A stretch of 64,000 nucleotides of DNA from NCBI GenBank assembly GCA_965215885.1, contig CBDCEW010000105.1:256001-320000 (forward strand). The letters run 5' to 3'. Below the pieces are notes generated by a model. The model was not told the DNA's origin, ran no database searches, and was given only the letters and a program-made list of their open reading frames with translations. How positions within the stretch are numbered: position 1 is the first letter of the stretch; the number at the start of each line of letters is the position of its first letter. Below, in pieces: positions 1 to 64,000 of the stretch. Source of the stretch: Candidatus Moanibacter sp. Lineage in GTDB: Bacteria > Verrucomicrobiota > Verrucomicrobiia > Opitutales > UBA2987. Position numbers and translations under genes: made by a program.

Positions 1-600
1 GAATCGTCGTCACCGCCGGCATTCTCAGTCCCCCGCTCTGCAAAAATCCGTACAAGCTCATCGACTCGCGCACAAACCGCCGTGCCGGTTTCGTGGTCAA
101 CGAACCCAGAAACCCTCGAAGCATCACGAACACGTATACCGCATAAGCCGGCATCCGCGGCCGGCCTGCCCCAAGATTCAATTCAGCAGCCAGAATATTC
201 TCCTCCTCGATGTCCAGCTCCGGCAGCTCCGCTGTGCGCCCTTCAAAGAACCTTCGATCTTCCAATCGAAGTTTCTTCTTCTCACGCGCATGGGCGTCCA
301 GATCCTTCTCGATCGCCTCGATGATTTGCGCCGCGAACCCGGCCAATTCTTCAACTTCATCCAGAAAATCACGGAAATCCGTGTCTGGAACCGGCAGAAT
401 GAGGTTGCTAAGAGGCGTCTTATCGCTTTTGTTCTCCTCTGTCGCACATGTTGGCATGTTTAACTCCTTTCTTAATCTTAGGTTGTTAAACACTAGCATG
501 TTGCTACACTTTTTATCAAGCCAAAAAATGATTTTTCTCAAGTTTTTCTTGCGCCTTTTGCGCCTCTTTGCGGCCAATCAGTAGCTTTTCGGATAAGGTC
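1..600 (-). mobile_element. IS-A copy 1 (IS5-like), cut by the window start; transposase N-terminus 457->1
   Basis: Near-identical to copies 2-5; ends in TIR ...GCTTTTCGGATAAGGTC at 600, followed by TTGCTA. Confidence 0.95.
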
Positions 601-616
601 TTGCTAGGGGAGGATC

Positions 617-692
617 GGGCGCTCCGCGCACGATGATGCTTGAGAAAATCAGCGACCCCGTCCCGGCTCGCCGGGACGGGGAATTACCAAGT
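617..692 (+). repeat. Dispersed intergenic repeat with GTCCCGGC-NN-GCCGGGAC hairpin (also 37817-37922, partial 46542-46580)
   Basis: Shared GGGCGCTC..CGCGCACGATGAT..TTGAGAAA..CAGCGA..CCCCGTCCCGGC..GCCGGGAC..GGAA.TTACCAA. Confidence 0.8.
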
Positions 693-708
693 TAAAAGGA
701 GTAGAGCA

Positions 709-1662
709 ATGGAAACCGAATTCACCTTGTCTCCATCTGAAGTAGTGTTATTATCCCTTTGCCTTAAGGTGTTTCGCCGCCCCGAAACTCTCTGCCAATG
801 TATCGCGCATCGCGCTCCGTTTACCTTATCTTCAAGATCTCATGCACATGCGGATCTGATTCAGATGGATCTCTGCGTTCACTGTGATGGGCAATACGTC
901 GTCGGCGACCAGATTCTTCCATTGAGTAATATCGCCGCGGTGTGTATCTACCCCCAGGAGATGCATCGTCTGCGGGTGAGTGCAACCGACTCGAAGGGAA
1001 TCCTTTTTAGCCTCAAGCTTCGTGCCGGCGCGGATTGGGCGAATCCGGAAAGGCGCCCTTTCTCCCGGATGAGTAAACTCGAGATAGGGGATACCCTGCT
1101 TTACAAAGTGCTTGAGCGTCTGGAGCGCCTGCTTAATCATCCCAGACCTTCCGTGGCGTTCTTTTGTAGCCTCGTTTCTGAGTTCATCAGTTTATGGCCC
1201 CGGGCTGAAGGCGAACACAAGGAACCCCATACTTTATTACTGCGCGATGACCCGAAAGCTGAAAGTGCTCTGGCGTGGATTGAGAAGCATCTCGTTGAAT
1301 CTCCCACAATCGACGAAATAGGATTTGCTGTACACCTTTCTCCACGACAATTAATGAGACGATTCCGCGCAACATATGGCACCACACCGCACCGCTACAT
1401 AATGAGGCGGCGGCAGCAGATCGCTCAGAAAATGCTAATCTCGCAAGACGACACAATTACTGAAATATCCGAGGTTCTCGGTTTTCCCTCCATCAATACT
1501 TTCTCCAGATGGTTCAAGAAAATGTCAGGGGTGTCACCCAGCGCGTATCGCGAGAAAGATAATGTCCATCAACCCTTGATGGCGCCTTCCGAAAGCCCCC
1601 GGATAAAAAGCCGCATACAGAAAAAGAAGAGCACGATCAGGGGAAGCGAAGCAATCGTATAG
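709..1662 (+). CDS. AraC-family transcriptional regulator
   Basis: C-terminal double HTH (LSPRQLMRRFR...ITEISEVLGFPSINTFSRWFKK..GVSPSAYR); AGGAG RBS before ATG 709. Confidence 0.9.
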   Translation: METEFTLSPSEVVLLSLCLKVFRRPETLCQCIAHRAPFTLSSRSHAHADLIQMDLCVHCDGQYVVGDQILPLSNIAAVCIYPQEMHRLRVSATDSKGILFSLKLRAGADWANPERRPFSRMSKLEIGDTLLYKVLERLERLLNHPRPSVAFFCSLVSEFISLWPRAEGEHKEPHTLLLRDDPKAESALAWIEKHLVESPTIDEIGFAVHLSPRQLMRRFRATYGTTPHRYIMRRRQQIAQKMLISQDDTITEISEVLGFPSINTFSRWFKKMSGVSPSAYREKDNVHQPLMAPSESPRIKSRIQKKKSTIRGSEAIV

Positions 1663-2429
1663 CCGGCCATCAACTCGCCCCATTGCTTAGTGTATTGACC
1701 TTCCAGGTGAAGGAGCGCGACGGCAATTTGCTGTTTGCTGAGGTCACGAATCAGAATCAGAGGGCCGACAAAACTGTTCCAGCTGCCGATGACCTGGAGT
1801 ACGCCAAGTATTCCCAGCACAGGCAGGCTCATGGGCCGGGCAATATACCAGATCTGTTGGAGCATGCCGCCCCCGTCGATTTCGACGGCGTCAAACAAGT
1901 CACGAGGAATGTCCTCGAGGAAATTGCGCAGAACAAAGATAGCAAAGGCCTGTCCGCCCGATACGCCCAAAAAGATCAGGGCCCAAAGACTATTATACAA
2001 ACCCAGGGCCGAAATCAATTTGAAGGTTGGGACCATATTGGCCACCCCGGGATAGAGCATGAGCACAATAAAAAGGTAAAAAAGGAAAGTGCTACCGAAC
2101 ACCTTGAATCTCGCAAAAAAGAACGCCCCGATGAGGGATAAGGTCAGTGTGAGAAAGGTGGTAATAGTTGCCACGTAGGTGGTATTAAAAATATTAGGGC
2201 CGACATGCTCCCAGCCGACGCGGTAGTTTTCCCAGTGGAAAGGAGGTTCGGGAGACCACGGGTTACGGGCAAACTGCCCGTTGTCCTTGAGGGAGATATT
2301 AATCATCATGTAAAACGGGAAAAATGAAAAAGACAGGAACCCCCATATCACGAGGTGCTTTCGAAGCTCGGTTAAGGTAGCGGACCGCATGGCTGTTCGT
2401 AATCGCATCAATAGACCCCAATGTTTCAA
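1569..2429 (-). CDS. Carbohydrate ABC transporter permease (MalG-like)
   Basis: TM helices; EAA-like loop (IPRDLFDAVEIDGG); ends FIRGLSEGAIKG; true start may be 2408 or 2390. Confidence 0.92.
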   Translation of the reverse strand: MKHWGLLMRLRTAMRSATLTELRKHLVIWGFLSFSFFPFYMMINISLKDNGQFARNPWSPEPPFHWENYRVGWEHVGPNIFNTTYVATITTFLTLTLSLIGAFFFARFKVFGSTFLFYLFIVLMLYPGVANMVPTFKLISALGLYNSLWALIFLGVSGGQAFAIFVLRNFLEDIPRDLFDAVEIDGGGMLQQIWYIARPMSLPVLGILGVLQVIGSWNSFVGPLILIRDLSKQQIAVALLHLEGQYTKQWGELMAGYTIASLPLIVLFFFCMRLFIRGLSEGAIKG

Positions 2430-2440
2430 AGTGGTGCGTA

Positions 2441-3340
2441 TTACTTATCAACTCTTACATATTTATTATTGATAATCGTCACCACCAGGGTGATGAAAAA
2501 GAGAAGAAAGCCCACCGCACATCCATATCCGAAAAACCCGCGACTGAAGGCATCCCGAAAGATGAGGAGCCCCGGCACGGTGGCAATTCCTCCGGGGCCA
2601 CCGCTTTCCTGCAGAAAGAGATAGACGAACTCCCAGCCCTGAACCGTATGTATCACCATGAGGAGGAGGTTGATTCGTATCTGAGTCACAATAAGCGGCA
2701 ATTCGATGTTCCAAAACACATCGACCGCGCCTGCGCCGTCAATTTCAGCAGCTTCATACAATTCGCTGGAAATATTCTGCAAGCCGGCCAAATAGATGAG
2801 GATACCAAAGGCGCCAACCCAGGGAAATCCGACGAAGATCAGGCTTCCCAAGACCTTGGACCTATCCGCCAGCCAAAGTACGCTTTCATTAAGGTTTAGG
2901 ATTCCGACCTCCCTGAGGACTTGATTAAAGGCCCCTGTACTCGGCTCATAAAAATATTTCCACATCAAGATAGAGACCATAACCGGCACGATCATGGGAA
3001 TGACGAAGCACACCCTGTAAACGTATTGCCAGCGAGCGTTCAGGACGTGGTGAAGAATGACCGCGGCGATGATAGGCGGGACCATCTTAAAGAGATTCGC
3101 GGTGACGAAAATAAAAAGGACCCCAAACGACCGCCAAAGTTCGGCATCGTGTGCCATCTTGCGAATATTGCCGAGGCCAACGAACTCTTCGATGCGGTCA
3201 CCATCCCATCGGTAAAAAACATGGATGAATCCATTGAAAATCGGGAAATAATTGAAAACGAGAATCAAGATAACAGGAAGCGCGATGAGAAGGTAACTCT
3301 TCCATTGGTATCGCCACCTTTTGCGGTTCTTGGTCTTCAT
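2441..3340 (-). CDS. Carbohydrate ABC transporter permease (MalF-like)
   Basis: FVGLGN motif; LAGLQNISSELYEAAEIDGA EAA loop. Confidence 0.93.
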   Translation of the reverse strand: MKTKNRKRWRYQWKSYLLIALPVILILVFNYFPIFNGFIHVFYRWDGDRIEEFVGLGNIRKMAHDAELWRSFGVLFIFVTANLFKMVPPIIAAVILHHVLNARWQYVYRVCFVIPMIVPVMVSILMWKYFYEPSTGAFNQVLREVGILNLNESVLWLADRSKVLGSLIFVGFPWVGAFGILIYLAGLQNISSELYEAAEIDGAGAVDVFWNIELPLIVTQIRINLLLMVIHTVQGWEFVYLFLQESGGPGGIATVPGLLIFRDAFSRGFFGYGCAVGFLLFFITLVVTIINNKYVRVDK

Positions 3341-3397
3341 TGCCAGAGGGTACTTCCGCGGTGCTGGTGAGCAGTATTCCGGAAGTGAAGGAGGCGA

Positions 3398-4282
3398 TTA
3401 AGGGGTGAGTTGGTTGAGGTTGCCGCCGTCGAAACCATTGTCTAATTCCCGCAAATACCTTTTGACCAAGGGCGTACGTCGCGCGTCAGGAAAGCGCTTC
3501 AGAAACATCCGATAGTATCGTTCTGCGGAGGCGGGGTCAGCGAGTTTCAGGTCGCAGATCCGACCGAGTTTGAAAATGACCGTACGTTCAGTAATTAACT
3601 TCCTGATTCCCAACTGGTGAGCCTGTTGAAGGTGGAAGAATGATTTCGAGTAATCTTGCTCAATCTCAAGGTAGTAACCCTCAAGGTAGAGATGGGCAGG
3701 GACCAGATCGCGTGGGGCCCCGGTGTAGGTGGCGATGAACGTTTCGAGGAACGAGAAGGCTTCCTCGGATTTTGCCGGATCGGCGGTTTCGAAATAGTCG
3801 TCAAAGAGAGATTCGGTGCGGTATATGGCTGCCTGAACGGACTCCGGGCGGCCCTCGGCGAGATTGATTAGCCGCTGGAAGGCGGTTGGCATCTGGAGAG
3901 CCTGAAGGGTGGAAGACGAATCGCGTCGCGCAAGCAGTTGAAGGACTCGCGTTCTGCTCAGTCCGGCCTCGATCCGAATGCCGCGCTCAACTTCGGGATC
4001 TTCGAAGAGCTGTTGGAGCGTTTCGAGCCCGGCGAAACGGTCGCTATCGTCGCGGCCATGGACCTGGCAGAGTGCTAAGACGAGGCGAGCAACGGGTAGG
4101 TTTGGGTCCGATTGGGCGATCCTCCGGGCCTTCTCGAGGTCCCCTTCCTGATATGAGAGAAGGCATTGTTCGAAGTTGGTGAGCTTAGGGTTGGGGGGAC
4201 GGGAGGAGGTTGCCTGGATTGTTCCGGCGAGAAACAAAGCTATAAGGGCCTCTATCGCGAGAGAGGTGGCTAAAGGTTTCAT
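3398..4282 (-). CDS. Secreted TPR-like helical protein
   Basis: Signal-like N-terminus; TPR-like C-terminus (FKLGRIC...AERYYRMFLKRFPD). Confidence 0.65.
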   Translation of the reverse strand: MKPLATSLAIEALIALFLAGTIQATSSRPPNPKLTNFEQCLLSYQEGDLEKARRIAQSDPNLPVARLVLALCQVHGRDDSDRFAGLETLQQLFEDPEVERGIRIEAGLSRTRVLQLLARRDSSSTLQALQMPTAFQRLINLAEGRPESVQAAIYRTESLFDDYFETADPAKSEEAFSFLETFIATYTGAPRDLVPAHLYLEGYYLEIEQDYSKSFFHLQQAHQLGIRKLITERTVIFKLGRICDLKLADPASAERYYRMFLKRFPDARRTPLVKRYLRELDNGFDGGNLNQLTP

Positions 4283-4716
4283 GGAAAGGGCGGAGGGTGT
4301 GGGCAGGCTACTATGGTTTCAGATTATCGAGTTCTTGTCTTTATCTTAGGTCGACATTTTACTTAGCATTTCTTGCCCTGAAGCCGTGCGGTCTCAGGCG
4401 GAACGTGTTTAGCGTGATGGCAAATGCCTTGGTTCGATGTTGGAAGCAAGGGGTCAAGCCTTAGAAGTGTCTATTTTTCGGGGTCAGCCGCCTTAACAAA
4501 TTGCCCCGAGCCTGCGAAGGGCGGTTTGTAAGGCCTGACCCCCTCAGCGAAGCGGAAAAACAGCCACTTCTTAAGGTCATGACCCCGAACGGCGAACAAA
4601 TCTGCAAGAACTTTAAGACCATAAGCCATCGCGCTAAACACGTATCTCTGGCGGCTGGAGAATTCTCGTTGACGATTCCTGGAAAGCGAAATTAAGATTT
4701 TTGGATCGGCCCACCT

Positions 4717-6162
4717 TTGGAAACGAAATTGGATGAAATCATGAGCAGCACGGCGATGCAAGAGGTGTCTCACGAGATGGGTAATCTAGTGAGTAATGGA
4801 ACCTTTGCCTCGAGTGGAGATGGAGACCTTCCGAAAGGTTGGGAGGCGGTGATTCCAAACCCGCACCTGGCGCCGGAATTCCAACCGATGAAGGGTGCGG
4901 ATGGAGGATCGGCTCTTGGTGCGTCTGGAAATGGCCGCGAAACGTGTTTTGGCTATGTCCGGCAGAGGGTGAGGCTCGAACCATGCAAAACCTACCGATT
5001 GCGGGTCCGTTTTCGTTGCTCGGGATTGGGAGATGTGAATCTGCATCTCCTTCATGGGGTCTTTGCGGAGACGGTTGCGTTCAACGATGGGATCTTCGAT
5101 TACGTGCGAAGCGGGAAGGAAGTCATAGGTGAGAATCGTTTTCCGGGGCCGAGCGTTGCTTGCGATGCCGACGTGCGGCTCTATTTCCGCTACAGTCCTT
5201 TCGGCAAGGTCTGGTGGGAGGAAGTGAGTCTGACGGAGTGTGAACCGATTCCCTGCCGCCCGGTAAAGATTGCCTGTTCCTGGGGCCGGAATTCGATGGG
5301 ATTCTGGGAGAAGTGGCTCGACAGTGTGGGGGAAATTGGAACGGACATCGCGTTGTTGCCGGAATTTTTCAATTCCTATGATAAAGGGCCGGGTTCAAGT
5401 TCGGATATTCCGAAAAACCGTGAGCCGACCGACGGACCTGCGGCCCACCTGATGGCATCGAAAGCCCGGGAGCACGGCATGTACGTTGTAGGATCTTACA
5501 TCTGCCAGCGGGGGGAATTGATTTTTAATTCGGCGCCACTGTATGGTCGGCGGGGGGAACTGGTGGGCACCTACGACAAGAATCAACTGTACCTTCCCGA
5601 GGCAAATGACGGAATCACGCCCGGGGTGGAGTTTCCAGTTTTTGACACTGATGTCGGGCGGGTCGGAATTTTGACTTGTTACGATAGTTGGTTTCCGGAG
5701 ACTTTTCGGCTCCTCGCTTACAGGGGCGCTGAAGTTATACTTTTTCCGAACGGTGGATACGATCTCGAATTAATGCCGGCCCGGGCTGCGGATAACGGGG
5801 TAGTTGTGGCGGCGAGTACGCTCGATGCACAGCCCGGAATATGGGAAACAAGTGGAGCTCAAGCTGGCGAACAGCATGCCAACCCGAATGACGAGTGGAC
5901 GAATCTGAACCGCCAAGCCCATTCCGCGGTCCTCTCCTACGAGAGAGATTACCGGAACAGGTGGATTGCGGCGACGATTGATCTGAGTCGGAAATACTCC
6001 CCCGGCTGGCACGGTGGTCCGATGCTGGCGGCACCGGGCGGTCGACGCTGCCGGCAGACCCTGATTCGACCGATTGAAGAGGAGATTGCAATAGAAGCGA
6101 GGCGCTGGTGGCATTTAGGGATAAATGAAAGCGGACGGCTGGGGTGCGAAAATACGCAGTAA
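4717..6162 (+). CDS. Carbon-nitrogen hydrolase (nitrilase superfamily) with N-terminal CBM-like domain
   Basis: E-K-C triad motifs LLPEFF, YDKNQL, TCYDSWFPE; N-terminal NLVSNGTF..GW jelly-roll-like domain; start may be 4741 or 4777. Confidence 0.88.
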   Translation: METKLDEIMSSTAMQEVSHEMGNLVSNGTFASSGDGDLPKGWEAVIPNPHLAPEFQPMKGADGGSALGASGNGRETCFGYVRQRVRLEPCKTYRLRVRFRCSGLGDVNLHLLHGVFAETVAFNDGIFDYVRSGKEVIGENRFPGPSVACDADVRLYFRYSPFGKVWWEEVSLTECEPIPCRPVKIACSWGRNSMGFWEKWLDSVGEIGTDIALLPEFFNSYDKGPGSSSDIPKNREPTDGPAAHLMASKAREHGMYVVGSYICQRGELIFNSAPLYGRRGELVGTYDKNQLYLPEANDGITPGVEFPVFDTDVGRVGILTCYDSWFPETFRLLAYRGAEVILFPNGGYDLELMPARAADNGVVVAASTLDAQPGIWETSGAQAGEQHANPNDEWTNLNRQAHSAVLSYERDYRNRWIAATIDLSRKYSPGWHGGPMLAAPGGRRCRQTLIRPIEEEIAIEARRWWHLGINESGRLGCENTQ

Positions 6163-7492
6163 CGCCGGCCTAACGTCCGAGCACAATCTGCTCAGGACTT
6201 TGCTTTCGGCGCAAGCGACGCGGGACCGAGGCGAATGGTGCCGGAAGTGGTCGCCGCAGCCGCAATTACTACCGCACTGCCGGGTGACGCGAGAGGCAAA
6301 AAGTGTCGGACTGCAAGTTGAAAGCGATGGAAATCCGGGATGTCACGGGGGATGGGAAATCGCCTGTCCCGACCTATGTCCCGGCAGATCCTATGTATTC
6401 AGCGTCGCAGCGAAAATCGAGGATGTTGCAACTCCGGTTGAAAATATCTCGCCCGAAGTTTATTTTCTGGGCCGGGATGGGCAACCTATCGATTGGGCCT
6501 TTATAGAAGGCGAAATCGAGAGCTGCGACTGCGTCCGATTCCGCCACTTCTTTACAGTGCCGGAGAAGACGGAAGAAACGGTTATTCGACTCCTCCTTCG
6601 TTGGACGGACCGCGGGCGCGTGACTTTCTCGGATTTGTCATTGACGGAGACGACTCCGTCGATTGAGGCCGTCGTCAGGGTGGCGGTAGCCGGCGGTATG
6701 AAACAGCACCGGACGATGGAAGGGAATCTTTCCGAGTGCCTCTCAACCGTTGAAGAAGCCCGGGAAGCCGGTGCGAAGTTGGTACTTTTGCCGGAAACCA
6801 TCATCAGCTACGGAGTCTCCCGCGATCCGTGGGAAGTAGCTTGTCCGATTCCGGGAAAGGAGACTGACGCGCTGGCGGCGAGCGCTGAAGCCAACAAAGT
6901 GACCTTGGGGCTGACGATCTACGAACGTAGCGGCCCGCTCCTCCATAACACGGGTTTGATCTTCAATTCGCTGGGAGAGCTGATCTTGAAGTATCGAAAA
7001 GTACATATGGCGGTCAGTGAAAGACGCTCCGGAATCACGCCGGGAAACGATTTCCCGGTTGCAGACCTGCCGTATGGGCGAGTCGGGATGCAGATTTGTT
7101 ACGACAACGTACATCCTGAGGGGGCACGATCGATTGCCAGGAGTGGCGCCGATCTTCTGCTTCTCCCCATCATGGGAGACCCCCGCTGCTCCTTGAGAGA
7201 CAATCCCTTCGATCTGGAGACCTGGAAACTAATCATGCGAATGCGGGCACTGGACAACCATCTATGGCTTTTGGTGGCATGCAACCACGAAAGCGGAAGC
7301 TGCATCGTGAATCCCGCGGGAGAGATTGTGGCCTTCAAGACGGGGAACGCTGGTCCTCTCCTCTATGCCGACCTGGATCCGCGCCTGCGGACATGGAGCT
7401 ACATCGGCTCGGATTTCAAGAACCGCTACTGGCGGGAACGCCGGCCCTCGACTTACGGGTCTCTGACGCGAAGCGATTTTGGAAACCTTTGA
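6125..7492 (+). CDS. Carbon-nitrogen hydrolase (nitrilase superfamily) with N-terminal CBM-like domain
   Basis: LLPET, YRKVHM, ICYDNVHPE motifs. Confidence 0.88.
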   Translation: MKADGWGAKIRSNAGLTSEHNLLRTLLSAQATRDRGEWCRKWSPQPQLLPHCRVTREAKSVGLQVESDGNPGCHGGWEIACPDLCPGRSYVFSVAAKIEDVATPVENISPEVYFLGRDGQPIDWAFIEGEIESCDCVRFRHFFTVPEKTEETVIRLLLRWTDRGRVTFSDLSLTETTPSIEAVVRVAVAGGMKQHRTMEGNLSECLSTVEEAREAGAKLVLLPETIISYGVSRDPWEVACPIPGKETDALAASAEANKVTLGLTIYERSGPLLHNTGLIFNSLGELILKYRKVHMAVSERRSGITPGNDFPVADLPYGRVGMQICYDNVHPEGARSIARSGADLLLLPIMGDPRCSLRDNPFDLETWKLIMRMRALDNHLWLLVACNHESGSCIVNPAGEIVAFKTGNAGPLLYADLDPRLRTWSYIGSDFKNRYWRERRPSTYGSLTRSDFGNL

Positions 7493-7525
7493 TACGAAGC
7501 CGCTCAAGAGCGGAGGATCTGCTTC

Positions 7526-8350
7526 TCATGCCCGCTTCACCATCGAATTGAAGAAGGCAACTTCCCTCTTGATTGCATCCAGAAGTCCATCCGATGGTGC
7601 GTCCTGAAACTCGCAATGGATTGAAACGGGGCCCTGGAAATCAACGGATCTGAGATAGCCGAAGACGGAGGTCCAATCGACCATGCCGCGCCCCGCCTGA
7701 ACCCACTTTGCGGTGGCGCGGCCGTGGCCATGGTGTTCATCCCGAACCAAATGGACATCCTTCACTGCCACCGCGCGCAGGTAGCCCTTGAGGATGGCCG
7801 CGCCATAGGCGAACTCCTCCCCCTCGATCCGCATATGGCCGGCATCGGCATAGGCTCCGATAAAGCGCGAATCGAGCTCACGAATTAAGTGGGCCAAGGT
7901 CCCGCCGTTCAACCCGAGGCATCGCCCGGAGTGCATATGGTAACAGATAGTCACATTGTGGCGCTCGCCGAGACGCACCCAACGCTCAAGCGCGCGACGG
8001 GCATGGTCCACCGCTTCCCAGTAATCGTGCTTATCGGGGTCAAAGCGAAAATATCCCATCTTGAGGAGTCTGACATCGGCCTCGTCCAAAGCCCCCAGGA
8101 GAGGCTCCACCGCAGGGTTTTCGGGGTCGAGCAATTCGGTATTATCGCCGGTCACGAGAGGAATACTGAGACCGTTTTCATGAGAGATCCGAACCGCTTC
8201 GCGGAGTGCGGGGCGGAGGTTATCCGGATTCACGGGATGACCGGGCCGCACGCATAGATCGAATCCGTCCAAGCCGAGTTCGGTCCCCAGATTAACCAAT
8301 TCGCCGATGGTTTTTCCCGCCAGTGCCTTAGTAAAGAGGATGGTTTTCAT
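7526..8350 (-). CDS. Sugar phosphate isomerase/epimerase (xylose-isomerase-like TIM barrel)
   Basis: GFDLCVRPGH, DAGH, VKD, GRGMVDW, SIHCE motifs. Confidence 0.88.
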   Translation of the reverse strand: MKTILFTKALAGKTIGELVNLGTELGLDGFDLCVRPGHPVNPDNLRPALREAVRISHENGLSIPLVTGDNTELLDPENPAVEPLLGALDEADVRLLKMGYFRFDPDKHDYWEAVDHARRALERWVRLGERHNVTICYHMHSGRCLGLNGGTLAHLIRELDSRFIGAYADAGHMRIEGEEFAYGAAILKGYLRAVAVKDVHLVRDEHHGHGRATAKWVQAGRGMVDWTSVFGYLRSVDFQGPVSIHCEFQDAPSDGLLDAIKREVAFFNSMVKRA

Positions 8351-8548
8351 AGTGGTATTGATTTCAGCTATGTTCGGCGAATGGCGTATCTGACAATCGC
8401 CCGAACCTACGATAACTCTAGCGAACAGCGAACATCCAGTCTATGGCAAGTAGGGACGAATCTCTGGTAAATAACCGACAAGGAACTTCGTTTCGCCGAA
8501 AATACTGTTTACAAGCGATCGTCAATTCCTTTACCAATCCAGATTGGA

Positions 8549-10192
8549 ATGCAACACGAAAACGGATTGGACCGCGCATCCAGATTCCAGCGTATAGGCC
8601 TTATTCTCGCTTTCTCATTCTTTATTGCCTCAGTAGTTTTCGTCCATACCCGCCGCGCACCGCAAATCCTGCAGTCCGGAGTAACGCACCTCACTGTGGC
8701 TCACTATGCCATACAGGCGGCCGGTGAAGGTTGGGAGGCCGCCATCAAAGAGTTTGAGAGGACCAAGGAGCGGGAAGGGGTTAAGGTGAAGATCGAACAG
8801 TCCCACATTCCCGTGCGGGCTTACCAACAATGGTTTCGCACGCAACTGGTGGGGGGAGAACCAGCCGATATCCTGATGCTGTGTTGGTCACCCGAGAGTC
8901 CCTACTACAGCGACTATTTTGTGTCCCTCTCGCCCTACGTCGATCTCCCCAATCCCTACAACGCGAATACGCCCCTGGAAGGCCTCCCTTGGCGAGACAC
9001 GTTTGTTAACGGGATGGAGAAGTGGATGGGGCGAGACCCGGGTTTCGGCATTTCCTACTGCTTTCAACTCATGCGATTATACGGCAATCTGGATCTAATC
9101 GAAGCGGCCACGGGCAAACGTGCGATGCCCCAAACGGTGGAAGAGCTGCTCGAGGCCGCAGGGGCGATCCGGGAATATGGGCGGAAGACGGCCCAACAGC
9201 TCGTACCGATCGGATATCTCGGTGTGGAAGCGTACACTGTCAGTCAGACGATTCCCACCTACTTCAGCCAGTTTACGGGTAATTTCATTGATCAGGCTCT
9301 GGACGGGACGGCGCAGCGCAGCGACATTCTTCGGGCAATAAAAGATGATCCTCGTGAGACGGATCGGGTCCTGGCCGTAATCGGTGTGCTCCGAGAGATC
9401 GGTCAATACTTTGCCAAGGGCTTTACCATGATCGATCCGGAACAGAGCTTATTCCTCTTCACGGCGGGAAGGACTGGATTTCTCTTCTGGGGTTCCTGGA
9501 TGGGTGGTACTCTCGACCGGGAAGGTGATTTCGAGTTGGGCATCGCGCCCTATCCGAAGGTTAGCGAATTTATGCCTTACGCGAAGTATTTTACAGGCCC
9601 CGTCTCGGAAAGCGGCGTTCCAGGATACCATGCGGCCTTCGGAATCACGCGTGCCTCAAGACAGTTTTCCCTGGCTCTCGAGTTTCTCCAGTACATCAGT
9701 TCCTACGAAGGGAATCAGTTAAGCATGAGCTATCCCAAGTGGGCTCCAATCGTGAAGAAAGCACGCTTTGAAGGACTGGTGCGCAACTTCAAACCCGTTA
9801 TGGAAGGAAACACCATGGTTCCCTGGCCATTTTACTACGGTTCCAGATCGGTACAGCGGAGGAGCAACGAGAAGATCGAAGAAATCATCATTCAGAATCG
9901 TCGGAATTATAAGGATTATTTTCTCGACGGGTTTCGCTCGTCCAAGTCCGACCTCGAAGAAAACATTCAGGAAGCCATCATCTCCCATTTCCGAACGGAT
10001 CTGGTGCGTGAATTCGAACGGTCACGCAGGGCCATTGCGCTTTTCCGACAAGATATAACGGCAGAGGAGAGAGCGATCACGAAGACGCAAGAAGAGCATG
10101 AGTTTGGCGTCTACTGTTCCCATTCGGAGGGTGGCCGCGTAGGACAATTGCGGGAGTTAAAGAAATACCTCGAAGCCGTCAGGACATTCTAA
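8549..10192 (+). CDS. ABC transporter extracellular solute-binding protein
   Basis: N-terminal TM; TQLVGGEPADI, LSPYVDLPNPYN, LALEFLQYISS typical of sugar-type SBPs. Confidence 0.85.
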   Translation: MQHENGLDRASRFQRIGLILAFSFFIASVVFVHTRRAPQILQSGVTHLTVAHYAIQAAGEGWEAAIKEFERTKEREGVKVKIEQSHIPVRAYQQWFRTQLVGGEPADILMLCWSPESPYYSDYFVSLSPYVDLPNPYNANTPLEGLPWRDTFVNGMEKWMGRDPGFGISYCFQLMRLYGNLDLIEAATGKRAMPQTVEELLEAAGAIREYGRKTAQQLVPIGYLGVEAYTVSQTIPTYFSQFTGNFIDQALDGTAQRSDILRAIKDDPRETDRVLAVIGVLREIGQYFAKGFTMIDPEQSLFLFTAGRTGFLFWGSWMGGTLDREGDFELGIAPYPKVSEFMPYAKYFTGPVSESGVPGYHAAFGITRASRQFSLALEFLQYISSYEGNQLSMSYPKWAPIVKKARFEGLVRNFKPVMEGNTMVPWPFYYGSRSVQRRSNEKIEEIIIQNRRNYKDYFLDGFRSSKSDLEENIQEAIISHFRTDLVREFERSRRAIALFRQDITAEERAITKTQEEHEFGVYCSHSEGGRVGQLRELKKYLEAVRTF

Positions 10193-10294
10193 GTACTCGT
10201 TAGCATGCGCTTATCCTGCCGATGTTCTGTGTTCGGACCGCCCCCTTACCGCAGATCGCCATCGAAGCGACTTGAGCATCCCCCGCGCTTGTCG

Positions 10295-11035
10295 CCATCG
10301 TTCTGAATTTCGGTTGGCACGCAAATTGCGTGGAGTTCTCTGGTTAGAGCATGAAGAAAATGGGGAGCAGAGGGAGGGCACTGGCGTCGTTGTCAGGAGG
10401 CAATCCGATGGGGTTGCGGGTTTAAGGATTGATCCTGGCGATTACAGACTTCGAAGAGTTCCTCAAGGAAGTTTTCTTTTCGCAGGAGCTTTTTGGGCAA
10501 TCGACCCACGGCGAGGGTTTTTCTGTTCGCCCGCCAGTGACTGAAGGGGGGTGCTTTCTGTGCAGCCTGGGCAAGCTTCTGGGGCAGATTATCGATACTG
10601 CCTAAAACCAGCTCCACATAGCGGGGATTGTGTAAGTTGGCCAGGAGCATGTATTCTTCGGGGAGCGCTTCAAAGTCGCGCGTCAGATTTTTGCGCCCGT
10701 GGGTTTGACGGCGTTTGCGCTTGGAGGTGCGCCAGGTGCCTTCCAGCTCACTGGTCGTGCGTACGCTGTCTGGATGGGCCGGTGGGGGAAGCAGCCGCTG
10801 CCAGTATTTGTCCAGATGAGTGACCACGGTGCGGTAGAGTTTGGCTTTCGAGGGGTTGGTCAGGGAGGCGCCTTTTTGGCGATATTGGGCACGCAGCAAC
10901 TGGAGAGCCTCGGTGAGCTCAGCGGCTTGTCCTGCTTGCAACAGATAAGGGTCGCTTAAAGGGCAGGGGCCGCTGGCGCTGAGCCAAAGGGCATCGCGCA
11001 AAGCGCTGAAAATGCAAAAAGCGTTTTCATAGATA
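10295..11035 (-). mobile_element. IS-B, truncated copy (right end and 3' part of transposase), inverted relative to 41099-44046
   Basis: Near-identical to reverse complement of ~43306-44046; TIR CCATCGTTCTGAATTTCGGTTGG at 10295; cut by IS-A at 11036. Confidence 0.93.
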
Positions 11036-12953
11036 GACCCCATTCGAAAAGCCTTTCGAGCGGACGGTTTCAGGTTTTCCGCCACAGGCGGACCAGCCTA
11101 TGGCTGGCAGGCGTCGGGTTTCAGGCTGCCGACGCTGCCGATGAGCAGGTATTGAGCGGCCATCGGCGTGGCTTGCTGCACAATACGCATATTTGCCGCT
11201 GTTTGGAGGCATACTCATCCCGTGGTGCTTTTTTCTCCGAGCTGCAAAGCGGTCAGATTCAGGCCGCCTGTTCCAGTTCCTCCCCTCGGCGTTTCTTCAT
11301 CAGTATGATGCGGCAGAAGTTGTAGGCCAGAACCTTCTCGAGCAGTTCATCGCCTACCGCATCGATGCCGCGGCGGCCGAGTTCGCCAAAGGCAAATCCA
11401 TCTTTAATCGTGAACATCAGCGACTCCACTGCGGAGCGATTGCGGCGTGCCTCGCGATACGCCTCGCTCTCCCGGTCCTCGGGGGTGGTCAACTTCTTGC
11501 CCTTCGCCCCACTGATACTGATCTGCTTTACCCCCATGCCCAGCACCTCCTTGCGCCCCTTCGCCGAAGCATATCCGTCATCGGTGCTGATCAGTTCAGC
11601 AATGACACCGGTGCGCTTGATCGAATCGCCGATGGCCGGCGCCAGCTCAATGGAGTCTGCCGCATTGCCTTGCGGTACGATCAGGCTGGTGACAAAACCG
11701 TTTTCGCTGCGAACCAGTTGTGGCTTGTACCCGATCACTGGATTGCGGCTGCCCTTCTTGATGTAGGCCGCCGATCCGTCCGACAGGCTCAGGACCTTCT
11801 GTGTGGACGGTAGCTTCTTTTCGTGAAACACCCGATCATGAGCATACTCAACAACCCGCTTGGCGTCGGCAATATCGCGCCTGATCTGGCTCAATACCCG
11901 CTTCAGAAGCTCCCGGCGAGTGGGAGGCAGTGAATCCATCGACAGGCCCTCTTCAAGATGGCTCAGTTCCCCCGTTAGTGAGTCGGCCGCCTTGCGGCCC
12001 CGCTTGAGCAACCGCCGGTAGTGTTTCTTCAGCTTGCCCTTCGGCTTCGGTTTGCCCGCGGCCAGACAAATCTGAAACTCCAGCTTGTCCATTTCCTCCA
12101 GCCAACGCCCAACCCATCCCTTGCGAAAATCCTCCAGCCCGAAGACATGCAACTTCTGACCCAAACGATTGGCCCGCATCAAAAGACCGCTCAGAATCTT
12201 CCCATCGGTGGGCCAGCAGCTGTTTGCTTTCACCGAGGTGCTGTCGATCGTCAGCTTCCCGAAATCGTCCCATTGCTCCTGGAGGATAAACCCAATCTGT
12301 TTATCAAAGATCAACTCGCGGGTCCTATGGCTGACCAGGTTCACGTTCTCCAGAATCGTCGTCACCGCCGGCATTCTCAGTCCCCCGCTCTGCAAAAATC
12401 CGTACAAGCTCATCGACTCGCGCACAAACCGCCGTGCCGGTTTCGTGGTCAACGAACCCAGAAACCCTCGAAGCATCACGAACACGTATACCGCATAAGC
12501 CGGCATCCGCGGCCGGCCTGCCCCAAGATTCAATTCAGCAGCCAGAATATTCTCCTCCTCGATGTCCAGCTCCGGCAGCTCCGCTGTGCGCCCTTCAAAG
12601 AACCTTCGATCTTCCAATCGAAGTTTCTTCTTCTCACGCGCATGGGCGTCCAGATCCTTCTCGATCGCCTCGATGATTTGCGCCGCGAACCCGGCCAATT
12701 CTTCAACTTCATCCAGAAAATCACGAAACTCCGTGTCTGGAACCGGCAGAATGAGGTTGCTAAGGGGCGTCTTGTCGCTTTTGTTCTCCTCTGTCGCACA
12801 TGTTGGCATGTTTAACTCCTTTCTTAATCTTAAGTTGTTAAACACTAGTATGTTACGACACTTTTTATCAAGCCGAAAAACTGATTTTTCTCAAGTTTTT
12901 CTTGCGCCTTTTGCGCCTTTTTGCGGCAAATCAGTAGCTTTTCGGATAAGGTC
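11036..12953 (-). mobile_element. IS-A copy 2 (IS5-like); flanks not duplicated
   Basis: TIRs GACCCCATTCGAAAAGC / GCTTTTCGGATAAGGTC; flanks TAGATA vs GAGCTA. Confidence 0.95.
11259..12809 (-). CDS. DDE transposase, IS5-like/ISNCY-type (516 aa)
   Basis: IDSTSVKANSCWPTD, STDDGY, RNRSAVESL motifs; AAGGAG RBS before ATG 12809. Confidence 0.88.
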   Translation of the reverse strand: MPTCATEENKSDKTPLSNLILPVPDTEFRDFLDEVEELAGFAAQIIEAIEKDLDAHAREKKKLRLEDRRFFEGRTAELPELDIEEENILAAELNLGAGRPRMPAYAVYVFVMLRGFLGSLTTKPARRFVRESMSLYGFLQSGGLRMPAVTTILENVNLVSHRTRELIFDKQIGFILQEQWDDFGKLTIDSTSVKANSCWPTDGKILSGLLMRANRLGQKLHVFGLEDFRKGWVGRWLEEMDKLEFQICLAAGKPKPKGKLKKHYRRLLKRGRKAADSLTGELSHLEEGLSMDSLPPTRRELLKRVLSQIRRDIADAKRVVEYAHDRVFHEKKLPSTQKVLSLSDGSAAYIKKGSRNPVIGYKPQLVRSENGFVTSLIVPQGNAADSIELAPAIGDSIKRTGVIAELISTDDGYASAKGRKEVLGMGVKQISISGAKGKKLTTPEDRESEAYREARRNRSAVESLMFTIKDGFAFGELGRRGIDAVGDELLEKVLAYNFCRIILMKKRRGEELEQAA

Positions 12954-13341
12954 GAGCTATAAGGGCCGTATCCACCTCACAGCTACCATGATTCAAGACG
13001 ATCCGGGCCGCTTTGAGACCGCCGCTGAGATCAAGATGATGCGTGGGATGGGAGCGGACATGGTCACGCACAACGTCGGAACCGAGGCGGTCTACGCACG
13101 GCAACTCGGGATCCGCTTCGCGGCTTTGAACTCCGGCTCAAATCCCGCCGTGGGTGTAAGACCCTTCAAGTATGCGGACATGCAGAACAGCGTGGCGCGA
13201 ATCACCTCACAGTCCGTGCCGATTATTCTCGAATGCGTAGCAAAAATTCCAACCCTGGATAATTCCTACGATCCAATCTGTGACGGTGAGAGATATGAAG
13301 GTTCCTATACCGGCAAAAGCGCCAAACCCGGTGTAGGGTGA
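12954..13341 (+). pseudogene. 5'-truncated MTAP/purine nucleoside phosphorylase
   Basis: PGRFETAAEIKMMRGMGADMV..GTEAVYARQLGI; begins directly at the IS-A end. Confidence 0.82.
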
Positions 13342-13570
13342 ACGGGCGATGAGGTAACGTTCATTTAGGGGTGGAACCCGGCTTGGGAAGATCCCACCCC
13401 TCCTCGATCGGAGTGGACGTAGCCGCGTTCGCAAGAACGTGGTCGCGGATTCCGAAACGGCTACTTTGTCAGTCGAATCCCATTTTGATGAATACCCCTG
13501 GATCCTCTGTAACATTTCAGAAAGGATATATGATTGCAATCCAGCACAACCGGACTAAAGTGGACTAATT

Positions 13571-13813
13571 ATGAAATACACCATCCATGCAGCGAAGACA
13601 CAATTCTCGAAGCTTGTCGCGCAGGCCGAAGAAGGGAAGGAAGTCCTCATCGGAAGGGGCAACGGAAAGCCCACCGTTCAGTTAGTAAGGATCCAAAATT
13701 CCGGCACCCGGCTTCGAAGGCACCCAGAGTTAAAGGGCTCAATAGTAAAGATGAACAGAAAGGCACTGACACAACCACTACCCTCTGAGGAGTGGGGCAA
13801 TCTCATAAAGTAG
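13571..13813 (+). CDS. Phd/YefM-family antitoxin
   Basis: IHAAKTQFSKLVAQAEEGKEVLIGR; directly upstream of PIN toxin. Confidence 0.9.
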   Translation: MKYTIHAAKTQFSKLVAQAEEGKEVLIGRGNGKPTVQLVRIQNSGTRLRRHPELKGSIVKMNRKALTQPLPSEEWGNLIK

Positions 13814-13819
13814 CTTCGT

Positions 13820-14209
13820 ATGGCGGTACTCGATACCTGTACCTTTCTTTGGCTGGTCGATCGCCCGGAGGAACTTTCGGAAAGAGCGAAGCGTGAAATT
13901 GATCGCGCAGCAGAGCTTTACCTCAGCAGCATCAGCGTAACAGAGATTCATCGGCTGATTCGACTCAAAGAGCTGGAGATTAACGTCGAATCGAACTCTC
14001 TGGATAGCTGGATTGGGAAGGCCCTGGATCACCATCGAGTGACTTGCCACCCGATAACACTGGAGGTCGCACACGAGGCGGAGTTGCTCCCGTGGATACA
14101 CAAAAATCCGGCCGATCGCTTTATTCTGGCGACGGCCCATTTCCTAAAGACTCCTGTAATTTCGCCGGACATCCTGTTTCCTCAGTATCCTGTGTCCGTT
14201 ACATGGTAA
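13820..14209 (+). CDS. vapC: VapC/PIN-domain toxin
   Basis: VLDTCTFLW, SSISVTEI, HKNPADRFILATA, ISPD. Confidence 0.9.
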   Translation: MAVLDTCTFLWLVDRPEELSERAKREIDRAAELYLSSISVTEIHRLIRLKELEINVESNSLDSWIGKALDHHRVTCHPITLEVAHEAELLPWIHKNPADRFILATAHFLKTPVISPDILFPQYPVSVTW

Positions 14210-14317
14210 ACGGGCACGGTCGCACAGAACGGGACTCCGATAACCGTGAGGCGTAGGAAGGCCTTCTGATGGCGACTACCTCTTAGTCGTATCGACAGGG
14301 AACTGGCAAAGGCGAAT

Positions 14318-14452
14318 ATGCCTACCCCACGTTTCGTCCGCGCCGCAGCCGCGGCAGGCGGAAAGATCTACGCCATTGGTGGAATCGATGGCGTAGAGTT
14401 AGCCACCGTTGAGAAGCTGGATATATTATTATTCTTACACCAGAAGAACTAA
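14318..14452 (+). pseudogene. Isolated Kelch-repeat remnant
   Basis: Hand translation MPTPRFVRAAAAAGGKIYAIGGIDGVELATVEKLD = one Kelch repeat. Confidence 0.7.
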
Positions 14453-14601
14453 GTTCCGGAGTCCCGTGCACGCCGACCCTGCCGTAGTGCATGTTTAGCG
14501 TTTCTGATAACGATACCGATCAAACCACCGGAGGCGGCGGACAGACGGATTCACCCCGAGAGAGACGAACGACGCATTTAAATTGACGGCCGCCGATCGA
14601 A

Positions 14602-16005
14602 ATGCAAGAGCGTGAGGTTTATGACGGAAACGGAGATTCAGACTTGGAACGGGATTTTCGCGCGAAACTGACCGAAGGTCCGGTGGGGGCGACGCTGCTG
14701 GGGTTGTCTTTGCCGATGATGGGGGGAATCTTCGGCGCCATCGGTTTTAACCTCGCGGACACTTACTTCGTGGCACTGCTGGGCACCCGGGAACTGGCCG
14801 CCATGAGTTTCACCTTCCCCGTCGTGATGGTCATGATCGGGCTGGCTTTCGGGCTCAGTACCGGTACCGTCTCGGTGGTTTCACAGGCAATCGGCCGGGG
14901 CGAGATGGGACGGGTGAAACGTCTCGTAACTGACAGCTTGGTACTGGCTTTTCTCGCTGTGCTGGCCGCCTCAATCACGGGCATGTTGACCATCGACCCA
15001 CTCTTCACACTCTTGGGGGCAACGCCGGAAACACTGCCGTTGATCCGGGAATACATGCTGATCTGGTATCCCGGGATGGTCTGCCTGGTAGTTCCAATCG
15101 TAGCCAACGCGGCGATCCGGGCGACCGGAGATGCGAAAATCCCGGCGTTGATCATTATTGGCGGTACATTGACCAACCTGATCCTCGATCCCATCCTTAT
15201 ATTCGGCTGGTTCGGCTTTCCCGCGCTTGGATTGAAAGGGGCCGCAATCGCTACCGTTATCGGCAGGGCCGGTACGATGGTGATCTCCCTGCTGATACTT
15301 CACTACCGGGAGCGGTTAGTCGAATTTTCCCTTCCAAAGTTTAGGGAAGTATTAGATTCGTGGAAGACGGTGGGCACGATTGCGGTACCGGCAACGTTGA
15401 CCAATCTTCTCCAGCCGGTGGCCCTGGGCGCGATCACGCGGTTGATCGCGGAGTACGGTGCGGGTGCTGTTGCCGCCTGGGGGGCCGGATCGAGGGTTTC
15501 TTCATTTGTCCTCATTCCAATTTTCGGCGTGTGCTCGGGGTTGGTTCCTTTTATCGGGCAGAATTGGGGTGCAGAGCTCTTCGGACGCGTGAGCAAGGCA
15601 CGAAATTACGGCTACTTTTCCGCCGTCGTCTGGGGAGTCGCCCTCATAGGCTTACTGCACGTGGCCGCCGAACCAGTGGCGCGGGTGTTCAGCGACGATG
15701 CGGACGTCGTGAAAGAGATTGTGGGGTACCTATGGATCGTGCCGATCGGGTACGCAACCGTCGGAATTCTGAGCGTTACCGAGGAGACCCTGAACGCCAT
15801 CGGTAAGCCAATAATCGCGGCCGTCCAGACCCTCGTATACATGTTCGCCTTTTACATCCCACTGGGTTTTGCCGGCGCACGGATGCACGCCTTCACAGGA
15901 CTGCTTTGGGGACTGACGGCTGCCGATGTGCTCGGCGGAATCGTAGGCCTCTGGCTCGCCCGTACCATGTGTAGGCGTGGTGAACATGCCTGTTTGGCCC
16001 GATGA
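14602..16005 (+). CDS. MATE-family efflux transporter
   Basis: [52 protein letters not shown]. Confidence 0.93.
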
Positions 16006-16006
16006 G

Positions 16007-16471
16007 ATGCTACACCTGACTCCTAAGGTGGGCGATGAGGCACCCGATTTCGAATTGTTTGGCATTGACGGGCGCGAATCCGTTCGACTCTCGGATTTTC
16101 GTGGGGAGAAACCTGTCGCCCTGGTCTTCGGCAGCTTTACCTGACCGCCCTTCGTAAGGGAAGCGGTCAGCCTTCGCGACCTTTACGAAGCCTATGATGG
16201 CCAGATCCAATTTCTGGTGATTTACATTCGCGAGGCGCATCCGGGCCTATTCTCCAAAATGACAATCCAGGATAACTTCCGAAGCATTCCTGGCATCAAC
16301 GAGATCCTCGACCGCCTGTCCCAACGGTGGGAGTTCCGCAGCACCCTCATCTGTTTCAGGTCCAGGAAATCCCGAGTAACCCAGATACCGGTCTCCGACC
16401 TTCACAACGAAGAGTCCGGGGTAACTGGCGGAAGTATCCCACGGCACCGGAAACTGACCATGTTCGACTAG
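16007..16471 (+). pseudogene. Iodothyronine-deiodinase-like thioredoxin-fold protein with in-frame UGA (probable Sec); native C-terminus lost after ~16246
   Basis: [12 protein letters not shown]...[14 protein letters not shown](16142)-PPF...FLVIYIREAHP. Confidence 0.8.
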
Positions 16472-16588
16472 CAGCGTTCGAATTGCTTTTCCTAATTCTC
16501 GTCGCGAGGCTGAATGCACTCTTGTGTTCTCGTCCCAACCCTCCAGCGGGTATTTCCGTAACGCCGATTTTAGTGTCTCGTCCATCAT
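16247..16588 (-). CDS. Hypothetical protein
   Basis: 113-aa ORF with GGAGG RBS. Confidence 0.5.
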   Translation of the reverse strand: MMDETLKSALRKYPLEGWDENTRVHSASRRELGKAIRTLLVEHGQFPVPWDTSASYPGLFVVKVGDRYLGYSGFPGPETDEGAAELPPLGQAVEDLVDARNASEVILDCHFGE

Positions 16589-16657
16589 GTTAAGTCCTCC
16601 GAATTAACACTCGCTGGACAATAAATGGTACTTTCTGTTCGGCGAAAACTGGTTATC

Positions 16658-17650
16658 TTAATCACAGATGATCATGACCAGTTCATTCAGTTCCGAAAGC
16701 CTCTCCTCCAGGTCAGGGGCAGGAACGCCAATCCATGCACCCCAGGGTTGGGATTCATGTCTCGTGGAAAGTACGGCAAAGGCAGCTAACTGATCGCGGG
16801 CGTTCTCCTCAATCGTGACATTCTCACCAATCGCCAGACGCGCTGCATAGGCAATTTCAATCCGTTCCTGCAACCACTCGGGTGCAATCTCTCTACGCTG
16901 AATTACGTCTTCTAGACTGGTGTCTGAAATAGTCGCAAGACGGTTTGCAAAACCTTGAGCATCGCGACCTCCGGCCACACGCTCGAAATGTGTCAATCCC
17001 CGCGCCATGGAGCTAATTCTCTCTCCCCAACTTTCCAAAAGAACGAGGCGGAGTGCACCTGCCGCCTCTCGAATCGCAAGAGTTGCATTCACATGGTCAT
17101 TTGCTTCTAGTGATTGGACCGCCCGATCTCTTGCGTCGCACACTTGAACCCTCCACTGCTGGATACGTGCTGCCACCACTAGTGGATCAAACCGAATCTC
17201 CCTCGCCCTCTTGGCAAATGCTTCAGCTAGTCCATCAGGATCGGCAACGCCTCTTCCCCCATATGACTTATCTATACCATGAAGCCATCGGCGGTCTGAC
17301 ATACGCCTTGCCGCTTCCGGGGCGCCTGCCTTAATCACCTGTTCCACTTCCTGGTCGCTAAAGCGCAGCCAGCCAACATCAAGCGATTGAGCCCAATCCG
17401 ACCCCGCCCACCGCTCGACAAGTGCCGATCTCCGGCGCTCGATTTCTACTTCAGTCTCGGCGCCTTCAGTCGAGATGGGTATGAAATCAATGTCAGATAA
17501 CGGCCACGGCTCCCCCCTTCCAACGCTACCGCCAAGAACAAGCCCTCGCACGCCGGGCACCTTTCCCAACGCAGAAGCCGCTTCCTCAGCGCGCTCCTCG
17601 AGCAACTGACGCCAACGATCCGTCACGGTGGTCTCCACTTTCAATCCCAA
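16658..17650 (-). CDS. Nucleotidyltransferase-domain protein (Pol-beta superfamily)
   Basis: LGGSVGRGEPWPLSDID motif plus helical C-terminal domain. Confidence 0.75.
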   Translation of the reverse strand: MGLKVETTVTDRWRQLLEERAEEAASALGKVPGVRGLVLGGSVGRGEPWPLSDIDFIPISTEGAETEVEIERRRSALVERWAGSDWAQSLDVGWLRFSDQEVEQVIKAGAPEAARRMSDRRWLHGIDKSYGGRGVADPDGLAEAFAKRAREIRFDPLVVAARIQQWRVQVCDARDRAVQSLEANDHVNATLAIREAAGALRLVLLESWGERISSMARGLTHFERVAGGRDAQGFANRLATISDTSLEDVIQRREIAPEWLQERIEIAYAARLAIGENVTIEENARDQLAAFAVLSTRHESQPWGAWIGVPAPDLEERLSELNELVMIICD

Positions 17651-17986
17651 TCAAAATTTGAACAATAACGTAGCGGACAAATCGCTGAGCGAAGTCGGGG
17701 CCTAACCAAGCTAGGAAGATGTCGGTGATCCAATCCCGCCGCACTCTACGAAAGCACCCAGATGGTTGTCTTTTCAGCGAATTCAGTAAGCTAAGTCCGA
17801 CAGATTCCTGGGCGCAGCGCGGGTCTTGCTCTCCGGCCTTCCAGCCGGAAGTGCCGGGTGTGTTATAATCGATCGCCTCGAGGGCGCGGCGAGCCTGCTC
17901 CCACATACGGTGCTAACAACTATTGATTTCTTGGCCAATTATTCTTAAACCGAAGCGAATTGAATCTCATATGACAAAAATTCCCT

Positions 17987-18991
17987 ATGAAAAGAAATAA
18001 AATCAGTGGTCTCAGATTAGGTCGCATTATTGAGATCTCTCTGGCTTTGACCCTAATAGGCTGTGACAGTCGCGACAAAGTTTTTTTCTCCAATCAATCT
18101 GCCCATGAGATCGGCTTACTCGTTGATGCGGCCGATGGGGCGGGAGATTTTAACAGCCGACAGTTCAAAACTACGGACTCTGTATTTGTATTCGCCGACG
18201 ATTTAACGGGAAAAAGCATTGGACCGGGTGAGGTTGTGGCTTTTAACAAACGTCGCCCGCCGTTCGCCAGAAATCCCGTCGACTGGCACAAAGGGGCAGA
18301 TCTAGTTTCCATTCCCTTTGATGACGAATACGTTTTGAATTACACGATTTGGATTGTCGATGTGAACTGGGCAAACACGGTGACGAATCGGACCAACGAA
18401 ACATTGGATCAGCTCGCATACGCTGGGGAGCTATTTAAATCCGAGGGTGTTGGGCTTCTGAACGGGGACGTCCGGGTCGTTGACGCCACGGGAGACCCTG
18501 ATGCGAAGGACCTACGAGACTGCGACGTCTGCGGACCAAACTATAGCGCCAGCCTCATGAACCGGATCGGTTTTGACAACGGATTGATCAATATTTACCT
18601 CACGCGAAAAGTACTAGGCAGTAGATATAATGGCGCTGCACTTATTGGCGGAGACCAGATCCTCATGGGGATGTATGCAGGTAGCGAGGACATCCTAGTA
18701 CATGAGATCGCTCATTGTTTTACCCTCGAACATACAAACGACCTCAACGACCATTTTGACAGCAAAAATGTCCTCCAGTCGGGTGGGAATATATTCACTA
18801 AAGGTAAGTACTTCACGGAAGGGCAGATCTTCCGGATTCATTTCGAGCCGACGAGTGCCATCAACGATACTTACAGCGCGCGGTCGGGCCTTTACACCGC
18901 ATTCTGCTTTCATTCGGTATCCCCAACGATTACCTGCCCAAGAGTTCAGAAGCGGATATGGAATGACGGTTCCGACTGGCCGGCGAATTAA
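17987..18991 (+). CDS. Lipoprotein zinc metalloprotease (metzincin, M43-like)
   Basis: Lipobox LIGC; HEIAHCFTLEH. Confidence 0.72.
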   Translation: MKRNKISGLRLGRIIEISLALTLIGCDSRDKVFFSNQSAHEIGLLVDAADGAGDFNSRQFKTTDSVFVFADDLTGKSIGPGEVVAFNKRRPPFARNPVDWHKGADLVSIPFDDEYVLNYTIWIVDVNWANTVTNRTNETLDQLAYAGELFKSEGVGLLNGDVRVVDATGDPDAKDLRDCDVCGPNYSASLMNRIGFDNGLINIYLTRKVLGSRYNGAALIGGDQILMGMYAGSEDILVHEIAHCFTLEHTNDLNDHFDSKNVLQSGGNIFTKGKYFTEGQIFRIHFEPTSAINDTYSARSGLYTAFCFHSVSPTITCPRVQKRIWNDGSDWPAN

Positions 18992-19020
18992 CTCTATCAT
19001 TCACCAAAAAAATAAGCATC

Positions 19021-19554
19021 ATGCAAAAGCGATCTCCACTAGCAGCTCTTACAATTCTTACCTGCTCCATCTCGTTGAGCGGGCAGCACGGTGAGGAAAA
19101 TCCTCCAGCAGATTTATCTGTCATGAACAGATTCCTGGGAAACACCTGCTTCGATGAAATAATCAGTAAGCGATTGCATAAAGAATTAATCACGAATGCC
19201 CTGGAAGCTGAACCGTTTTTTATCAATCTCGTAGAAGACGGCCCTGGCGAAACAATGATTGAAAAGGAAAGGGCTCACCTAAAAGGAATCTATGAGATCC
19301 GAACGGCCTTCGATCGGAATAAATCCATAAAGGTCACCTATGAAGGCCCCGGATTTGAACAGGGGGCGCCAACTTTGCCAGATGAGAAAGAATACATTGA
19401 ATCAAAGCTCGCATCCTTCAAAAACAGAATAAGGGCAAGAGCGTTGGAAGGATTGGCGATCCTCGAAACCAAATCAAGTATTCGTTATGTGGAAGAGAAA
19501 GCGAATGACGATAATTTCCCGCTGAATGGATTGGCCGCTGACCTTTTGAAGTAA
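19021..19554 (+). CDS. Secreted hypothetical protein
   Basis: 177-aa ORF with signal-like N-terminus, co-oriented with the protease. Confidence 0.6.
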   Translation: MQKRSPLAALTILTCSISLSGQHGEENPPADLSVMNRFLGNTCFDEIISKRLHKELITNALEAEPFFINLVEDGPGETMIEKERAHLKGIYEIRTAFDRNKSIKVTYEGPGFEQGAPTLPDEKEYIESKLASFKNRIRARALEGLAILETKSSIRYVEEKANDDNFPLNGLAADLLK

Positions 19555-19637
19555 AGCCTTGGGGTCCGTGGACGCAGGTTAAAACCCCCACCTCAGCGGT
19601 TTCGCCGACAAAAAGCAAATTCATATCATATATCATA

Positions 19638-21671
19638 ATGCGTTACATGCTCGGCATTGATGTGGGCGGAACTTTCACCGACTTCGTCGCCTACGACAGC
19701 GAAACGAAGGCGATCGATGTGTGGAAGCGCTTGTCGGTCCCGCAAGATCCGGTCGCCGGAATCGAAGCGGGCCTCGAGCAGTTCGCCAACCCGCAAGCCA
19801 TCCGCAACGTCCGCCTTGGCACCACCGTCGCCACCAACGCCATTCTTGAGCGCAAGGGGGCGGTCGTCGCCTACGTGACGACCAGAGGCTTCCGGGACAT
19901 TCCGTTCATCCAGCGCGGCAACCGCAAGTTCCACTACGACATGAGCTGGATCAAGCCCAAGCCGCTTATGAAAAGACGCCATTGCTACGAGGTATCGGAG
20001 CGCGTCGATCGCTATGGCCAGATCGTCACCGCCCTCGATGAGCAGGAGGCGCGCGGAATCGCCAGACAGATTCACGAACTCGGTGAAATCGAGGCAGTGG
20101 CGATCATACTCTTGTTCTCCTATCTCAATCCGGCACACGAGTTGCGATTAAAGGAGATCTTCGCGGAGGAGGCCCCGGACTTGCCGGTGTCACTATCCTA
20201 CGAAGTGCTGCCCAAATGGAAAGAGTATGAGCGTGCCTGCACGACCATCGCCGACGCCTACCTGAAACCGGTGGTCGGTCGCCAGCTCGAATCGATGCGC
20301 ACGCGATTGGGCACGAAAGGTCTGGGCGACAATCTCGTCATGATCAAGTCGAACGGCGGCGAGATGACGCTCGCCGCCGCCGCCGCCGCCCCTGTCAACC
20401 TGATGGTGTCGGGGCCCACCGGTGGCGTCGTTGCCGGCAAGCGCCTGGCCAATCTCCTCGAGGTCCAGTCGATGGTCACTATCGACATGGGCGGGACCTC
20501 GACTGACGTGTCGACGATCACCGGTGGCCGGGAAAGCTTCACGACCGCGTTCGAGATCGAGTGGGGCGTGCCCATTCAGATACCAATGATCGACATCCGC
20601 ACGATCGGCGCCGGCGGAGGATCAATCGCGTGGATCGACAAGGGCGGCATGCTCCGGGTGGGGCCGCGGAGCGCCGGGGCCGATCCGGGACCCGCGTGCT
20701 ACCGCACGGGCGGGACGGAGCCGACGGTAACCGACGCCAATTTAGTGCTCGGTCGGATCAATCCCGATAACTTCCTCGGCGGCACAATGGCGCTAGACCC
20801 CTATGAAGCACACCATGCGGTCGAGGCGGTCGGCCGGAGCCTGGGCCAGTCCGTCGACGAGACCGCTATGGCGGTCGTACGCATCGCCAACAACAACATG
20901 GTGGGTGCACTGCGCAGCGTGCTCATCGAGCGGGGCCTCGATCCGCGCGATTTCACTCTGCTCGCCTTTGGGGGAGCGGGACCCTTGCACGCCGGCGAGT
21001 TGATCGTAGAAATGGGTATCCCCACCGCCATCATCCCGAATCACCCTGGGCAGTTCTCCGCCTACGGCTTCATCCAGGCGGACGCCCGGGTCGATCGCCA
21101 GCGGACCACCCAATTGACTTCCCAGCGTTTCGACCCCGCGATTGCCAACCAGGTCTTGCGCGAGCTCGTTGCCGGATGCGTGGCCGATCTTGAGCAGCAA
21201 GGCTACGTCGACAACATTCAGGTGACCCGCGCTCTGGAAATGCGATATCTGGGGCAAAACTATGAGCTCGAGCTGCCCATCGATTTCGAAACGTTCACGG
21301 CGGAGATCACCCCCACCGTTTGGCAGGCATTTCACGACTCGCACAAGGCGCGCTTCGGCTTCAGCATCCCTGGCCAGAACATTGAAATCGTCAACTATCT
21401 CGCCACCGCGGTGTCGATTACTCCCAAACCCGAATTTCGGACGATCGATCCCGCCAATGGCGCTGCTCCGCGGGAACGGGAGCGCCGCTCGGTAGGTTAC
21501 ATCGACGGCCGCTTCGACGTGCCGATCTTTCGGCGCGAGGACTTGAAGGCCGGCCACCGGATCGACGGACCCGCCGTGATCGAAGAACCCGCTTCTGTGA
21601 CCGTCATCGGCCCGGGCCAGGACGTCCGCGTCGGTGTGTTCGGCCAACTCCACATCGCCACCACTACCTGA
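19638..21671 (+). CDS. Hydantoinase/5-oxoprolinase subunit A
   Basis: GIDVGGTFTD, GTTVATNA, DMGGTSTD, IGAGGGSI, AFGGAGPLH. Confidence 0.95.
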   Translation: MRYMLGIDVGGTFTDFVAYDSETKAIDVWKRLSVPQDPVAGIEAGLEQFANPQAIRNVRLGTTVATNAILERKGAVVAYVTTRGFRDIPFIQRGNRKFHYDMSWIKPKPLMKRRHCYEVSERVDRYGQIVTALDEQEARGIARQIHELGEIEAVAIILLFSYLNPAHELRLKEIFAEEAPDLPVSLSYEVLPKWKEYERACTTIADAYLKPVVGRQLESMRTRLGTKGLGDNLVMIKSNGGEMTLAAAAAAPVNLMVSGPTGGVVAGKRLANLLEVQSMVTIDMGGTSTDVSTITGGRESFTTAFEIEWGVPIQIPMIDIRTIGAGGGSIAWIDKGGMLRVGPRSAGADPGPACYRTGGTEPTVTDANLVLGRINPDNFLGGTMALDPYEAHHAVEAVGRSLGQSVDETAMAVVRIANNNMVGALRSVLIERGLDPRDFTLLAFGGAGPLHAGELIVEMGIPTAIIPNHPGQFSAYGFIQADARVDRQRTTQLTSQRFDPAIANQVLRELVAGCVADLEQQGYVDNIQVTRALEMRYLGQNYELELPIDFETFTAEITPTVWQAFHDSHKARFGFSIPGQNIEIVNYLATAVSITPKPEFRTIDPANGAAPRERERRSVGYIDGRFDVPIFRREDLKAGHRIDGPAVIEEPASVTVIGPGQDVRVGVFGQLHIATTT

Positions 21672-21723
21672 TTGCGGACCGATACCCAATGTTTCAAAAA
21701 TTCGAGAAGTGATGAAGTGAACC

Positions 21724-23646
21724 ATGCGTTTTTCTGAGAACGGCTACTACATCGAGCGCTACGTCAAGTGCGCCAATTGCGGTCTGTTGATTTACGACGA
21801 AGGCATCAGCGCGCAGCGCAATGGCCCATCCCAGGTGTTCTGCTCGGACTGGTGCGTCCAGTGGTCCCAACGACGCCAGTCCGAGGAGGGTTACTTCCAG
21901 CTCAAGATCGAGCAGCCCGCCGTCGCTGACATCGACAAGAAGTCGGCGTCAGCCATGGACATGGTGACGATGAACATCATCGACTCCTCCATGGTATCGC
22001 TCTGCCGCGAGATGGGCATCCTGTTGATGAAGACGTCTTACTCGACGATTTTCAACGAGGGCCTCGACTTCACCTGTGCGCTCGCCGACATCAAAGGCGA
22101 CATGATCGCGTGCGCGGAGTTTTGCCCAACCATGATCGGCGGCATGCCGCTTCTGATCAAAACCTGCGCTCAGGAGATCCCATTCGACACGATCGACGAA
22201 GGTGACGTTATCGTCCACAACGATCCTTATCGCGGCGGCCTGCATGTGCCGGAACACACCTTTTTCAAGCCCTTCTTCGTCGATGGTGAACTCCAGGGAT
22301 TCGCGGTCTGCATCGGCCACATCGCGGAGATCGGCGGCAGCGTGCCCGGGGCGTTCTGCGGCGAAGCAACTGAGATCTTCCACGAGGGCCTGCGCATCCC
22401 CCCCGTCAAAATCAAGAAGAAAGATGTCGACGTCGACGAGGTGTGGAAGCTGATGCTGGCCAATGTCCGCACCCCCCGCCAGAACTACGGAGATCTGCGT
22501 GCGATGATTGGCGCCGTCGATCTCGGGGTTGAGCGCGCCATCGATCTCATCAGGAAGTACGGCAGGGACGTGTTCAAGCAAGCCTGCGAGGATCTCAAGG
22601 ACTATTCCGAGCGGCGCATGCGCGCCGAGCTCGCCGGCTTCCCCGACGGCAAGTACGACTTCGAAGACGTCATCGAGAACGACGGCATCGAGGACACGCC
22701 ATACTACGTTCGCACCGAGATCTTCGTGCAGGGCGACGAGGTGGTGGCGGACTTCCGCCGCAGCTCCAGGCAGGCCAAGGGGCCGATCAACGCCACCCTG
22801 GGCGTGACCATCGGCGCCACCTACAACGGACTGCTCCACCTGACCGATCCCTCTATTCCCAAGAACTCCGGCTGTTTCCGGCCGATCCGGGTTGTGTCGC
22901 CGCCGGCCCTCGTGACCAACGTCGACTATCCCGGCCCCCTCGTGGCAGGCAACACCGAGACTCACCCGCGTCTCGCCAATATCGTGATCGGTGCCCTCTC
23001 CTCCTGTATTCCCGAGCGCGCCATGGCGTCGGAGAGCTGCACGGGCACGAACTTCGTCTTCGGCGGCAACCACCCGGACGACGACGAGTATTTCGCCTGC
23101 TACGACATCATGTCCGGTGGTTGGGGAGGCCGCTTCGGCCACGACGGCAACGACTGTGTCATCGCGATCAACGGCAATTGCCGTTTCAACCCGACCGAAG
23201 TGTTCGAAACCCGGTTTCCCCTGCGGGTCGAGAACTGCGAGATGGTGCAGGATTCGGGCGGGCCAGGAAAATTTCGCGGCGGACTTGGGTATCGCCGCAC
23301 CTTGCTCGCGGTTGTCGAAATCACCGGCAGTCAGTGCAGCGACCACCATCAAGTGAAACCGTTCGCCCTCTTTGGCGGCATTCCCGGTGGCACTGGAGGG
23401 ACCCTAATTCAGAAAGCCGGTTCGAACGAGTGGAAAACGGTTAAGGAGCTCTACGGCAAAGTCTCGACCAGCAAGTTCGCCGGTGTCCGCTTCGAGCCGG
23501 GAGATCGCATCCTGCTCACCGCGCCCGGAGGCGGTGGCTACGGCGATCCGAAAGATCGCGCTCCGGAATTGATCGAAGAGGATCTGCGTGAGGGGTACAT
23601 CTCGAAGGAGAGCGCCCGGCGCAACTATGACTATGATCCACCATAA
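21724..23646 (+). CDS. Hydantoinase B/5-oxoprolinase subunit B with N-terminal Cys-rich extension
   Basis: NDPYRGGLHVP, GHIAEIGG, DSGGPGKFRGGLG, PGGGGYGDP; N-terminal CANC...FCSDWC. Confidence 0.95.
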   Translation: MRFSENGYYIERYVKCANCGLLIYDEGISAQRNGPSQVFCSDWCVQWSQRRQSEEGYFQLKIEQPAVADIDKKSASAMDMVTMNIIDSSMVSLCREMGILLMKTSYSTIFNEGLDFTCALADIKGDMIACAEFCPTMIGGMPLLIKTCAQEIPFDTIDEGDVIVHNDPYRGGLHVPEHTFFKPFFVDGELQGFAVCIGHIAEIGGSVPGAFCGEATEIFHEGLRIPPVKIKKKDVDVDEVWKLMLANVRTPRQNYGDLRAMIGAVDLGVERAIDLIRKYGRDVFKQACEDLKDYSERRMRAELAGFPDGKYDFEDVIENDGIEDTPYYVRTEIFVQGDEVVADFRRSSRQAKGPINATLGVTIGATYNGLLHLTDPSIPKNSGCFRPIRVVSPPALVTNVDYPGPLVAGNTETHPRLANIVIGALSSCIPERAMASESCTGTNFVFGGNHPDDDEYFACYDIMSGGWGGRFGHDGNDCVIAINGNCRFNPTEVFETRFPLRVENCEMVQDSGGPGKFRGGLGYRRTLLAVVEITGSQCSDHHQVKPFALFGGIPGGTGGTLIQKAGSNEWKTVKELYGKVSTSKFAGVRFEPGDRILLTAPGGGGYGDPKDRAPELIEEDLREGYISKESARRNYDYDPP

Positions 23647-23682
23647 AGGATTGATCAGATTTCTCACCTCCCATCGTGCCTC

Positions 23683-23873
23683 CTAGCCCGGACATTTCAC
23701 ACACTTCGTAGCGAGAGTGCGTAGATTGCTGCGTATCAAAGCTTTTCCGCAGCACGCCGGGCGATCCCGGCGTGCCGGGATTGGAACCCTCTGAGGTCGG
23801 CGGGCAAGGGAACGCTTTGATACGCAGTGAGATCCGCGGTCGTAGTAGAGGGTTTGTGACATGTTCGGGCTAG
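23683..23873. mobile_element. MITE (191 bp) bounded by CTAG and ~20-bp TIRs
   Basis: CTAGCCCGGACATTTCACA...TGTGACATGTTCGGGCTAG; inverted homolog at 57176-57357, partial at 26468-26537. Confidence 0.85.
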
Positions 23874-23887
23874 CCCATTCGGCGGTC

Positions 23888-24325
23888 TCATTCCTCGTCG
23901 TATTCACCGTACTGCTTAGGGTTTGGCCCGATTCGCTCGACAACACGAGGGTACTTCGCTCCGGCTTCCGGTTTCACGGACTTCCTCCGGCTCTTTCTGA
24001 TCTCAAAATACCAGTCATCTCCAAAATCAAAGTGATAATACAGCTTGCAGCTCTTGGGGAGGGGATAGGCTTGTTTCAGCGTGATCTCTTCCAATGCGTC
24101 CGCCTGGTATTCCCAATCAACGAAATTAGCAAACATCAACTTGCGATGGCGCTGGTTCCGCCCAGCGAAGAACTCAAATAAATGGTCGTAATCGAAAGCG
24201 ACACTGTCCTGAATCGCAGCATGCAGGCCCAGAAGAGATGCCCTTTCGTCAATCTCTATCACGCGAACGCAGTCCTCCTCAAGGTGCATCCCCCAAACAC
24301 ATTCGACTCGTAAAGTAATGATCAT
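23888..24325 (-). CDS. pRiA4b ORF-3 / IS1096 passenger TnpR-like protein
   Basis: RVIEI...LLGLHAAIQDSVAFDYDHLFEF...YHFDFGDDW...PNPKQY. Confidence 0.85.
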   Translation of the reverse strand: MIITLRVECVWGMHLEEDCVRVIEIDERASLLGLHAAIQDSVAFDYDHLFEFFAGRNQRHRKLMFANFVDWEYQADALEEITLKQAYPLPKSCKLYYHFDFGDDWYFEIRKSRRKSVKPEAGAKYPRVVERIGPNPKQYGEYDEE

Positions 24326-24414
24326 CTGCTCGGTCTCTTTGTCGTGTTGGCGCCCCAATGCAGCGCTCACCAATTTACGGCTGGACCATAGCAAGCCCTT
24401 TACCTCCATAGCAA

Positions 24415-26331
24415 GACCCCATTCGAAAAGCCTTTCGAGCGGGCGGTTTAAGGTTCTCCGCCACGGGCGGACCAGCCTATGGCTGGCAGGTTTCGGGTTT
24501 TAGGCTGCCGGCGCTGCCGATGAGCAGGTATTGAGCGGCCATCGGCGTGGCTTGCTGCACAATACGTATATTTGCCGCTGTCTGGAGGCATACTCATCCC
24601 GTGGTGCTTTTTTCTCTGAGCTTCAAAGCGGTCAGATTCAGGCTGCCTGTTCCAGTTCCTCCCCTCGGCGTTTCTTCATCAGTATGATGCGGCAGAAGTT
24701 GTAGGCCAGAACCTTCTCGAGCAGTTCATCGCCTACCGCATCGATGCCGCGGCGGCCGAGTTCGCCAAAGGCAAATCCATCTTTAATCGTGAACATCAGC
24801 GACTCCACTGCGGAGCGATCGCGGCGTGCCTCGCGATACGCCTCGCTCTCCCAGTCCTCGGGGGTGGTCAACTTCTTGCCCTTCGCCCCACTGATACTGA
24901 TCTGCTTTACCCCCATGCTCAGCACCTCCTTGCGTCCCTTCGCCGAAGCATATCCGTCATCGGTGCTGACCAGTTCAGCAATGACACCGGTGCGCTTGAT
25001 CGAATCGCCGATGGCCGGCGCCAGCTCAATGGAGTCTGCCGCGTTGCCTTGCGGTACGATCAGGCTGGTGACAAAACCGTTTTCGCTGCGAACCAGTTGT
25101 GGCTTGTACCCGATCACTGGATTGCGGCTGCCCTTCTTGATGTAGGCCGCCGATCCGTCCGAGAGGCTCAGGACCTTCTGTGTGGACGGTAGCTTCTTTT
25201 CGTGAAACACCCGATCATGAGCATACTCAACAACCCGCTTGGCGTCGGCAATATCGCCCCTGATCTGGCTCAATGCCCGCTCCAGAAGCTCCCGGCGAGT
25301 GGGAGGCAGTGAATCCATCGACAGGCCCTCTTCAAGATGGCTCAGTTCCCCCGTTAGTGAGTCGGCCGCCTTGCGGCCCCGCTTGAGCAACCGCCGGTAG
25401 TGTTTCTTCAGCTTGCCCTTCGACTTCGGTTTGCCCGCGGCCAGACAAATCTGAAACTCCAGCTTGTCCATTTCCTCCAGCCAACGCCCAACCCATCCCT
25501 TGCGAAAATCCTCCAGCCCGAAGACATGCAACTTCTGACCCAAACGATTGGCCCGCATCAAAAGACCGCTCAGAATCTTCCCATCGGTGGGCCAGCAGCT
25601 GTTTGCTTTCACCGAGGTGCTGTCGATCGTCAGCTTCCCGAAATCGTCCCATTGCTCCTGGAGGATAAACCCAATCTGTTTATCAAAGATCAACTCGCGG
25701 GTCGTATGGCTGACCAGGTTCACGTTCTCCAGAATCGTCGTCACCGCCGGCATTCTCAGTCCCCCGCTCTGCAAAAATCCGTACAAGCTCATCGACTCGC
25801 GCACAAACCGCCGTGCCGGTTTCGTGGTCAACGAACCCAGAAACCCTCGAAGCATCACGAACACGTATACCGCATAAGCCGGCATCCGCGGCCGGCCTGC
25901 CCCAAGATTCAATTCAGCAGCCAGAATATTCTCCTCCTCGATGTCCAGCTCCGGCAGCTCCGCTGTGCGCCCTTCAAAGAACCTGCGATCTTCCAATCGA
26001 AGTTTCTTCTTCTCACGCGCATGGGCGTCCAGATCCTTCTCGATCGCCTCGATGATTTGCGCCGCGAACCCGGCCAATTCTTCAACTTCATCCAGAAAAT
26101 CACGGAAATCCGTGTCTGGAACCGGCAGAATGAGGTTGCTAAGGGGCGTCTTATCGCTTTTGTTCTCCTCTGTCGCACATGTTGGCATGTTTAACTCCTT
26201 TCTTAATCTTAGGTTGTTAAACACTAGCATGTTGCGACACTTTTTATCAAGCCAAAAAATGATTTTTCTCAAGTTTTTCTTGCGCCTTTTGCGCCTCTTT
26301 GCGGCCAATCAGTAGCTTTTCGGATAAGGTC
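24415..26331 (-). mobile_element. IS-A copy 3, intact (1917 bp), TSD TAGCAA
   Basis: TIRs; TAGCAA at 24409-24414 and 26332-26337. Confidence 0.97.
24638..26188 (-). CDS. DDE transposase, IS5-like (516 aa)
   Basis: Same motifs as copy 2; ATG after AAGGAG. Confidence 0.9.
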   Translation of the reverse strand: MPTCATEENKSDKTPLSNLILPVPDTDFRDFLDEVEELAGFAAQIIEAIEKDLDAHAREKKKLRLEDRRFFEGRTAELPELDIEEENILAAELNLGAGRPRMPAYAVYVFVMLRGFLGSLTTKPARRFVRESMSLYGFLQSGGLRMPAVTTILENVNLVSHTTRELIFDKQIGFILQEQWDDFGKLTIDSTSVKANSCWPTDGKILSGLLMRANRLGQKLHVFGLEDFRKGWVGRWLEEMDKLEFQICLAAGKPKSKGKLKKHYRRLLKRGRKAADSLTGELSHLEEGLSMDSLPPTRRELLERALSQIRGDIADAKRVVEYAHDRVFHEKKLPSTQKVLSLSDGSAAYIKKGSRNPVIGYKPQLVRSENGFVTSLIVPQGNAADSIELAPAIGDSIKRTGVIAELVSTDDGYASAKGRKEVLSMGVKQISISGAKGKKLTTPEDWESEAYREARRDRSAVESLMFTIKDGFAFGELGRRGIDAVGDELLEKVLAYNFCRIILMKKRRGEELEQAA

Positions 26332-26786
26332 TAGCAAGCGCAGCTTGCCACGGAGGTTGCTTCCGGAGGGGAATACGGAATGGTGATGCAGCGGCCTGCT
26401 TCCGCGGGGCGCGAGAGCGCAACGCGGGACGGTTCTCTTTCTCTTTTTTGGTTGCGGATACGCTGCGCTAGCCCGGACATTTCACACACTTCGCAGCGAG
26501 ACAGCGTAGATCGCTGCGTATCAGAGCCTTTCCGCAGGTCGGCGGCGCTCCTACGTGAAGCAAGGCGGGACATTGAAAATCGCGGTGCGCCGTGACTATG
26601 GCCGCATCGACGCGCTCAGGGCCTTCGGTGGGTTTAGATTGCGGACTTCGATTGGATGTGACCTATAATCCATTCATCAGCAAACGAATCCCATAAATCG
26701 CAAGTATCATCGAAGGCCGAGAATGATGTGGGCATCGTGGAAAGCTGACGGTACAAACCCCATCGTTTCAAAAAAATCGAGGAGGG

Positions 26787-26996
26787 ATGAAGAGCCGTTA
26801 CCAGAAAGCCGGCATGAAAACGGTGCTGCCAGCCGAGGCCTCGGCAAAGGTTGATTTTCGACTGGTGCCCGATCAGGAACCGGAGGATATCCTCTCGAAA
26901 CTCCGCACCCATCTCGACGCCTTCAGTAAGGTTGCTTCTCGATTGACTCCGCACCCATCTCGACGCGGAGGGATTCAACGATGTGGAAATCACAGC
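26787..26996 (+). pseudogene. Fragment of an M20-family peptidase
   Basis: GMKTVLPAEASAKVDFRLVPDQEPEDIL..LRTHLD(A)EGFNDVEI, interrupted by a short duplication/insertion. Confidence 0.7.
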
Positions 26997-27169
26997 ATTG
27001 GCCGCAGCCTCGGAGTGGTGGAAATCGATGTGCTCGACGGACAACAACGTCTTGTTGCCGTTGGCCGCGGCTGCTACGGGACTGCCCAGGGATGAGTCTT
27101 CATATTCAGCTTTGTCGTCAACTCTGTCGAGGTGTATTTGAAGGACGATCAACAACCGAAAGTCCCCAC

Positions 27170-27207
27170 TTCGACGTTCGATGTTGGGCGTTCGATGTTC
27201 GATGTTC
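27170..27207 (+). repeat. Heptamer tandem repeat (TTCGATG-like, ~5 units)
   Basis: TTCGACG TTCGATG TTGGGCG TTCGATG TTCGATG TTC. Confidence 0.75.
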
Positions 27208-27323
27208 TGTGGACACCCCGGCAAGTCGGGGCTCGGAACCCAGCGAAGCAAACCTCGTCGCGAACCTTGTCGTTCATTGAAGCAGGACGAAAGGCATCTT
27301 AGCTTCTCTAGAATATAAGCGAG

Positions 27324-28784
27324 TTACGCCAGCCACGTAGCCACCTTGCTCCAGACGGTATATACGGCGAACGAGATATAGGTCACTGCCCCGATGCTTA
27401 CCATCACGATGTTGAGCGGTTTTGGACGGGCCACGGGTGGAAGATGCTTGAGGTTCATGTAGAGCAACATCGGCACATAGCCGGCCATCGCGAAACCGCC
27501 CAGCACCGCGAATATGAAGAAGAAGTCGAGTACCGTGATTTCGTGTGTTTCGAAGTACCATGTGGATGTCACAGCGAGCGTAGAAATAATGAGCGCTATT
27601 ACGAGATAGAGCCGGTTGGCCGCGAACCGGTGAGAAAATCGAATATTGGTGTGCAATAAATCCACCCAAAGCCGAATCGCCCCATCAGTGCCCGCGAGAA
27701 CGCTGCTGAAGAATGCCGCGATGCCGACAATAAGAAAGAGGTAGCGACCCCAGCCGCCCATTACGCCCTCGAGGATCAATGCAAGATCCCAGATGATCCG
27801 GCTCTCCTCCGGAACGATCCCCGCGGGAAACAGCACCACCAACGCGCCGAACATGAATAGAAACATCGTGAACGTGTTGCCGATCCAGAAGAATACGCAG
27901 CTGTCAACTATGACGAATTGAAACCAGTCTCGAAACGATTTTCCGTTTTCCTCATTATTCGCGAATCGATAGCCGACTTCGCTTTCACCGCGCTGCGCCT
28001 CGCGCAGAGGATTCACCAGTGCGGGAATCCTCTTGCCCATCCCCACGCCTTTGTCACGCAAGTAGTAGGCATAGTAGAGATTTCCGAGCCCGCCAATCCC
28101 GGCAAAGACAAACGCACCGAAGAAACGGTTGAAGGTGAACTGCTCGTCGAGTCGGATGTGTCCGAAGTTCAGGATTCCGCCCAGCATGTTGGTGAGATCG
28201 GCCAATGTTCCGATGCTGAAGGAAACGATCAACATGCCGACCACGATCACAACGACCATAAACCCGACGACCTTTTCGACCGCTTTGTAGATCTCCTTAG
28301 GCCCAAACAGGATAAGCAGTGTGATGACATAAACGAGAGCGGTCCAGATCCAATCAGCCCCCGGACCGTCGACGCCGAATATGAGGATGCGCAACGAAGT
28401 TCCGACCGCTCTGCCCATTCCCGGGAGAAAGGCGCCGACGAACAGCAAGCTCATAAAGAAGAACACCCAGAACCTGGAGATTCGTGCAAACCCCGTGAAA
28501 GCACTCTCTCCGGTGGCAACTGCCCAACGGCCGACTTCGATGTTGATCCAAAGCTGCAAAAAAACCCCCAGTGCGGCAGCCCACATCATCTCCGTGCCGA
28601 ACTTTGCCGTGATCCACGGCCACAGCACCATCTCGCCGGAGCCGATGGCGAGTCCCATCATCACCGTCCCCGGTCCAGTCAATTTCCAGAAGCTCTCTTC
28701 TCTATCCGGGAGATCGGCTTCACGCAAATCCGGAATTGGAATCATCTTCGGCAAGAAAATGGAGGGCGCCGGACGAGTCCGCAA
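27324..28784 (-). CDS. Nramp-family (APC superfamily) transporter
   Basis: GPGTVMMGLAIGSGEMVLWP, EVGRWAVATGES; many TM helices; start may be 28745. Confidence 0.85.
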   Translation of the reverse strand: MRTRPAPSIFLPKMIPIPDLREADLPDREESFWKLTGPGTVMMGLAIGSGEMVLWPWITAKFGTEMMWAAALGVFLQLWINIEVGRWAVATGESAFTGFARISRFWVFFFMSLLFVGAFLPGMGRAVGTSLRILIFGVDGPGADWIWTALVYVITLLILFGPKEIYKAVEKVVGFMVVVIVVGMLIVSFSIGTLADLTNMLGGILNFGHIRLDEQFTFNRFFGAFVFAGIGGLGNLYYAYYLRDKGVGMGKRIPALVNPLREAQRGESEVGYRFANNEENGKSFRDWFQFVIVDSCVFFWIGNTFTMFLFMFGALVVLFPAGIVPEESRIIWDLALILEGVMGGWGRYLFLIVGIAAFFSSVLAGTDGAIRLWVDLLHTNIRFSHRFAANRLYLVIALIISTLAVTSTWYFETHEITVLDFFFIFAVLGGFAMAGYVPMLLYMNLKHLPPVARPKPLNIVMVSIGAVTYISFAVYTVWSKVATWLA

Positions 28785-29321
28785 TCACGTAAATACCATC
28801 CCTTCCAGTACCACCATCGCTTTATCGCTGAATCCGCCTATTTCGCAAAAAAAAGCGCCCCATTAACCCGAAAATCCTGAGATTTTCGGGTTCGGGTTCG
28901 TTGCCCTTCACTCGCGATCGACCCAATGCCTGAAGAGCGGCTCTACGTTATCCGCCAGTTCCGCGAACACCTGCGCAAGCACCGGCGGAGTTATATTTTC
29001 ATTCAGACCACCCCCGGTCAGACGGGCCCGCTCGTCTGATCCCGACCAAAGAGAATCAAGATTCAGCCACCATGGAGCAAAACGGATAGGCATCGCCACA
29101 CGCGCACAATCGGATTGGATCGGTTCGGACAGTTCGCAATGGACGCAGAATATTGCAGTTTAATCAGTTCATTTCAGCGAATCTGATCTAACCCACCTAT
29201 GTTCGTATTTCGACGAATAGCGAACAGTGCGAATTTGCGAGCGACTGAGAGGAAACGTCAATGCGCATTTGGGCGGGCGGTTGCCTAACGTTTGATGAAG
29301 GAAAATGCGGGCTTGGAAGGA

Positions 29322-29409
29322 ACCCACCCCTGTCCCCTCCCGGGAGGGGAACTTAATAGACGAGCCCCGAAGCGAAAAGATCCCCTCCTGGGAGGGGTTA
29401 GGGGTGGGT
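29322..29409. repeat. CCCCTCC-type REP/MITE doublet
   Basis: ACCCACCCC..TCCCCTCCCGGGAGGGGA ... TCCCCTCCTGGGAGGGG..GGGGTGGGT. Confidence 0.75.
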
Positions 29410-29784
29410 CGCCCTCCCGGGAAGGAGTGCCCGACATGTCACGGCGAAACACGAAGTGCGAAGACGGTAGGGTCGGTCAAGGTCTCACAACCGTTTCATC
29501 CAACTGCCCGCCGGGGTGGCGGTCACCTTGGCCAACGGCACGGATGAACCCGAGCAGCTTGTCATCAAACTCGCTGTTAGTGAAGTTTCGGACGACCGAT
29601 TGGAATCTGGGACGATCCACTTTGAAGACGGATCGGATGCCGCCACGGATCCGGTTGAACGGAGCGGGGTGCGGGAGTTGACGGTGAATCTGGGACGTGG
29701 TGAAGCGGCGATCTGGACTATGCCGTTTGCGAATCGTTGACCTAAGGCGGATCGACCAAGGAAATCTTGGTCTTTATTTAGATA

Positions 29785-31687
29785 GACCCCATTCGAAAAG
29801 CCTTTCGAGCGGGCGGTTTAAGGTTCTCCGCCACGGGCGGACCAGCCTATGGCTGGCAGGTTTCGGGTTTTAGGCTGCCGGCGCTGCCGATGAGCAGGTA
29901 TTGAGCGGCCATCGGCGTGGCTTGCTGCACAATACGTATATTTGCCGCTGTCTGGAGGCATACTCATCCCGTGGTGCTTTTTTCTCTGAGCTTCAAAGCG
30001 GTCAGATTCAGGCTGCCTGTTCCAGTTCCTCCCCTCGGCGTTTCCATCAGTATGATGCGGCAGAAGTTGTAGGCCAGAACCTTCTCGAGCAGCGCCTACC
30101 GCATCGATGCCGCGGCGGCCGAGTTCGCCAAAGGCAAATCCATCTTTAATCGTGAACATCAGCGACTCCACTGCGGAGCGATCGCGGCGTGCCTCGCGAT
30201 ACGGCTCTCCCAGTCCTCGGGGGTGGTCAACTTCTTGCCCTTCGCCCCACTGATACTGATCTGCTTTACCCCCATGCTCAGCACCTCCTTGCGTCCCTTC
30301 GCCGAAGCATATCCGTCATCGGTGCTGACCAGTTCAGCAATGACACCGGTGCGCTTGATCGAATCGCCGATGGCCGGCGCCAGCTCAATGGAGTCTGCCG
30401 CGTTGCCTTGCGGTACGATCAGGCTGGTGACAAAACCGTTTTCGCTGCGAACCAGTTGTGGCTTGTACCCGATCACTGGATTGCGGCTGCCCTTCTTGAT
30501 GTAGGCCGCCGATCCGTCCGAGAGGCTCAGGACCTTCTGTGTGGACGGTAGCTTCTTTTCGTGAAACACCCGATCATGAGCATACTCAACAACCCGCTTG
30601 GCGTCGGCAATATCGCCCCTGATCTGCTCAATGCCCGCCCAGAAGCTCCCGGCGAGTGGGAGGCAGTGAATCCATCGACAGGCCCTCTTCAAGATGGCTC
30701 AGTTCCCCCGTTAGTGAGTCGGCCGCCTTGCGGCCCCGCTTGAGCAACCGCCGGTAGTGTTTCTTCAGCTTGCCCTTCGACTTCGGTTTGCCCGCGGGCA
30801 GACAAATCTGAAACTCCAGCTTGTCCATCTCCGCAGCCAACGCCCAACCCATCCCTTGCGAAAATCCTCCAGCCCGAATATATGCAACTTCTGACCCAAA
30901 CGATTGGCCCGCATCAAAAGACCGCTCAGAATCCTCCCATCGGTGGGCCAGCAGCTGTTTGCTTTCACCGAGGTGCTGTCGATCGTCAGCTTCCCGAAAT
31001 CGTCCCATTGCTCCTGGAGGATAAACCCAATCTGTTTATCAAAGATCAGCTCGCGGGTCCTATGGCTGACCAGGTTCACGTTCTCCAGAATCGTCGTCAC
31101 CGCCGGCATTCTCAGTCCCCCGCTCTGCAAAAATCCGTACAAGCTCATCGACTCGCGCACAAACCGCCGTGCCGGTTTCGTGGTCAACGAACCCAGAAAC
31201 CCTCGAAGCATCACGAACACGTATACCGCATAAGCCGGCATCCGCGGCCGGCCTGCCCCAAGATTCAATTCAGCAGCCAGAATATTCTCCTCCTCGATGT
31301 CCAGCTCCGGCAGCTCCGCTGTGCGCCCTTCAAAGAACCTTCGATCTTCCAATCGAAGTTTCTTCTTCTCACGCGCATGGGCGTCCAGATCCTTCTCGAT
31401 CGCCTCGATGATTTGCGCCGCGAACCCGGCCAATTCTTCAACTTCATCCAGAAAATCACGGAAATCCGTGTCTGGAACCGGCAGAATGAGGTTGCTAAGG
31501 GGCGTCTTATCGCTTTTGTTCTCCTCTGTCGCACATGTTGGCATGTTTAACTCCTTTCTTAATCTTAAGTTGTTAAACACTAGCATGTTGCGACACTTTT
31601 TATCAAGCCAAAAAATGATTTTTCTCAAGTTTTTCTTGCGCCTTTTGCGCCTCTTTGCGGCCAATCAGTAGCTTTTCGGATAAGGTC
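29785..31687 (-). mobile_element. IS-A copy 4 (1903 bp), frameshifted transposase, TSD TAGATA
   Basis: TAGATA at 29779-29784 and 31688-31693; six small deletions totalling 14 bp versus copy 3. Confidence 0.95.
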
Positions 31688-31690
31688 TAG

Positions 31691-31750
31691 ATAGAACGTC
31701 AAAGGTCACCGGCACCCGTCAGGGGGTTCGATAGGCGCAATTGGTTCACA
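31691..31750 (-). other. Degenerate attC site
   Basis: Minus strand ...GTGAAC...GGGTGCCGGTGACCTTTGAC-GTTCTAT just after the stop of 31767-32699; left arm pairs poorly. Confidence 0.5.
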
Positions 31751-31766
31751 ATCTCGGCTACTTGGT

Positions 31767-32699
31767 CTAGTACACATCAAAGGACTCGACTGTCGCCTCG
31801 CACAATGGGTCATCAAAAAGCCGTTTGGTCAGCTCCACAAACCCTTTGCTGCTGACATGGCCGTTGTTGGGGCTGTAGGCCCAGGCGTCATAATTCTTCT
31901 TGCGGTCGCTCAGGTCGATATCAAGCATGTGGCAATGTTGATCCAGGGCCACCACCTTTTCCTGTGCGGCAATGATCGCGTCAATGTTGTCCCAGTGGAA
32001 CACGTGCTTCCGTATAAAAAACGGTAACTGCGGCAGGCCGGTTTCGCGGCGAAGGATCGCCAGGAACTCCGTTAGGTTTGCGGCGTATTCGTCTGCTTTG
32101 TTCTCGATGCCGTCAGACTCGCCCTGATCCCAGTAAAGCCCGACAACGCGGATCTCCGGATATGTCTTGCTCAGTTGTGCCATCCCCTTGCGGTAGTAGC
32201 TCAGCCAGGTGGCATAGCAGGGGCGATCGCCATCCTGCTCCTTGGGGTTCCAGTCGTGGTGGAGCGTGGTGGCGCCGGGCCCGTACTTGATCACAAAGAT
32301 GTCGTTTTCTGGGAAACGCTTCTCCAGTTCCCGGACCACTGGCAGTTCCATGCCGTGTCCCGGGGTATCAGGTTTGTCAGGTTTGGTATTCCTATTGGGG
32401 TCGACCCGCTGAAACCCGCTAGCTGGCACCCAGATATAACTGTGGGTGTAGTCTTTGGGGTCTGTGGACAACCCCATCTCTTTTGCGGTCGAGCCCGGAA
32501 TGAGTGGGCGCGTCTTGTGGTGCCCAAGCGATTCGTGCAGCTCCGGGGAGATCACGCCGCAACCGCCGGCATTGGACTGTCCTGCTACAAGGAACACAAT
32601 GGCAGGCCTGTCCGTTTGTTTCAGCTTCATCTTCATCGGGATCTCCTGGGCGGATATCGGCACAACACTAGCAAAAAAAGACAAGGATACAGTAATCAT
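31767..32699 (-). CDS. Sialate O-acetylesterase/SASA-family (SGNH) esterase, cassette-borne
   Basis: AGQSNAGG, YWDQGESDG, NGHVS motifs; signal peptide. Confidence 0.85.
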   Translation of the reverse strand: MITVSLSFFASVVPISAQEIPMKMKLKQTDRPAIVFLVAGQSNAGGCGVISPELHESLGHHKTRPLIPGSTAKEMGLSTDPKDYTHSYIWVPASGFQRVDPNRNTKPDKPDTPGHGMELPVVRELEKRFPENDIFVIKYGPGATTLHHDWNPKEQDGDRPCYATWLSYYRKGMAQLSKTYPEIRVVGLYWDQGESDGIENKADEYAANLTEFLAILRRETGLPQLPFFIRKHVFHWDNIDAIIAAQEKVVALDQHCHMLDIDLSDRKKNYDAWAYSPNNGHVSSKGFVELTKRLFDDPLCEATVESFDVY

Positions 32700-32751
32700 G
32701 ATGGACCTTAAGGAGAGCCATATTCTTCAATTCATCTGTTTCTGTTCCTTT

Positions 32752-32821
32752 GCCGAACGTTGAGTTCACTCATAAAGAGAGTCGTCAGACTCTCGAAATT
32801 GAGTGCAGCGTAAAGTTCGAA
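32752..32821 (-). other. attC site (70 bp)
   Basis: Minus strand TTCGAAC...CACTCA..GAGAGTC-TGAC-GACTCTC..TGAGTG...GTTCGGC imperfect palindrome 9 bp after the ribH stop. Confidence 0.8.
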
Positions 32822-32830
32822 TACCGCGCC

Positions 32831-33331
32831 CTACGGTGTATTTTCTTCCTTCAAAATGGTACGTTTCCAATGTAGAAGCTCAGAGACTGCGAACGCGGCC
32901 TCAATTCCTTTGTTTGCATCATCATTTCCCGAGCGAACCCTTGCGTCTTCGAGCTTTGTAACGCCGAACACTTCATTTATTATGGGTTTACCGAATCTGT
33001 CAGAGACCAGAGAGAAACCATGAACTACATGTTGCAGGACTGTCGCGTCGTGGGTCGTTGCTCCACACAACACTACACCAAACGCCAATATCGCGTCAAT
33101 TTGCACCTCCGCCTCGAATAGAACCCGCGCTGCGTGGGGAAGTTCAAGACATCCTGGTAACCAGTGCACCGGCAGATTCTCTCGCGTCACCTCAAGATCA
33201 TATAGTATCTCTCGCGCCTTCTCGACCATCGCTTCCACGTATTGTCGGTGATTCATACCGCAGATGATGGGGAGCCGGGCACCGGGAATCTTTCGAAATT
33301 GGTCTCGACTCTTGGGAAGCTTACCGATCAT
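32831..33331 (-). CDS. ribH: 6,7-dimethyl-8-ribityllumazine synthase (divergent)
   Basis: LPGCLELPHAA, DAILAFGVVLCGATTHD, KPIINEV, NKGIEAA. Confidence 0.82.
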   Translation of the reverse strand: MIGKLPKSRDQFRKIPGARLPIICGMNHRQYVEAMVEKAREILYDLEVTRENLPVHWLPGCLELPHAARVLFEAEVQIDAILAFGVVLCGATTHDATVLQHVVHGFSLVSDRFGKPIINEVFGVTKLEDARVRSGNDDANKGIEAAFAVSELLHWKRTILKEENTP

Positions 33332-33338
33332 GACGATC

Positions 33339-33890
33339 TCAAGACTGTTGTTGTTCCCCAGAAGCAAGGGCCTGAATGCACTCCTCGCGGACCTTCCAAA
33401 TCCGAAGAAAATCTTGAGCACCGAAATGCGTACAAAGAAACCTCTGATGGAGCTGCCGCTTGTATTCTCCGATCTGTTCCGGCGTGATTTCCTCCTCGTG
33501 TACGATCTGAAGTGAGGAGCTGGCTTCCATCTTCGTGAAATCTCTTCGTTCGTCCCCAACGACGAGGTAACAATGCGCCTCCGGAATGGAGATTAGCCCG
33601 TTTACTGATAATACGCGCCCAACACCCGGTGTATTATCCTCATCCATATGATAGATCCCAACCATGAGGCGAACAGATAGTCCAAGTTCCTTCCCCAACG
33701 CTGCTAGCAGTGCATGTTTGGAGCTACATGTCCCCTTTCTTTCGGTCAAAACCAATTCGTAACTGCTGGGGGAACTAGTGCGTCCGTACGGTAGGTCTTT
33801 CACGTACCTACAGGCAGTGTCAAAGTCTTCGATCCCGAGATGTAGAAATCGTTCAGATACCGGCCCAGCATTTACAATACTGTCACTCAT
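33339..33890 (-). CDS. Hypothetical protein, possibly transglutaminase-like fold
   Basis: LPYGR..., GTCSSKHALL, PEAHCYL; ATG 5 bp after the cassette core GTTCGAA. Confidence 0.7.
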   Translation of the reverse strand: MSDSIVNAGPVSERFLHLGIEDFDTACRYVKDLPYGRTSSPSSYELVLTERKGTCSSKHALLAALGKELGLSVRLMVGIYHMDEDNTPGVGRVLSVNGLISIPEAHCYLVVGDERRDFTKMEASSSLQIVHEEEITPEQIGEYKRQLHQRFLCTHFGAQDFLRIWKVREECIQALASGEQQQS

Positions 33891-33895
33891 CTCGT

Positions 33896-33960
33896 TTCGA
33901 ACATACAATCGTAGACCAGTTGCTTTATCCCGAGGTGTTGGTGGTCCCGATACGTTGTAA
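33896..33960 (-). other. attC site (65 bp)
   Basis: Minus strand TTACAAC-GTATCGGGACCA...TGGTCTACGAT..-GTTCGAA. Confidence 0.7.
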
Positions 33961-34119
33961 GTCTTTGAATTTCTGTTCCTTAGTTCGTTTGAAACGGTGT
34001 TTAGCTTTCGGTAATATGCGACCTGTCGTCAAAATTGTGATATGCGACAGGTCGCATATTACCGGAATACCCTGAAAAAGCAACAGCGGACCACCCAACC
34101 CAGGGGCAGACCGGGCTGG

Positions 34120-34481
34120 CCAGGGTCCCCGTCGACGGCTTTACCTACCTCAGCGTCCGCTCTGACCAATCGGAGGGCACCATCACGACCCACCCGATTG
34201 CAGTCGGGGATCTGGCCCGTCTCAACCTTACCGTGAAAGCGGATCACCTGCGACCGGAAAGCGAATACCTGCTCGCGGAACTGATCGACGAGGCGACCGG
34301 CGAGGTGCTAGCCGGATTTTCCGCCTCCGATTGCACGCCCGTAGACGAAGACGCGAATTCGTCGATCGTTCGATGGGGCGAAGAATCGATCGGCAGTGCA
34401 CCGGGGCAATCAATTTGCATTCGCTTCCTGCTCACTGGAATCGGAACCCGCTTCTTCTGCTTCGGGTTTCAACCAGTTTGA
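34120..34481 (+). pseudogene. C-terminal fragment of a glycoside-hydrolase-like protein
   Basis: DGFTYL..GTITTHP...ELIDEATGEVLAGFSASDCTPV...VRWG; no N-terminus. Confidence 0.55.
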
Positions 34482-34550
34482 ACGTGCAGTTTTGGATTTG
34501 AGTACCTTACCCATCCAGGATCCTGCAGGAAGGGGTCAGGCTTATTATTT

Positions 34551-36032
34551 GGGTCTACAGCAGAATCTGTGGGTGGGTAACGTCGCTTACAAGAGGAAAT
34601 AGAGTCGGTGAGCACAAGGAGAAGTCAGGGCGCTGCCCTGAATCCCGCTCCTCCACAGCCGGAGGGGCTGGTCGGTGTTTTCTTTGCATATGGGATTGAA
34701 AGGTTGAAGCACCGGGCCGTTCCGAGGATGAAAGTAGTACCGAAAATACATCCTGAACACGGAGGACCCAGTGCTCATCAAAACGCTACTGAATCGGTGC
34801 TATTGGCTCAAGAGCTTTGTTTACACAAAGGCGAGTATGGAAATGGTGAAATCGGAGGAGGCGATTGTGGTGCAGATTGAGCCGCGCAAGAATAGCGGGT
34901 GTGCTGTTCGGGGTGTGGCCGGACGGCCAGCGGCTACGACCACATGAGCGAGGCGAGGCATTTTGAATTTGTGCCCTTGTGGGGGATGAAGGTGTATTTT
35001 CGTTACCGCATGCGGCGGGTCAATTGCCGGCGGTGCGGGGTGAAGGTCGAAGAGGTGCCCTGGGCCAAGGGCAAGAGTCATCTGAGTTGGCCAATGCAAT
35101 GGTTTCTGGCCCAGTGGGCGAGGCGCTTGAGCTGGGAAGAGACGGCAAGGGTTTTTCGCACGAACTGGCGCAACGTCTTCGAGTCGGTCGAGGCGATGGT
35201 GCGGTGGGGGCTCAAACGGCGCGATATGAGCGGGATTGAGGCGATCGGAGTCGATGAGGTGCAGTATCATCGAGGCCATCACTATCTCACCGTGGTCTAC
35301 CAGCTTGACGAGGGGCGGCGGCGGCTATTGGGCGTATTCAATAAGCGCAACGTAAAATCGCTCTTGCGTTTTTTCTGGGAATTGGGAGCGCAAAAGAGCA
35401 GCCAGATCCTCTACGTCTGCTCGGATCTGTGGAAGCCTTACCTCAAAGTGATCAAGAAAAAGGCACCCCAGGCGCTGCACATCCTCGATCGCTTCCACTT
35501 GGTAGCCAACCTGAACAAGGCCCTCAATGAGATTCGTGCTGCGGAAGCCAGGCGATTGCAACGGGACGGCTACATCAACGTGCTGGTCAAAAGCAAATAC
35601 TGTTTCTTGAAAAATCCGCAAAATCTCACCCCCACCCAACAGATCCGCCTCAAGGAGGTGCTCCAATACGATCTGAAGAGCGTGCGGGCCTATCTACTAA
35701 AGGAGAGCTTTCAGCTCTTGTGGCATTATAAAAGTCCCTACTGGGCCCAATGGTATCTGAAAAAATGGTGCACGCGCGCCATGCGTTCGCGCCTCAAACC
35801 GATCAAAAGGTTCGTGCGCTCGGTGCGCAAACACGAGCCGCTCATCCTCAACTGGTTTCGGGCCAAAAAGGCCTTTTCCTGCGGCATTGTGGAGGGCTTT
35901 AACCGCAATATAAATCTCACTATCAGAAAAGCATACGGCTTTAAGAGCTTCGAAGTGCTTAAGATCGCCCTATTTCATACCATGGCCGACTTGCCTGAAC
36001 CCGAAATAACCCACAGATTCTGCTGACGAGGC
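34551..36032 (+). mobile_element. ISL3-family IS (1482 bp), 8-bp TSD TATTATTT
   Basis: TIRs GGGTCTACAGCAGAATCTGTGGGT / rc GCCTCGTCAGCAGAATCTGTGGGT; TSD 34543-34550 and 36033-36040. Confidence 0.95.
34771..36026 (+). CDS. ISL3 transposase; 1-nt frameshift near 34897 separates the N-terminus
   Basis: CSGC/CRRC zinc finger, IGVDE, CSDLW, DRFH, VEGFN..RKAYGF. Confidence 0.88.
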
Positions 36033-36249
36033 TATTATTTAAGTATCTTCCTCAAGCAATCGCATCATGCCACTTTGCGATGTCGTTGGACGTTGCCTGC
36101 AGCACGCAGCTGTCCGTAGCGAAAAATATCATCCAAGATCGGAACGTCGATGCGTCATGCGACTTCTCCTCTACTTCAGATTCGAATAGCTTAAATAATA
36201 AGCCTGACCCCTTACCACCATTACCGAATTGCCAATCTTCGCCGAATCC

Positions 36250-37590
36250 TCAGAAGACCAGCAAAGCGAGGCTGAATACCAACCCCGTGTAGAGCAGCGC
36301 GATGAAGCAGTATCCCATGATTTTCTTGAGCTGAATTCCGGCGATTGCGAGTACCGGAACTATCGCCAGCGGCTGGACCAGATTGGTCCACTCGTCACCG
36401 AGCGCGACACCCATCGCCGTCCGGGGGATATTTGCCCCGAGTTCGACCGCAGCTCCCATCATGATCGGTCCCTGCACCGCCCATTGACCGCCTCCCGAGG
36501 GGATGAAGAGGTTGAGTATGCCCCCCGAAAGGAAGGCGAAGAACGGCAAGGCTTCCGCGGACGAGATCTGCACGAAGATCTCTATCACCAACGCCGCCAG
36601 CCCGGAGTTCGCCATCACCCCTGCGATTCCGGCGTAGAGCGGGTACTGCAGAAGAAAGGGCGCCGCTACCCGGCCACCGCTCACGATAATTCGCACGTAG
36701 GCGATCAGCGAACCCGCCAGCAGTACACCAACTACGAGGAAGGTAAAGTTGAAAATATCGAGTGTTAGGCCGAGACCGCGACTAACGAAATGGGAGTAGG
36801 CGTAGGCCAAGCCGGCCAGCACGAACAGTGCCATAAAGATCCGCGACCGCTCGAGCCACTCGGCCGGTGTCTCGGCTGCGTGAACTCTCGGGTCCTCCTG
36901 CGGCCCGGAGGGCTCGGGCATCGGCCCTTTCGGGATCGGCTCAATGTCGGCCTCGTCCTTCGGGGCCAGAGAGGCCATGACGAAAGGCAGTGTCACCAGG
37001 ACGACCAGCGCCAGGACCAGGCTCCAGGGCGAGAAGACCGTCCGGCTCATGTCGACGATTCCGATCTCTTGTTCGAGAAAGTGCCCCGGAGTCGCGATCA
37101 CCAACCCGATCGACGCCGAAAGTCCCTGGTGCCAAAGCACGAAACCGGAAAAGGCCGAAGCCACCAACAACGGGTAGTGCACCGGAATGCCGCGTCGCCT
37201 GCAGTTCTCGCCTACCGCCCTGGAGGCGATTCCCGCCACAATCAAACCCAGCCCCCACGAGAGCATGGCCGCCACGCAGGTGATGAAGCAAACTCCGGTG
37301 TAGGCGGCGAACGGCGTGCGGATCATCCCCACCAGGCGCTGCAGCAGAGCACGCATCGGTGGCGTGTTGGCCAGTGCGTAGCCAAAGAGGAGGGTGAGCG
37401 TTATCTGGTTAGTGAAGGCGAGCAGATTCCAGAAGCCATCTCCCCACGCATCGATGGTCTCGCCGAATCCGAATCCGGTGACCGTGATCGCCAGCACGAA
37501 GGTCAACATGGTGAGCATCACCGCCACCACGAACGAGTCCGGTACCCAACGCAGGAAAAAGCGGGCGAGGAACTGAGAAAAGCGGTGCAT
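36250..37590 (-). CDS. atoE: Short-chain fatty acid transporter
   Basis: WGDGFWNLLAF, HYPLLVASAFSGFVLWHQGLSAS, NLFIPSGGGQWAVQGP. Confidence 0.88.
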   Translation of the reverse strand: MHRFSQFLARFFLRWVPDSFVVAVMLTMLTFVLAITVTGFGFGETIDAWGDGFWNLLAFTNQITLTLLFGYALANTPPMRALLQRLVGMIRTPFAAYTGVCFITCVAAMLSWGLGLIVAGIASRAVGENCRRRGIPVHYPLLVASAFSGFVLWHQGLSASIGLVIATPGHFLEQEIGIVDMSRTVFSPWSLVLALVVLVTLPFVMASLAPKDEADIEPIPKGPMPEPSGPQEDPRVHAAETPAEWLERSRIFMALFVLAGLAYAYSHFVSRGLGLTLDIFNFTFLVVGVLLAGSLIAYVRIIVSGGRVAAPFLLQYPLYAGIAGVMANSGLAALVIEIFVQISSAEALPFFAFLSGGILNLFIPSGGGQWAVQGPIMMGAAVELGANIPRTAMGVALGDEWTNLVQPLAIVPVLAIAGIQLKKIMGYCFIALLYTGLVFSLALLVF

Positions 37591-37934
37591 GGGATTTTCG
37601 GCAATTGAGCCATCGAATCAGGGGTAAGTCGAGGAGATTGGGGAAGGCGAAGGGTTCAGGCCCGATGCTTGACCGGCTCTTTCGATTCTGGAATTCTTTC
37701 CCCCCTCGAAGCACTATGACTGAAAAATCGACAGAATATCGGTGGAAACAAACGTCCCCTTACCCGCCTACGCACCGCCAAGAATCCCGCTGCGCAGAGC
37801 TACGGGGTGGCAGGCTGGGCGCTCCCCTTCGACGTTGCTCAGGGAAGACCGCGCACGATGATAATTGAGAAAGCCAGCGAGACCCCGTCCCGGCATGCCG
37901 GGACAGGAACTTACCAAATTAGAGAAAGCTAATT

Positions 37935-38945
37935 ATGAAAGCATACCAGGTAGAAAGTGACGGAGGAATCGACGCCATCACAGCCATCGAGCTACCCGAG
38001 CCTAAACCCGGGGCGGGTGAAGTGCTCGTGAAGATTCATGCCAATTCACTCAATTATCGCGACCTGGGAATCACAAGGGGCGGTTATTTTCGCAACGATA
38101 AGTGTCCCGTCATCCCGTTATCCGATGGAGCCGGGGAGGTCGTCGAGGTTGGCTCGGAGAGCAGCCGGTTCAGACCCGGTGACCGGGTTGCCGGATGTTT
38201 TTTTCAAGATTGGGTTAAGGGCGATATCAACGAATCCCAAATGCACACCGCACTTGGCGGCGGAGTCGACGGCGTGCTCGCGGAATACGTTGTTTTTAAG
38301 GAGCAGGGTCTCGTCCCCGTTCCCGAATCACTTTCCCTGGAGGAGGCCGCTACCCTCCCCTGCGCCGGCGTAACGGCGTGGCAGGCGCTTGTCACTCTCG
38401 GGCAGGTTAAGGCCGGTGACACGATCCTGCTGCTCGGAACGGGAGGTGTCTCCGTTTTCGCCCTGCAGTTCGCAAAGTCGAGCGGTGCCCGCGTGATCGT
38501 TACCTCGAGCAGTGATGAGAAACTCGAGAGGGCGAAATCGATGGGCGCCGACATGACGATTAATTACAAGGAGTGCCCGGACTGGGAAGAGGAGGTCCGC
38601 CGTCTTACCGCCGGCGCCGGGGTCGACAATGTCATCGAAGTGGGCGGACCGGGTACCCTGGAGAAGTCGCTCAAGTGCGCCCGCGTCAGTGGCCGCGTTT
38701 CGCTTATTGGCGTTCTCGATTCACCCGCGGCCACGATCTCTCCCCTCCTCTGTCTTTTCAACCGGGTTACGTTACAGGGAATCTACGTGGGAAGCCGGGA
38801 AATGTTCGAGGCCATGAATAACGGCATCGAGGTTAATGCCATCAAACCGGTCATCGACAAAGTTTTTGAATTTCCCGAAGCCCTCGATGCCTACCGTCAT
38901 CTCAAAGAGGCCAACCATTTCGGTAAAGTTGTGATAAGGCATTAG
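37935..38945 (+). CDS. NAD(P)-dependent MDR-family alcohol dehydrogenase/quinone oxidoreductase
   Basis: SLNYRD, PLSDGAGEV, LPCAGVTAWQAL, GTGGVS, HFGKVVI. Confidence 0.92.
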   Translation: MKAYQVESDGGIDAITAIELPEPKPGAGEVLVKIHANSLNYRDLGITRGGYFRNDKCPVIPLSDGAGEVVEVGSESSRFRPGDRVAGCFFQDWVKGDINESQMHTALGGGVDGVLAEYVVFKEQGLVPVPESLSLEEAATLPCAGVTAWQALVTLGQVKAGDTILLLGTGGVSVFALQFAKSSGARVIVTSSSDEKLERAKSMGADMTINYKECPDWEEEVRRLTAGAGVDNVIEVGGPGTLEKSLKCARVSGRVSLIGVLDSPAATISPLLCLFNRVTLQGIYVGSREMFEAMNNGIEVNAIKPVIDKVFEFPEALDAYRHLKEANHFGKVVIRH

Positions 38946-38959
38946 CCCGCTTTTTGTCG

Positions 38960-39514
38960 TCGGCAAGCATACGGGATCGGGTTCCAGCTCGCACATTTCG
39001 AAGTCTGAGCCGGGCATCGGCACCTGTGCGAACTCGTGCGCGCCACCCCCGATAAGCAATCGCCGGTCCTCCGTGGGCCGGTAATAGATGCTACGGACAT
39101 CATCGTCTGTCGCCGGCAGACGCGGTGCGCGGGCAAAGGGACGGGTGAGGTGGCGTTCGATCACGAAGTTTCGCGACGGCATCGCCTGACCGACTCCGGA
39201 GAGTAGAGAATTGGCCCAGGCATTGACCGTGCAAACGGTGGCGTTGGCGGTCAGCTCCCGGCCGTCGCCGAGGACAACACCCTGAACCCGGCCGCCCTGG
39301 ACGAGAAAGCGCTGGACGGGCGTTCGCTCGCGAATTTCAACGCCCAGCTGGCGCACCTTTGCCGCGAACCCTTGGCCCGTTGGGCGTAGACCGGGCTGAT
39401 CCCATTGGCAAACTGGCTGGGGCGACGGCCGATCAATTGGGTCCAGCCGGGAATCAGTTCACCCGCGCGTTCGAAGAGCTCGTAAGAACGCGAGACATCA
39501 GGTCGCGGGATCAT
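38960..39514 (-). pseudogene. Chimeric remnant: aminotransferase-III N-terminus joined to an internal DAO-family FAD oxidoreductase fragment
   Basis: ELIPGWTQLIGRRPSQFA..PVYAQRAKGS abuts QLGVEIRERTPV...CTVNAWAN..YYRP..LLIGG near 39357. Confidence 0.7.
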
Positions 39515-39602
39515 CTGTCGGACCCTCTGTATTTGCCCCGGTCACTGTTGAAATTGAAAGCGGAAATCGCGGTCCCCTCCTCACAGATTCCTGGCTGCTG
39601 CT

Positions 39603-40981
39603 CTAATTATTAATCTCTTGCACGATTTCGGAAATACTTTCATCCAGGATAGCTATAATTCTATCAGCCTGTTCTTCCGTCAGGATTAAGGGCGGCCCTA
39701 AGGCAATCCAGTGCGGATCATAGCGCGACAGAAGTCCCTTTGAAAGAGCCCGTTTCCCTATCAGTGTAGCAATCGGTATATCATCTGGAAATCTCTCTTT
39801 TGTCGCAGGATCACGGACAAATTCGATACCCATAAACAACCCCTTCCCTCGAATGTCGCCGACAATTCCATGCTTGCGAAAGCTCTCCAGACCATTGCGC
39901 AGATGACTGCCAACCTTGCGGGCATTTCCACATAAATCCTTTTCAATAATCTCCCCTATCGTCGCCAAACCGGCCGCACAGGCAACGGGATTGCCTTCAT
40001 AAGTATGTCCCGATACGAAGCCGGGGTTTGTTTTCTTTTCTCCCCAGAATTTATCAGCGATATGTCTTCGACAGAGCAGTGCGGAAAGAGGCACGTATCC
40101 TCCCGACAATCCTTTACCCAAACAAATCAAATCCGGGACAACACCAAAAGTCTCGGCGGCAAACATCTCTCCGGTGCGGCCCATCCCCGTGATTATTTCA
40201 TCAAAATCAATAACACGTTATGCCGGTCACAAAATTCGCGCAATTGGGGCAGATACTCAGGAGGAGGGTCAAAGATGCCTCCGGTATGCCCAATCGGCTC
40301 AACAATAAGGGCGGCGACGGTTTCCGGACCCTCCATGATGATGGTATCCTCAATCAATCCGGCACAGGTAATTTCACAACTGGGGTATTCTTTACCAAAA
40401 GGGCATCGATAACAATAGGGGGGAAATACATGAACAAAACCAGCGGCCAGCGGCTCGGAATCAACGCGACGCGAACTTAGACCCGAAGCTGACAAGGATC
40501 CCATCGTGCCCCCATGCCAGGAATGGTATCGAGAGATTACCTTGTACTTGTTAGGACTGCCATTAAGTCTATGATACTGGCGTGCCATTTTAAAAGCGGC
40601 TTCATTTGTTTCGGCGCCACCGCTGCCGAATTTTACCGCGCTCAAATCGCCGGGCGCGATATCTGCCAGTTTATTCGCTAATTGAACGGCTAACGTATTG
40701 GTGCCATGCATGACCGGGGAAAAGGTCAGAATATCCAACTGATTTTTTATCGCTTCAATCACCCGGCGGTTATTATGGCCAACCGATGCGACATAGATTC
40801 CCGCAATTCCATCAAGGTAACGCTTTCCATAAATGTCCGTGTAATAAACCCCGTCGGCGCCTGCCAAAATGAAGGGGTCCTTAACAAACTCCGTCATCTG
40901 ATCGCGGACAAATATCTGCCGCAGATACCGTTCTTCCAGGGTTTGTTTTTCAGTAATCAGACCACTCATCGCCGTTACCAC
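39603..40981 (-). pseudogene. Class III aminotransferase split by a 1-nt frameshift at ~40203 (possible sequencing error)
   Basis: YLDGIAG, SGGAETNE, VEPI, then (F)DEIITGMGRTG..LGKGLSGGY..GHTY in the next frame; one T missing in a T run. Confidence 0.85.
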
Positions 40982-41420
40982 GGAACAAAGCTGCGGTTGA
41001 TACGTAAACTAGAGTCTGTTCGAACAAGTGCAACGCGAATTTACTGGTCAACGGCAGCGTACCTGTTTAGCGATTCTGAGGTTACCCCGGCACAAGACCC
41101 ATAATTACGAAATTGGGTTGGAGAACCCAAAGTAAATGTTATTCAGGCACTTGCAAGATTCTATTGATTACATAGTATGCCAGAATGGAGTTTCAACGAT
41201 TGTTGTGTGTGGGTTCGTTAGAGGTAGAGAGCTTTTCCTGCAGGTTTGTTTTCAGTTAGAAACTTGTTGAGTATTAATCAGTTACAAAAGCGCTTTGAAC
41301 GGGGAGTTGATTTCTGGTGGCAATTGAGTAGAAGCGAAGGGAGCTGGAGAAAGTTGGTATTGGCATTGTATGTAAAAGTAAAGTTTGCAGTTTTGCCTCC
41401 TTTCCATACTGTGCCGGTGC

Positions 41421-42122
41421 ATGCAAGAAGAGCTTTCGCGTAAAGAGAGGGAGGTGGTCGAAGCGGTACGGCGGGATCGGGTAAGCACGGTGTGGAGGCT
41501 GATGAAGGAGCAGAGGGTGTCGCGGCGAACGGTCTATCGGGCTTTGCAAAAATATGGCCATTACTCCAGTTACAATGCCAATTGTGGCTACCTGAGCTTG
41601 AAAGGCATTCCGCGCTTTGACGGGGCCGGTTTGTGGCGTTTTCGCAAGGGGCGCTTTTCGCGCCACGGCACCTTGGAGGAGACCGTGGAGGCGGTGGTGG
41701 GAGCTTCGCTTTGCGGCTACACGGTGGCTGAGTTGGAGACCCTCCTTGGGGTACGGGTACACAACCCCATAAGCGTGCTTTGTAGAAAGAAGCGGTTGAG
41801 TCGATACTATGAAGGGCGTCACTGCGTGTATGTCTCGGCCGGGGAACAGGGCGGGGCCGAACAGAAAAAGCGGCGGCAAGGGCGAAGAACAGCGGCACAA
41901 GTTCAGGCAGGGGACCCCGGGGGCGCTTTGCAGGCAGCTCCCGAAGGGCTCGAAACGATGGTCGTGATCGCTTTGCTGGTCGCCTGTATCGGCCATCCCG
42001 AGGCCGGGGTCAAGGAGCTTGTCGAGCTTATGCAAGAGCAGGGAGTAGAGCTGAGCGGGGAGCAAATTGAGCGGGTGATGGCGTTTTACTCGCTCAAAAA
42101 AAAACCGGCCCGATCGCGGTAG
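41421..42122 (+). CDS. IS-B orfA, HTH-like DNA-binding protein
   Basis: VSRRTVYRAL HTH-like segment; A9 run at 42096-42104. Confidence 0.75.
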   Translation: MQEELSRKEREVVEAVRRDRVSTVWRLMKEQRVSRRTVYRALQKYGHYSSYNANCGYLSLKGIPRFDGAGLWRFRKGRFSRHGTLEETVEAVVGASLCGYTVAELETLLGVRVHNPISVLCRKKRLSRYYEGRHCVYVSAGEQGGAEQKKRRQGRRTAAQVQAGDPGGALQAAPEGLETMVVIALLVACIGHPEAGVKELVELMQEQGVELSGEQIERVMAFYSLKKKPARSR

Positions 42123-42139
42123 CGGAGCTGTTACATGAT

Positions 42140-43948
42140 TTGCGGGCAGAGGCTGAACGGGCCCTGCAAACGGTGGGGGCTGTGCCTGCGCAAACGAGTT
42201 ATCGCTTCGATGCCCGGGAGGACGAAGAGGGTCCTTCAGAGGTGCGCAAGACCCTGCGCCGCAAGGTGGTCAGTTTCTCCTATGGATGCTTCCAGGCGGT
42301 GGAAGTTGTGCGCGAGCAGGGGCAAGGGAGCCACCGCAACAGCTACCGTTCTGCTCGCCTGGAACAGATCGTGCCCTCGCATAGTCGCTACGCTTACGAT
42401 CTGATTGCCTATGTGGGCAAGCGATGTTTGTGCGAAAGCGCCACCCTCAAAGAGGTGCACAGGGAACTGCGCGAGGGCCCGGGGCAGCTGCAGATTGCTC
42501 AAAGCAGCCTCTATGAGATGCAGCAGAAGTTTCTTTTTTATCTGGGTCGGCTGCACGCCGCGGCCGCTCCGGTGCTTAAAGATTACCTGAGCGCTCGCCC
42601 TTGCCTGCGCTGGCTGGTGGATGGGACCGTGGAACCGCAGACGCCGGTTTTCTTCGCTGTTCAGGAAGCCGACGAAGGGATCCTTTTGGGCAGCTGGAAA
42701 ATGCCTTCCGAACAGAGCGAAACGATCAGTGGCTGTTTTGCCCGGGCTTTTGGCCAACCCCACCATGTCTATCATGATTTAAGCGCTCAGATCAGCAAGG
42801 CCTGCGAGAGCGAAACCTTCCAGGCCCCCCATGGCGTCTGCCATTATCATTTCGCCCGCAATGTGGGCGAACAGCTTTATCGAAAACCCCAGCAGATGCT
42901 CAACGGGCGCTTGCGGCAATTGAAGCTCATGGAGCGCATGCGCGAGCAACGCAAACACATCACCGCAAAGCTCCGTGACGCCCTCCGTGAAAAACACGCC
43001 CTCGTCCTGGCCGATTTGCTCACCGCCAAAGCGCTCGCAGTGCCCTTCGATCCCACCCTTGCACGGGAACTGCTCATGGCCCTGCAATTGTGGATTTTGG
43101 ATTATCCCTGCGACGGTCACCGCCAGGGCTTTCCCTTCGATCCTTACCTGCTTTATTGGCATCGGCGGGTCGTGCGCGCCCATGCCGCCCTGGAGCAGTG
43201 GCTTGCCCGCGCTCCTGCCAGTTGCTCTGTTCTGCGAAGCTTCTTTCATCTTTCGACCGGGTTGAAGCAGTATCTGGCTGATGCCCTCGTCATCGAAGCC
43301 GCTACTATCTATGAAAACGCTTTTTGCATTTTCAGCGCTTTGCGCGATGCCCTTTGGCTCAGCGCCAGCGGCCCCTGCCCTTTAAGCGACCCTTATCTGT
43401 TGCAAGCAGGACAAGCCGCTGAGCTCACCGAGGCTCTCCAGTTGCTGCGTGCCCAATATCGCCAAAAAGGCGCCTCCCTGACCAACCCCTCGAAAGCCAA
43501 ACTCTACCGCACCGTGGTCACTCATCTGGACAAATACTGGCAGCGGCTGCTTCCCCCACCGGCCCATCCAGACAGCGTACGCACGACCAATGAGCTGGAA
43601 GGCACCTGGCGCACCTCCAAGCGCAAACGCCGTCAAACCCACGGGCGCAAAAATCTGACGCGCGACTTTGAAGCGCTCCCCGAAGAATACATGCTCCTGC
43701 CCAACTTACACAATCCCCGCTATGTGGAGCTGGTTTTAGGCAGTATCGATAATCTGCCCCAAAAGCTTGCCCAGGCTGCACAGAAAGCACCCCCCTTCAG
43801 TCACTGGCGGGCGAACAGAAAAACCCTCGCCGTGGGTCGATTGCCCAAAAAGCTCCTGCGAAAAGAAAACTTCCTTGAGGAACTCTTCGAAGTCTGTAAT
43901 CGCCAGGATCAATCCTTAAACCCGCAACCCCATCGGATTGCCTCCTGA
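42140..43948 (+). CDS. IS-B orfB, Mutator/IS256-like DDE transposase (probably translated by -1 frameshift from orfA)
   Basis: LVDGT, YHDLS, CHYH, RTTNELEG; frame is open back to the A9 run. Confidence 0.78.
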   Translation: MRAEAERALQTVGAVPAQTSYRFDAREDEEGPSEVRKTLRRKVVSFSYGCFQAVEVVREQGQGSHRNSYRSARLEQIVPSHSRYAYDLIAYVGKRCLCESATLKEVHRELREGPGQLQIAQSSLYEMQQKFLFYLGRLHAAAAPVLKDYLSARPCLRWLVDGTVEPQTPVFFAVQEADEGILLGSWKMPSEQSETISGCFARAFGQPHHVYHDLSAQISKACESETFQAPHGVCHYHFARNVGEQLYRKPQQMLNGRLRQLKLMERMREQRKHITAKLRDALREKHALVLADLLTAKALAVPFDPTLARELLMALQLWILDYPCDGHRQGFPFDPYLLYWHRRVVRAHAALEQWLARAPASCSVLRSFFHLSTGLKQYLADALVIEAATIYENAFCIFSALRDALWLSASGPCPLSDPYLLQAGQAAELTEALQLLRAQYRQKGASLTNPSKAKLYRTVVTHLDKYWQRLLPPPAHPDSVRTTNELEGTWRTSKRKRRQTHGRKNLTRDFEALPEEYMLLPNLHNPRYVELVLGSIDNLPQKLAQAAQKAPPFSHWRANRKTLAVGRLPKKLLRKENFLEELFEVCNRQDQSLNPQPHRIAS

Positions 43949-44183
43949 CAACGACTCCAGTGCCCTCCCTCTGCTCCCCATTTTCTTCATGCTCTAACCA
44001 GAGAACTCCACGCAATTTGCGTGCCAACCGAAATTCAGAACGATGGGCACAAGACCGGGGCAGCCAGCAATCAAGGGCACGCTAAATGCGTCAACTTCAA
44101 CTTCCTCATAAACGGTATGCGCTCCCATATTACTCGAGTCTGTAAATACCACCACACGTCTTCTTAGGGAAATTGGAGATTTC

Positions 44184-45746
44184 ATGGAGAGTTGGGCACA
44201 GAAGACCCTTCGACAACTTACGATCGAGCAAAAGTTAGGCCAGCTTATGGTCTCCTATATGGATGACGAGGGCGACATCCGCGAGCTGGCACGCAAGGGT
44301 GCCCTCGGGGGCCTCTATAGTGTCGGCTCCACGACGGTCAGAGGGGCGGCTGAATGGATCAGAGATCTTCAGAAGGAATCGCAGATCCCCTTGTTGATCT
44401 GTTCGGATTTCGAATACGGCAACACCTTCGAGGGTGGAACCGACCTACCATCGAGCCTGGCAATCGGCGCCACCGGAGATCCGGAACTTGCCCGCGAGGC
44501 AGGCCGGATGACGGCACGTGAAGTGAAGGCGATGGGCTTTCGCTTTATGGGCTCCCCCGTTTGCGACATCAATACGAACCCGCTAAACCCTATCATCAAC
44601 ATCCGCTCCTACGGGGAGACGAAGGAGAGGGTGAGCGAGATGGCGGTGGCCTACATGGAAGGAGTCCAGGGGGAAGGGGTCTGTGCCTGCCTTAAACATT
44701 TCCCAGGACATGGAGATACCGAGGAAGACTCCCATCGAATGCTACCGAGACTCTCTCATGACAGGGAGAGGATGGAGGACGTTGAACTAGCGCCCTTCGC
44801 GGCCGGCATCGCCGCGGGTGTTAAATGCGTCATGACCAGCCACATCATCATTGAAGCGCTTGATTCGGAACACCCTGCTACCATGTCCCGCCCGGTATTG
44901 CACGGTTTGTTGCGGGAGAGAATGGGCTTCCGCGGCATCATCATAAGCGACGCCATGGCCATGCATGCCATCGCTCACAACTATGCGTTTGACGAGGCTG
45001 CGGGCCTGGCGATCCAGGCCGGATGCGATGCCATCATTCCAAGCGAGTCGATGCGCACCTTTGATTCCTTGAAGAAAGCCTATCGCGACGGGGTAATCAG
45101 CCAGACGAGAATTGACGAGTCGGTCATGCGTATTCTCGCGGCTAAGGAGGAGCTGGGCCTCGTCGGTACCTTGCCCGACCCGGCTGAGGCTGAGCAAGTC
45201 GTCGCAGATCCCGAGCATGCAGCTCTGGCCCGCAGAATCGCCGCAGCTTCAATCGCCCCCCTTGCGGATTCTGACCACCTGTTGCCTCTCACCACTGATA
45301 GAGCCGGTAGAACCGGGGTTATTATCGTTTCCAATTACGAAATTGAGCGGGTGGATAAGGATGAATGGAGGGGTTTCGAGGATGCCCTTCGAGACAGGCT
45401 TCCCATCAGCGAAGTATATTATGCAACTCCGACCTCGATCCCTCAGGTCGATACCGATAGGTTTGATACGCTTCTCGTCGGCCTCTTCATCCAGTTGAAG
45501 GCCTACAATCCCTATAGTGGAAGTCTTCCGGATGCTCCCAGAACCCTTATCGAAGGCCTATTCAGGAAAGCGCAAAACGTCTTTCTCCTCTCCTTCGGGA
45601 GCCCTTATCCCATAGCCCAAATTTCCGGGCTTAGAGGAGGTCTGTGCGCTTTCAGCGACTCCCGGGTTTCGATCGAGGCCGCAGTGGGCGTCCTCACCGG
45701 AGAAATTCCGGCAAAGGGGGAAATTCCCCCGAGTTTGAAGCGTTAA
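44184..45746 (+). CDS. GH3 beta-N-acetylhexosaminidase (NagZ-like)
   Basis: DFEYG, PIINIRSYG, KHFPGHGDTEEDSH, ISDAMAM. Confidence 0.92.
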   Translation: MESWAQKTLRQLTIEQKLGQLMVSYMDDEGDIRELARKGALGGLYSVGSTTVRGAAEWIRDLQKESQIPLLICSDFEYGNTFEGGTDLPSSLAIGATGDPELAREAGRMTAREVKAMGFRFMGSPVCDINTNPLNPIINIRSYGETKERVSEMAVAYMEGVQGEGVCACLKHFPGHGDTEEDSHRMLPRLSHDRERMEDVELAPFAAGIAAGVKCVMTSHIIIEALDSEHPATMSRPVLHGLLRERMGFRGIIISDAMAMHAIAHNYAFDEAAGLAIQAGCDAIIPSESMRTFDSLKKAYRDGVISQTRIDESVMRILAAKEELGLVGTLPDPAEAEQVVADPEHAALARRIAAASIAPLADSDHLLPLTTDRAGRTGVIIVSNYEIERVDKDEWRGFEDALRDRLPISEVYYATPTSIPQVDTDRFDTLLVGLFIQLKAYNPYSGSLPDAPRTLIEGLFRKAQNVFLLSFGSPYPIAQISGLRGGLCAFSDSRVSIEAAVGVLTGEIPAKGEIPPSLKR

Positions 45747-45929
45747 CCCGAAAATCTCACAGATTTTCGGGTTAATTGTGCAACCTCATGCAAATTGGAC
45801 TGCTCCTATGTTCGTATTTCGGCGAAATACGAACATAGATCCGACTTTATCCAAGTCTGAATTCCGGTATCGAGAGATGGATTCTTCTTGATTCACTGAT
45901 CAAGAACCCATTCGTTCCCAATCTGAAGG

Positions 45930-46536
45930 ATGGTTACGGCAGATCAATTTAAAGACGATTATGAGACCGACACCGGGCATCAAGGTGTGCCCTACAGTGA
46001 AGACGAGACGGCAAAACTGGTAGAGACGTTTCATAGGGAGGGATGGATACATTTGGGGAATATCCTGACGCCTGGGGAAGTGGATGCCTTGAAGGGGGCG
46101 ATGATCAGGAAGTACGACGACAGGCGACTGCAGGATGACGAGGAGGGTGACCATATCCGGGGCCCCATCCTCATGCGCATGTTTGAATACCACCAGTCGT
46201 TCAGGGATCTCATCGAGCGTGAACCGGTCGTCAGTCTAGCCGAGTCAATATTGGGTGACGACTGCCACGTGATGTCCCAGAACGCGATGCGGACCGCACT
46301 CGATTATCGCCAGAGCCGGAGATGCCTACATCTTCCACAACCAGGTATGGCATCGCGGCGCCCTGAACCAATCAGATCGTGTACGTTACGTCGCGACCAT
46401 AGTCTACAGCCGGCGGTTCATCGCACAACGATTCTATCCGTTTCTGAATTACCGGATGCCGGACCATGTCTTCGAAGGCGCCGATGACCGGTTGCTTCGC
46501 CTTCTCGGGAAACATGCCAAAGGTGCTTACGGATGA
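45930..46536 (+). pseudogene. Phytanoyl-CoA dioxygenase-family gene with internal deletion
   Basis: N-part FHREGW..LGDDCH; C-part in another frame AGDAYIFHNQVWHRG..IAQRF; central HxD region absent. Confidence 0.78.
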
Positions 46537-46622
46537 ATACTCTCCGTCCCGGCATGCCGGGACGGGGAATTACCGAGTAAAATTATATCCAAGGATCAGC
46601 ACAGGATGAAGGAAGAGAGCGC

Positions 46623-47474
46623 ATGAACACAGGAGAATTTCGCTATGAAGTCGTTGAGGGCTGGGGGCTGGGTCCGGAAGGAAGGGCTATGGGTGGCGTT
46701 GTTCCAGGCGTCGCAGTCGACTCCGGCGGCCGTGTTTTTCTCAGTCGTCGCGAACCTTCTGCGATACTGGTTTACAATTCTGAGGGCCATTACCTCGATA
46801 CCTGGGGCTTAGAAATCGTGGCCAATCCTCACTTGCTCTGGATCGATTCCAACGATCACCTTTACTGCGCCTGCTGTGATGACCACACCGTCCGCAGGTT
46901 CGATCCCGATGGGCGCCTCGTCGAGACTTTGGGCACGCCCGGCCAATCCGGGGATCCCGGCATGCCTTTTAATATGCCTACCAGAGCTATGCGCGCCCCT
47001 TCCGGAGACCTTTATGTTTCCGACGGCTATGGCCAGCACCGCGTTCAGCGCCTGGATTCGAATGGCAATCTGCTCGGTGGCTGGGGCGAAGAAGGAAAAG
47101 AAACGGGACAGTTCGCCCTTCCCCACAGCCTCTGGGTCGACCGCCGGAACCGCGTCTGGGTGGTCGACCGGGAAAACCACCGCATCCAGATATTTGATGC
47201 TCAGGGAGCTTTTCTCGACCAGTGGACCGACCTAACCCTGCCCATGGACCTCTACATCGATTCAGACGACATCGTCTATGTTTCCGAAGCTCACAGCCGG
47301 ATCAGCATTTTCAATATTGAGGGCGAACTCCTGGCGCGCTGGGGCGAGGATGGTGAGGCCCCCGGGCAATTCGCCGACGCACCACATGGCATCTGGGTCG
47401 ACGCCGTGGGCGACCTCTACGTCACGGAAGTGGCGACACTCCACAACCGTGTGCAGAAATTCAGACGAATTTAA
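46623..47474 (+). CDS. NHL-repeat beta-propeller (PAL-like)
   Basis: YVSDGYGQHRV, GQFALPHSL, VVDRENHRIQIFD repeats. Confidence 0.9.
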   Translation: MNTGEFRYEVVEGWGLGPEGRAMGGVVPGVAVDSGGRVFLSRREPSAILVYNSEGHYLDTWGLEIVANPHLLWIDSNDHLYCACCDDHTVRRFDPDGRLVETLGTPGQSGDPGMPFNMPTRAMRAPSGDLYVSDGYGQHRVQRLDSNGNLLGGWGEEGKETGQFALPHSLWVDRRNRVWVVDRENHRIQIFDAQGAFLDQWTDLTLPMDLYIDSDDIVYVSEAHSRISIFNIEGELLARWGEDGEAPGQFADAPHGIWVDAVGDLYVTEVATLHNRVQKFRRI

Positions 47475-48410
47475 ATGATTCTACGAACATACGGCCGTTC
47501 AGGTCTGGAAGTCTCCGCTCTGGCTTTCGGTAGCTGGCCGATCGCGGGCATCGGGTGGAGCAATGTGAACGAGAAGGATTCCATCGCCACTATTCAACAG
47601 GCACTGGATCTGGGCATAAACTTCATAGACACGGCCTACATGTATGGAGAGAGCGGCGAATCGGAGACCCTTGTTGGGAAAGCGATCGCAGGACGGCGGG
47701 ACGAGGCCATTGTCGCCACCAAATGCGGAGTACACTGGAAAAATGGGGAAACGGTGCGCGACAGCTCTCCAGAGAGAATCAGGCGGGATATTGAGGAGAG
47801 TCTGCGCCGTTTGAACACCGATGTTATTGATCTCTATCAGGTGCATGCGCCTTGCCAGAGAACCCCATTAGAAAAGACGGCGGAGACCATGGGATCGCTT
47901 CTCAAGGAAGGAAAGATCCGTGCAGTCGGAGTGAGCAATTACACTGTCGAGCAGATGAAGACATTTTCCACGGTCACGCCCATCCAATCCCTGCAGCCGC
48001 GCTACAGTATGATCGATCGGAAAATTGAGAAGGAGATCGTTCCCTACTGCCTTGTGCAGAACATTGGAATATGTGTATACTGCCCCCTCGAGCGGGGCCT
48101 GCTCACGGATCGCATTAAACCGGCCCATGAATATCCGCCCGAGGATGCCCGCCACACTGAACCCGCCTTCAAAGGAGGGGAGTTTTTTCGCACCAGGACC
48201 ATGAACGAAGCGCTGCGGGCGATCGCCCGGGAATGTGATGTCACCCTAACTCAACTCGTCCTCAACTGGACCGTGCATCAGCCCGGCATAACGGTGGCGA
48301 TCGTCGGCGCGACGCGGCCCCATCAAGTCGTCGAGAACGCCAAAGCGCTCGACTTCGAACTCACGGAAGAGCAGATGAAGAGAATCAACGATATCGTTGA
48401 ATCTCGATAG
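47475..48410 (+). CDS. Aldo/keto reductase
   Basis: GINFIDTAYMYG, IVATKCG, IDLYQVH, GKIRAVGVSN. Confidence 0.94.
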   Translation: MILRTYGRSGLEVSALAFGSWPIAGIGWSNVNEKDSIATIQQALDLGINFIDTAYMYGESGESETLVGKAIAGRRDEAIVATKCGVHWKNGETVRDSSPERIRRDIEESLRRLNTDVIDLYQVHAPCQRTPLEKTAETMGSLLKEGKIRAVGVSNYTVEQMKTFSTVTPIQSLQPRYSMIDRKIEKEIVPYCLVQNIGICVYCPLERGLLTDRIKPAHEYPPEDARHTEPAFKGGEFFRTRTMNEALRAIARECDVTLTQLVLNWTVHQPGITVAIVGATRPHQVVENAKALDFELTEEQMKRINDIVESR

Positions 48411-48620
48411 AGAATCGATCAATATGGCAACGGATCAAAGGGCTGCAACTGATAGAGAGGGACCGTGCCGTACGGCACGGCCGGCGCGCCAGTACTCCGC
48501 AGTACCAAAGATTCGAGGAAACCGCGGATTGAAACTGGATTTCACAACGGACGGTGGGGGGTCAGTGCTTCCTCAGCCCTAATATCCTTCACGAACCAAA
48601 GCGTATTCACAGTCTGACGC

Positions 48621-48760
48621 GAATGGCGCTAAGTTAGGGGATCCTATCGCTCGCAAGCGAGCTTCCTGCGAATTGCGTAAGCTGTTGTAGGAAGGCCGCT
48701 TGCGGCCGAACCCGACTGTCACCCGATCTTTCGATTATGTCCCTTATCTTAGCGCCATTC
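48621..48760. mobile_element. IS4-type MITE (140 bp), 11-bp TSD CAGTCTGACGC
   Basis: TIRs GAATGGCGCTAAG / CTTAGCGCCATTC; TSD 48610-48620 and 48761-48771. Confidence 0.88.
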
Positions 48761-49036
48761 CAGTCTGACGCTGGCATCATACCCAACGTATCTCTTGGCT
48801 ACTAACCAGAAAATTTCACAGACGCCTTTGCAGCAGACCGGAATGGGATCAGACGCAAGTGGCATTTCTTGAATCGCAAACCAACGGTTAAGTAACAAAA
48901 AGCTTGCGCGCTTTTCCTGAACCTTATCATCGTATTGCTGTTGAGGTCGCGTTTCGATTCGGCGTAACAGGGAATGTCCTGGACGTGCGAGTCAGCCGTT
49001 TTACCTATACTGGAATAGCAAAATCTGGAGGCACGT

Positions 49037-49936
49037 ATGAAAAAAGAGAAATTAACACACTGGCTATTGGAGCGGAAGACACCGTTATTTATGATCTTTG
49101 CGACATTGGGAGGATTGCTTCTGATGATTCCCACTGCCAGGGGGACGACCGGAACATTGTCGATATCATCGAGTACAGTGCTCACGGAAGACCATTTCGG
49201 AAACATCGGCATAGATGCCGACGAAATTACGTTTGATTGTGACGGCTACGCCGTTTCCGGCTCGGGTTCAGGTCTTGGAATCGCCCTAATCGGCAGGTCC
49301 AGGGTCACGGTAAGTAATTGTCATGTCGAAGCCTTCAACATCGGCATATTCCTCAGCGCTTCCTCGGGCAATTTCCTGGAGGATAATACGGCCAGCGGAA
49401 ACAGTGTTTTCGCTTTCTTGCTTGCCGCTGGATCGAACAGCAACTCGTTAGAGGAAAACGCTGCTCAAGGAAACGATGGCGACGGTTTCCTTATCTCCAA
49501 CTCCTCCAATGGTAATTTCCTTGAAGGGAACATCGCCGAAGAGAACAAGATTGGGTTTCTTGTGTTCAGTGATTCGGATCACAATATTTTTGAAGGGAAC
49601 ACCGCAAGAAACAACGCGGAGAACGGATTTCAGACATTCTTATCCCACAACAACGTATTTTGGAAAAACGTCTCCAATGATAACGGATTCGGCGGGTTCT
49701 TCCTCCTCGATTCGAACTTCAACCGATTAACGGAGAATTCCACCAGCGGAAACGTAATATTCGGCGGGATCGACCTGACGCGATCTCACGACAATATTCT
49801 GAAAGAGAACGTGTCGAAAAATAATGGCGCAGGCGGCAGCGGTTTTGGCGGGTATTTCTTGGCTACATCCGATTTTAATCGTCTCGAGAAAAATGTCGCC
49901 ACGAAAAACACAGTGTTCGACGGCTTTGCAGGGTAA
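49037..49936 (+). pseudogene. NosD-like right-handed beta-helix protein, truncated by ISAs1
   Basis: Repeats of GF.L..S..N....N.A..N; stop codon lies in the IS end. Confidence 0.78.
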
Positions 49937-52900
49937 AAGGATTCCAGGAAGCAACTAGCTGATAAGCAAGAAGATAAAAAAAGAGCTAAACAAACCCGAG
50001 GGAATCAGTCATGTTAAGATGGGATGAAAGACAAAAAATCTTACCAACTGAATCCTTCGATAGATCGTTTAACTCTGCGTCTGGTCCTGCCCGAAGAGCA
50101 GGAGCGATTCAATGATCTATTGAAACAACATCATTATTTACACAGTGCGGGCAGCGCAGGAGAGACCCTGCGCTATGTGGCGCAGATCGACGGGCAATGG
50201 ATGGGCCTGCTCTTGTGGGGGGCCGCATCCTACCGGCTGAAGGATCGAGACGAATGGATCGGGTGGGACGGGGCGCAACGGCATGCACGATTGAAACTGG
50301 TAGTACAGAACCGGCGTTTTCTGATTTTGCCCGGGGTGGATCTTGCAAATTTGGCCTCCAAGACGTTGGGTATGTGCCTGAGAGTCTTAGCCGATCACTG
50401 GCAGGAGGCTTTTGGCTATCGTCCCTTAGTAGCGGAAACGTTCGTGGACCCACAGATTCACCGGGGCACTTGCTACGAAGCGAGCGGGTGGACGCCCTTG
50501 GGCTTGAGCGCGGGATATGGCCGCCAACGCGAAGATTTCTATCAACGCCATGAGCGTCCCAAGCAGATCTGGGTCAAACCCCTCAAGGCTAATGCCCTTG
50601 AGCTTTTGCGCGCTTCAGGGCCATTGCCCGCGGCACAGAGCCAGGCGCTCAATGAAACCGATAACTCCCATGCGGTCTGCCTCAAAGTGGAACAGATGAG
50701 CAGCCTGTGGGAACGCTTCAATCAGATAGAAGACTTCCGTCGTAAAGCGGGCCTTAGATATCGGCTCGCCACGGTCCTGAGCATGATTGTGCTCGGCACG
50801 ATGTGCGGCAAACAGACCCTCAAGGGCATCGTGCGCCTGGCCCATCATCTCAATCAAGCCCAATTGCGCGCCTTACGCTCCTGGAAAAACCCCAAAACAG
50901 GCCGCTATAAGGCCCCTTGCTATGATGTCTTCTATCGGGTCTTGCAAAACGTAAAGGCCGAGCTCTTCGATAAAACCCTCACCGAATTCATCTGCTTACA
51001 AGACGGCTGTTTGCCCCGCGATATTGCCGTCGACGGCAAGACCCTCAAAGGCACAAACACCGAAGAATCAAAGGCTCTGCACCTGGTGGCCGCAGTCGAT
51101 CACCAAAGCGCTCAAACCTTAGCCCAAGTCGCTACCGCCGATAAATCCAACGAGATCACCGCCGCCCAGACTCTCTTGCGAAAGATGCCCATTTTGGACG
51201 GCTCCACCTTCACCTTCGACGCCATGCATAATCAAAAAGAAACTGCCCACATCGTCGTCGAAGAACTCAGTGCTGACTATGTTATTCAAATTAAAGACAA
51301 TCAGCCCAACATGCATCAATACGCTCAGAATCTCTTCAGCTCCACCCCCTTTTTCTCCACCAACTCTGACTTTTGTGGATGTAACGACTTCCCATCCCCT
51401 ATCATCATATACCACTAAAGCCGAAGCAAGCTTCGGGGAATGAACCGTGGACAATGACCATGGGCGACTCGAAATACGTCAAATAGCAACCCATTCTCTA
51501 AGCGCTCCCTCTGCCGGCCTGCCCCATGCCCGCCAGTTCGCCTGTGTGCAACGCACCTTCCATTATCCAAACAAAGCTGAACCTTCCTCTGAACGCTCTT
51601 ACTAGACCCCATTCGAAAAGCCTTTCGAGCGGGCGGTTTAAGGTTCTCCGCCACGGGCGGACCAGCCTATGGCTGGCAGGTTTCGGGTTTTAGGCTGCCG
51701 GCGCTGCCGATGAGCAGGTATTGAGCGGCCATCGGCGTGGCTTGCTGCACAATACGTATATTTGCCGCTGTCTGGAGGCATACTCATCCCGTGGTGCTTT
51801 TTTCTCTGAGCTTCAAAGCGGTCAGATTCAGGCTGCCTGTTCCAGTTCCTCCCCTCGGCGTTTCTTCATCAGTATGATGCGGCAGAAGTTGTAGGCCAGA
51901 ACCTTCTCGAGCAGTTCATCGCCTACCGCATCGATGCCGCGGCGGCCGAGTTCGCCAAAGGCAAATCCATCTTTAATCGTGAACATCAGCGACTCCACTG
52001 CGGAGCGATCGCGGCGTGCCTCGCGATACGCCTCGCTCTCCCAGTCCTCGGGGGTGGTCAACTTCTTGCCCTTCGCCCCACTGATACTGATCTGCTTTAC
52101 CCCCATGCTCAGCACCTCCTTGCGTCCCTTCGCCGAAGCATATCCGTCATCGGTGCTGACCAGTTCAGCAATGACACCGGTGCGCTTGATCGAATCGCCG
52201 ATGGCCGGCGCCAGCTCAATGGAGTCTGCCGCGTTGCCTTGCGGTACGATCAGGCTGGTGACAAAACCGTTTTCGCTGCGAACCAGTTGTGGCTTGTACC
52301 CGATCACTGGATTGCGGCTGCCCTTCTTGATGTAGGCCGCCGATCCGTCCGAGAGGCTCAGGACCTTCTGTGTGGACGGTAGCTTCTTTTCGTGAAACAC
52401 CCGATCATGAGCATACTCAACAACCCGCTTGGCGTCGGCAATATCGCCCCTGATCTGGCTCAATGCCCGCTCCAGAAGCTCCCGGCGAGTGGGAGGCAGT
52501 GAATCCATCGACAGGCCCTCTTCAAGATGGCTCAGTTCCCCCGTTAGTGAGTCGGCCGCCTTGCGGCCCCGCTTGAGCAACCGCCGGTAGTGTTTCTTCA
52601 GCTTGCCCTTCGACTTCGGTTTGCCCGCGGCCAGACAAATCTGAAACTCCAGCTTGTCCATTTCCTCCAGCCAACGCCCAACCCATCCCTTGCGAAAATC
52701 CTCCAGCCCGAAGACATGCAACTTCTGACCCAAACGATTGGCCCGCATCAAAAGACCGCTCAGAATCTTCCCATCGGTGGGCCAGCAGCTGTTTGCTTTC
52801 ACCGAGGTGCTGTCGATCGTCAGCTTCCCGAAATCGTCCCATTGCTCCTGGAGGATAAACCCAATCTGTTTATCAAAGATCAACTCGCGGGTCGTATGGC

Positions 52901-53831
52901 TGACCAGGTTCACGTTCTCCAGAATCGTCGTCACCGCCGGCATTCTCAGTCCCCCGCTCTGCAAAAATCCGTACAAGCTCATCGACTCGCGCACAAACCG
53001 CCGTGCCGGTTTCGTGGTCAACGAACCCAGAAACCCTCGAATCATCACGAACACGTATACCGCATAAGCCGGCATCCGCGGCCGGCCTGCCCCAAGATTC
53101 AATTCAGCAGCCAGAATATTCTCCTCCTCGATGTCCAGCTCCGGCAGCTCCGCTGTGCGCCCTTCAAAGAACCTGCGATCTTCCAATCGAAGTTTCTTCT
53201 TCTCACGCGCATGGGCGTCCAGATCCTTCTCGATCGCCTCGATGATTTGCGCCGCGAACCCGGCCAATTCTTCAACTTCATCCAGAAAATCACGGAAATC
53301 CGTGTCTGGAACCGGCAGAATGAGGTTGCTAAGGGGCGTCTTATCGCTTTTGTTCTCCTCTGTCGCACATGTTGGCATGTTTAACTCCTTTCTTAATCTT
53401 AGGTTGTTAAACACTAGCATGTTGCGACACTTTTTATCAAGCCAAAAAATGATTTTTCTCAAGTTTTTCTTGCGCCTTTTGCGCCTCTTTGCGGCCAATC
53501 AGTAGCTTTTCGGATAAGGTCTTACTACGTAAGCAGTCTCAATCCCGCCGATTTGAGCCCTCAACAGTTCCTCTCGAAAATTCGCAACCATTGGTCGATC
53601 GAAAATAAAAATCATTACCCCAGGGATCGCTTCTTCGATGAAGATCGATGTATGATCCGTAATCATAACGCAGCCAGAATTCTTGCTGCATGCAGGCAAC
53701 TGGTTCTCAGCCTCAAGTCTTCCATGGGCGCTGAATCCACTCCCGCACTCTGTGATGATTTCGTCTTTAACTTACATAAGGCCATCAATATCATCACCTA
53801 ATGCTCCGAGAATCAAAATACATCCGGGCTG
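49929..53831 (+). mobile_element. ISAs1-family element with DUF4338(DruA-like)-fused transposase (50024..53801), interrupted twice
   Basis: N-domain HHYL..GETLRYVA..RDEWIGW..NRRFLILP..ETFVDP; ISAs1 motifs IAVDGKTL, DKSNEI, DAMHNQ, IKDNQP, DHGRLEIR, HWSIEN..RD..FDED; ends approximate. Confidence 0.85.
51605..53521 (-). mobile_element. IS-A copy 5, intact (1917 bp), TSD TTACTA; transposase 51828..53378
   Basis: TTACTA at 51599-51604 and 53522-53527, inside the ISAs1 transposase. Confidence 0.97.
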
Positions 53832-53840
53832 CAGGAGTTT

Positions 53841-54470
53841 GTGGCCGACCGGAATCGAGTGACCTCGGATCAGGAGAGGGAAGGGGAGTGGGAAGCTGCC
53901 GTGGAGACTGCGCAACGAATGCAGACGATGATCCAGGAAATCGTATCGGTGCTGCAAGAGGAGGAGCATGCGGCTGAGTATGAGTATTCGATTGAGGAGA
54001 TTAGAGAGATAATTGGAGACAGAGCCGAGCCGATAGCGAAGAAGAAGGGCGTGCATTTTCAGGCGGATGCTGCGCCCGATGGCTCGATTGACAGCCGGAG
54101 GGGAAATCTCCTGCTTCTCATATTAATGAACCTGATTCAAAACGCCATAGAAGCTACGCCGGCAGGAAATAGAGTGTGGCTCTCTTTCAAAGAGGAAGAA
54201 AACAATCTGGAGATTAGCGTCTCCGATACTGGAGGAGGATTACCGGATTATGTTCAAGAAAATCTGTTTTCTCCTTGTCGAAGCACCAAAGAGAACGGTA
54301 GCGGGGTGGGGCTCGCGATCAGCCAACAGTTGGCAAAGCATATCCAGGGCGAGTTGGCCCTCGAAGAGACCGGTCCTGGGGGTACGCGTTTTCACCTGGG
54401 TATGTGCCTTGAGAGGCGTTTGCCCAACCGCGACGAGGAACACGCCGGTTCCGCGACAGAAGTGGCGTAA
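53841..54470 (+). pseudogene. C-terminal HATPase_c fragment of a sensor histidine kinase
   Basis: NLIQNAIEA, VSDTGGG, GSGVGLAIS; H-box and sensor part missing. Confidence 0.8.
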
Positions 54471-54573
54471 GCAATGAAAGTCAGGGAAGTCGAAGTTTCC
54501 GATCTGCGCCTTCCGTCGCCGCTTCGCTGTGCCGTGACAAGTGCTCTTCATCACTTCTCGAATTTTTGAAACA

Positions 54574-57105
54574 ATGAGGTTACGTGTTATAATATGCAGT
54601 CTCTTTGGTATTTCCTTCGGTGTGGCGGGGAAAGCGCAAACGCCGGGAGATGAAATATGGCGGTTTACCGCGGGAGATGTCATCATTTCTTCACCCGCGG
54701 TGGCGTCGGATGGAACGATCTATGTCGGCGCCCAGGATAACAATCTGTATGCCGTTAATCCGGATGGCACACAGAAGTGGGTGTTTACTGGCGCTACAGA
54801 CTGGATCGATTCGTCGCCCGCAGTTGGCGCCGACGGGACCGTTTATGTGGGATCGTGGGACAACAAACTGTATGCATTAGATGCGGCCGATGGTTCGGAG
54901 GTTTGGAGTTTTGAGACTGGTAGTCTCATTGTTTCCTCGCCCGCCGTTGCGCTCGACGGAACGATTTATTTTGGGTCCTCCGACGGGATATTTTATGCAC
55001 TCAATGCCGACGGCACTCTGAAGTGGCAGTACGTGACCGGTGATGAACTGGATTCGTCTCCAGCGGTGGGTGATGATGGGACGATTTATTTCGGAAGCTA
55101 CGAAGACAAGCTCATCGCACTCAATCCCGATAGTTCCCTGAAATGGGAGTTTGAAGTGGAAATGGTTGAGGGAGAAGACGGGCGTGTGGTCTCTTCACCG
55201 GCGGTCGATGGAGATGGCAATATCTATTTCGGTTCCGGCAACACGAATCTCTATGCTCTCGACCCCAACGGTATGGAAATCTGGTCCTTCACGACCGATG
55301 GCAAAGTGGACTCCTCACCAGCGATCGGCCTCGATGGGACGATCTATTTCGCCTCTCGTGAGGGATATCTCTATTCGGTTGACGAAGGGGGAATCGAGAA
55401 CTGGTCGATTCTGGTGGGCGACGTCTTTTTGAGTTCTCCGGCGGTAGATTCGGCGGGAAATGTCTATATCGCGGCGTTCGCCGGGAACGGTATGAGCAAG
55501 GTATTCGTTTTTGATCAGGATGCCGTATTCTTATGGGAATTTGTCGTTAGCGCTCTGGTGGATTCTTCTCCTGCGATCGGTTCCAACGGAGTATTGTATA
55601 TTGGAGCGTACGATAATAATCTGTATGCGCTTCAAGCGGGAAATCCCTTAGCGAACAGCTTCTGGCCGCAATTCTCGCACGATCCCAAGCACACGGGAAG
55701 CGTGGAAGGCGGCGACCCGCCGACTATCGTGCAGTCGCCCAGTTCCGCCACCGTGGATGCGGGGGAATCCGTTACCTTCAGCGTTGTAGCAGCGGGAACG
55801 GAGCCGCTCAGCTATCAGTGGCGCAAAGATGGGCAGATTCTGAGTGGGGAAGATGGCACCGATCTGACTCTCGATAACGTGGCTGAACAAGATGAAGGCG
55901 ACTACGATGTGGTTGTTGCCAATGTTCTCGGGCAGGAGGTAAGCGCAGCGGCTACTTTGTCTGTCAACAGCGGCGGTGGAAAACAGAATCAGACGATTAC
56001 TTTCGATCCGATCCCGAATCAGACTTACGGGATGGATGGGGTTGCTTTGAGCGCTACGGCGACAAGCGGGCTTACGGTGAGTTTCTCCGTCATTTCGGGG
56101 CCGTCGGTCCCGAACAGCGATAACACGCTTACTATGACAGGAGTTGGAACGGTCATGGTGCGCGCGTCACAGGCTGGCGATGACAATTTTAATCCCGCCC
56201 CCGATGTTGATGAAAACTTTGCAATAAGCGCGGCCGGTTCCGGGGCGGCGGCGTTGTTGACGGGAGGAAATGCGAAACTCGTTAACGAAGGAACCTTCTT
56301 TGACGGAAATACCTACAACGGCTTTGAGATTGCCGGTCCCACGGGGACCTTTTCTTCTATCGCGGGAGAGATAACTCGTATATCTTTCCTCGAATCAGAG
56401 GGTGACCTCATGTTTGCCGAATTCGGGAGTGAGAACACCGACACGGTCCTCATTATTACCTTGGACGGCTTTGTAGCTGCTGTGCCTTCTCCGTATAACC
56501 AGGGCGACCTCACTTACGCGCAGGGACACCCCTCCTTTGAGATCAGGAATTCGACGGCACTCACCTTTGTGTCATTTTTCAGTCTCGGAAATGATATTCT
56601 GCGAGTCGATGTCTCTCTCATAAATGAAAATACTTTCAGCGGGTCGGTTAACGGGATCGCGGAGATCAATTCGCTTACAATCTCCGACGGCGCCACCGCT
56701 ATTGGAGGCATCAGCGCGGCAAATGCGAATTTTGTCGGATCGGACGGCATAATCGGAATCGATGCGCCGGATCTCCAGGTGGGCGTATTCGGTTTTGTGG
56801 GTGATCTGACGCCTTCCGGTACGGTCCTGCCTGTGCTTCGGATCAATACGAATTCAATGATCGGCGGTATTCTCATCGCAGGGGGCGATTTGGCGGAGGC
56901 CACGGGCGCTTTTCAGATAGATTCCGCCGGAATTGTCTACCCATTCCCCATTACGGCAACGGAAGGGCAACGCTCTATCAGCAACAGTTCATTCCGGCCT
57001 GCTCTCGGTGACGGATTTCTACCGCCTGTTACGACCACTTTTGTGTCAGATATCGATGCCTATTTTCTGACCGACGGCCAGAGTACGGGAACTTCAGGAG
57101 AGTGA
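54574..57105 (+). CDS. Secreted PQQ-like beta-propeller protein with Ig domains
   Basis: Eight SSPAV..DGTIY.GS repeats; LSYQWRKDG Ig domain; QTITFDPIP domain. Confidence 0.88.
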   Translation: MRLRVIICSLFGISFGVAGKAQTPGDEIWRFTAGDVIISSPAVASDGTIYVGAQDNNLYAVNPDGTQKWVFTGATDWIDSSPAVGADGTVYVGSWDNKLYALDAADGSEVWSFETGSLIVSSPAVALDGTIYFGSSDGIFYALNADGTLKWQYVTGDELDSSPAVGDDGTIYFGSYEDKLIALNPDSSLKWEFEVEMVEGEDGRVVSSPAVDGDGNIYFGSGNTNLYALDPNGMEIWSFTTDGKVDSSPAIGLDGTIYFASREGYLYSVDEGGIENWSILVGDVFLSSPAVDSAGNVYIAAFAGNGMSKVFVFDQDAVFLWEFVVSALVDSSPAIGSNGVLYIGAYDNNLYALQAGNPLANSFWPQFSHDPKHTGSVEGGDPPTIVQSPSSATVDAGESVTFSVVAAGTEPLSYQWRKDGQILSGEDGTDLTLDNVAEQDEGDYDVVVANVLGQEVSAAATLSVNSGGGKQNQTITFDPIPNQTYGMDGVALSATATSGLTVSFSVISGPSVPNSDNTLTMTGVGTVMVRASQAGDDNFNPAPDVDENFAISAAGSGAAALLTGGNAKLVNEGTFFDGNTYNGFEIAGPTGTFSSIAGEITRISFLESEGDLMFAEFGSENTDTVLIITLDGFVAAVPSPYNQGDLTYAQGHPSFEIRNSTALTFVSFFSLGNDILRVDVSLINENTFSGSVNGIAEINSLTISDGATAIGGISAANANFVGSDGIIGIDAPDLQVGVFGFVGDLTPSGTVLPVLRINTNSMIGGILIAGGDLAEATGAFQIDSAGIVYPFPITATEGQRSISNSSFRPALGDGFLPPVTTTFVSDIDAYFLTDGQSTGTSGE

Positions 57106-57175
57106 TGCATAACTGCGCTTTTCCACAATGGGTAAGCGACACTTCGGCGTAGCTTTTGATTGGCCTCGAAATAAC

Positions 57176-57357
57176 CTAGCCCGAAAATTTCACAAATCTA
57201 CTACTACTACGACGGATCTCACCGCGTGTCAATGCCTTCCCTTGCCCGGCGACCTCAGAGGGTCTTAACACACTGTCGCCCGCCGTACTTCGGGAGGGCA
57301 TTGACATGCAGCGATCTACGCCGTCTCGCTACGAAGTGTGTGAAATGTCCGGGCTAG
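57176..57357. mobile_element. MITE (182 bp), homolog of 23683-23873
   Basis: CTAGCCCGAAAATTTCACA...TGTGAAATGTCCGGGCTAG. Confidence 0.85.
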
Positions 57358-57474
57358 CGCAGCCAAGCGGCGACCAATAAAATAAGAAGAGAACCGGTCT
57401 GCCGTACGGCAGACCACGCAGATGGACGCGAATGCAAAAGGAAACTCATACTTCCCTTGGAAACCTCGTCGCGA

Positions 57475-58270
57475 ATCCCGCTGTCCGGAAATGTCGATAC
57501 CGATCTCGTGCATCACTTTAACAGCAAGGGGATTGAGCCCGTGTTTTTCAATTCCCGCCGAGGACGGTTCAAAAACATCGCCTCGGAAGTAGCGGCATGT
57601 CGCGGTAGTCAATGCCCGGCCAGTTGAACAGGGTGATGTCGTGTTGGTAATGAGTGGGAAATTGCGCCGATTCCACGAGCCGGCGATACTTCCATAGCGG
57701 CCCTTTCGTGCCCGCCATCTCCTCGAACACCTGGTACTCGAGCCAGCCGGTCGTCTCACCGTAAATCTCGCCGCCGTGCACTTGGATACGCAGACCTAGC
57801 GTTGGTGGTCGCGGTAATGCTCGTAGTGAGTCGGCTTCGCAATGCGATGGTTCTCACCCTCGGGCTTCCGTTCGAGGGCGAATGTGTATGTGCAACTTTG
57901 CACACAATGTGGCTTCGTGTCGTGCGGCTGAGCATGTGGTTCGGAGGTCTCTTGCACAGATTCCGCGCCCACCACATAATCCGTGCCCGTCAGCTGCAGC
58001 ATATCACCCAGCTCCGTCGCGTCCAAAATATACTGAAACGCAATCCGCACGGCACGGCCGTTGTCGAGGTTTTGCGCCGTGATAGAAACGACGCGGTCGC
58101 CTTCCATCTGTGCTTCGGTCGCCTTTGTGCGCAGAAAAACCTTCAACCGTCCTCCCTCGACCTGCGGCGAAAGCAACTTGTCGATTGCGTCGACCGCCAC
58201 TATCGCCCCCAGCGGATCTCCCTCCTCCGGAACGCGCATTACGTCAACGAGCGCTTTTAATTTTCTCTTC
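57475..58270 (-). pseudogene. Fragments of an FAD-dependent oxidoreductase fused to an ArsC/LMWPTP fragment
   Basis: [72 protein letters not shown]. Confidence 0.72.
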
Positions 58271-58396
58271 ATCGGCCATTCATTCTGGCAGTTGCGGGAG
58301 CTGAACAAAGTATGCCTCGTCCTGATCGATCCAGAAAGTGTTCGTTGAGTACCTACTTTTCATCCGCCGCAAACAGCCGGTATCTTGTTAGCTGAC

Positions 58397-58576
58397 TTAG
58401 TCATCTGATAATTTAGTAGAATCAGATTCGGAATCTTCTAATTCTTCTACCTGGTCAGCGATTTCCTTCTTCTCTGCGTTTCGTTCGCGGTGCCAATACT
58501 CCCTCTTACCCTCCTTGCGCAGATGTCTTGCCCACTCAGGCGAAGTAGCAAGCGTATCTTTCTTCTTTGTGGACAT
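58397..58576 (-). CDS. Small cassette-borne hypothetical protein (59 aa)
   Basis: ATG just after core GTTAGCT (58583-58589); complementary inverse core AGCTAAC (58387-58393) just after the stop. Confidence 0.65.
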   Translation of the reverse strand: MSTKKKDTLATSPEWARHLRKEGKREYWHRERNAEKKEIADQVEELEDSESDSTKLSDD

Positions 58577-58678
58577 TCCAGGAGCTAACGTGGCGGTGAG
58601 GGACTCGCCCCTTACCTTGCTCTGCACTAGCTTGGCCAGGTGAAAAGTCGCTGTCACTCTTGAAAAACTGCAACGCGT

Positions 58679-59680
58679 TTAGGAATGTTTCTCTCCACCA
58701 TTTTGGGCTTCTAATTGCTTGTTTGTATGTTTCGAAAAGAATACCCAAATCGCTTCCGAAGCATCAAAATCGCGACAGGTATTACCAACGATGCGAACTG
58801 GAAGATACTGTCTTGTCCCCGGCCAGGTGTGTCCACCGCCGATGACCTTGTATAAGACAACAGACACGCCAGTTTTATTATTTGTCCATTCAGTTCGTTC
58901 GACCGTTGAACCGTCGTGTTTCTCGATGTCAGGGAGACCCGTAATCACACCTTTAGCGCCGATTCCATTGTGCCTGAGCCAAAATTCTATTGTATCATCC
59001 GTCGAGATTACCTTGCCTCTGCTCGGCCGTCTACGGAGCTTAGCTAACCGTGGAAATAGCTGAGGTGTGACTTCACCTCCTTCATAGGGTACAAAGGGAT
59101 CCTGTGTGCCGTTGATGATCAACACTGAAACCTGCCTCTTTGGTTTTGCCTCGGCCAGTGGCTCAGGAATCTGGGCAGTCAACGAGGCTACCGCTGCGAA
59201 ATGCTGCCCCAACTCGATGGCTAGACGCTGAGAAAACATCCCGCCGTTCGAGATGCCGGTAGCGTAAACTCGTGTTTTGTCGATAGAATACTTTCTTTCG
59301 AGTCCTCCGATGAGCCCTTCTATCCAAGCAACATCGTTGATCGTCGCATCGTGGTCCCGGAACTTCTCGCTATGTCTCCCATCGTTCCAGTGTTTGTCGA
59401 TAGATTGAGGATAAATTGCAATGAAACCATGCTTCTCAGATAACATGCTAAAACCTGAGAAACCGGCAATCTGGCGGGCATCTCCCCCTCCTCCATGAAA
59501 CACAATTACAACTGGTGCAGCCAATTCTTCTTGATAAGTAGAAGGAAGGTGAACGAAATACTCTCGCCTGAAATCTCCTGATTGCATCACTTCCCTAAGA
59601 AGCTCTGCTGATAAACACTCGCTTGCCAGCAAGAGTAGAAGGACTCCTGGAATGATTTGGTGTGATTTGTAAATCTTCAC
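58679..59680 (-). CDS. PHB-depolymerase/LpqC-like secreted esterase, cassette-borne
   Basis: FHGGGG, GISNGG nucleophile elbow, GTQDP, GGGHTWPG. Confidence 0.88.
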   Translation of the reverse strand: MKIYKSHQIIPGVLLLLLASECLSAELLREVMQSGDFRREYFVHLPSTYQEELAAPVVIVFHGGGGDARQIAGFSGFSMLSEKHGFIAIYPQSIDKHWNDGRHSEKFRDHDATINDVAWIEGLIGGLERKYSIDKTRVYATGISNGGMFSQRLAIELGQHFAAVASLTAQIPEPLAEAKPKRQVSVLIINGTQDPFVPYEGGEVTPQLFPRLAKLRRRPSRGKVISTDDTIEFWLRHNGIGAKGVITGLPDIEKHDGSTVERTEWTNNKTGVSVVLYKVIGGGHTWPGTRQYLPVRIVGNTCRDFDASEAIWVFFSKHTNKQLEAQNGGEKHS

Positions 59681-59699
59681 GATTGCACTTTACCCGTTT

Positions 59700-59750
59700 G
59701 CCCAACGTTTGAGGACAGGTACGCGATTTATCGCGTTTCCTGCACCGGTT
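59700..59750 (-). other. attC site interrupted at its R'' end by the mini-intron
   Basis: Core GTTGGGC (59700-59706); hairpin CAGG.ACGCGA-TTTA-TCGCGT..CCTG. Confidence 0.75.
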
Positions 59751-59988
59751 GTGGGCCGGGCAGATCCGACTGCTCGATGGTGATGTTAACATCAGAAAGG
59801 AAATGACACATGAAGTAAACAAAGTCCAGACCCAGCCCGATCAGCTGACCTGTCCGACGTAGCCTTGGCGAAGTTGGGACCGCCACTTACGGCATGCCAC
59901 CGTCCCGCTGGGTAGGATCCTTCAGGGCGAAGACGGACCCCTACATCCCGCTCAGCGGGATCACGGCCTAAGCCGTTCGAGTGGTGGT
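59751..59988 (+). ncRNA. Miniature group IIC intron derivative (5' ~90 nt joined to domain V)
   Basis: 59751-59841 nearly identical to 60902-60992; then ACCGCCACTTACGG...CCGT.CGAGTGGTGGT; domain VI not seen. Confidence 0.8.
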
Positions 59989-60832
59989 CTAGAAGTGGCG
60001 TCCTTTTACCGTTGGATTGTAGGGCTTTAGTTCCAATTCCCTCGAGTCGAAAAGTAATGCGCTGAATTTTCTCGACAGCGATCGGCTTGCCTTCACTCCA
60101 GGCAGGACGGTAGATCGATTGTAAGACGGCTTTCAACGCTGGATCCTCAAATTCGGTATGCGATGAACTCTTAACCGCAATTCTTGCGACCGTCCCTAAC
60201 TCGTTAATTCGAATATGTATTGCAACGGATCCCTCAACTCCCTTCCTCTTTAATTCGAATGGATACACAGGCATTGGCATAAATAATCGTCTCGGTTCCA
60301 GAATTTCCTCTTGTCTAAGAATGTATTCATCGATCACTGGTTTCGTGTTGATGCTACCAAATTTGACTTTACTCAATAGCGCGTGAGTGACGACGTCTGC
60401 CATTGAAATGCGTTCTCTGATTTCATGGTCCTTAAAGTAGCTAACCAGAGGTGAATCAGATTCTGATAGCCAATTTTGAGCGACCCAATCGGAGATACAG
60501 AGAAACTCCATTCCGAATCGAACAAATCGATAATATTCGAGTTCTGAAAATCGCATTTCGCCGGGAAAAAATCGACTATTCGTTTTCCAATACCTGAGAT
60601 CCTTAAGAAGGGAGCGCGGAAGAGATCTCCGAAGCTGGCGCACGGCTTCGGTGATATTCCGAGGAATTTCGTTCTTCAATGCCGGAGGTTCTGCAGAGAC
60701 CATTGATAACTCGAAACAGCCGTCTCCGACGTTGGAGTGCACCGCGTTTGGGATGACAGTGGAGCACAGGAAAATCATCAGTGCTTTTCGCAACCACCTT
60801 CCGGGTCGACTTCCTCGTGCTACATCTTGCAT
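59792..60832 (-). CDS. TonB C-terminal domain protein, cassette-borne; 3' end reads into the intron remnant
   Basis: PVYPFELKRKGVEGSV...INELGTV...FEDPALKAV..YRPA..GKP. Confidence 0.75.
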   Translation of the reverse strand: MQDVARGSRPGRWLRKALMIFLCSTVIPNAVHSNVGDGCFELSMVSAEPPALKNEIPRNITEAVRQLRRSLPRSLLKDLRYWKTNSRFFPGEMRFSELEYYRFVRFGMEFLCISDWVAQNWLSESDSPLVSYFKDHEIRERISMADVVTHALLSKVKFGSINTKPVIDEYILRQEEILEPRRLFMPMPVYPFELKRKGVEGSVAIHIRINELGTVARIAVKSSSHTEFEDPALKAVLQSIYRPAWSEGKPIAVEKIQRITFRLEGIGTKALQSNGKRTPLLDHHSNGLGRDPAERDVGVRLRPEGSYPAGRWHAVSGGPNFAKATSDRSADRAGSGLCLLHVSFPF

Positions 60833-60844
60833 CGACTCTTGAAA

Positions 60845-60901
60845 ATCCACCGTCAAAGCGCACTCGCGGAGGCGTAAGCCGGAGTTGAGTGCCGCCTTGT
60901 T
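60845..60901 (-). other. attC site split by the group II intron (remainder 63487-63490)
   Basis: Rejoined minus strand GCCC|AAC-AAGGCGGCACTC..GGC-TTAC-GCC..GAGTGCGC..GGTGGAT; core GTT mutated to GGT. Confidence 0.8.
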
Positions 60902-61209
60902 GTGTGCCGGGCAGATCCGACTGCTCGATGGTAATGTTAACATCAGAAAGGAAATGACACAGGAGGTAAACAAAGTCCAGAACCAGCCCGATGGAGGCGA
61001 AGGTTAGCCAATGGCAAGAGTATCACAGCGATGTGGGCTCGGAGGAAGCCGGAGGCAAAGACGCGTGCTGACGAACAGGTATGCCCCGCACCGGAAACGG
61101 TGGAGGGCAGGCAGATGAGGCGGGGGAAGACTGGGACGAATCTGCAACACAAGATGAAGTCCTCTATCCATCAGAGAGTTGACCCACGTAGATCTGATCC
61201 CGCTGAGCG

Positions 61210-62822
61210 CATACGCGTTAACTTAAGGAGAAGAAACAAGAGAGGAAATCAAGTCGAGAACGCTTTTCATAGGTGCAGTGTTTGGGGATTTGTTTGAGCC
61301 ATCGGGGGATGATCTGATCTTTGGGAAGGTGAGAGAGGATGAAGAAGTAGGGAGCAAAGAAGCCAAACCAGTAGGAGAATTTAAGGATACTCAGAGGAGA
61401 GGACAAACTGGTATTCGAATAGTGTCTAAGGGGACCATAGACGAAGTTGAGTAAGTGGGTAATGAGGATGAGACGGGCGTAGATAAGAAGCTCAACCTGG
61501 TAGGGAGTAGTCTCTTTGACCTGACCGAGATTAAGATGTTGCTTAAAGGCCTTGAAGAGAATTTCGATGCGCCATCCCGCTCAGCGGGACCGTAAAAGCT
61601 CAGAATCTGCTTAGGGCTAAAGTCTTTCTGATGGAGGTTGGTAATAAAGATTTGGAAACCGAGAAGGAAGCTGGTGCGGCTGGTATATCGAAGTCTATTG
61701 TCGCGGTTTTTTCTATGCTTGTGGCGGCGTTTATGGGCCACCTTCTGAGGGAGTTTGACGGCGATCAGACGAACCGGAAGCTTGGCTTTTTTACCCACCC
61801 GAACGGGCATATCGAGAAGCTTTTGGCCACGTAAAAGTTTGCGTAGATCGAGCTCTTCATCGCCTTCGTTGGCTAAAAGGCAAGTGCCGGTTTTCAAACG
61901 ACTCACAAAGAAGCAGCCGCGCTGATCGAGTTGCTTAAAGAGGTCGAGGACAAAATAGCCTAAGTCGCGCAGGATCAGGTCGTTGGGTTGAGCAACAGCG
62001 AGAATGTCCTTGGAAGCAGCCTGATCGTTTTTTCGGAAGCTTGAGAGGCTGAAGTCCACGAAGGATTCATTGCGCAAATCGTAATAAGCCTGGATCTTAA
62101 GTTGAGCCTGCTTGGAGCCTGTCTGATTGGAGGCTCCGGGGAAGAAGGGGGCGAGGGCCTTAGGCAAGCCAATCGAAGTGCTGTCGACAATGAGAACCCG
62201 TTCAAAGCTCCTCATGCAATTTGGAACAGCTCTGCCCACAGGCCCATAAGCTTTAAGTTCCAGAAGCTTCAGGAGCACTAAGGTCATAAAAGCGGTGGCT
62301 TTTTTGGCGCACTTTTGGACCGCTTGTCTGGAAATGGTGCGGTTGGCTAAGAATCCAATAAGCTCGGCTTCTTTGCCAAGGGACAAGGCCCCCTTAGAAG
62401 CCATCGCCAGCAAAGCCAAAACAAAGTTCAGTGGGGAAATCTTGCGCGATTTCCTCTCTCTGAAACCACTCTGTTTAGCGAGGGCTGTGAGGTTCAACTT
62501 ACGGAAGGTTTGACGGATACAATCAGCTTTTTTATACTTTGTATCCGAAGGATAAATCCTATATATGAACGAATGTACAGTATAAAATGCTGCCAAAGTG
62601 AAAAAAATGGGGGTAGACGGTAAAAGTAGAGAAGATAACCCGGTCAAAATGCACTCGCTCAACTGCGAATTTCCTCACCGCTGTGGTCGAAACGAAGCAA
62701 ATAGAAAAGGGCGAACAAATGGAGTGGAACCTCGAGGATAGAGACACCCTCATACTCCGCCGCAAAATACCTCGCAAGTCTTTGAATCTGACTAAGTTGC
62801 GAAAATAAGGTTGACGCGTATG
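61210..62822 (-). mobile_element. IS4-family (IS231-like) element, frameshifted transposase (~61218-62560)
   Basis: TIRs CATACGCGTTAAC / CATACGCGTCAAC; IVDSTSI, LRDLGYF, disrupted Y..RWRIE..FK motif; flanks CGCTGAGCG / CGCTCAGCG. Confidence 0.88.
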
Positions 62823-63102
62823 CGCTCAGCGGGATGCGTCGAAAGTAGTCGGAGTAACCCCGGGAGAGCCGCTATGTCTTCTTTGTTTGAGGAGTGAGCA
62901 ACCCGCAAGGGGAGCCCAGCGCATAGCGGCAGTCAGCCGAGGGCATAAGAGTCGTAGAGGAAACGAGCCGGGAGTAGTCGCCGATCCACGGCGTGCCGGG
63001 ATCCGACGAAGAATCCGGAGGACTCACCCCGACAAAGGCCCGAACGGTGCCTTGTGCCGAAGGGCACAGGTAAATGAGAGTGGCAAGTAGGAAGAGCGAC
63101 TA

Positions 63103-63345
63103 ATGAACTCATTGCAGCAGTCCAGCTCAGAAGAGTTTGTTGCGTCGCGAATATCCCAAAGCCCGACAGGACGGATCCGGCTCTTGGAGAGTATCCCGGA
63201 GCGGAAGAACATGCAGCGCGCGCTGCACTTTGCCCGCTACGTCGAGGACTGTGTCATCTTCGTCCGAAGCGAGCGGGGAGGGAAACGGGTGATGGAATTT
63301 CCCGTCATTCGGGCTCGTCTTCCCCTGGACCCGATCCTGCCCTGA
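63103..63345 (+). pseudogene. Collapsed intron reverse transcriptase/maturase remnant
   Basis: RT0-like LLESIPERKNMQRAL fused to RT5-like HFARYVEDCVIFVRSERGGKRVME (YADD->YVED). Confidence 0.82.
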
Positions 63346-63486
63346 TCAGCCGAAGCGTCTCCCCGCCACTGATCAGCCGAACCGCCACTTACGGCATGCC
63401 ACGGCGAAGCCCTTCAGGGCGAAGACGGGACCCGTACGAGTGGTGGTGTGGGAGGGGCGCCCCGCGAGGGGCGTCCCTCCCCCGAT

Positions 63487-63963
63487 GGGCGGTTTTCGTT
63501 TGTTTCTGAAGCGAATTGGTTTCGGTCCAAACCATAGTGATGTCTTCTTTTCCGGAAATCGATCATTCAAATACGATAGAAAACACTTCCAATCCTTTGA
63601 CGTAAATCCGACCGGCACAATTTGGAATGACTGCTGCCCCTCGAATTTTATGAGGAAAGTAACCAGCCCTTTTCCAATCGAACTATATGCTTCAAGCTGC
63701 GACCAAGAGTACTCACCCGATCCTGGAAATAGCATTCGAATCGTAATCTTCTCCTCATTCCACAATATCTCTTTCGGAGTAAACATAATCAAAACACCTA
63801 CGGCTAAAAACGAACTCACCATCGCAGCCGTAAGAATCAAATCATCGATGCGGATATTCTTACCTTGGATGTAAGGTAAAAGTCCCGTGAGTATTGCCCA
63901 CAGTACGAAGAAGCCGAAAAATGCCTTTAGAAATGCACGTAGGTAGTTTGGCTTCAGCATCAT
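63487..63963 (-). CDS. Cassette-borne membrane protein; no stop before the attC/intron junction
   Basis: Two TM helices; ATG 7 bp after core GTTGGGC (63971-63977); ORF currently runs to 63373 inside the intron. Confidence 0.7.
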
Positions 63964-64000
63964 GATTTTCGCCCAACGCTCAAGTGGAGGCATGCCGGGC

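Follow-up and report, generated by a model that had tools for sequence, protein, structure and literature searches.

In a stretch of 64,000 nucleotides of DNA from Candidatus Moanibacter sp. (contig CBDCEW010000105.1, positions 256,001 to 320,000), the whole of which we call the window, we find an element that is very probably a class-C group II intron. It lies at 60902-63486 on the plus strand, inserted antisense in the attC site of an integron. There are six copies of the intron in this genome (A-F, with copy A in this position), and comparison of their sequences with those of other genomes indicates that the form of ~0.9 kb without a reverse transcriptase (RT) is a family, present in multiple copies across attC sites. 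We think it probable that this form spread with the help of an RT supplied in trans. Copy A itself is very probably an immobile relic.

Structure of the intron

Copy A is made up of 947 nt of intron and 1638 nt of insertion sequence (IS), and its orientation is opposite to that of the cassette genes (Table 1). The element was recognized in an earlier sequence-only reading, and every sequence feature listed there was found, displaced by no more than about 12 nt from the position given. The 5' end GTGTG, said to follow TTGTT, begins at 60902 immediately 3' of ...CCTTGTT. Domain VI, said to end in AT, occupies 63450-63483, with the intron terminus GAT at 63486. Copy A thus has the GUGYG 5' and AY 3' termini, and the same ends are present in copies B, C and F and in the foreign copies. 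A hairpin lies directly upstream of the insertion point, which is a placement of the IIC type.

Table 1. Positions of the intron, its host attC and the neighboring genes. Coordinates are those of the window except for intI, which is given in contig coordinates.
Feature	Position	Strand	Basis or detail
Whole intron-derived element (copy A)	60902..63486	+	Borders by comparison with B, C, E and F and with copies in other genomes
Intron 5' segment (domain I)	60902..61197	+	RF02001 matches
Candidate EBS1 loop	61144-61151	+	Read from the 8-nt loop of RF02001
IS4-family insertion sequence, 1638 bp	61198..62835	.	Comparison with IS-less copies; NF033592; PF01609
IS transposase ORF	61391-62662	-	NF033592, 141.6 bits (cut-off 115)
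Remainder of domain I up to and including the domain IV 5' arm	62836..63102	+	Comparison of copies
Intron-encoded protein remnant, 80 codons	63103..63345	+	BLASTP to full-length relative
Domain V	63382..63446	+	CGC triad, 9-bp lower helix, AC bulge 63436-63437, short upper helix
Domain VI and 3' end (GAT)	63450..63486	+	Alignment and lineage covariance model
5' exon, attC body (bottom strand)	60845..60901	+	Sequence reading; layout of intron-free attCs
R'-complement-like	60845-60851	+	ACC in place of AAC
attC spacer	60852-60858	+	Sequence reading
L' arm	60859-60865	+	Sequence reading
attC variable loop	60866-60886	+	Sequence reading
L'' arm, one extrahelical C	60887-60894	+	Sequence reading
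attC spacer	60895-60898	+	Sequence reading
GTT of R''	60899-60901	+	Sequence reading
3' exon start, rest of R'' box (GGGC...)	63487..63493	+	Rejoined with 60899-60901, complement of GCCCAAC
Cassette ORF (membrane protein, no family match) whose attC carries the intron	63494..63993	-	Frame continues into intron
Cassette ORF (TonB_C / DUF6794 protein)	60043..60833	-	Between two intron-occupied attCs
Second intron remnant (copy D), 263 nt, in next attC	59751..60013	+	attC body 59700-59750
Truncated intI	C105:327378-327905	Divergent from minus-strand cassettes	TIGR02249 positions 139-314, 214.8 bits

The group-II-D1D4 models, proposed as a check in the earlier reading, do recognize the element. 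RF02001 (group-II-D1D4-3) matches copy A, where it is split by the IS, at 61112-61196 with 34 bits (gathering score 32) and at 61022-61108 with 29.6 bits. The sister copy B (C105:322443-323358), which lacks the IS, scores 59.3 bits across the full model, and the model runs on across the IS site. RF02001 is also present in all of 20 more distant relatives tested, at least 14 of which lie directly after a hairpin and T-run as judged by eye. Within the candidate EBS1 loop, AACA at 61146-61149 could pair with TGTT of the exon as a predicted EBS1-IBS1 interaction of 3-4 nt. The segment best conserved between copies (95-98%) is the last ~94 nt upstream of the ATG, in the 5' arm of domain IV.

Class-C introns are distinguished by a CGC triad instead of AGC, and by a shortened domain V. 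The class-C-type domain V with its CGC triad, claimed from the sequence, is seen at 63382-63446, and the triad is invariant in 32 of 32 aligned sequences. Proteins of the full-length relatives have RVT_1 and GIIM domains and no endonuclease domain, a further criterion of class C. In clean copies domain V is 30 nt long. That of copy A has 35 extra nucleotides in the apical loop, at about 63394-63430, an excess absent from the earlier note.

A match of RF00029 at 63378-63486 had been asked for, and none was obtained in copy A at E<=10; a 111-nt search of copy B at the same threshold also gave no match. The same model recognizes three of 12 close full-length relatives. We therefore built a covariance model of domains V and VI (R1) that was trained solely on 27 introns of other genomes. 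This matches copy A at 63379-63486 with 69.8 bits (E 1e-14), and also detects domain V/VI of an unrelated intron, with 43.2 bits. Because a model of exclusively foreign origin matches this region, the failure of RF00029 is not decisive, and the identification of copy A as an intron is left standing. The domain V/VI helices contain 26 pairs that are 96.7% paired, 13 of them with compensatory double changes, and both helices covary. When the pairing was slid out of register it fell to 56% or less, and none of 500 shuffles was as high.

The attC site and its integron

Removal of the intron was expected to restore an attC core, and it does. The rejoined flanks read GTT/GGGC, which is GCCCAAC on the cassette strand, and the complementary cassette core that had been noted is present as GCCCAAC at 63971-63977 of the plus strand, i.e. 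GTTGGGC on the cassette strand. The intron follows the GTT of R'' on the attC bottom strand, antisense and in the group IIC-attC position, as proposed. Relative to the consensus (RYYYAAC ... GTTRRRY) the rejoined R'' matches at seven of seven positions and the R' box at six of seven, where position 2, which belongs to the crossover triplet, is mismatched. Between them the paired L boxes form 7 bp with one extrahelical C, flanked by spacers of 7 and 4 nt, as read by eye. Three intron-free attCs in the array and on other contigs have the same layout, with the same spacer motif after the R' complement.

The array contains small minus-strand genes separated by attC-like repeats, its cassettes including HigBA and an AAC(3)-like gene. 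It ends 7 kb past the window at a 5'-truncated intI encoding the C-terminal half of the integrase; a full IntI is encoded on another contig (432 bits). The next attC is also occupied, by copy D, of which the initial ~91 nt survive, together with a domain V that has the loop insertion as well as others, and a degenerate domain VI. A search for the empty site in 401 genomes using the cassette protein gave one homologue (44% identity), with a different attC, and hence no homologous empty site.

One might object that what hosts the intron is no attC but a terminator-like hairpin, preceding an ordinary class-C intron in a region whose small genes simply happen to lie on one strand. In favor of this, the R' box is imperfect, and once the intron is removed both flanking ORFs share one stop-free frame, by reading. 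In stability the rejoined hairpin does not stand out from shuffled sequences (z -0.63, 72 of 300 being as low), so that its energy is not significant; but since the intact attCs of the array themselves range in z from +1.14 to -2.11, this measure has little power. No consensus of a terminator or of an outward, sigma-70-like promoter was found in 60700-61300, which has been counted for this alternative, but a T-run is also absent after the hairpin. Moreover, the integrase fragment is in the right place and orientation, and the cassettes are separated by conserved repeats of attC type that have extrahelical bases. The target is a property of the whole clade, with attC-like sites and insertion after ...GTT throughout: 11 of 12 relatives with an exact 5' end follow ...GTT downstream of an attC-like site, and the twelfth follows another copy of the intron. 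In a protein tree of 38 rows, the cognate proteins from a second genome (G006) and all the attC-labelled rows form one clade (SH-aLRT 98), separate from the clades inserted at terminators. Ten of the 15 attC labels in this tree were sequence-checked, six rows with very long branches are probably wrong ORFs, and S.ma.I2 and other named IIC-attC members were left out. We consider a host other than an attC very improbable.

A strict scan for the attC consensus (RYYYAAC...GTTRRRY with folding) over C105:308000-328000 returned one site and none of those discussed here. Having missed all of these attCs, it is too strict for this array.

Loss of the reverse transcriptase

The RT gene was described as cut to 80 codons, with RT0 joined to a mutated YADD block, and protein alignment in two blocks confirms this. 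By BLASTP, residues 1-41 of the remnant align with residues 11-69 of a full-length relative (N-terminus/RT0), and residues 38-65 with residues 265-292 (YADD/RT6). The YADD block reads YVED, and 3' of it is a frame-shifted trace of the last codons. A Pfam search of the 80-codon remnant gave no match. On the basis of these alignments the RT is lost through two internal deletions, one of RT1-RT4 and the other from RT7 to near the stop.

A single copy of the deleted form was to have marked it as a dead relic, but identical RT deletion junctions recur beyond copy A. Both junctions are common to eight of eight aligned copies, from three genomes (the present one, G000, together with G006 and G063) in two families, and contigs from two other public runs span both (X3 record 17 and X16 record 4). 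This refutes the suggestion that an autonomous intron simply decayed in place through deletions private to this locus. Copy A is indeed decayed, but nothing further speaks for such an origin, to which we give almost no credence. The 5' flanks of copies A, B, L005 and L007 were read (those of G063 being left out), and they are four different attCs.

Other collections were searched. A 35-letter degenerate pattern of the RT0/YADD junction gave no matches in a metagenome scan; a less stringent pattern matched 19 loci, but blastn found the intron in none of them, and the pattern was discarded. A DNA search of a plasmid collection with the ribozyme of a relative found nothing, and the two protein matches examined there, among 60 listed, are not in integrons. 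In the RNA libraries of X16 and X17 there are contigs that match portions of the element, and one of these runs unspliced into a 3' exon. These come from other organisms and may contain DNA, and we have set them aside as evidence of transcription or splicing.

Spread of the RT-less form

We propose that the RNA of an ancestral intron would have invaded the single-stranded attC bottom strand by reverse splicing, entering directly 3' of the GTT of R'' under the guidance of the attC hairpin and of 3-4 bp of EBS1-IBS1 pairing. Entry into the bottom strand would explain why the element is antisense to the cassettes. Deletions would then have removed RT sequences and spared the ribozyme and the region of domain IV around the start codon. 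Subsequently the deleted form would have reached several different attCs, in three genomes or more, by retrohoming with the aid of a cognate protein acting in trans. Because the same junctions are found at different attCs in three genomes, it is likely that the RT-less form is a family spread in trans. In copy A the later events would have been the insertion of an IS4-family element in domain I and the loss of the branch-point A; its domain V loop carries the 35-nt insertion.

The main rival to spread by a helper RT is recombination among copies. Here the RT deletions would have passed between full-length insertions by homologous recombination or gene conversion, and the RT-less RNA would never have retrohomed. 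Three patterns in the sequences show that there has been exchange between copies. First, three sites carry a form deleted in domain I, in some cases with the RT region and in others lacking it, and the end points of the deletion are identical in RT-bearing L018 and in RT-less C and L011. Second, the 35-nt insertion in domain V occurs in RT-bearing and RT-less copies alike. Third, identity between copies B and C is 100% in the first 117 nt and 95% beyond them. The domain-I-deleted form should be unable to reverse-splice, so its presence at three sites means that recombination or recurrent deletion moves deletion alleles between copies, and this weakens the argument from shared junctions to retrohoming. 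But recombination requires that a full-length copy was once present at every site and was then replaced, and none that is cognate remains in this genome. Furthermore, copy B lies upstream of the dead copy C within one attC, as expected of a second homing event into an intact 5' exon, and between copies the RT remnant has diverged more than the domain IV arm. On balance we regard recombination as the sole means of spread as unlikely, and retain a helper RT as the better explanation.

A more far-reaching proposal is that the RT-less element of ~0.9 kb is a true non-autonomous attC retroelement family, a SINE-like rider on an attC-homing intron that spreads within and between marine bacteria by means of a cognate protein produced elsewhere, and that the sub-lineage with the 35-nt extension of domain V stayed mobile. 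This sub-lineage is found at six sites in two genomes. We offer this proposal tentatively, as a possibility somewhat less probable than not.

An intact relative encoding the intron protein was looked for in the genome, but the assembly, which is 90.3% complete, yielded no cognate RT. The only RT sequences recovered were two that belong to other classes, with about 35% identity, and a single C-terminal fragment. An intact cognate RT was likewise not seen in the loci fetched from G006 or G139.

State of the copy in the window

The earlier suggestion was of a non-autonomous intron of ~0.96 kb that might be mobilized in trans. The RT-less form is upheld, at 947 nt, but present mobility of copy A is not. 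We infer the loss of its activity from the sequence: copy A is judged dead because domain I is split by an IS with loss of 6 nt, domain V contains an insertion, the branch-point A is missing and no cognate RT turned up in the assembly. Mobilization in trans is accordingly an inference about the past of the family, not about 60902-63486. That copy A could itself still be mobilized is highly unlikely. Copy A does retain the two RNA termini, the triad of domain V and the arm of domain IV, but these are accompanied by 1.64 kb of IS in domain I in place of 6 nt of a helix, by a loop insertion in domain V, and by a C at the branch-point position (63479), where the other 31 of the 32 aligned sequences all carry A, so that the replacement is unique to copy A. 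The bulged branch-point A is kept in sister copy B. The lack of a cognate RT points the same way, although the assembly is incomplete. The only plausible present effect of copy A is to part a cassette ORF from its attC.

The IS reported inside the intron is present, but comparison with the IS-less sister copy places its ends at 61198-62835 rather than 61210-62822. It has terminal inverted repeats of 20 bp, and there are 30 full-length copies in the genome. No target-site duplication is evident by eye in the flanks of these 30 copies. At copy A it replaces 6 nt that IS-less copies have in a domain I helix. A few flanks read by eye suggested that the IS might target hairpin loops, but the counts do not bear this out. 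The flanks have a mean of 4.3 complementary positions compared with 3.98 in controls, with seven or more in only two of 30, and solo palindromes resemble the controls.

Relation to known elements

To our knowledge, group IIC-attC introns are the only retroelements that home into integron recombination sites, and it has been proposed that they help build gene cassettes. If the RT-less form was mobilized in trans, integron arrays harbor small parasitic introns as a concealed layer, and these can part cassettes from their attCs. Lacking an RT domain and having a domain V/VI that RF00029 misses, such a form would be hidden from standard intron surveys, evading both the RT searches and the Rfam domain V/VI model on which large surveys rely. 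The available methods text of one survey states the use of RF00029 (PMC8919778), and a review notes, in the part available, that some introns may go unnoticed if domain V is unusual (PMC4424553). If the sub-lineage with the 35-nt extension stayed mobile, the best conserved of all group II intron domains can accommodate a large insertion in its loop. As a relic, copy A is of help in dating events in a decaying integron and in placing them in order.

C.te.I1 is a single, splicing-competent, ORF-less class-C intron located within a gene, and its genome has no cognate protein gene. The family described here is similarly of class C without a cognate protein gene in the genome, but it is repeated and lies in intergenic attCs, and the copy in the window is broken. 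C.te.I1 of Clostridium tetani is named in the accessible portion of PMC4424553, which describes ORF-less bacterial group II introns served in trans by a related protein, citing a cyanobacterial example, and states that such introns nearly always share the genome with a related intact protein. As far as that portion goes, these introns resemble the present family in having no RT of their own, several copies and a proposed helper in trans. They differ in that here no related intact protein was found, the target is attC and domain V/VI escapes RF00029.

In the passages available, group IIC-attC introns are described as inserted in the attC bottom strand at R'', opposite to the cassettes, splitting the gene from its attC (PMC3001079, PMC7923331). 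Our element shares all of these properties with S.ma.I2, E.c.I7, Kl.pn.I1 and G.s.I1, together with the class-C ribozyme and, in full-length relatives, a protein lacking the endonuclease. In contrast with these, its RT gene is collapsed to 80 codons and its host is a chromosomal array of an environmental bacterium. Its membership of the monophyletic clade of these named introns is putative. An outward promoter, Pout, is described for S.ma.I2, whereas no sigma-70-like counterpart was found here at 60700-61300. The insertion point is ...TTGTT/G with GUGUG...AU ends, compared with the published consensus TTGT/T. The two registers are indistinguishable in sequence because of the shared T.

The closest parallel in degradation is UHB.F1, a truncated IIC-attC intron from a soda-lake metagenome, whose best database match is a Verrucomicrobia RT according to the available text (PMC7923331). 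As described there it is, like copy A, a degraded and antisense IIC-attC intron, and its array is rich in toxin-antitoxin cassettes. UHB.F1 is there a single, 5'-truncated element that keeps RT domains, whereas the present family has lost the interior of its RT, keeps both ends and is multi-copy. A similar target and orientation are found in the IS1111-attC elements ISPa21 and ISPst6, which are reported in the available text to land near the attC 5' end antisense to the cassettes (PMC3001079), but these are DNA transposons that are unrelated in sequence.

An RT-deleted intron in an attC site

The 57 nt preceding the intron in the window (copy A) have the attC layout of the repeats that separate the genes of the neighboring array. 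On the + strand this runs AAC-ending box, 7-nt conserved-type spacer, L box, variable loop, spacer and GTT, with a paired L box having one or two extra bases on the 3' arm. The intron begins after ...CCTTGTT/GTGTGCC (60901/60902) and ends at ...CCCGAT/GGGC (63486/63487), both on the + strand. Joining the flanks gives R'' = GCCCAAC on the cassette strand, and the R' box contains one mismatch. The rejoined attC folded no better than shuffles (z -0.63), a low-power measure by which intact attCs range from +1.14 to -2.11. According to PMC3001079 and PMC7923331, IIC-attC introns insert antisense into the bottom strand at R'' (consensus TTGT/T) and carry outward promoters.

RF02001 (group-II-D1D4-3) is the sole Rfam family reaching its gathering score anywhere in the window, with 34 bits against 32, and a second, partial match scores 29.6 bits. 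A blastn search of the same genome (G000) with both intron ends as queries revealed five more copies, B to F. Copy B (916 nt) is IS-free and matches RF02001 across the full model with 59.3 bits. In the alignment of copy A with B and foreign copies, the IS replaces 6 nt that belong to a domain I helix in the other copies, and lacks a target duplication. Its transposase is of the IS4 family (NF033592, 141.6 bits, cut-off 115), and G000 holds 30 full-length copies of the element. A 35-nt stretch inserted between domains II and III is private to copy B, and was not found in other aligned copies or in contigs of the public runs X9 and X16.

The ORF within copy A has no Pfam match, and aligns in two blocks with the 465-aa protein of a full-length relative. 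Residues 1-41 correspond to 11-69 of the relative, the N-terminus up to RT0, and residues 38-65 to 265-292, from YADD (here YVED) to RT6. This agrees with the sequence-only reading of RT0 joined to a mutated YADD block. A second deletion brings RT6 next to the gene's final few codons, still legible in another frame.

Coordinates of features (window positions unless a contig or locus is named; C105 is the contig of the window, which spans C105:256001-320000, and L003 a locus on it)
Feature	Position	Remarks
attC part preceding copy A	60845-60901	
Copy A	60902-63486	+ strand
RF02001 match	61112-61196	
RF02001 partial match	61022-61108	
IS in copy A	61198-62835	1638 bp, 20-bp inverted repeats; placed by aligning A with B and foreign copies
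RT remnant ORF	63103-63345	
Lineage domain V/VI match	63379-63486	
Copy D	59751-60013	intron remnant, 263 nt; in neighboring attC (site 59700-60013)
15-bp palindrome	59946-59962, 61573-61590	
~1.9-kb DDE element	1-609, 11028-12962, 24407-26340, 29777-31696, 51597-53530	one cut at edge
Gene fragments	38772-40981, 57796-58308	aminotransferase in two pieces, DAO, FAD-oxidoreductase
Copy B	C105:322443-323358	
Copies B and C	C105:322443-323890	= L003:8443-9890
Copy B insertion	L003:8846-8882	between domains II and III
AAC(3)-family acetyltransferase (two frames) and HigB/HigA pair	L003:9931-10946, 10825-11423	just past window
Region of truncated intI	C105:327125-327938	= L003:13125-13938
Complete intI	C100:128287-129216	other contig

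A divergent domain V

The Rfam domain V/VI model RF00029 gave no match in copy A at E ≤ 10, nor in the clean copy B in a 111-nt search. Of the close full-length relatives, 3 of 12 match it, as do 14 of 20 more distant relatives. An alignment of 32 domain V/VI sequences of the lineage has 96.7% of cells paired, with both-side changes in 13 of 26 pairs; none of 500 shuffles is as high, and slid controls reach at most 56%. A covariance match had been expected at 63378-63486. It is absent with RF00029 and present with a lineage model trained solely on 27 sequences from other genomes (69.8 bits, E 1e-14). The same model gives 96.2 bits for copy B and 43.2 bits for an unrelated intron of G000. PMC8919778 detects introns via the RT and RF00029. 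By PMC4424553, few ORF-less introns should have escaped notice unless domain V is unusual.

Domain V is short in this lineage, measuring 30 nt in copy B. Its lower helix has 9 bp and includes the CGC triad; a 2-nt bulge, an upper helix of 3 bp and a loop of 4 nt complete it. In copy A the apical loop is enlarged by 35 nt. This insertion is common to copies A, D, E and F and two copies of G006, another genome of the order, and occurs in none of the full-length relatives examined. At 63479 copy A carries a C, in the position of the bulged A of domain VI that is present in 31 of the 32 aligned sequences.

The RT-deleted form is a family

When copy B was compared with 401 genomes of the order, matches were found in 14. 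Contiguous matches at 87-89% identity span the RT remnant in G000, G006 (same family, other genus) and G063 (other family). We aligned copies A, B and C with three copies of G006 and two of G063, and both RT deletion junctions are identical in all eight. The deletion form is therefore a family, settling whether it was single or repeated, a point raised by the sequence-only reading. The four attC flanks compared (A, B and loci L005 and L007) all differ. The best conserved segment between copies is the 94 nt ahead of the start codon (95-98%), a region that in known introns contains the protein-binding arm of domain IV. Conservation is lowest in the RT5-6 block (85-93%).

In a k-mer index, parts of the B/C stretch occur in 20 public runs from 13 studies. 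Among four runs compared, both junctions are bridged by contigs from two, X3 (DNA) and X16 (RNA, possibly with DNA). One of the X16 contigs includes flanking RT codons from a full-length version. Exact-pattern scans of JGI metagenome contigs gave no true junction match. PMC4424553 describes bacterial ORF-less introns as rare and nearly always alongside a related protein gene, and PMC7923331 describes UHB.F1 as a truncated single IIC-attC copy. We found no description of a multi-copy RT-less IIC-attC derivative in a full-text literature search of partial coverage.

Full-length relatives

A scan with a related protein, one genome per species, yielded 137 relatives, and 80 of them were retained. 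The closest among these (72-79% identity) lie in Desulfobacterota, Gammaproteobacteria, Pirellulales, Verrucomicrobia and other metagenome-assembled genomes, and their proteins have RVT_1 and GIIM without an endonuclease. RF02001 is present at 11 of 12 close-relative loci tested. For 12 introns the 5' end was placed exactly: 11 start after ...GTT, with an attC-like AAC-plus-spacer motif upstream, and one starts after another intron copy. GTT precedes four of eight approximately placed ends. Distant relatives (37-47% identity; Clostridia, Bacteroidales, Bacilli) have RF02001 in 20 of 20 cases, at least 14 of them preceded, by eye, by a hairpin and a T-run, as is textbook for class C (PMC4424553). 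A quick maximum-likelihood tree with 38 rows, built without named IIC-attC members, unites the cognate proteins of G006 and all attC-labelled rows (10 of 15 labels confirmed on sequence) in one clade (SH-aLRT 98) separate from the terminator-inserted clades; six rows on very long branches are probably wrong ORFs.

Spread of the family and state of copy A

Only two RT genes of G000 pass Pfam. Both are parts of introns of a different type, and share ~35% identity with the cognate protein. The sole trace of the cognate protein in G000 is a C-terminal fragment in copy F (contig C2), and at the loci examined in G006 and a further genome, G139, the cognate genes are frameshifted or 5'-truncated. With an IS in domain I, a lost helix strand, an altered branch site and no helper found in G000, copy A is very probably a relic. 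The suggestion that it may be mobilized in trans is thus not borne out, with domain I split, the branch A replaced and no helper found.

For the family, the simplest reading is that RT-less RNA retrohomed with protein supplied in trans. Copy B precedes the dead copy C in the same attC, as expected from a second homing into an intact 5' exon. Head-to-tail pairs, in which the GAT 3' end of one copy abuts GTGTG of the next, are seen in B and C, in a gammaproteobacterial MAG (L030) and in a sponge-metagenome contig (X3 record 17), and fit repeated homing into a single 5' exon that had remained intact. Gene conversion among copies could instead have spread the deletion form: one domain-I deletion, with identical ends, is shared by an RT-bearing copy and RT-less copies, and domain-I-deleted RNAs would be unable to reverse-splice. 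The copies have clearly also been shuffled by recombination. Given these shared alleles, we regard trans-mobilization as somewhat more probable than not, and conversion as the less likely route.

The integron and its surroundings

The C-terminal half of an integron integrase lies 7 kb beyond the window end (TIGR02249 positions 139-314, 214.8 bits); the first 138 profile positions are missing, and a preceding 119-aa ORF has no family match. Its transcription leads away from a series of small minus-strand genes, among which are HigBA, a DUF pair and an AAC(3)-like gene that is split over two frames. Contig C100 carries a complete IntI (432 bits) as well as a separate N-terminal fragment.

Copy D retains ~91 nt of the 5' end followed by domain V, with the shared loop insertion and two further small insertions; domain VI is degenerate. 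Copies A and D occupy adjacent attCs, so the TonB_C cassette is flanked by two intron-occupied attCs. In the intron-less sequence (60834-60901 joined to 63487-63993) the membrane-protein and TonB_C ORFs would be in one frame with no intervening stop. The R' box between them reads ACC for AAC, and the pair may therefore be fused cassettes, no longer separable. A 44%-identical homologue of the membrane protein in another genome of the order (G281) ends just ahead of its own attC.

A 15-bp perfect palindrome, which combines the outermost 7 nt of both IS ends, is present 99 times in G000. Its flanks and those of the IS are no more self-complementary than random. A variant in a G063 intron (L108) stands for the same 6 nt that the IS replaces in copy A. 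It is also present at another intron hairpin and, in a contig of run X17, where the two sides of a 199-nt deletion meet, and a related palindrome lies at the domain-I deletion junction of copy C and locus L011. The palindromes may be excision footprints, minimal elements or targets.

Several gene fragments (see the table) point to an IS-rich and decaying region. The window holds five copies of a ~1.9-kb element, the fourth of them broken into several frames. The DDE transposase of this element has 528-556 aa and in NCBIfam matches ISNCY best (259 bits, under the 325 cut-off).
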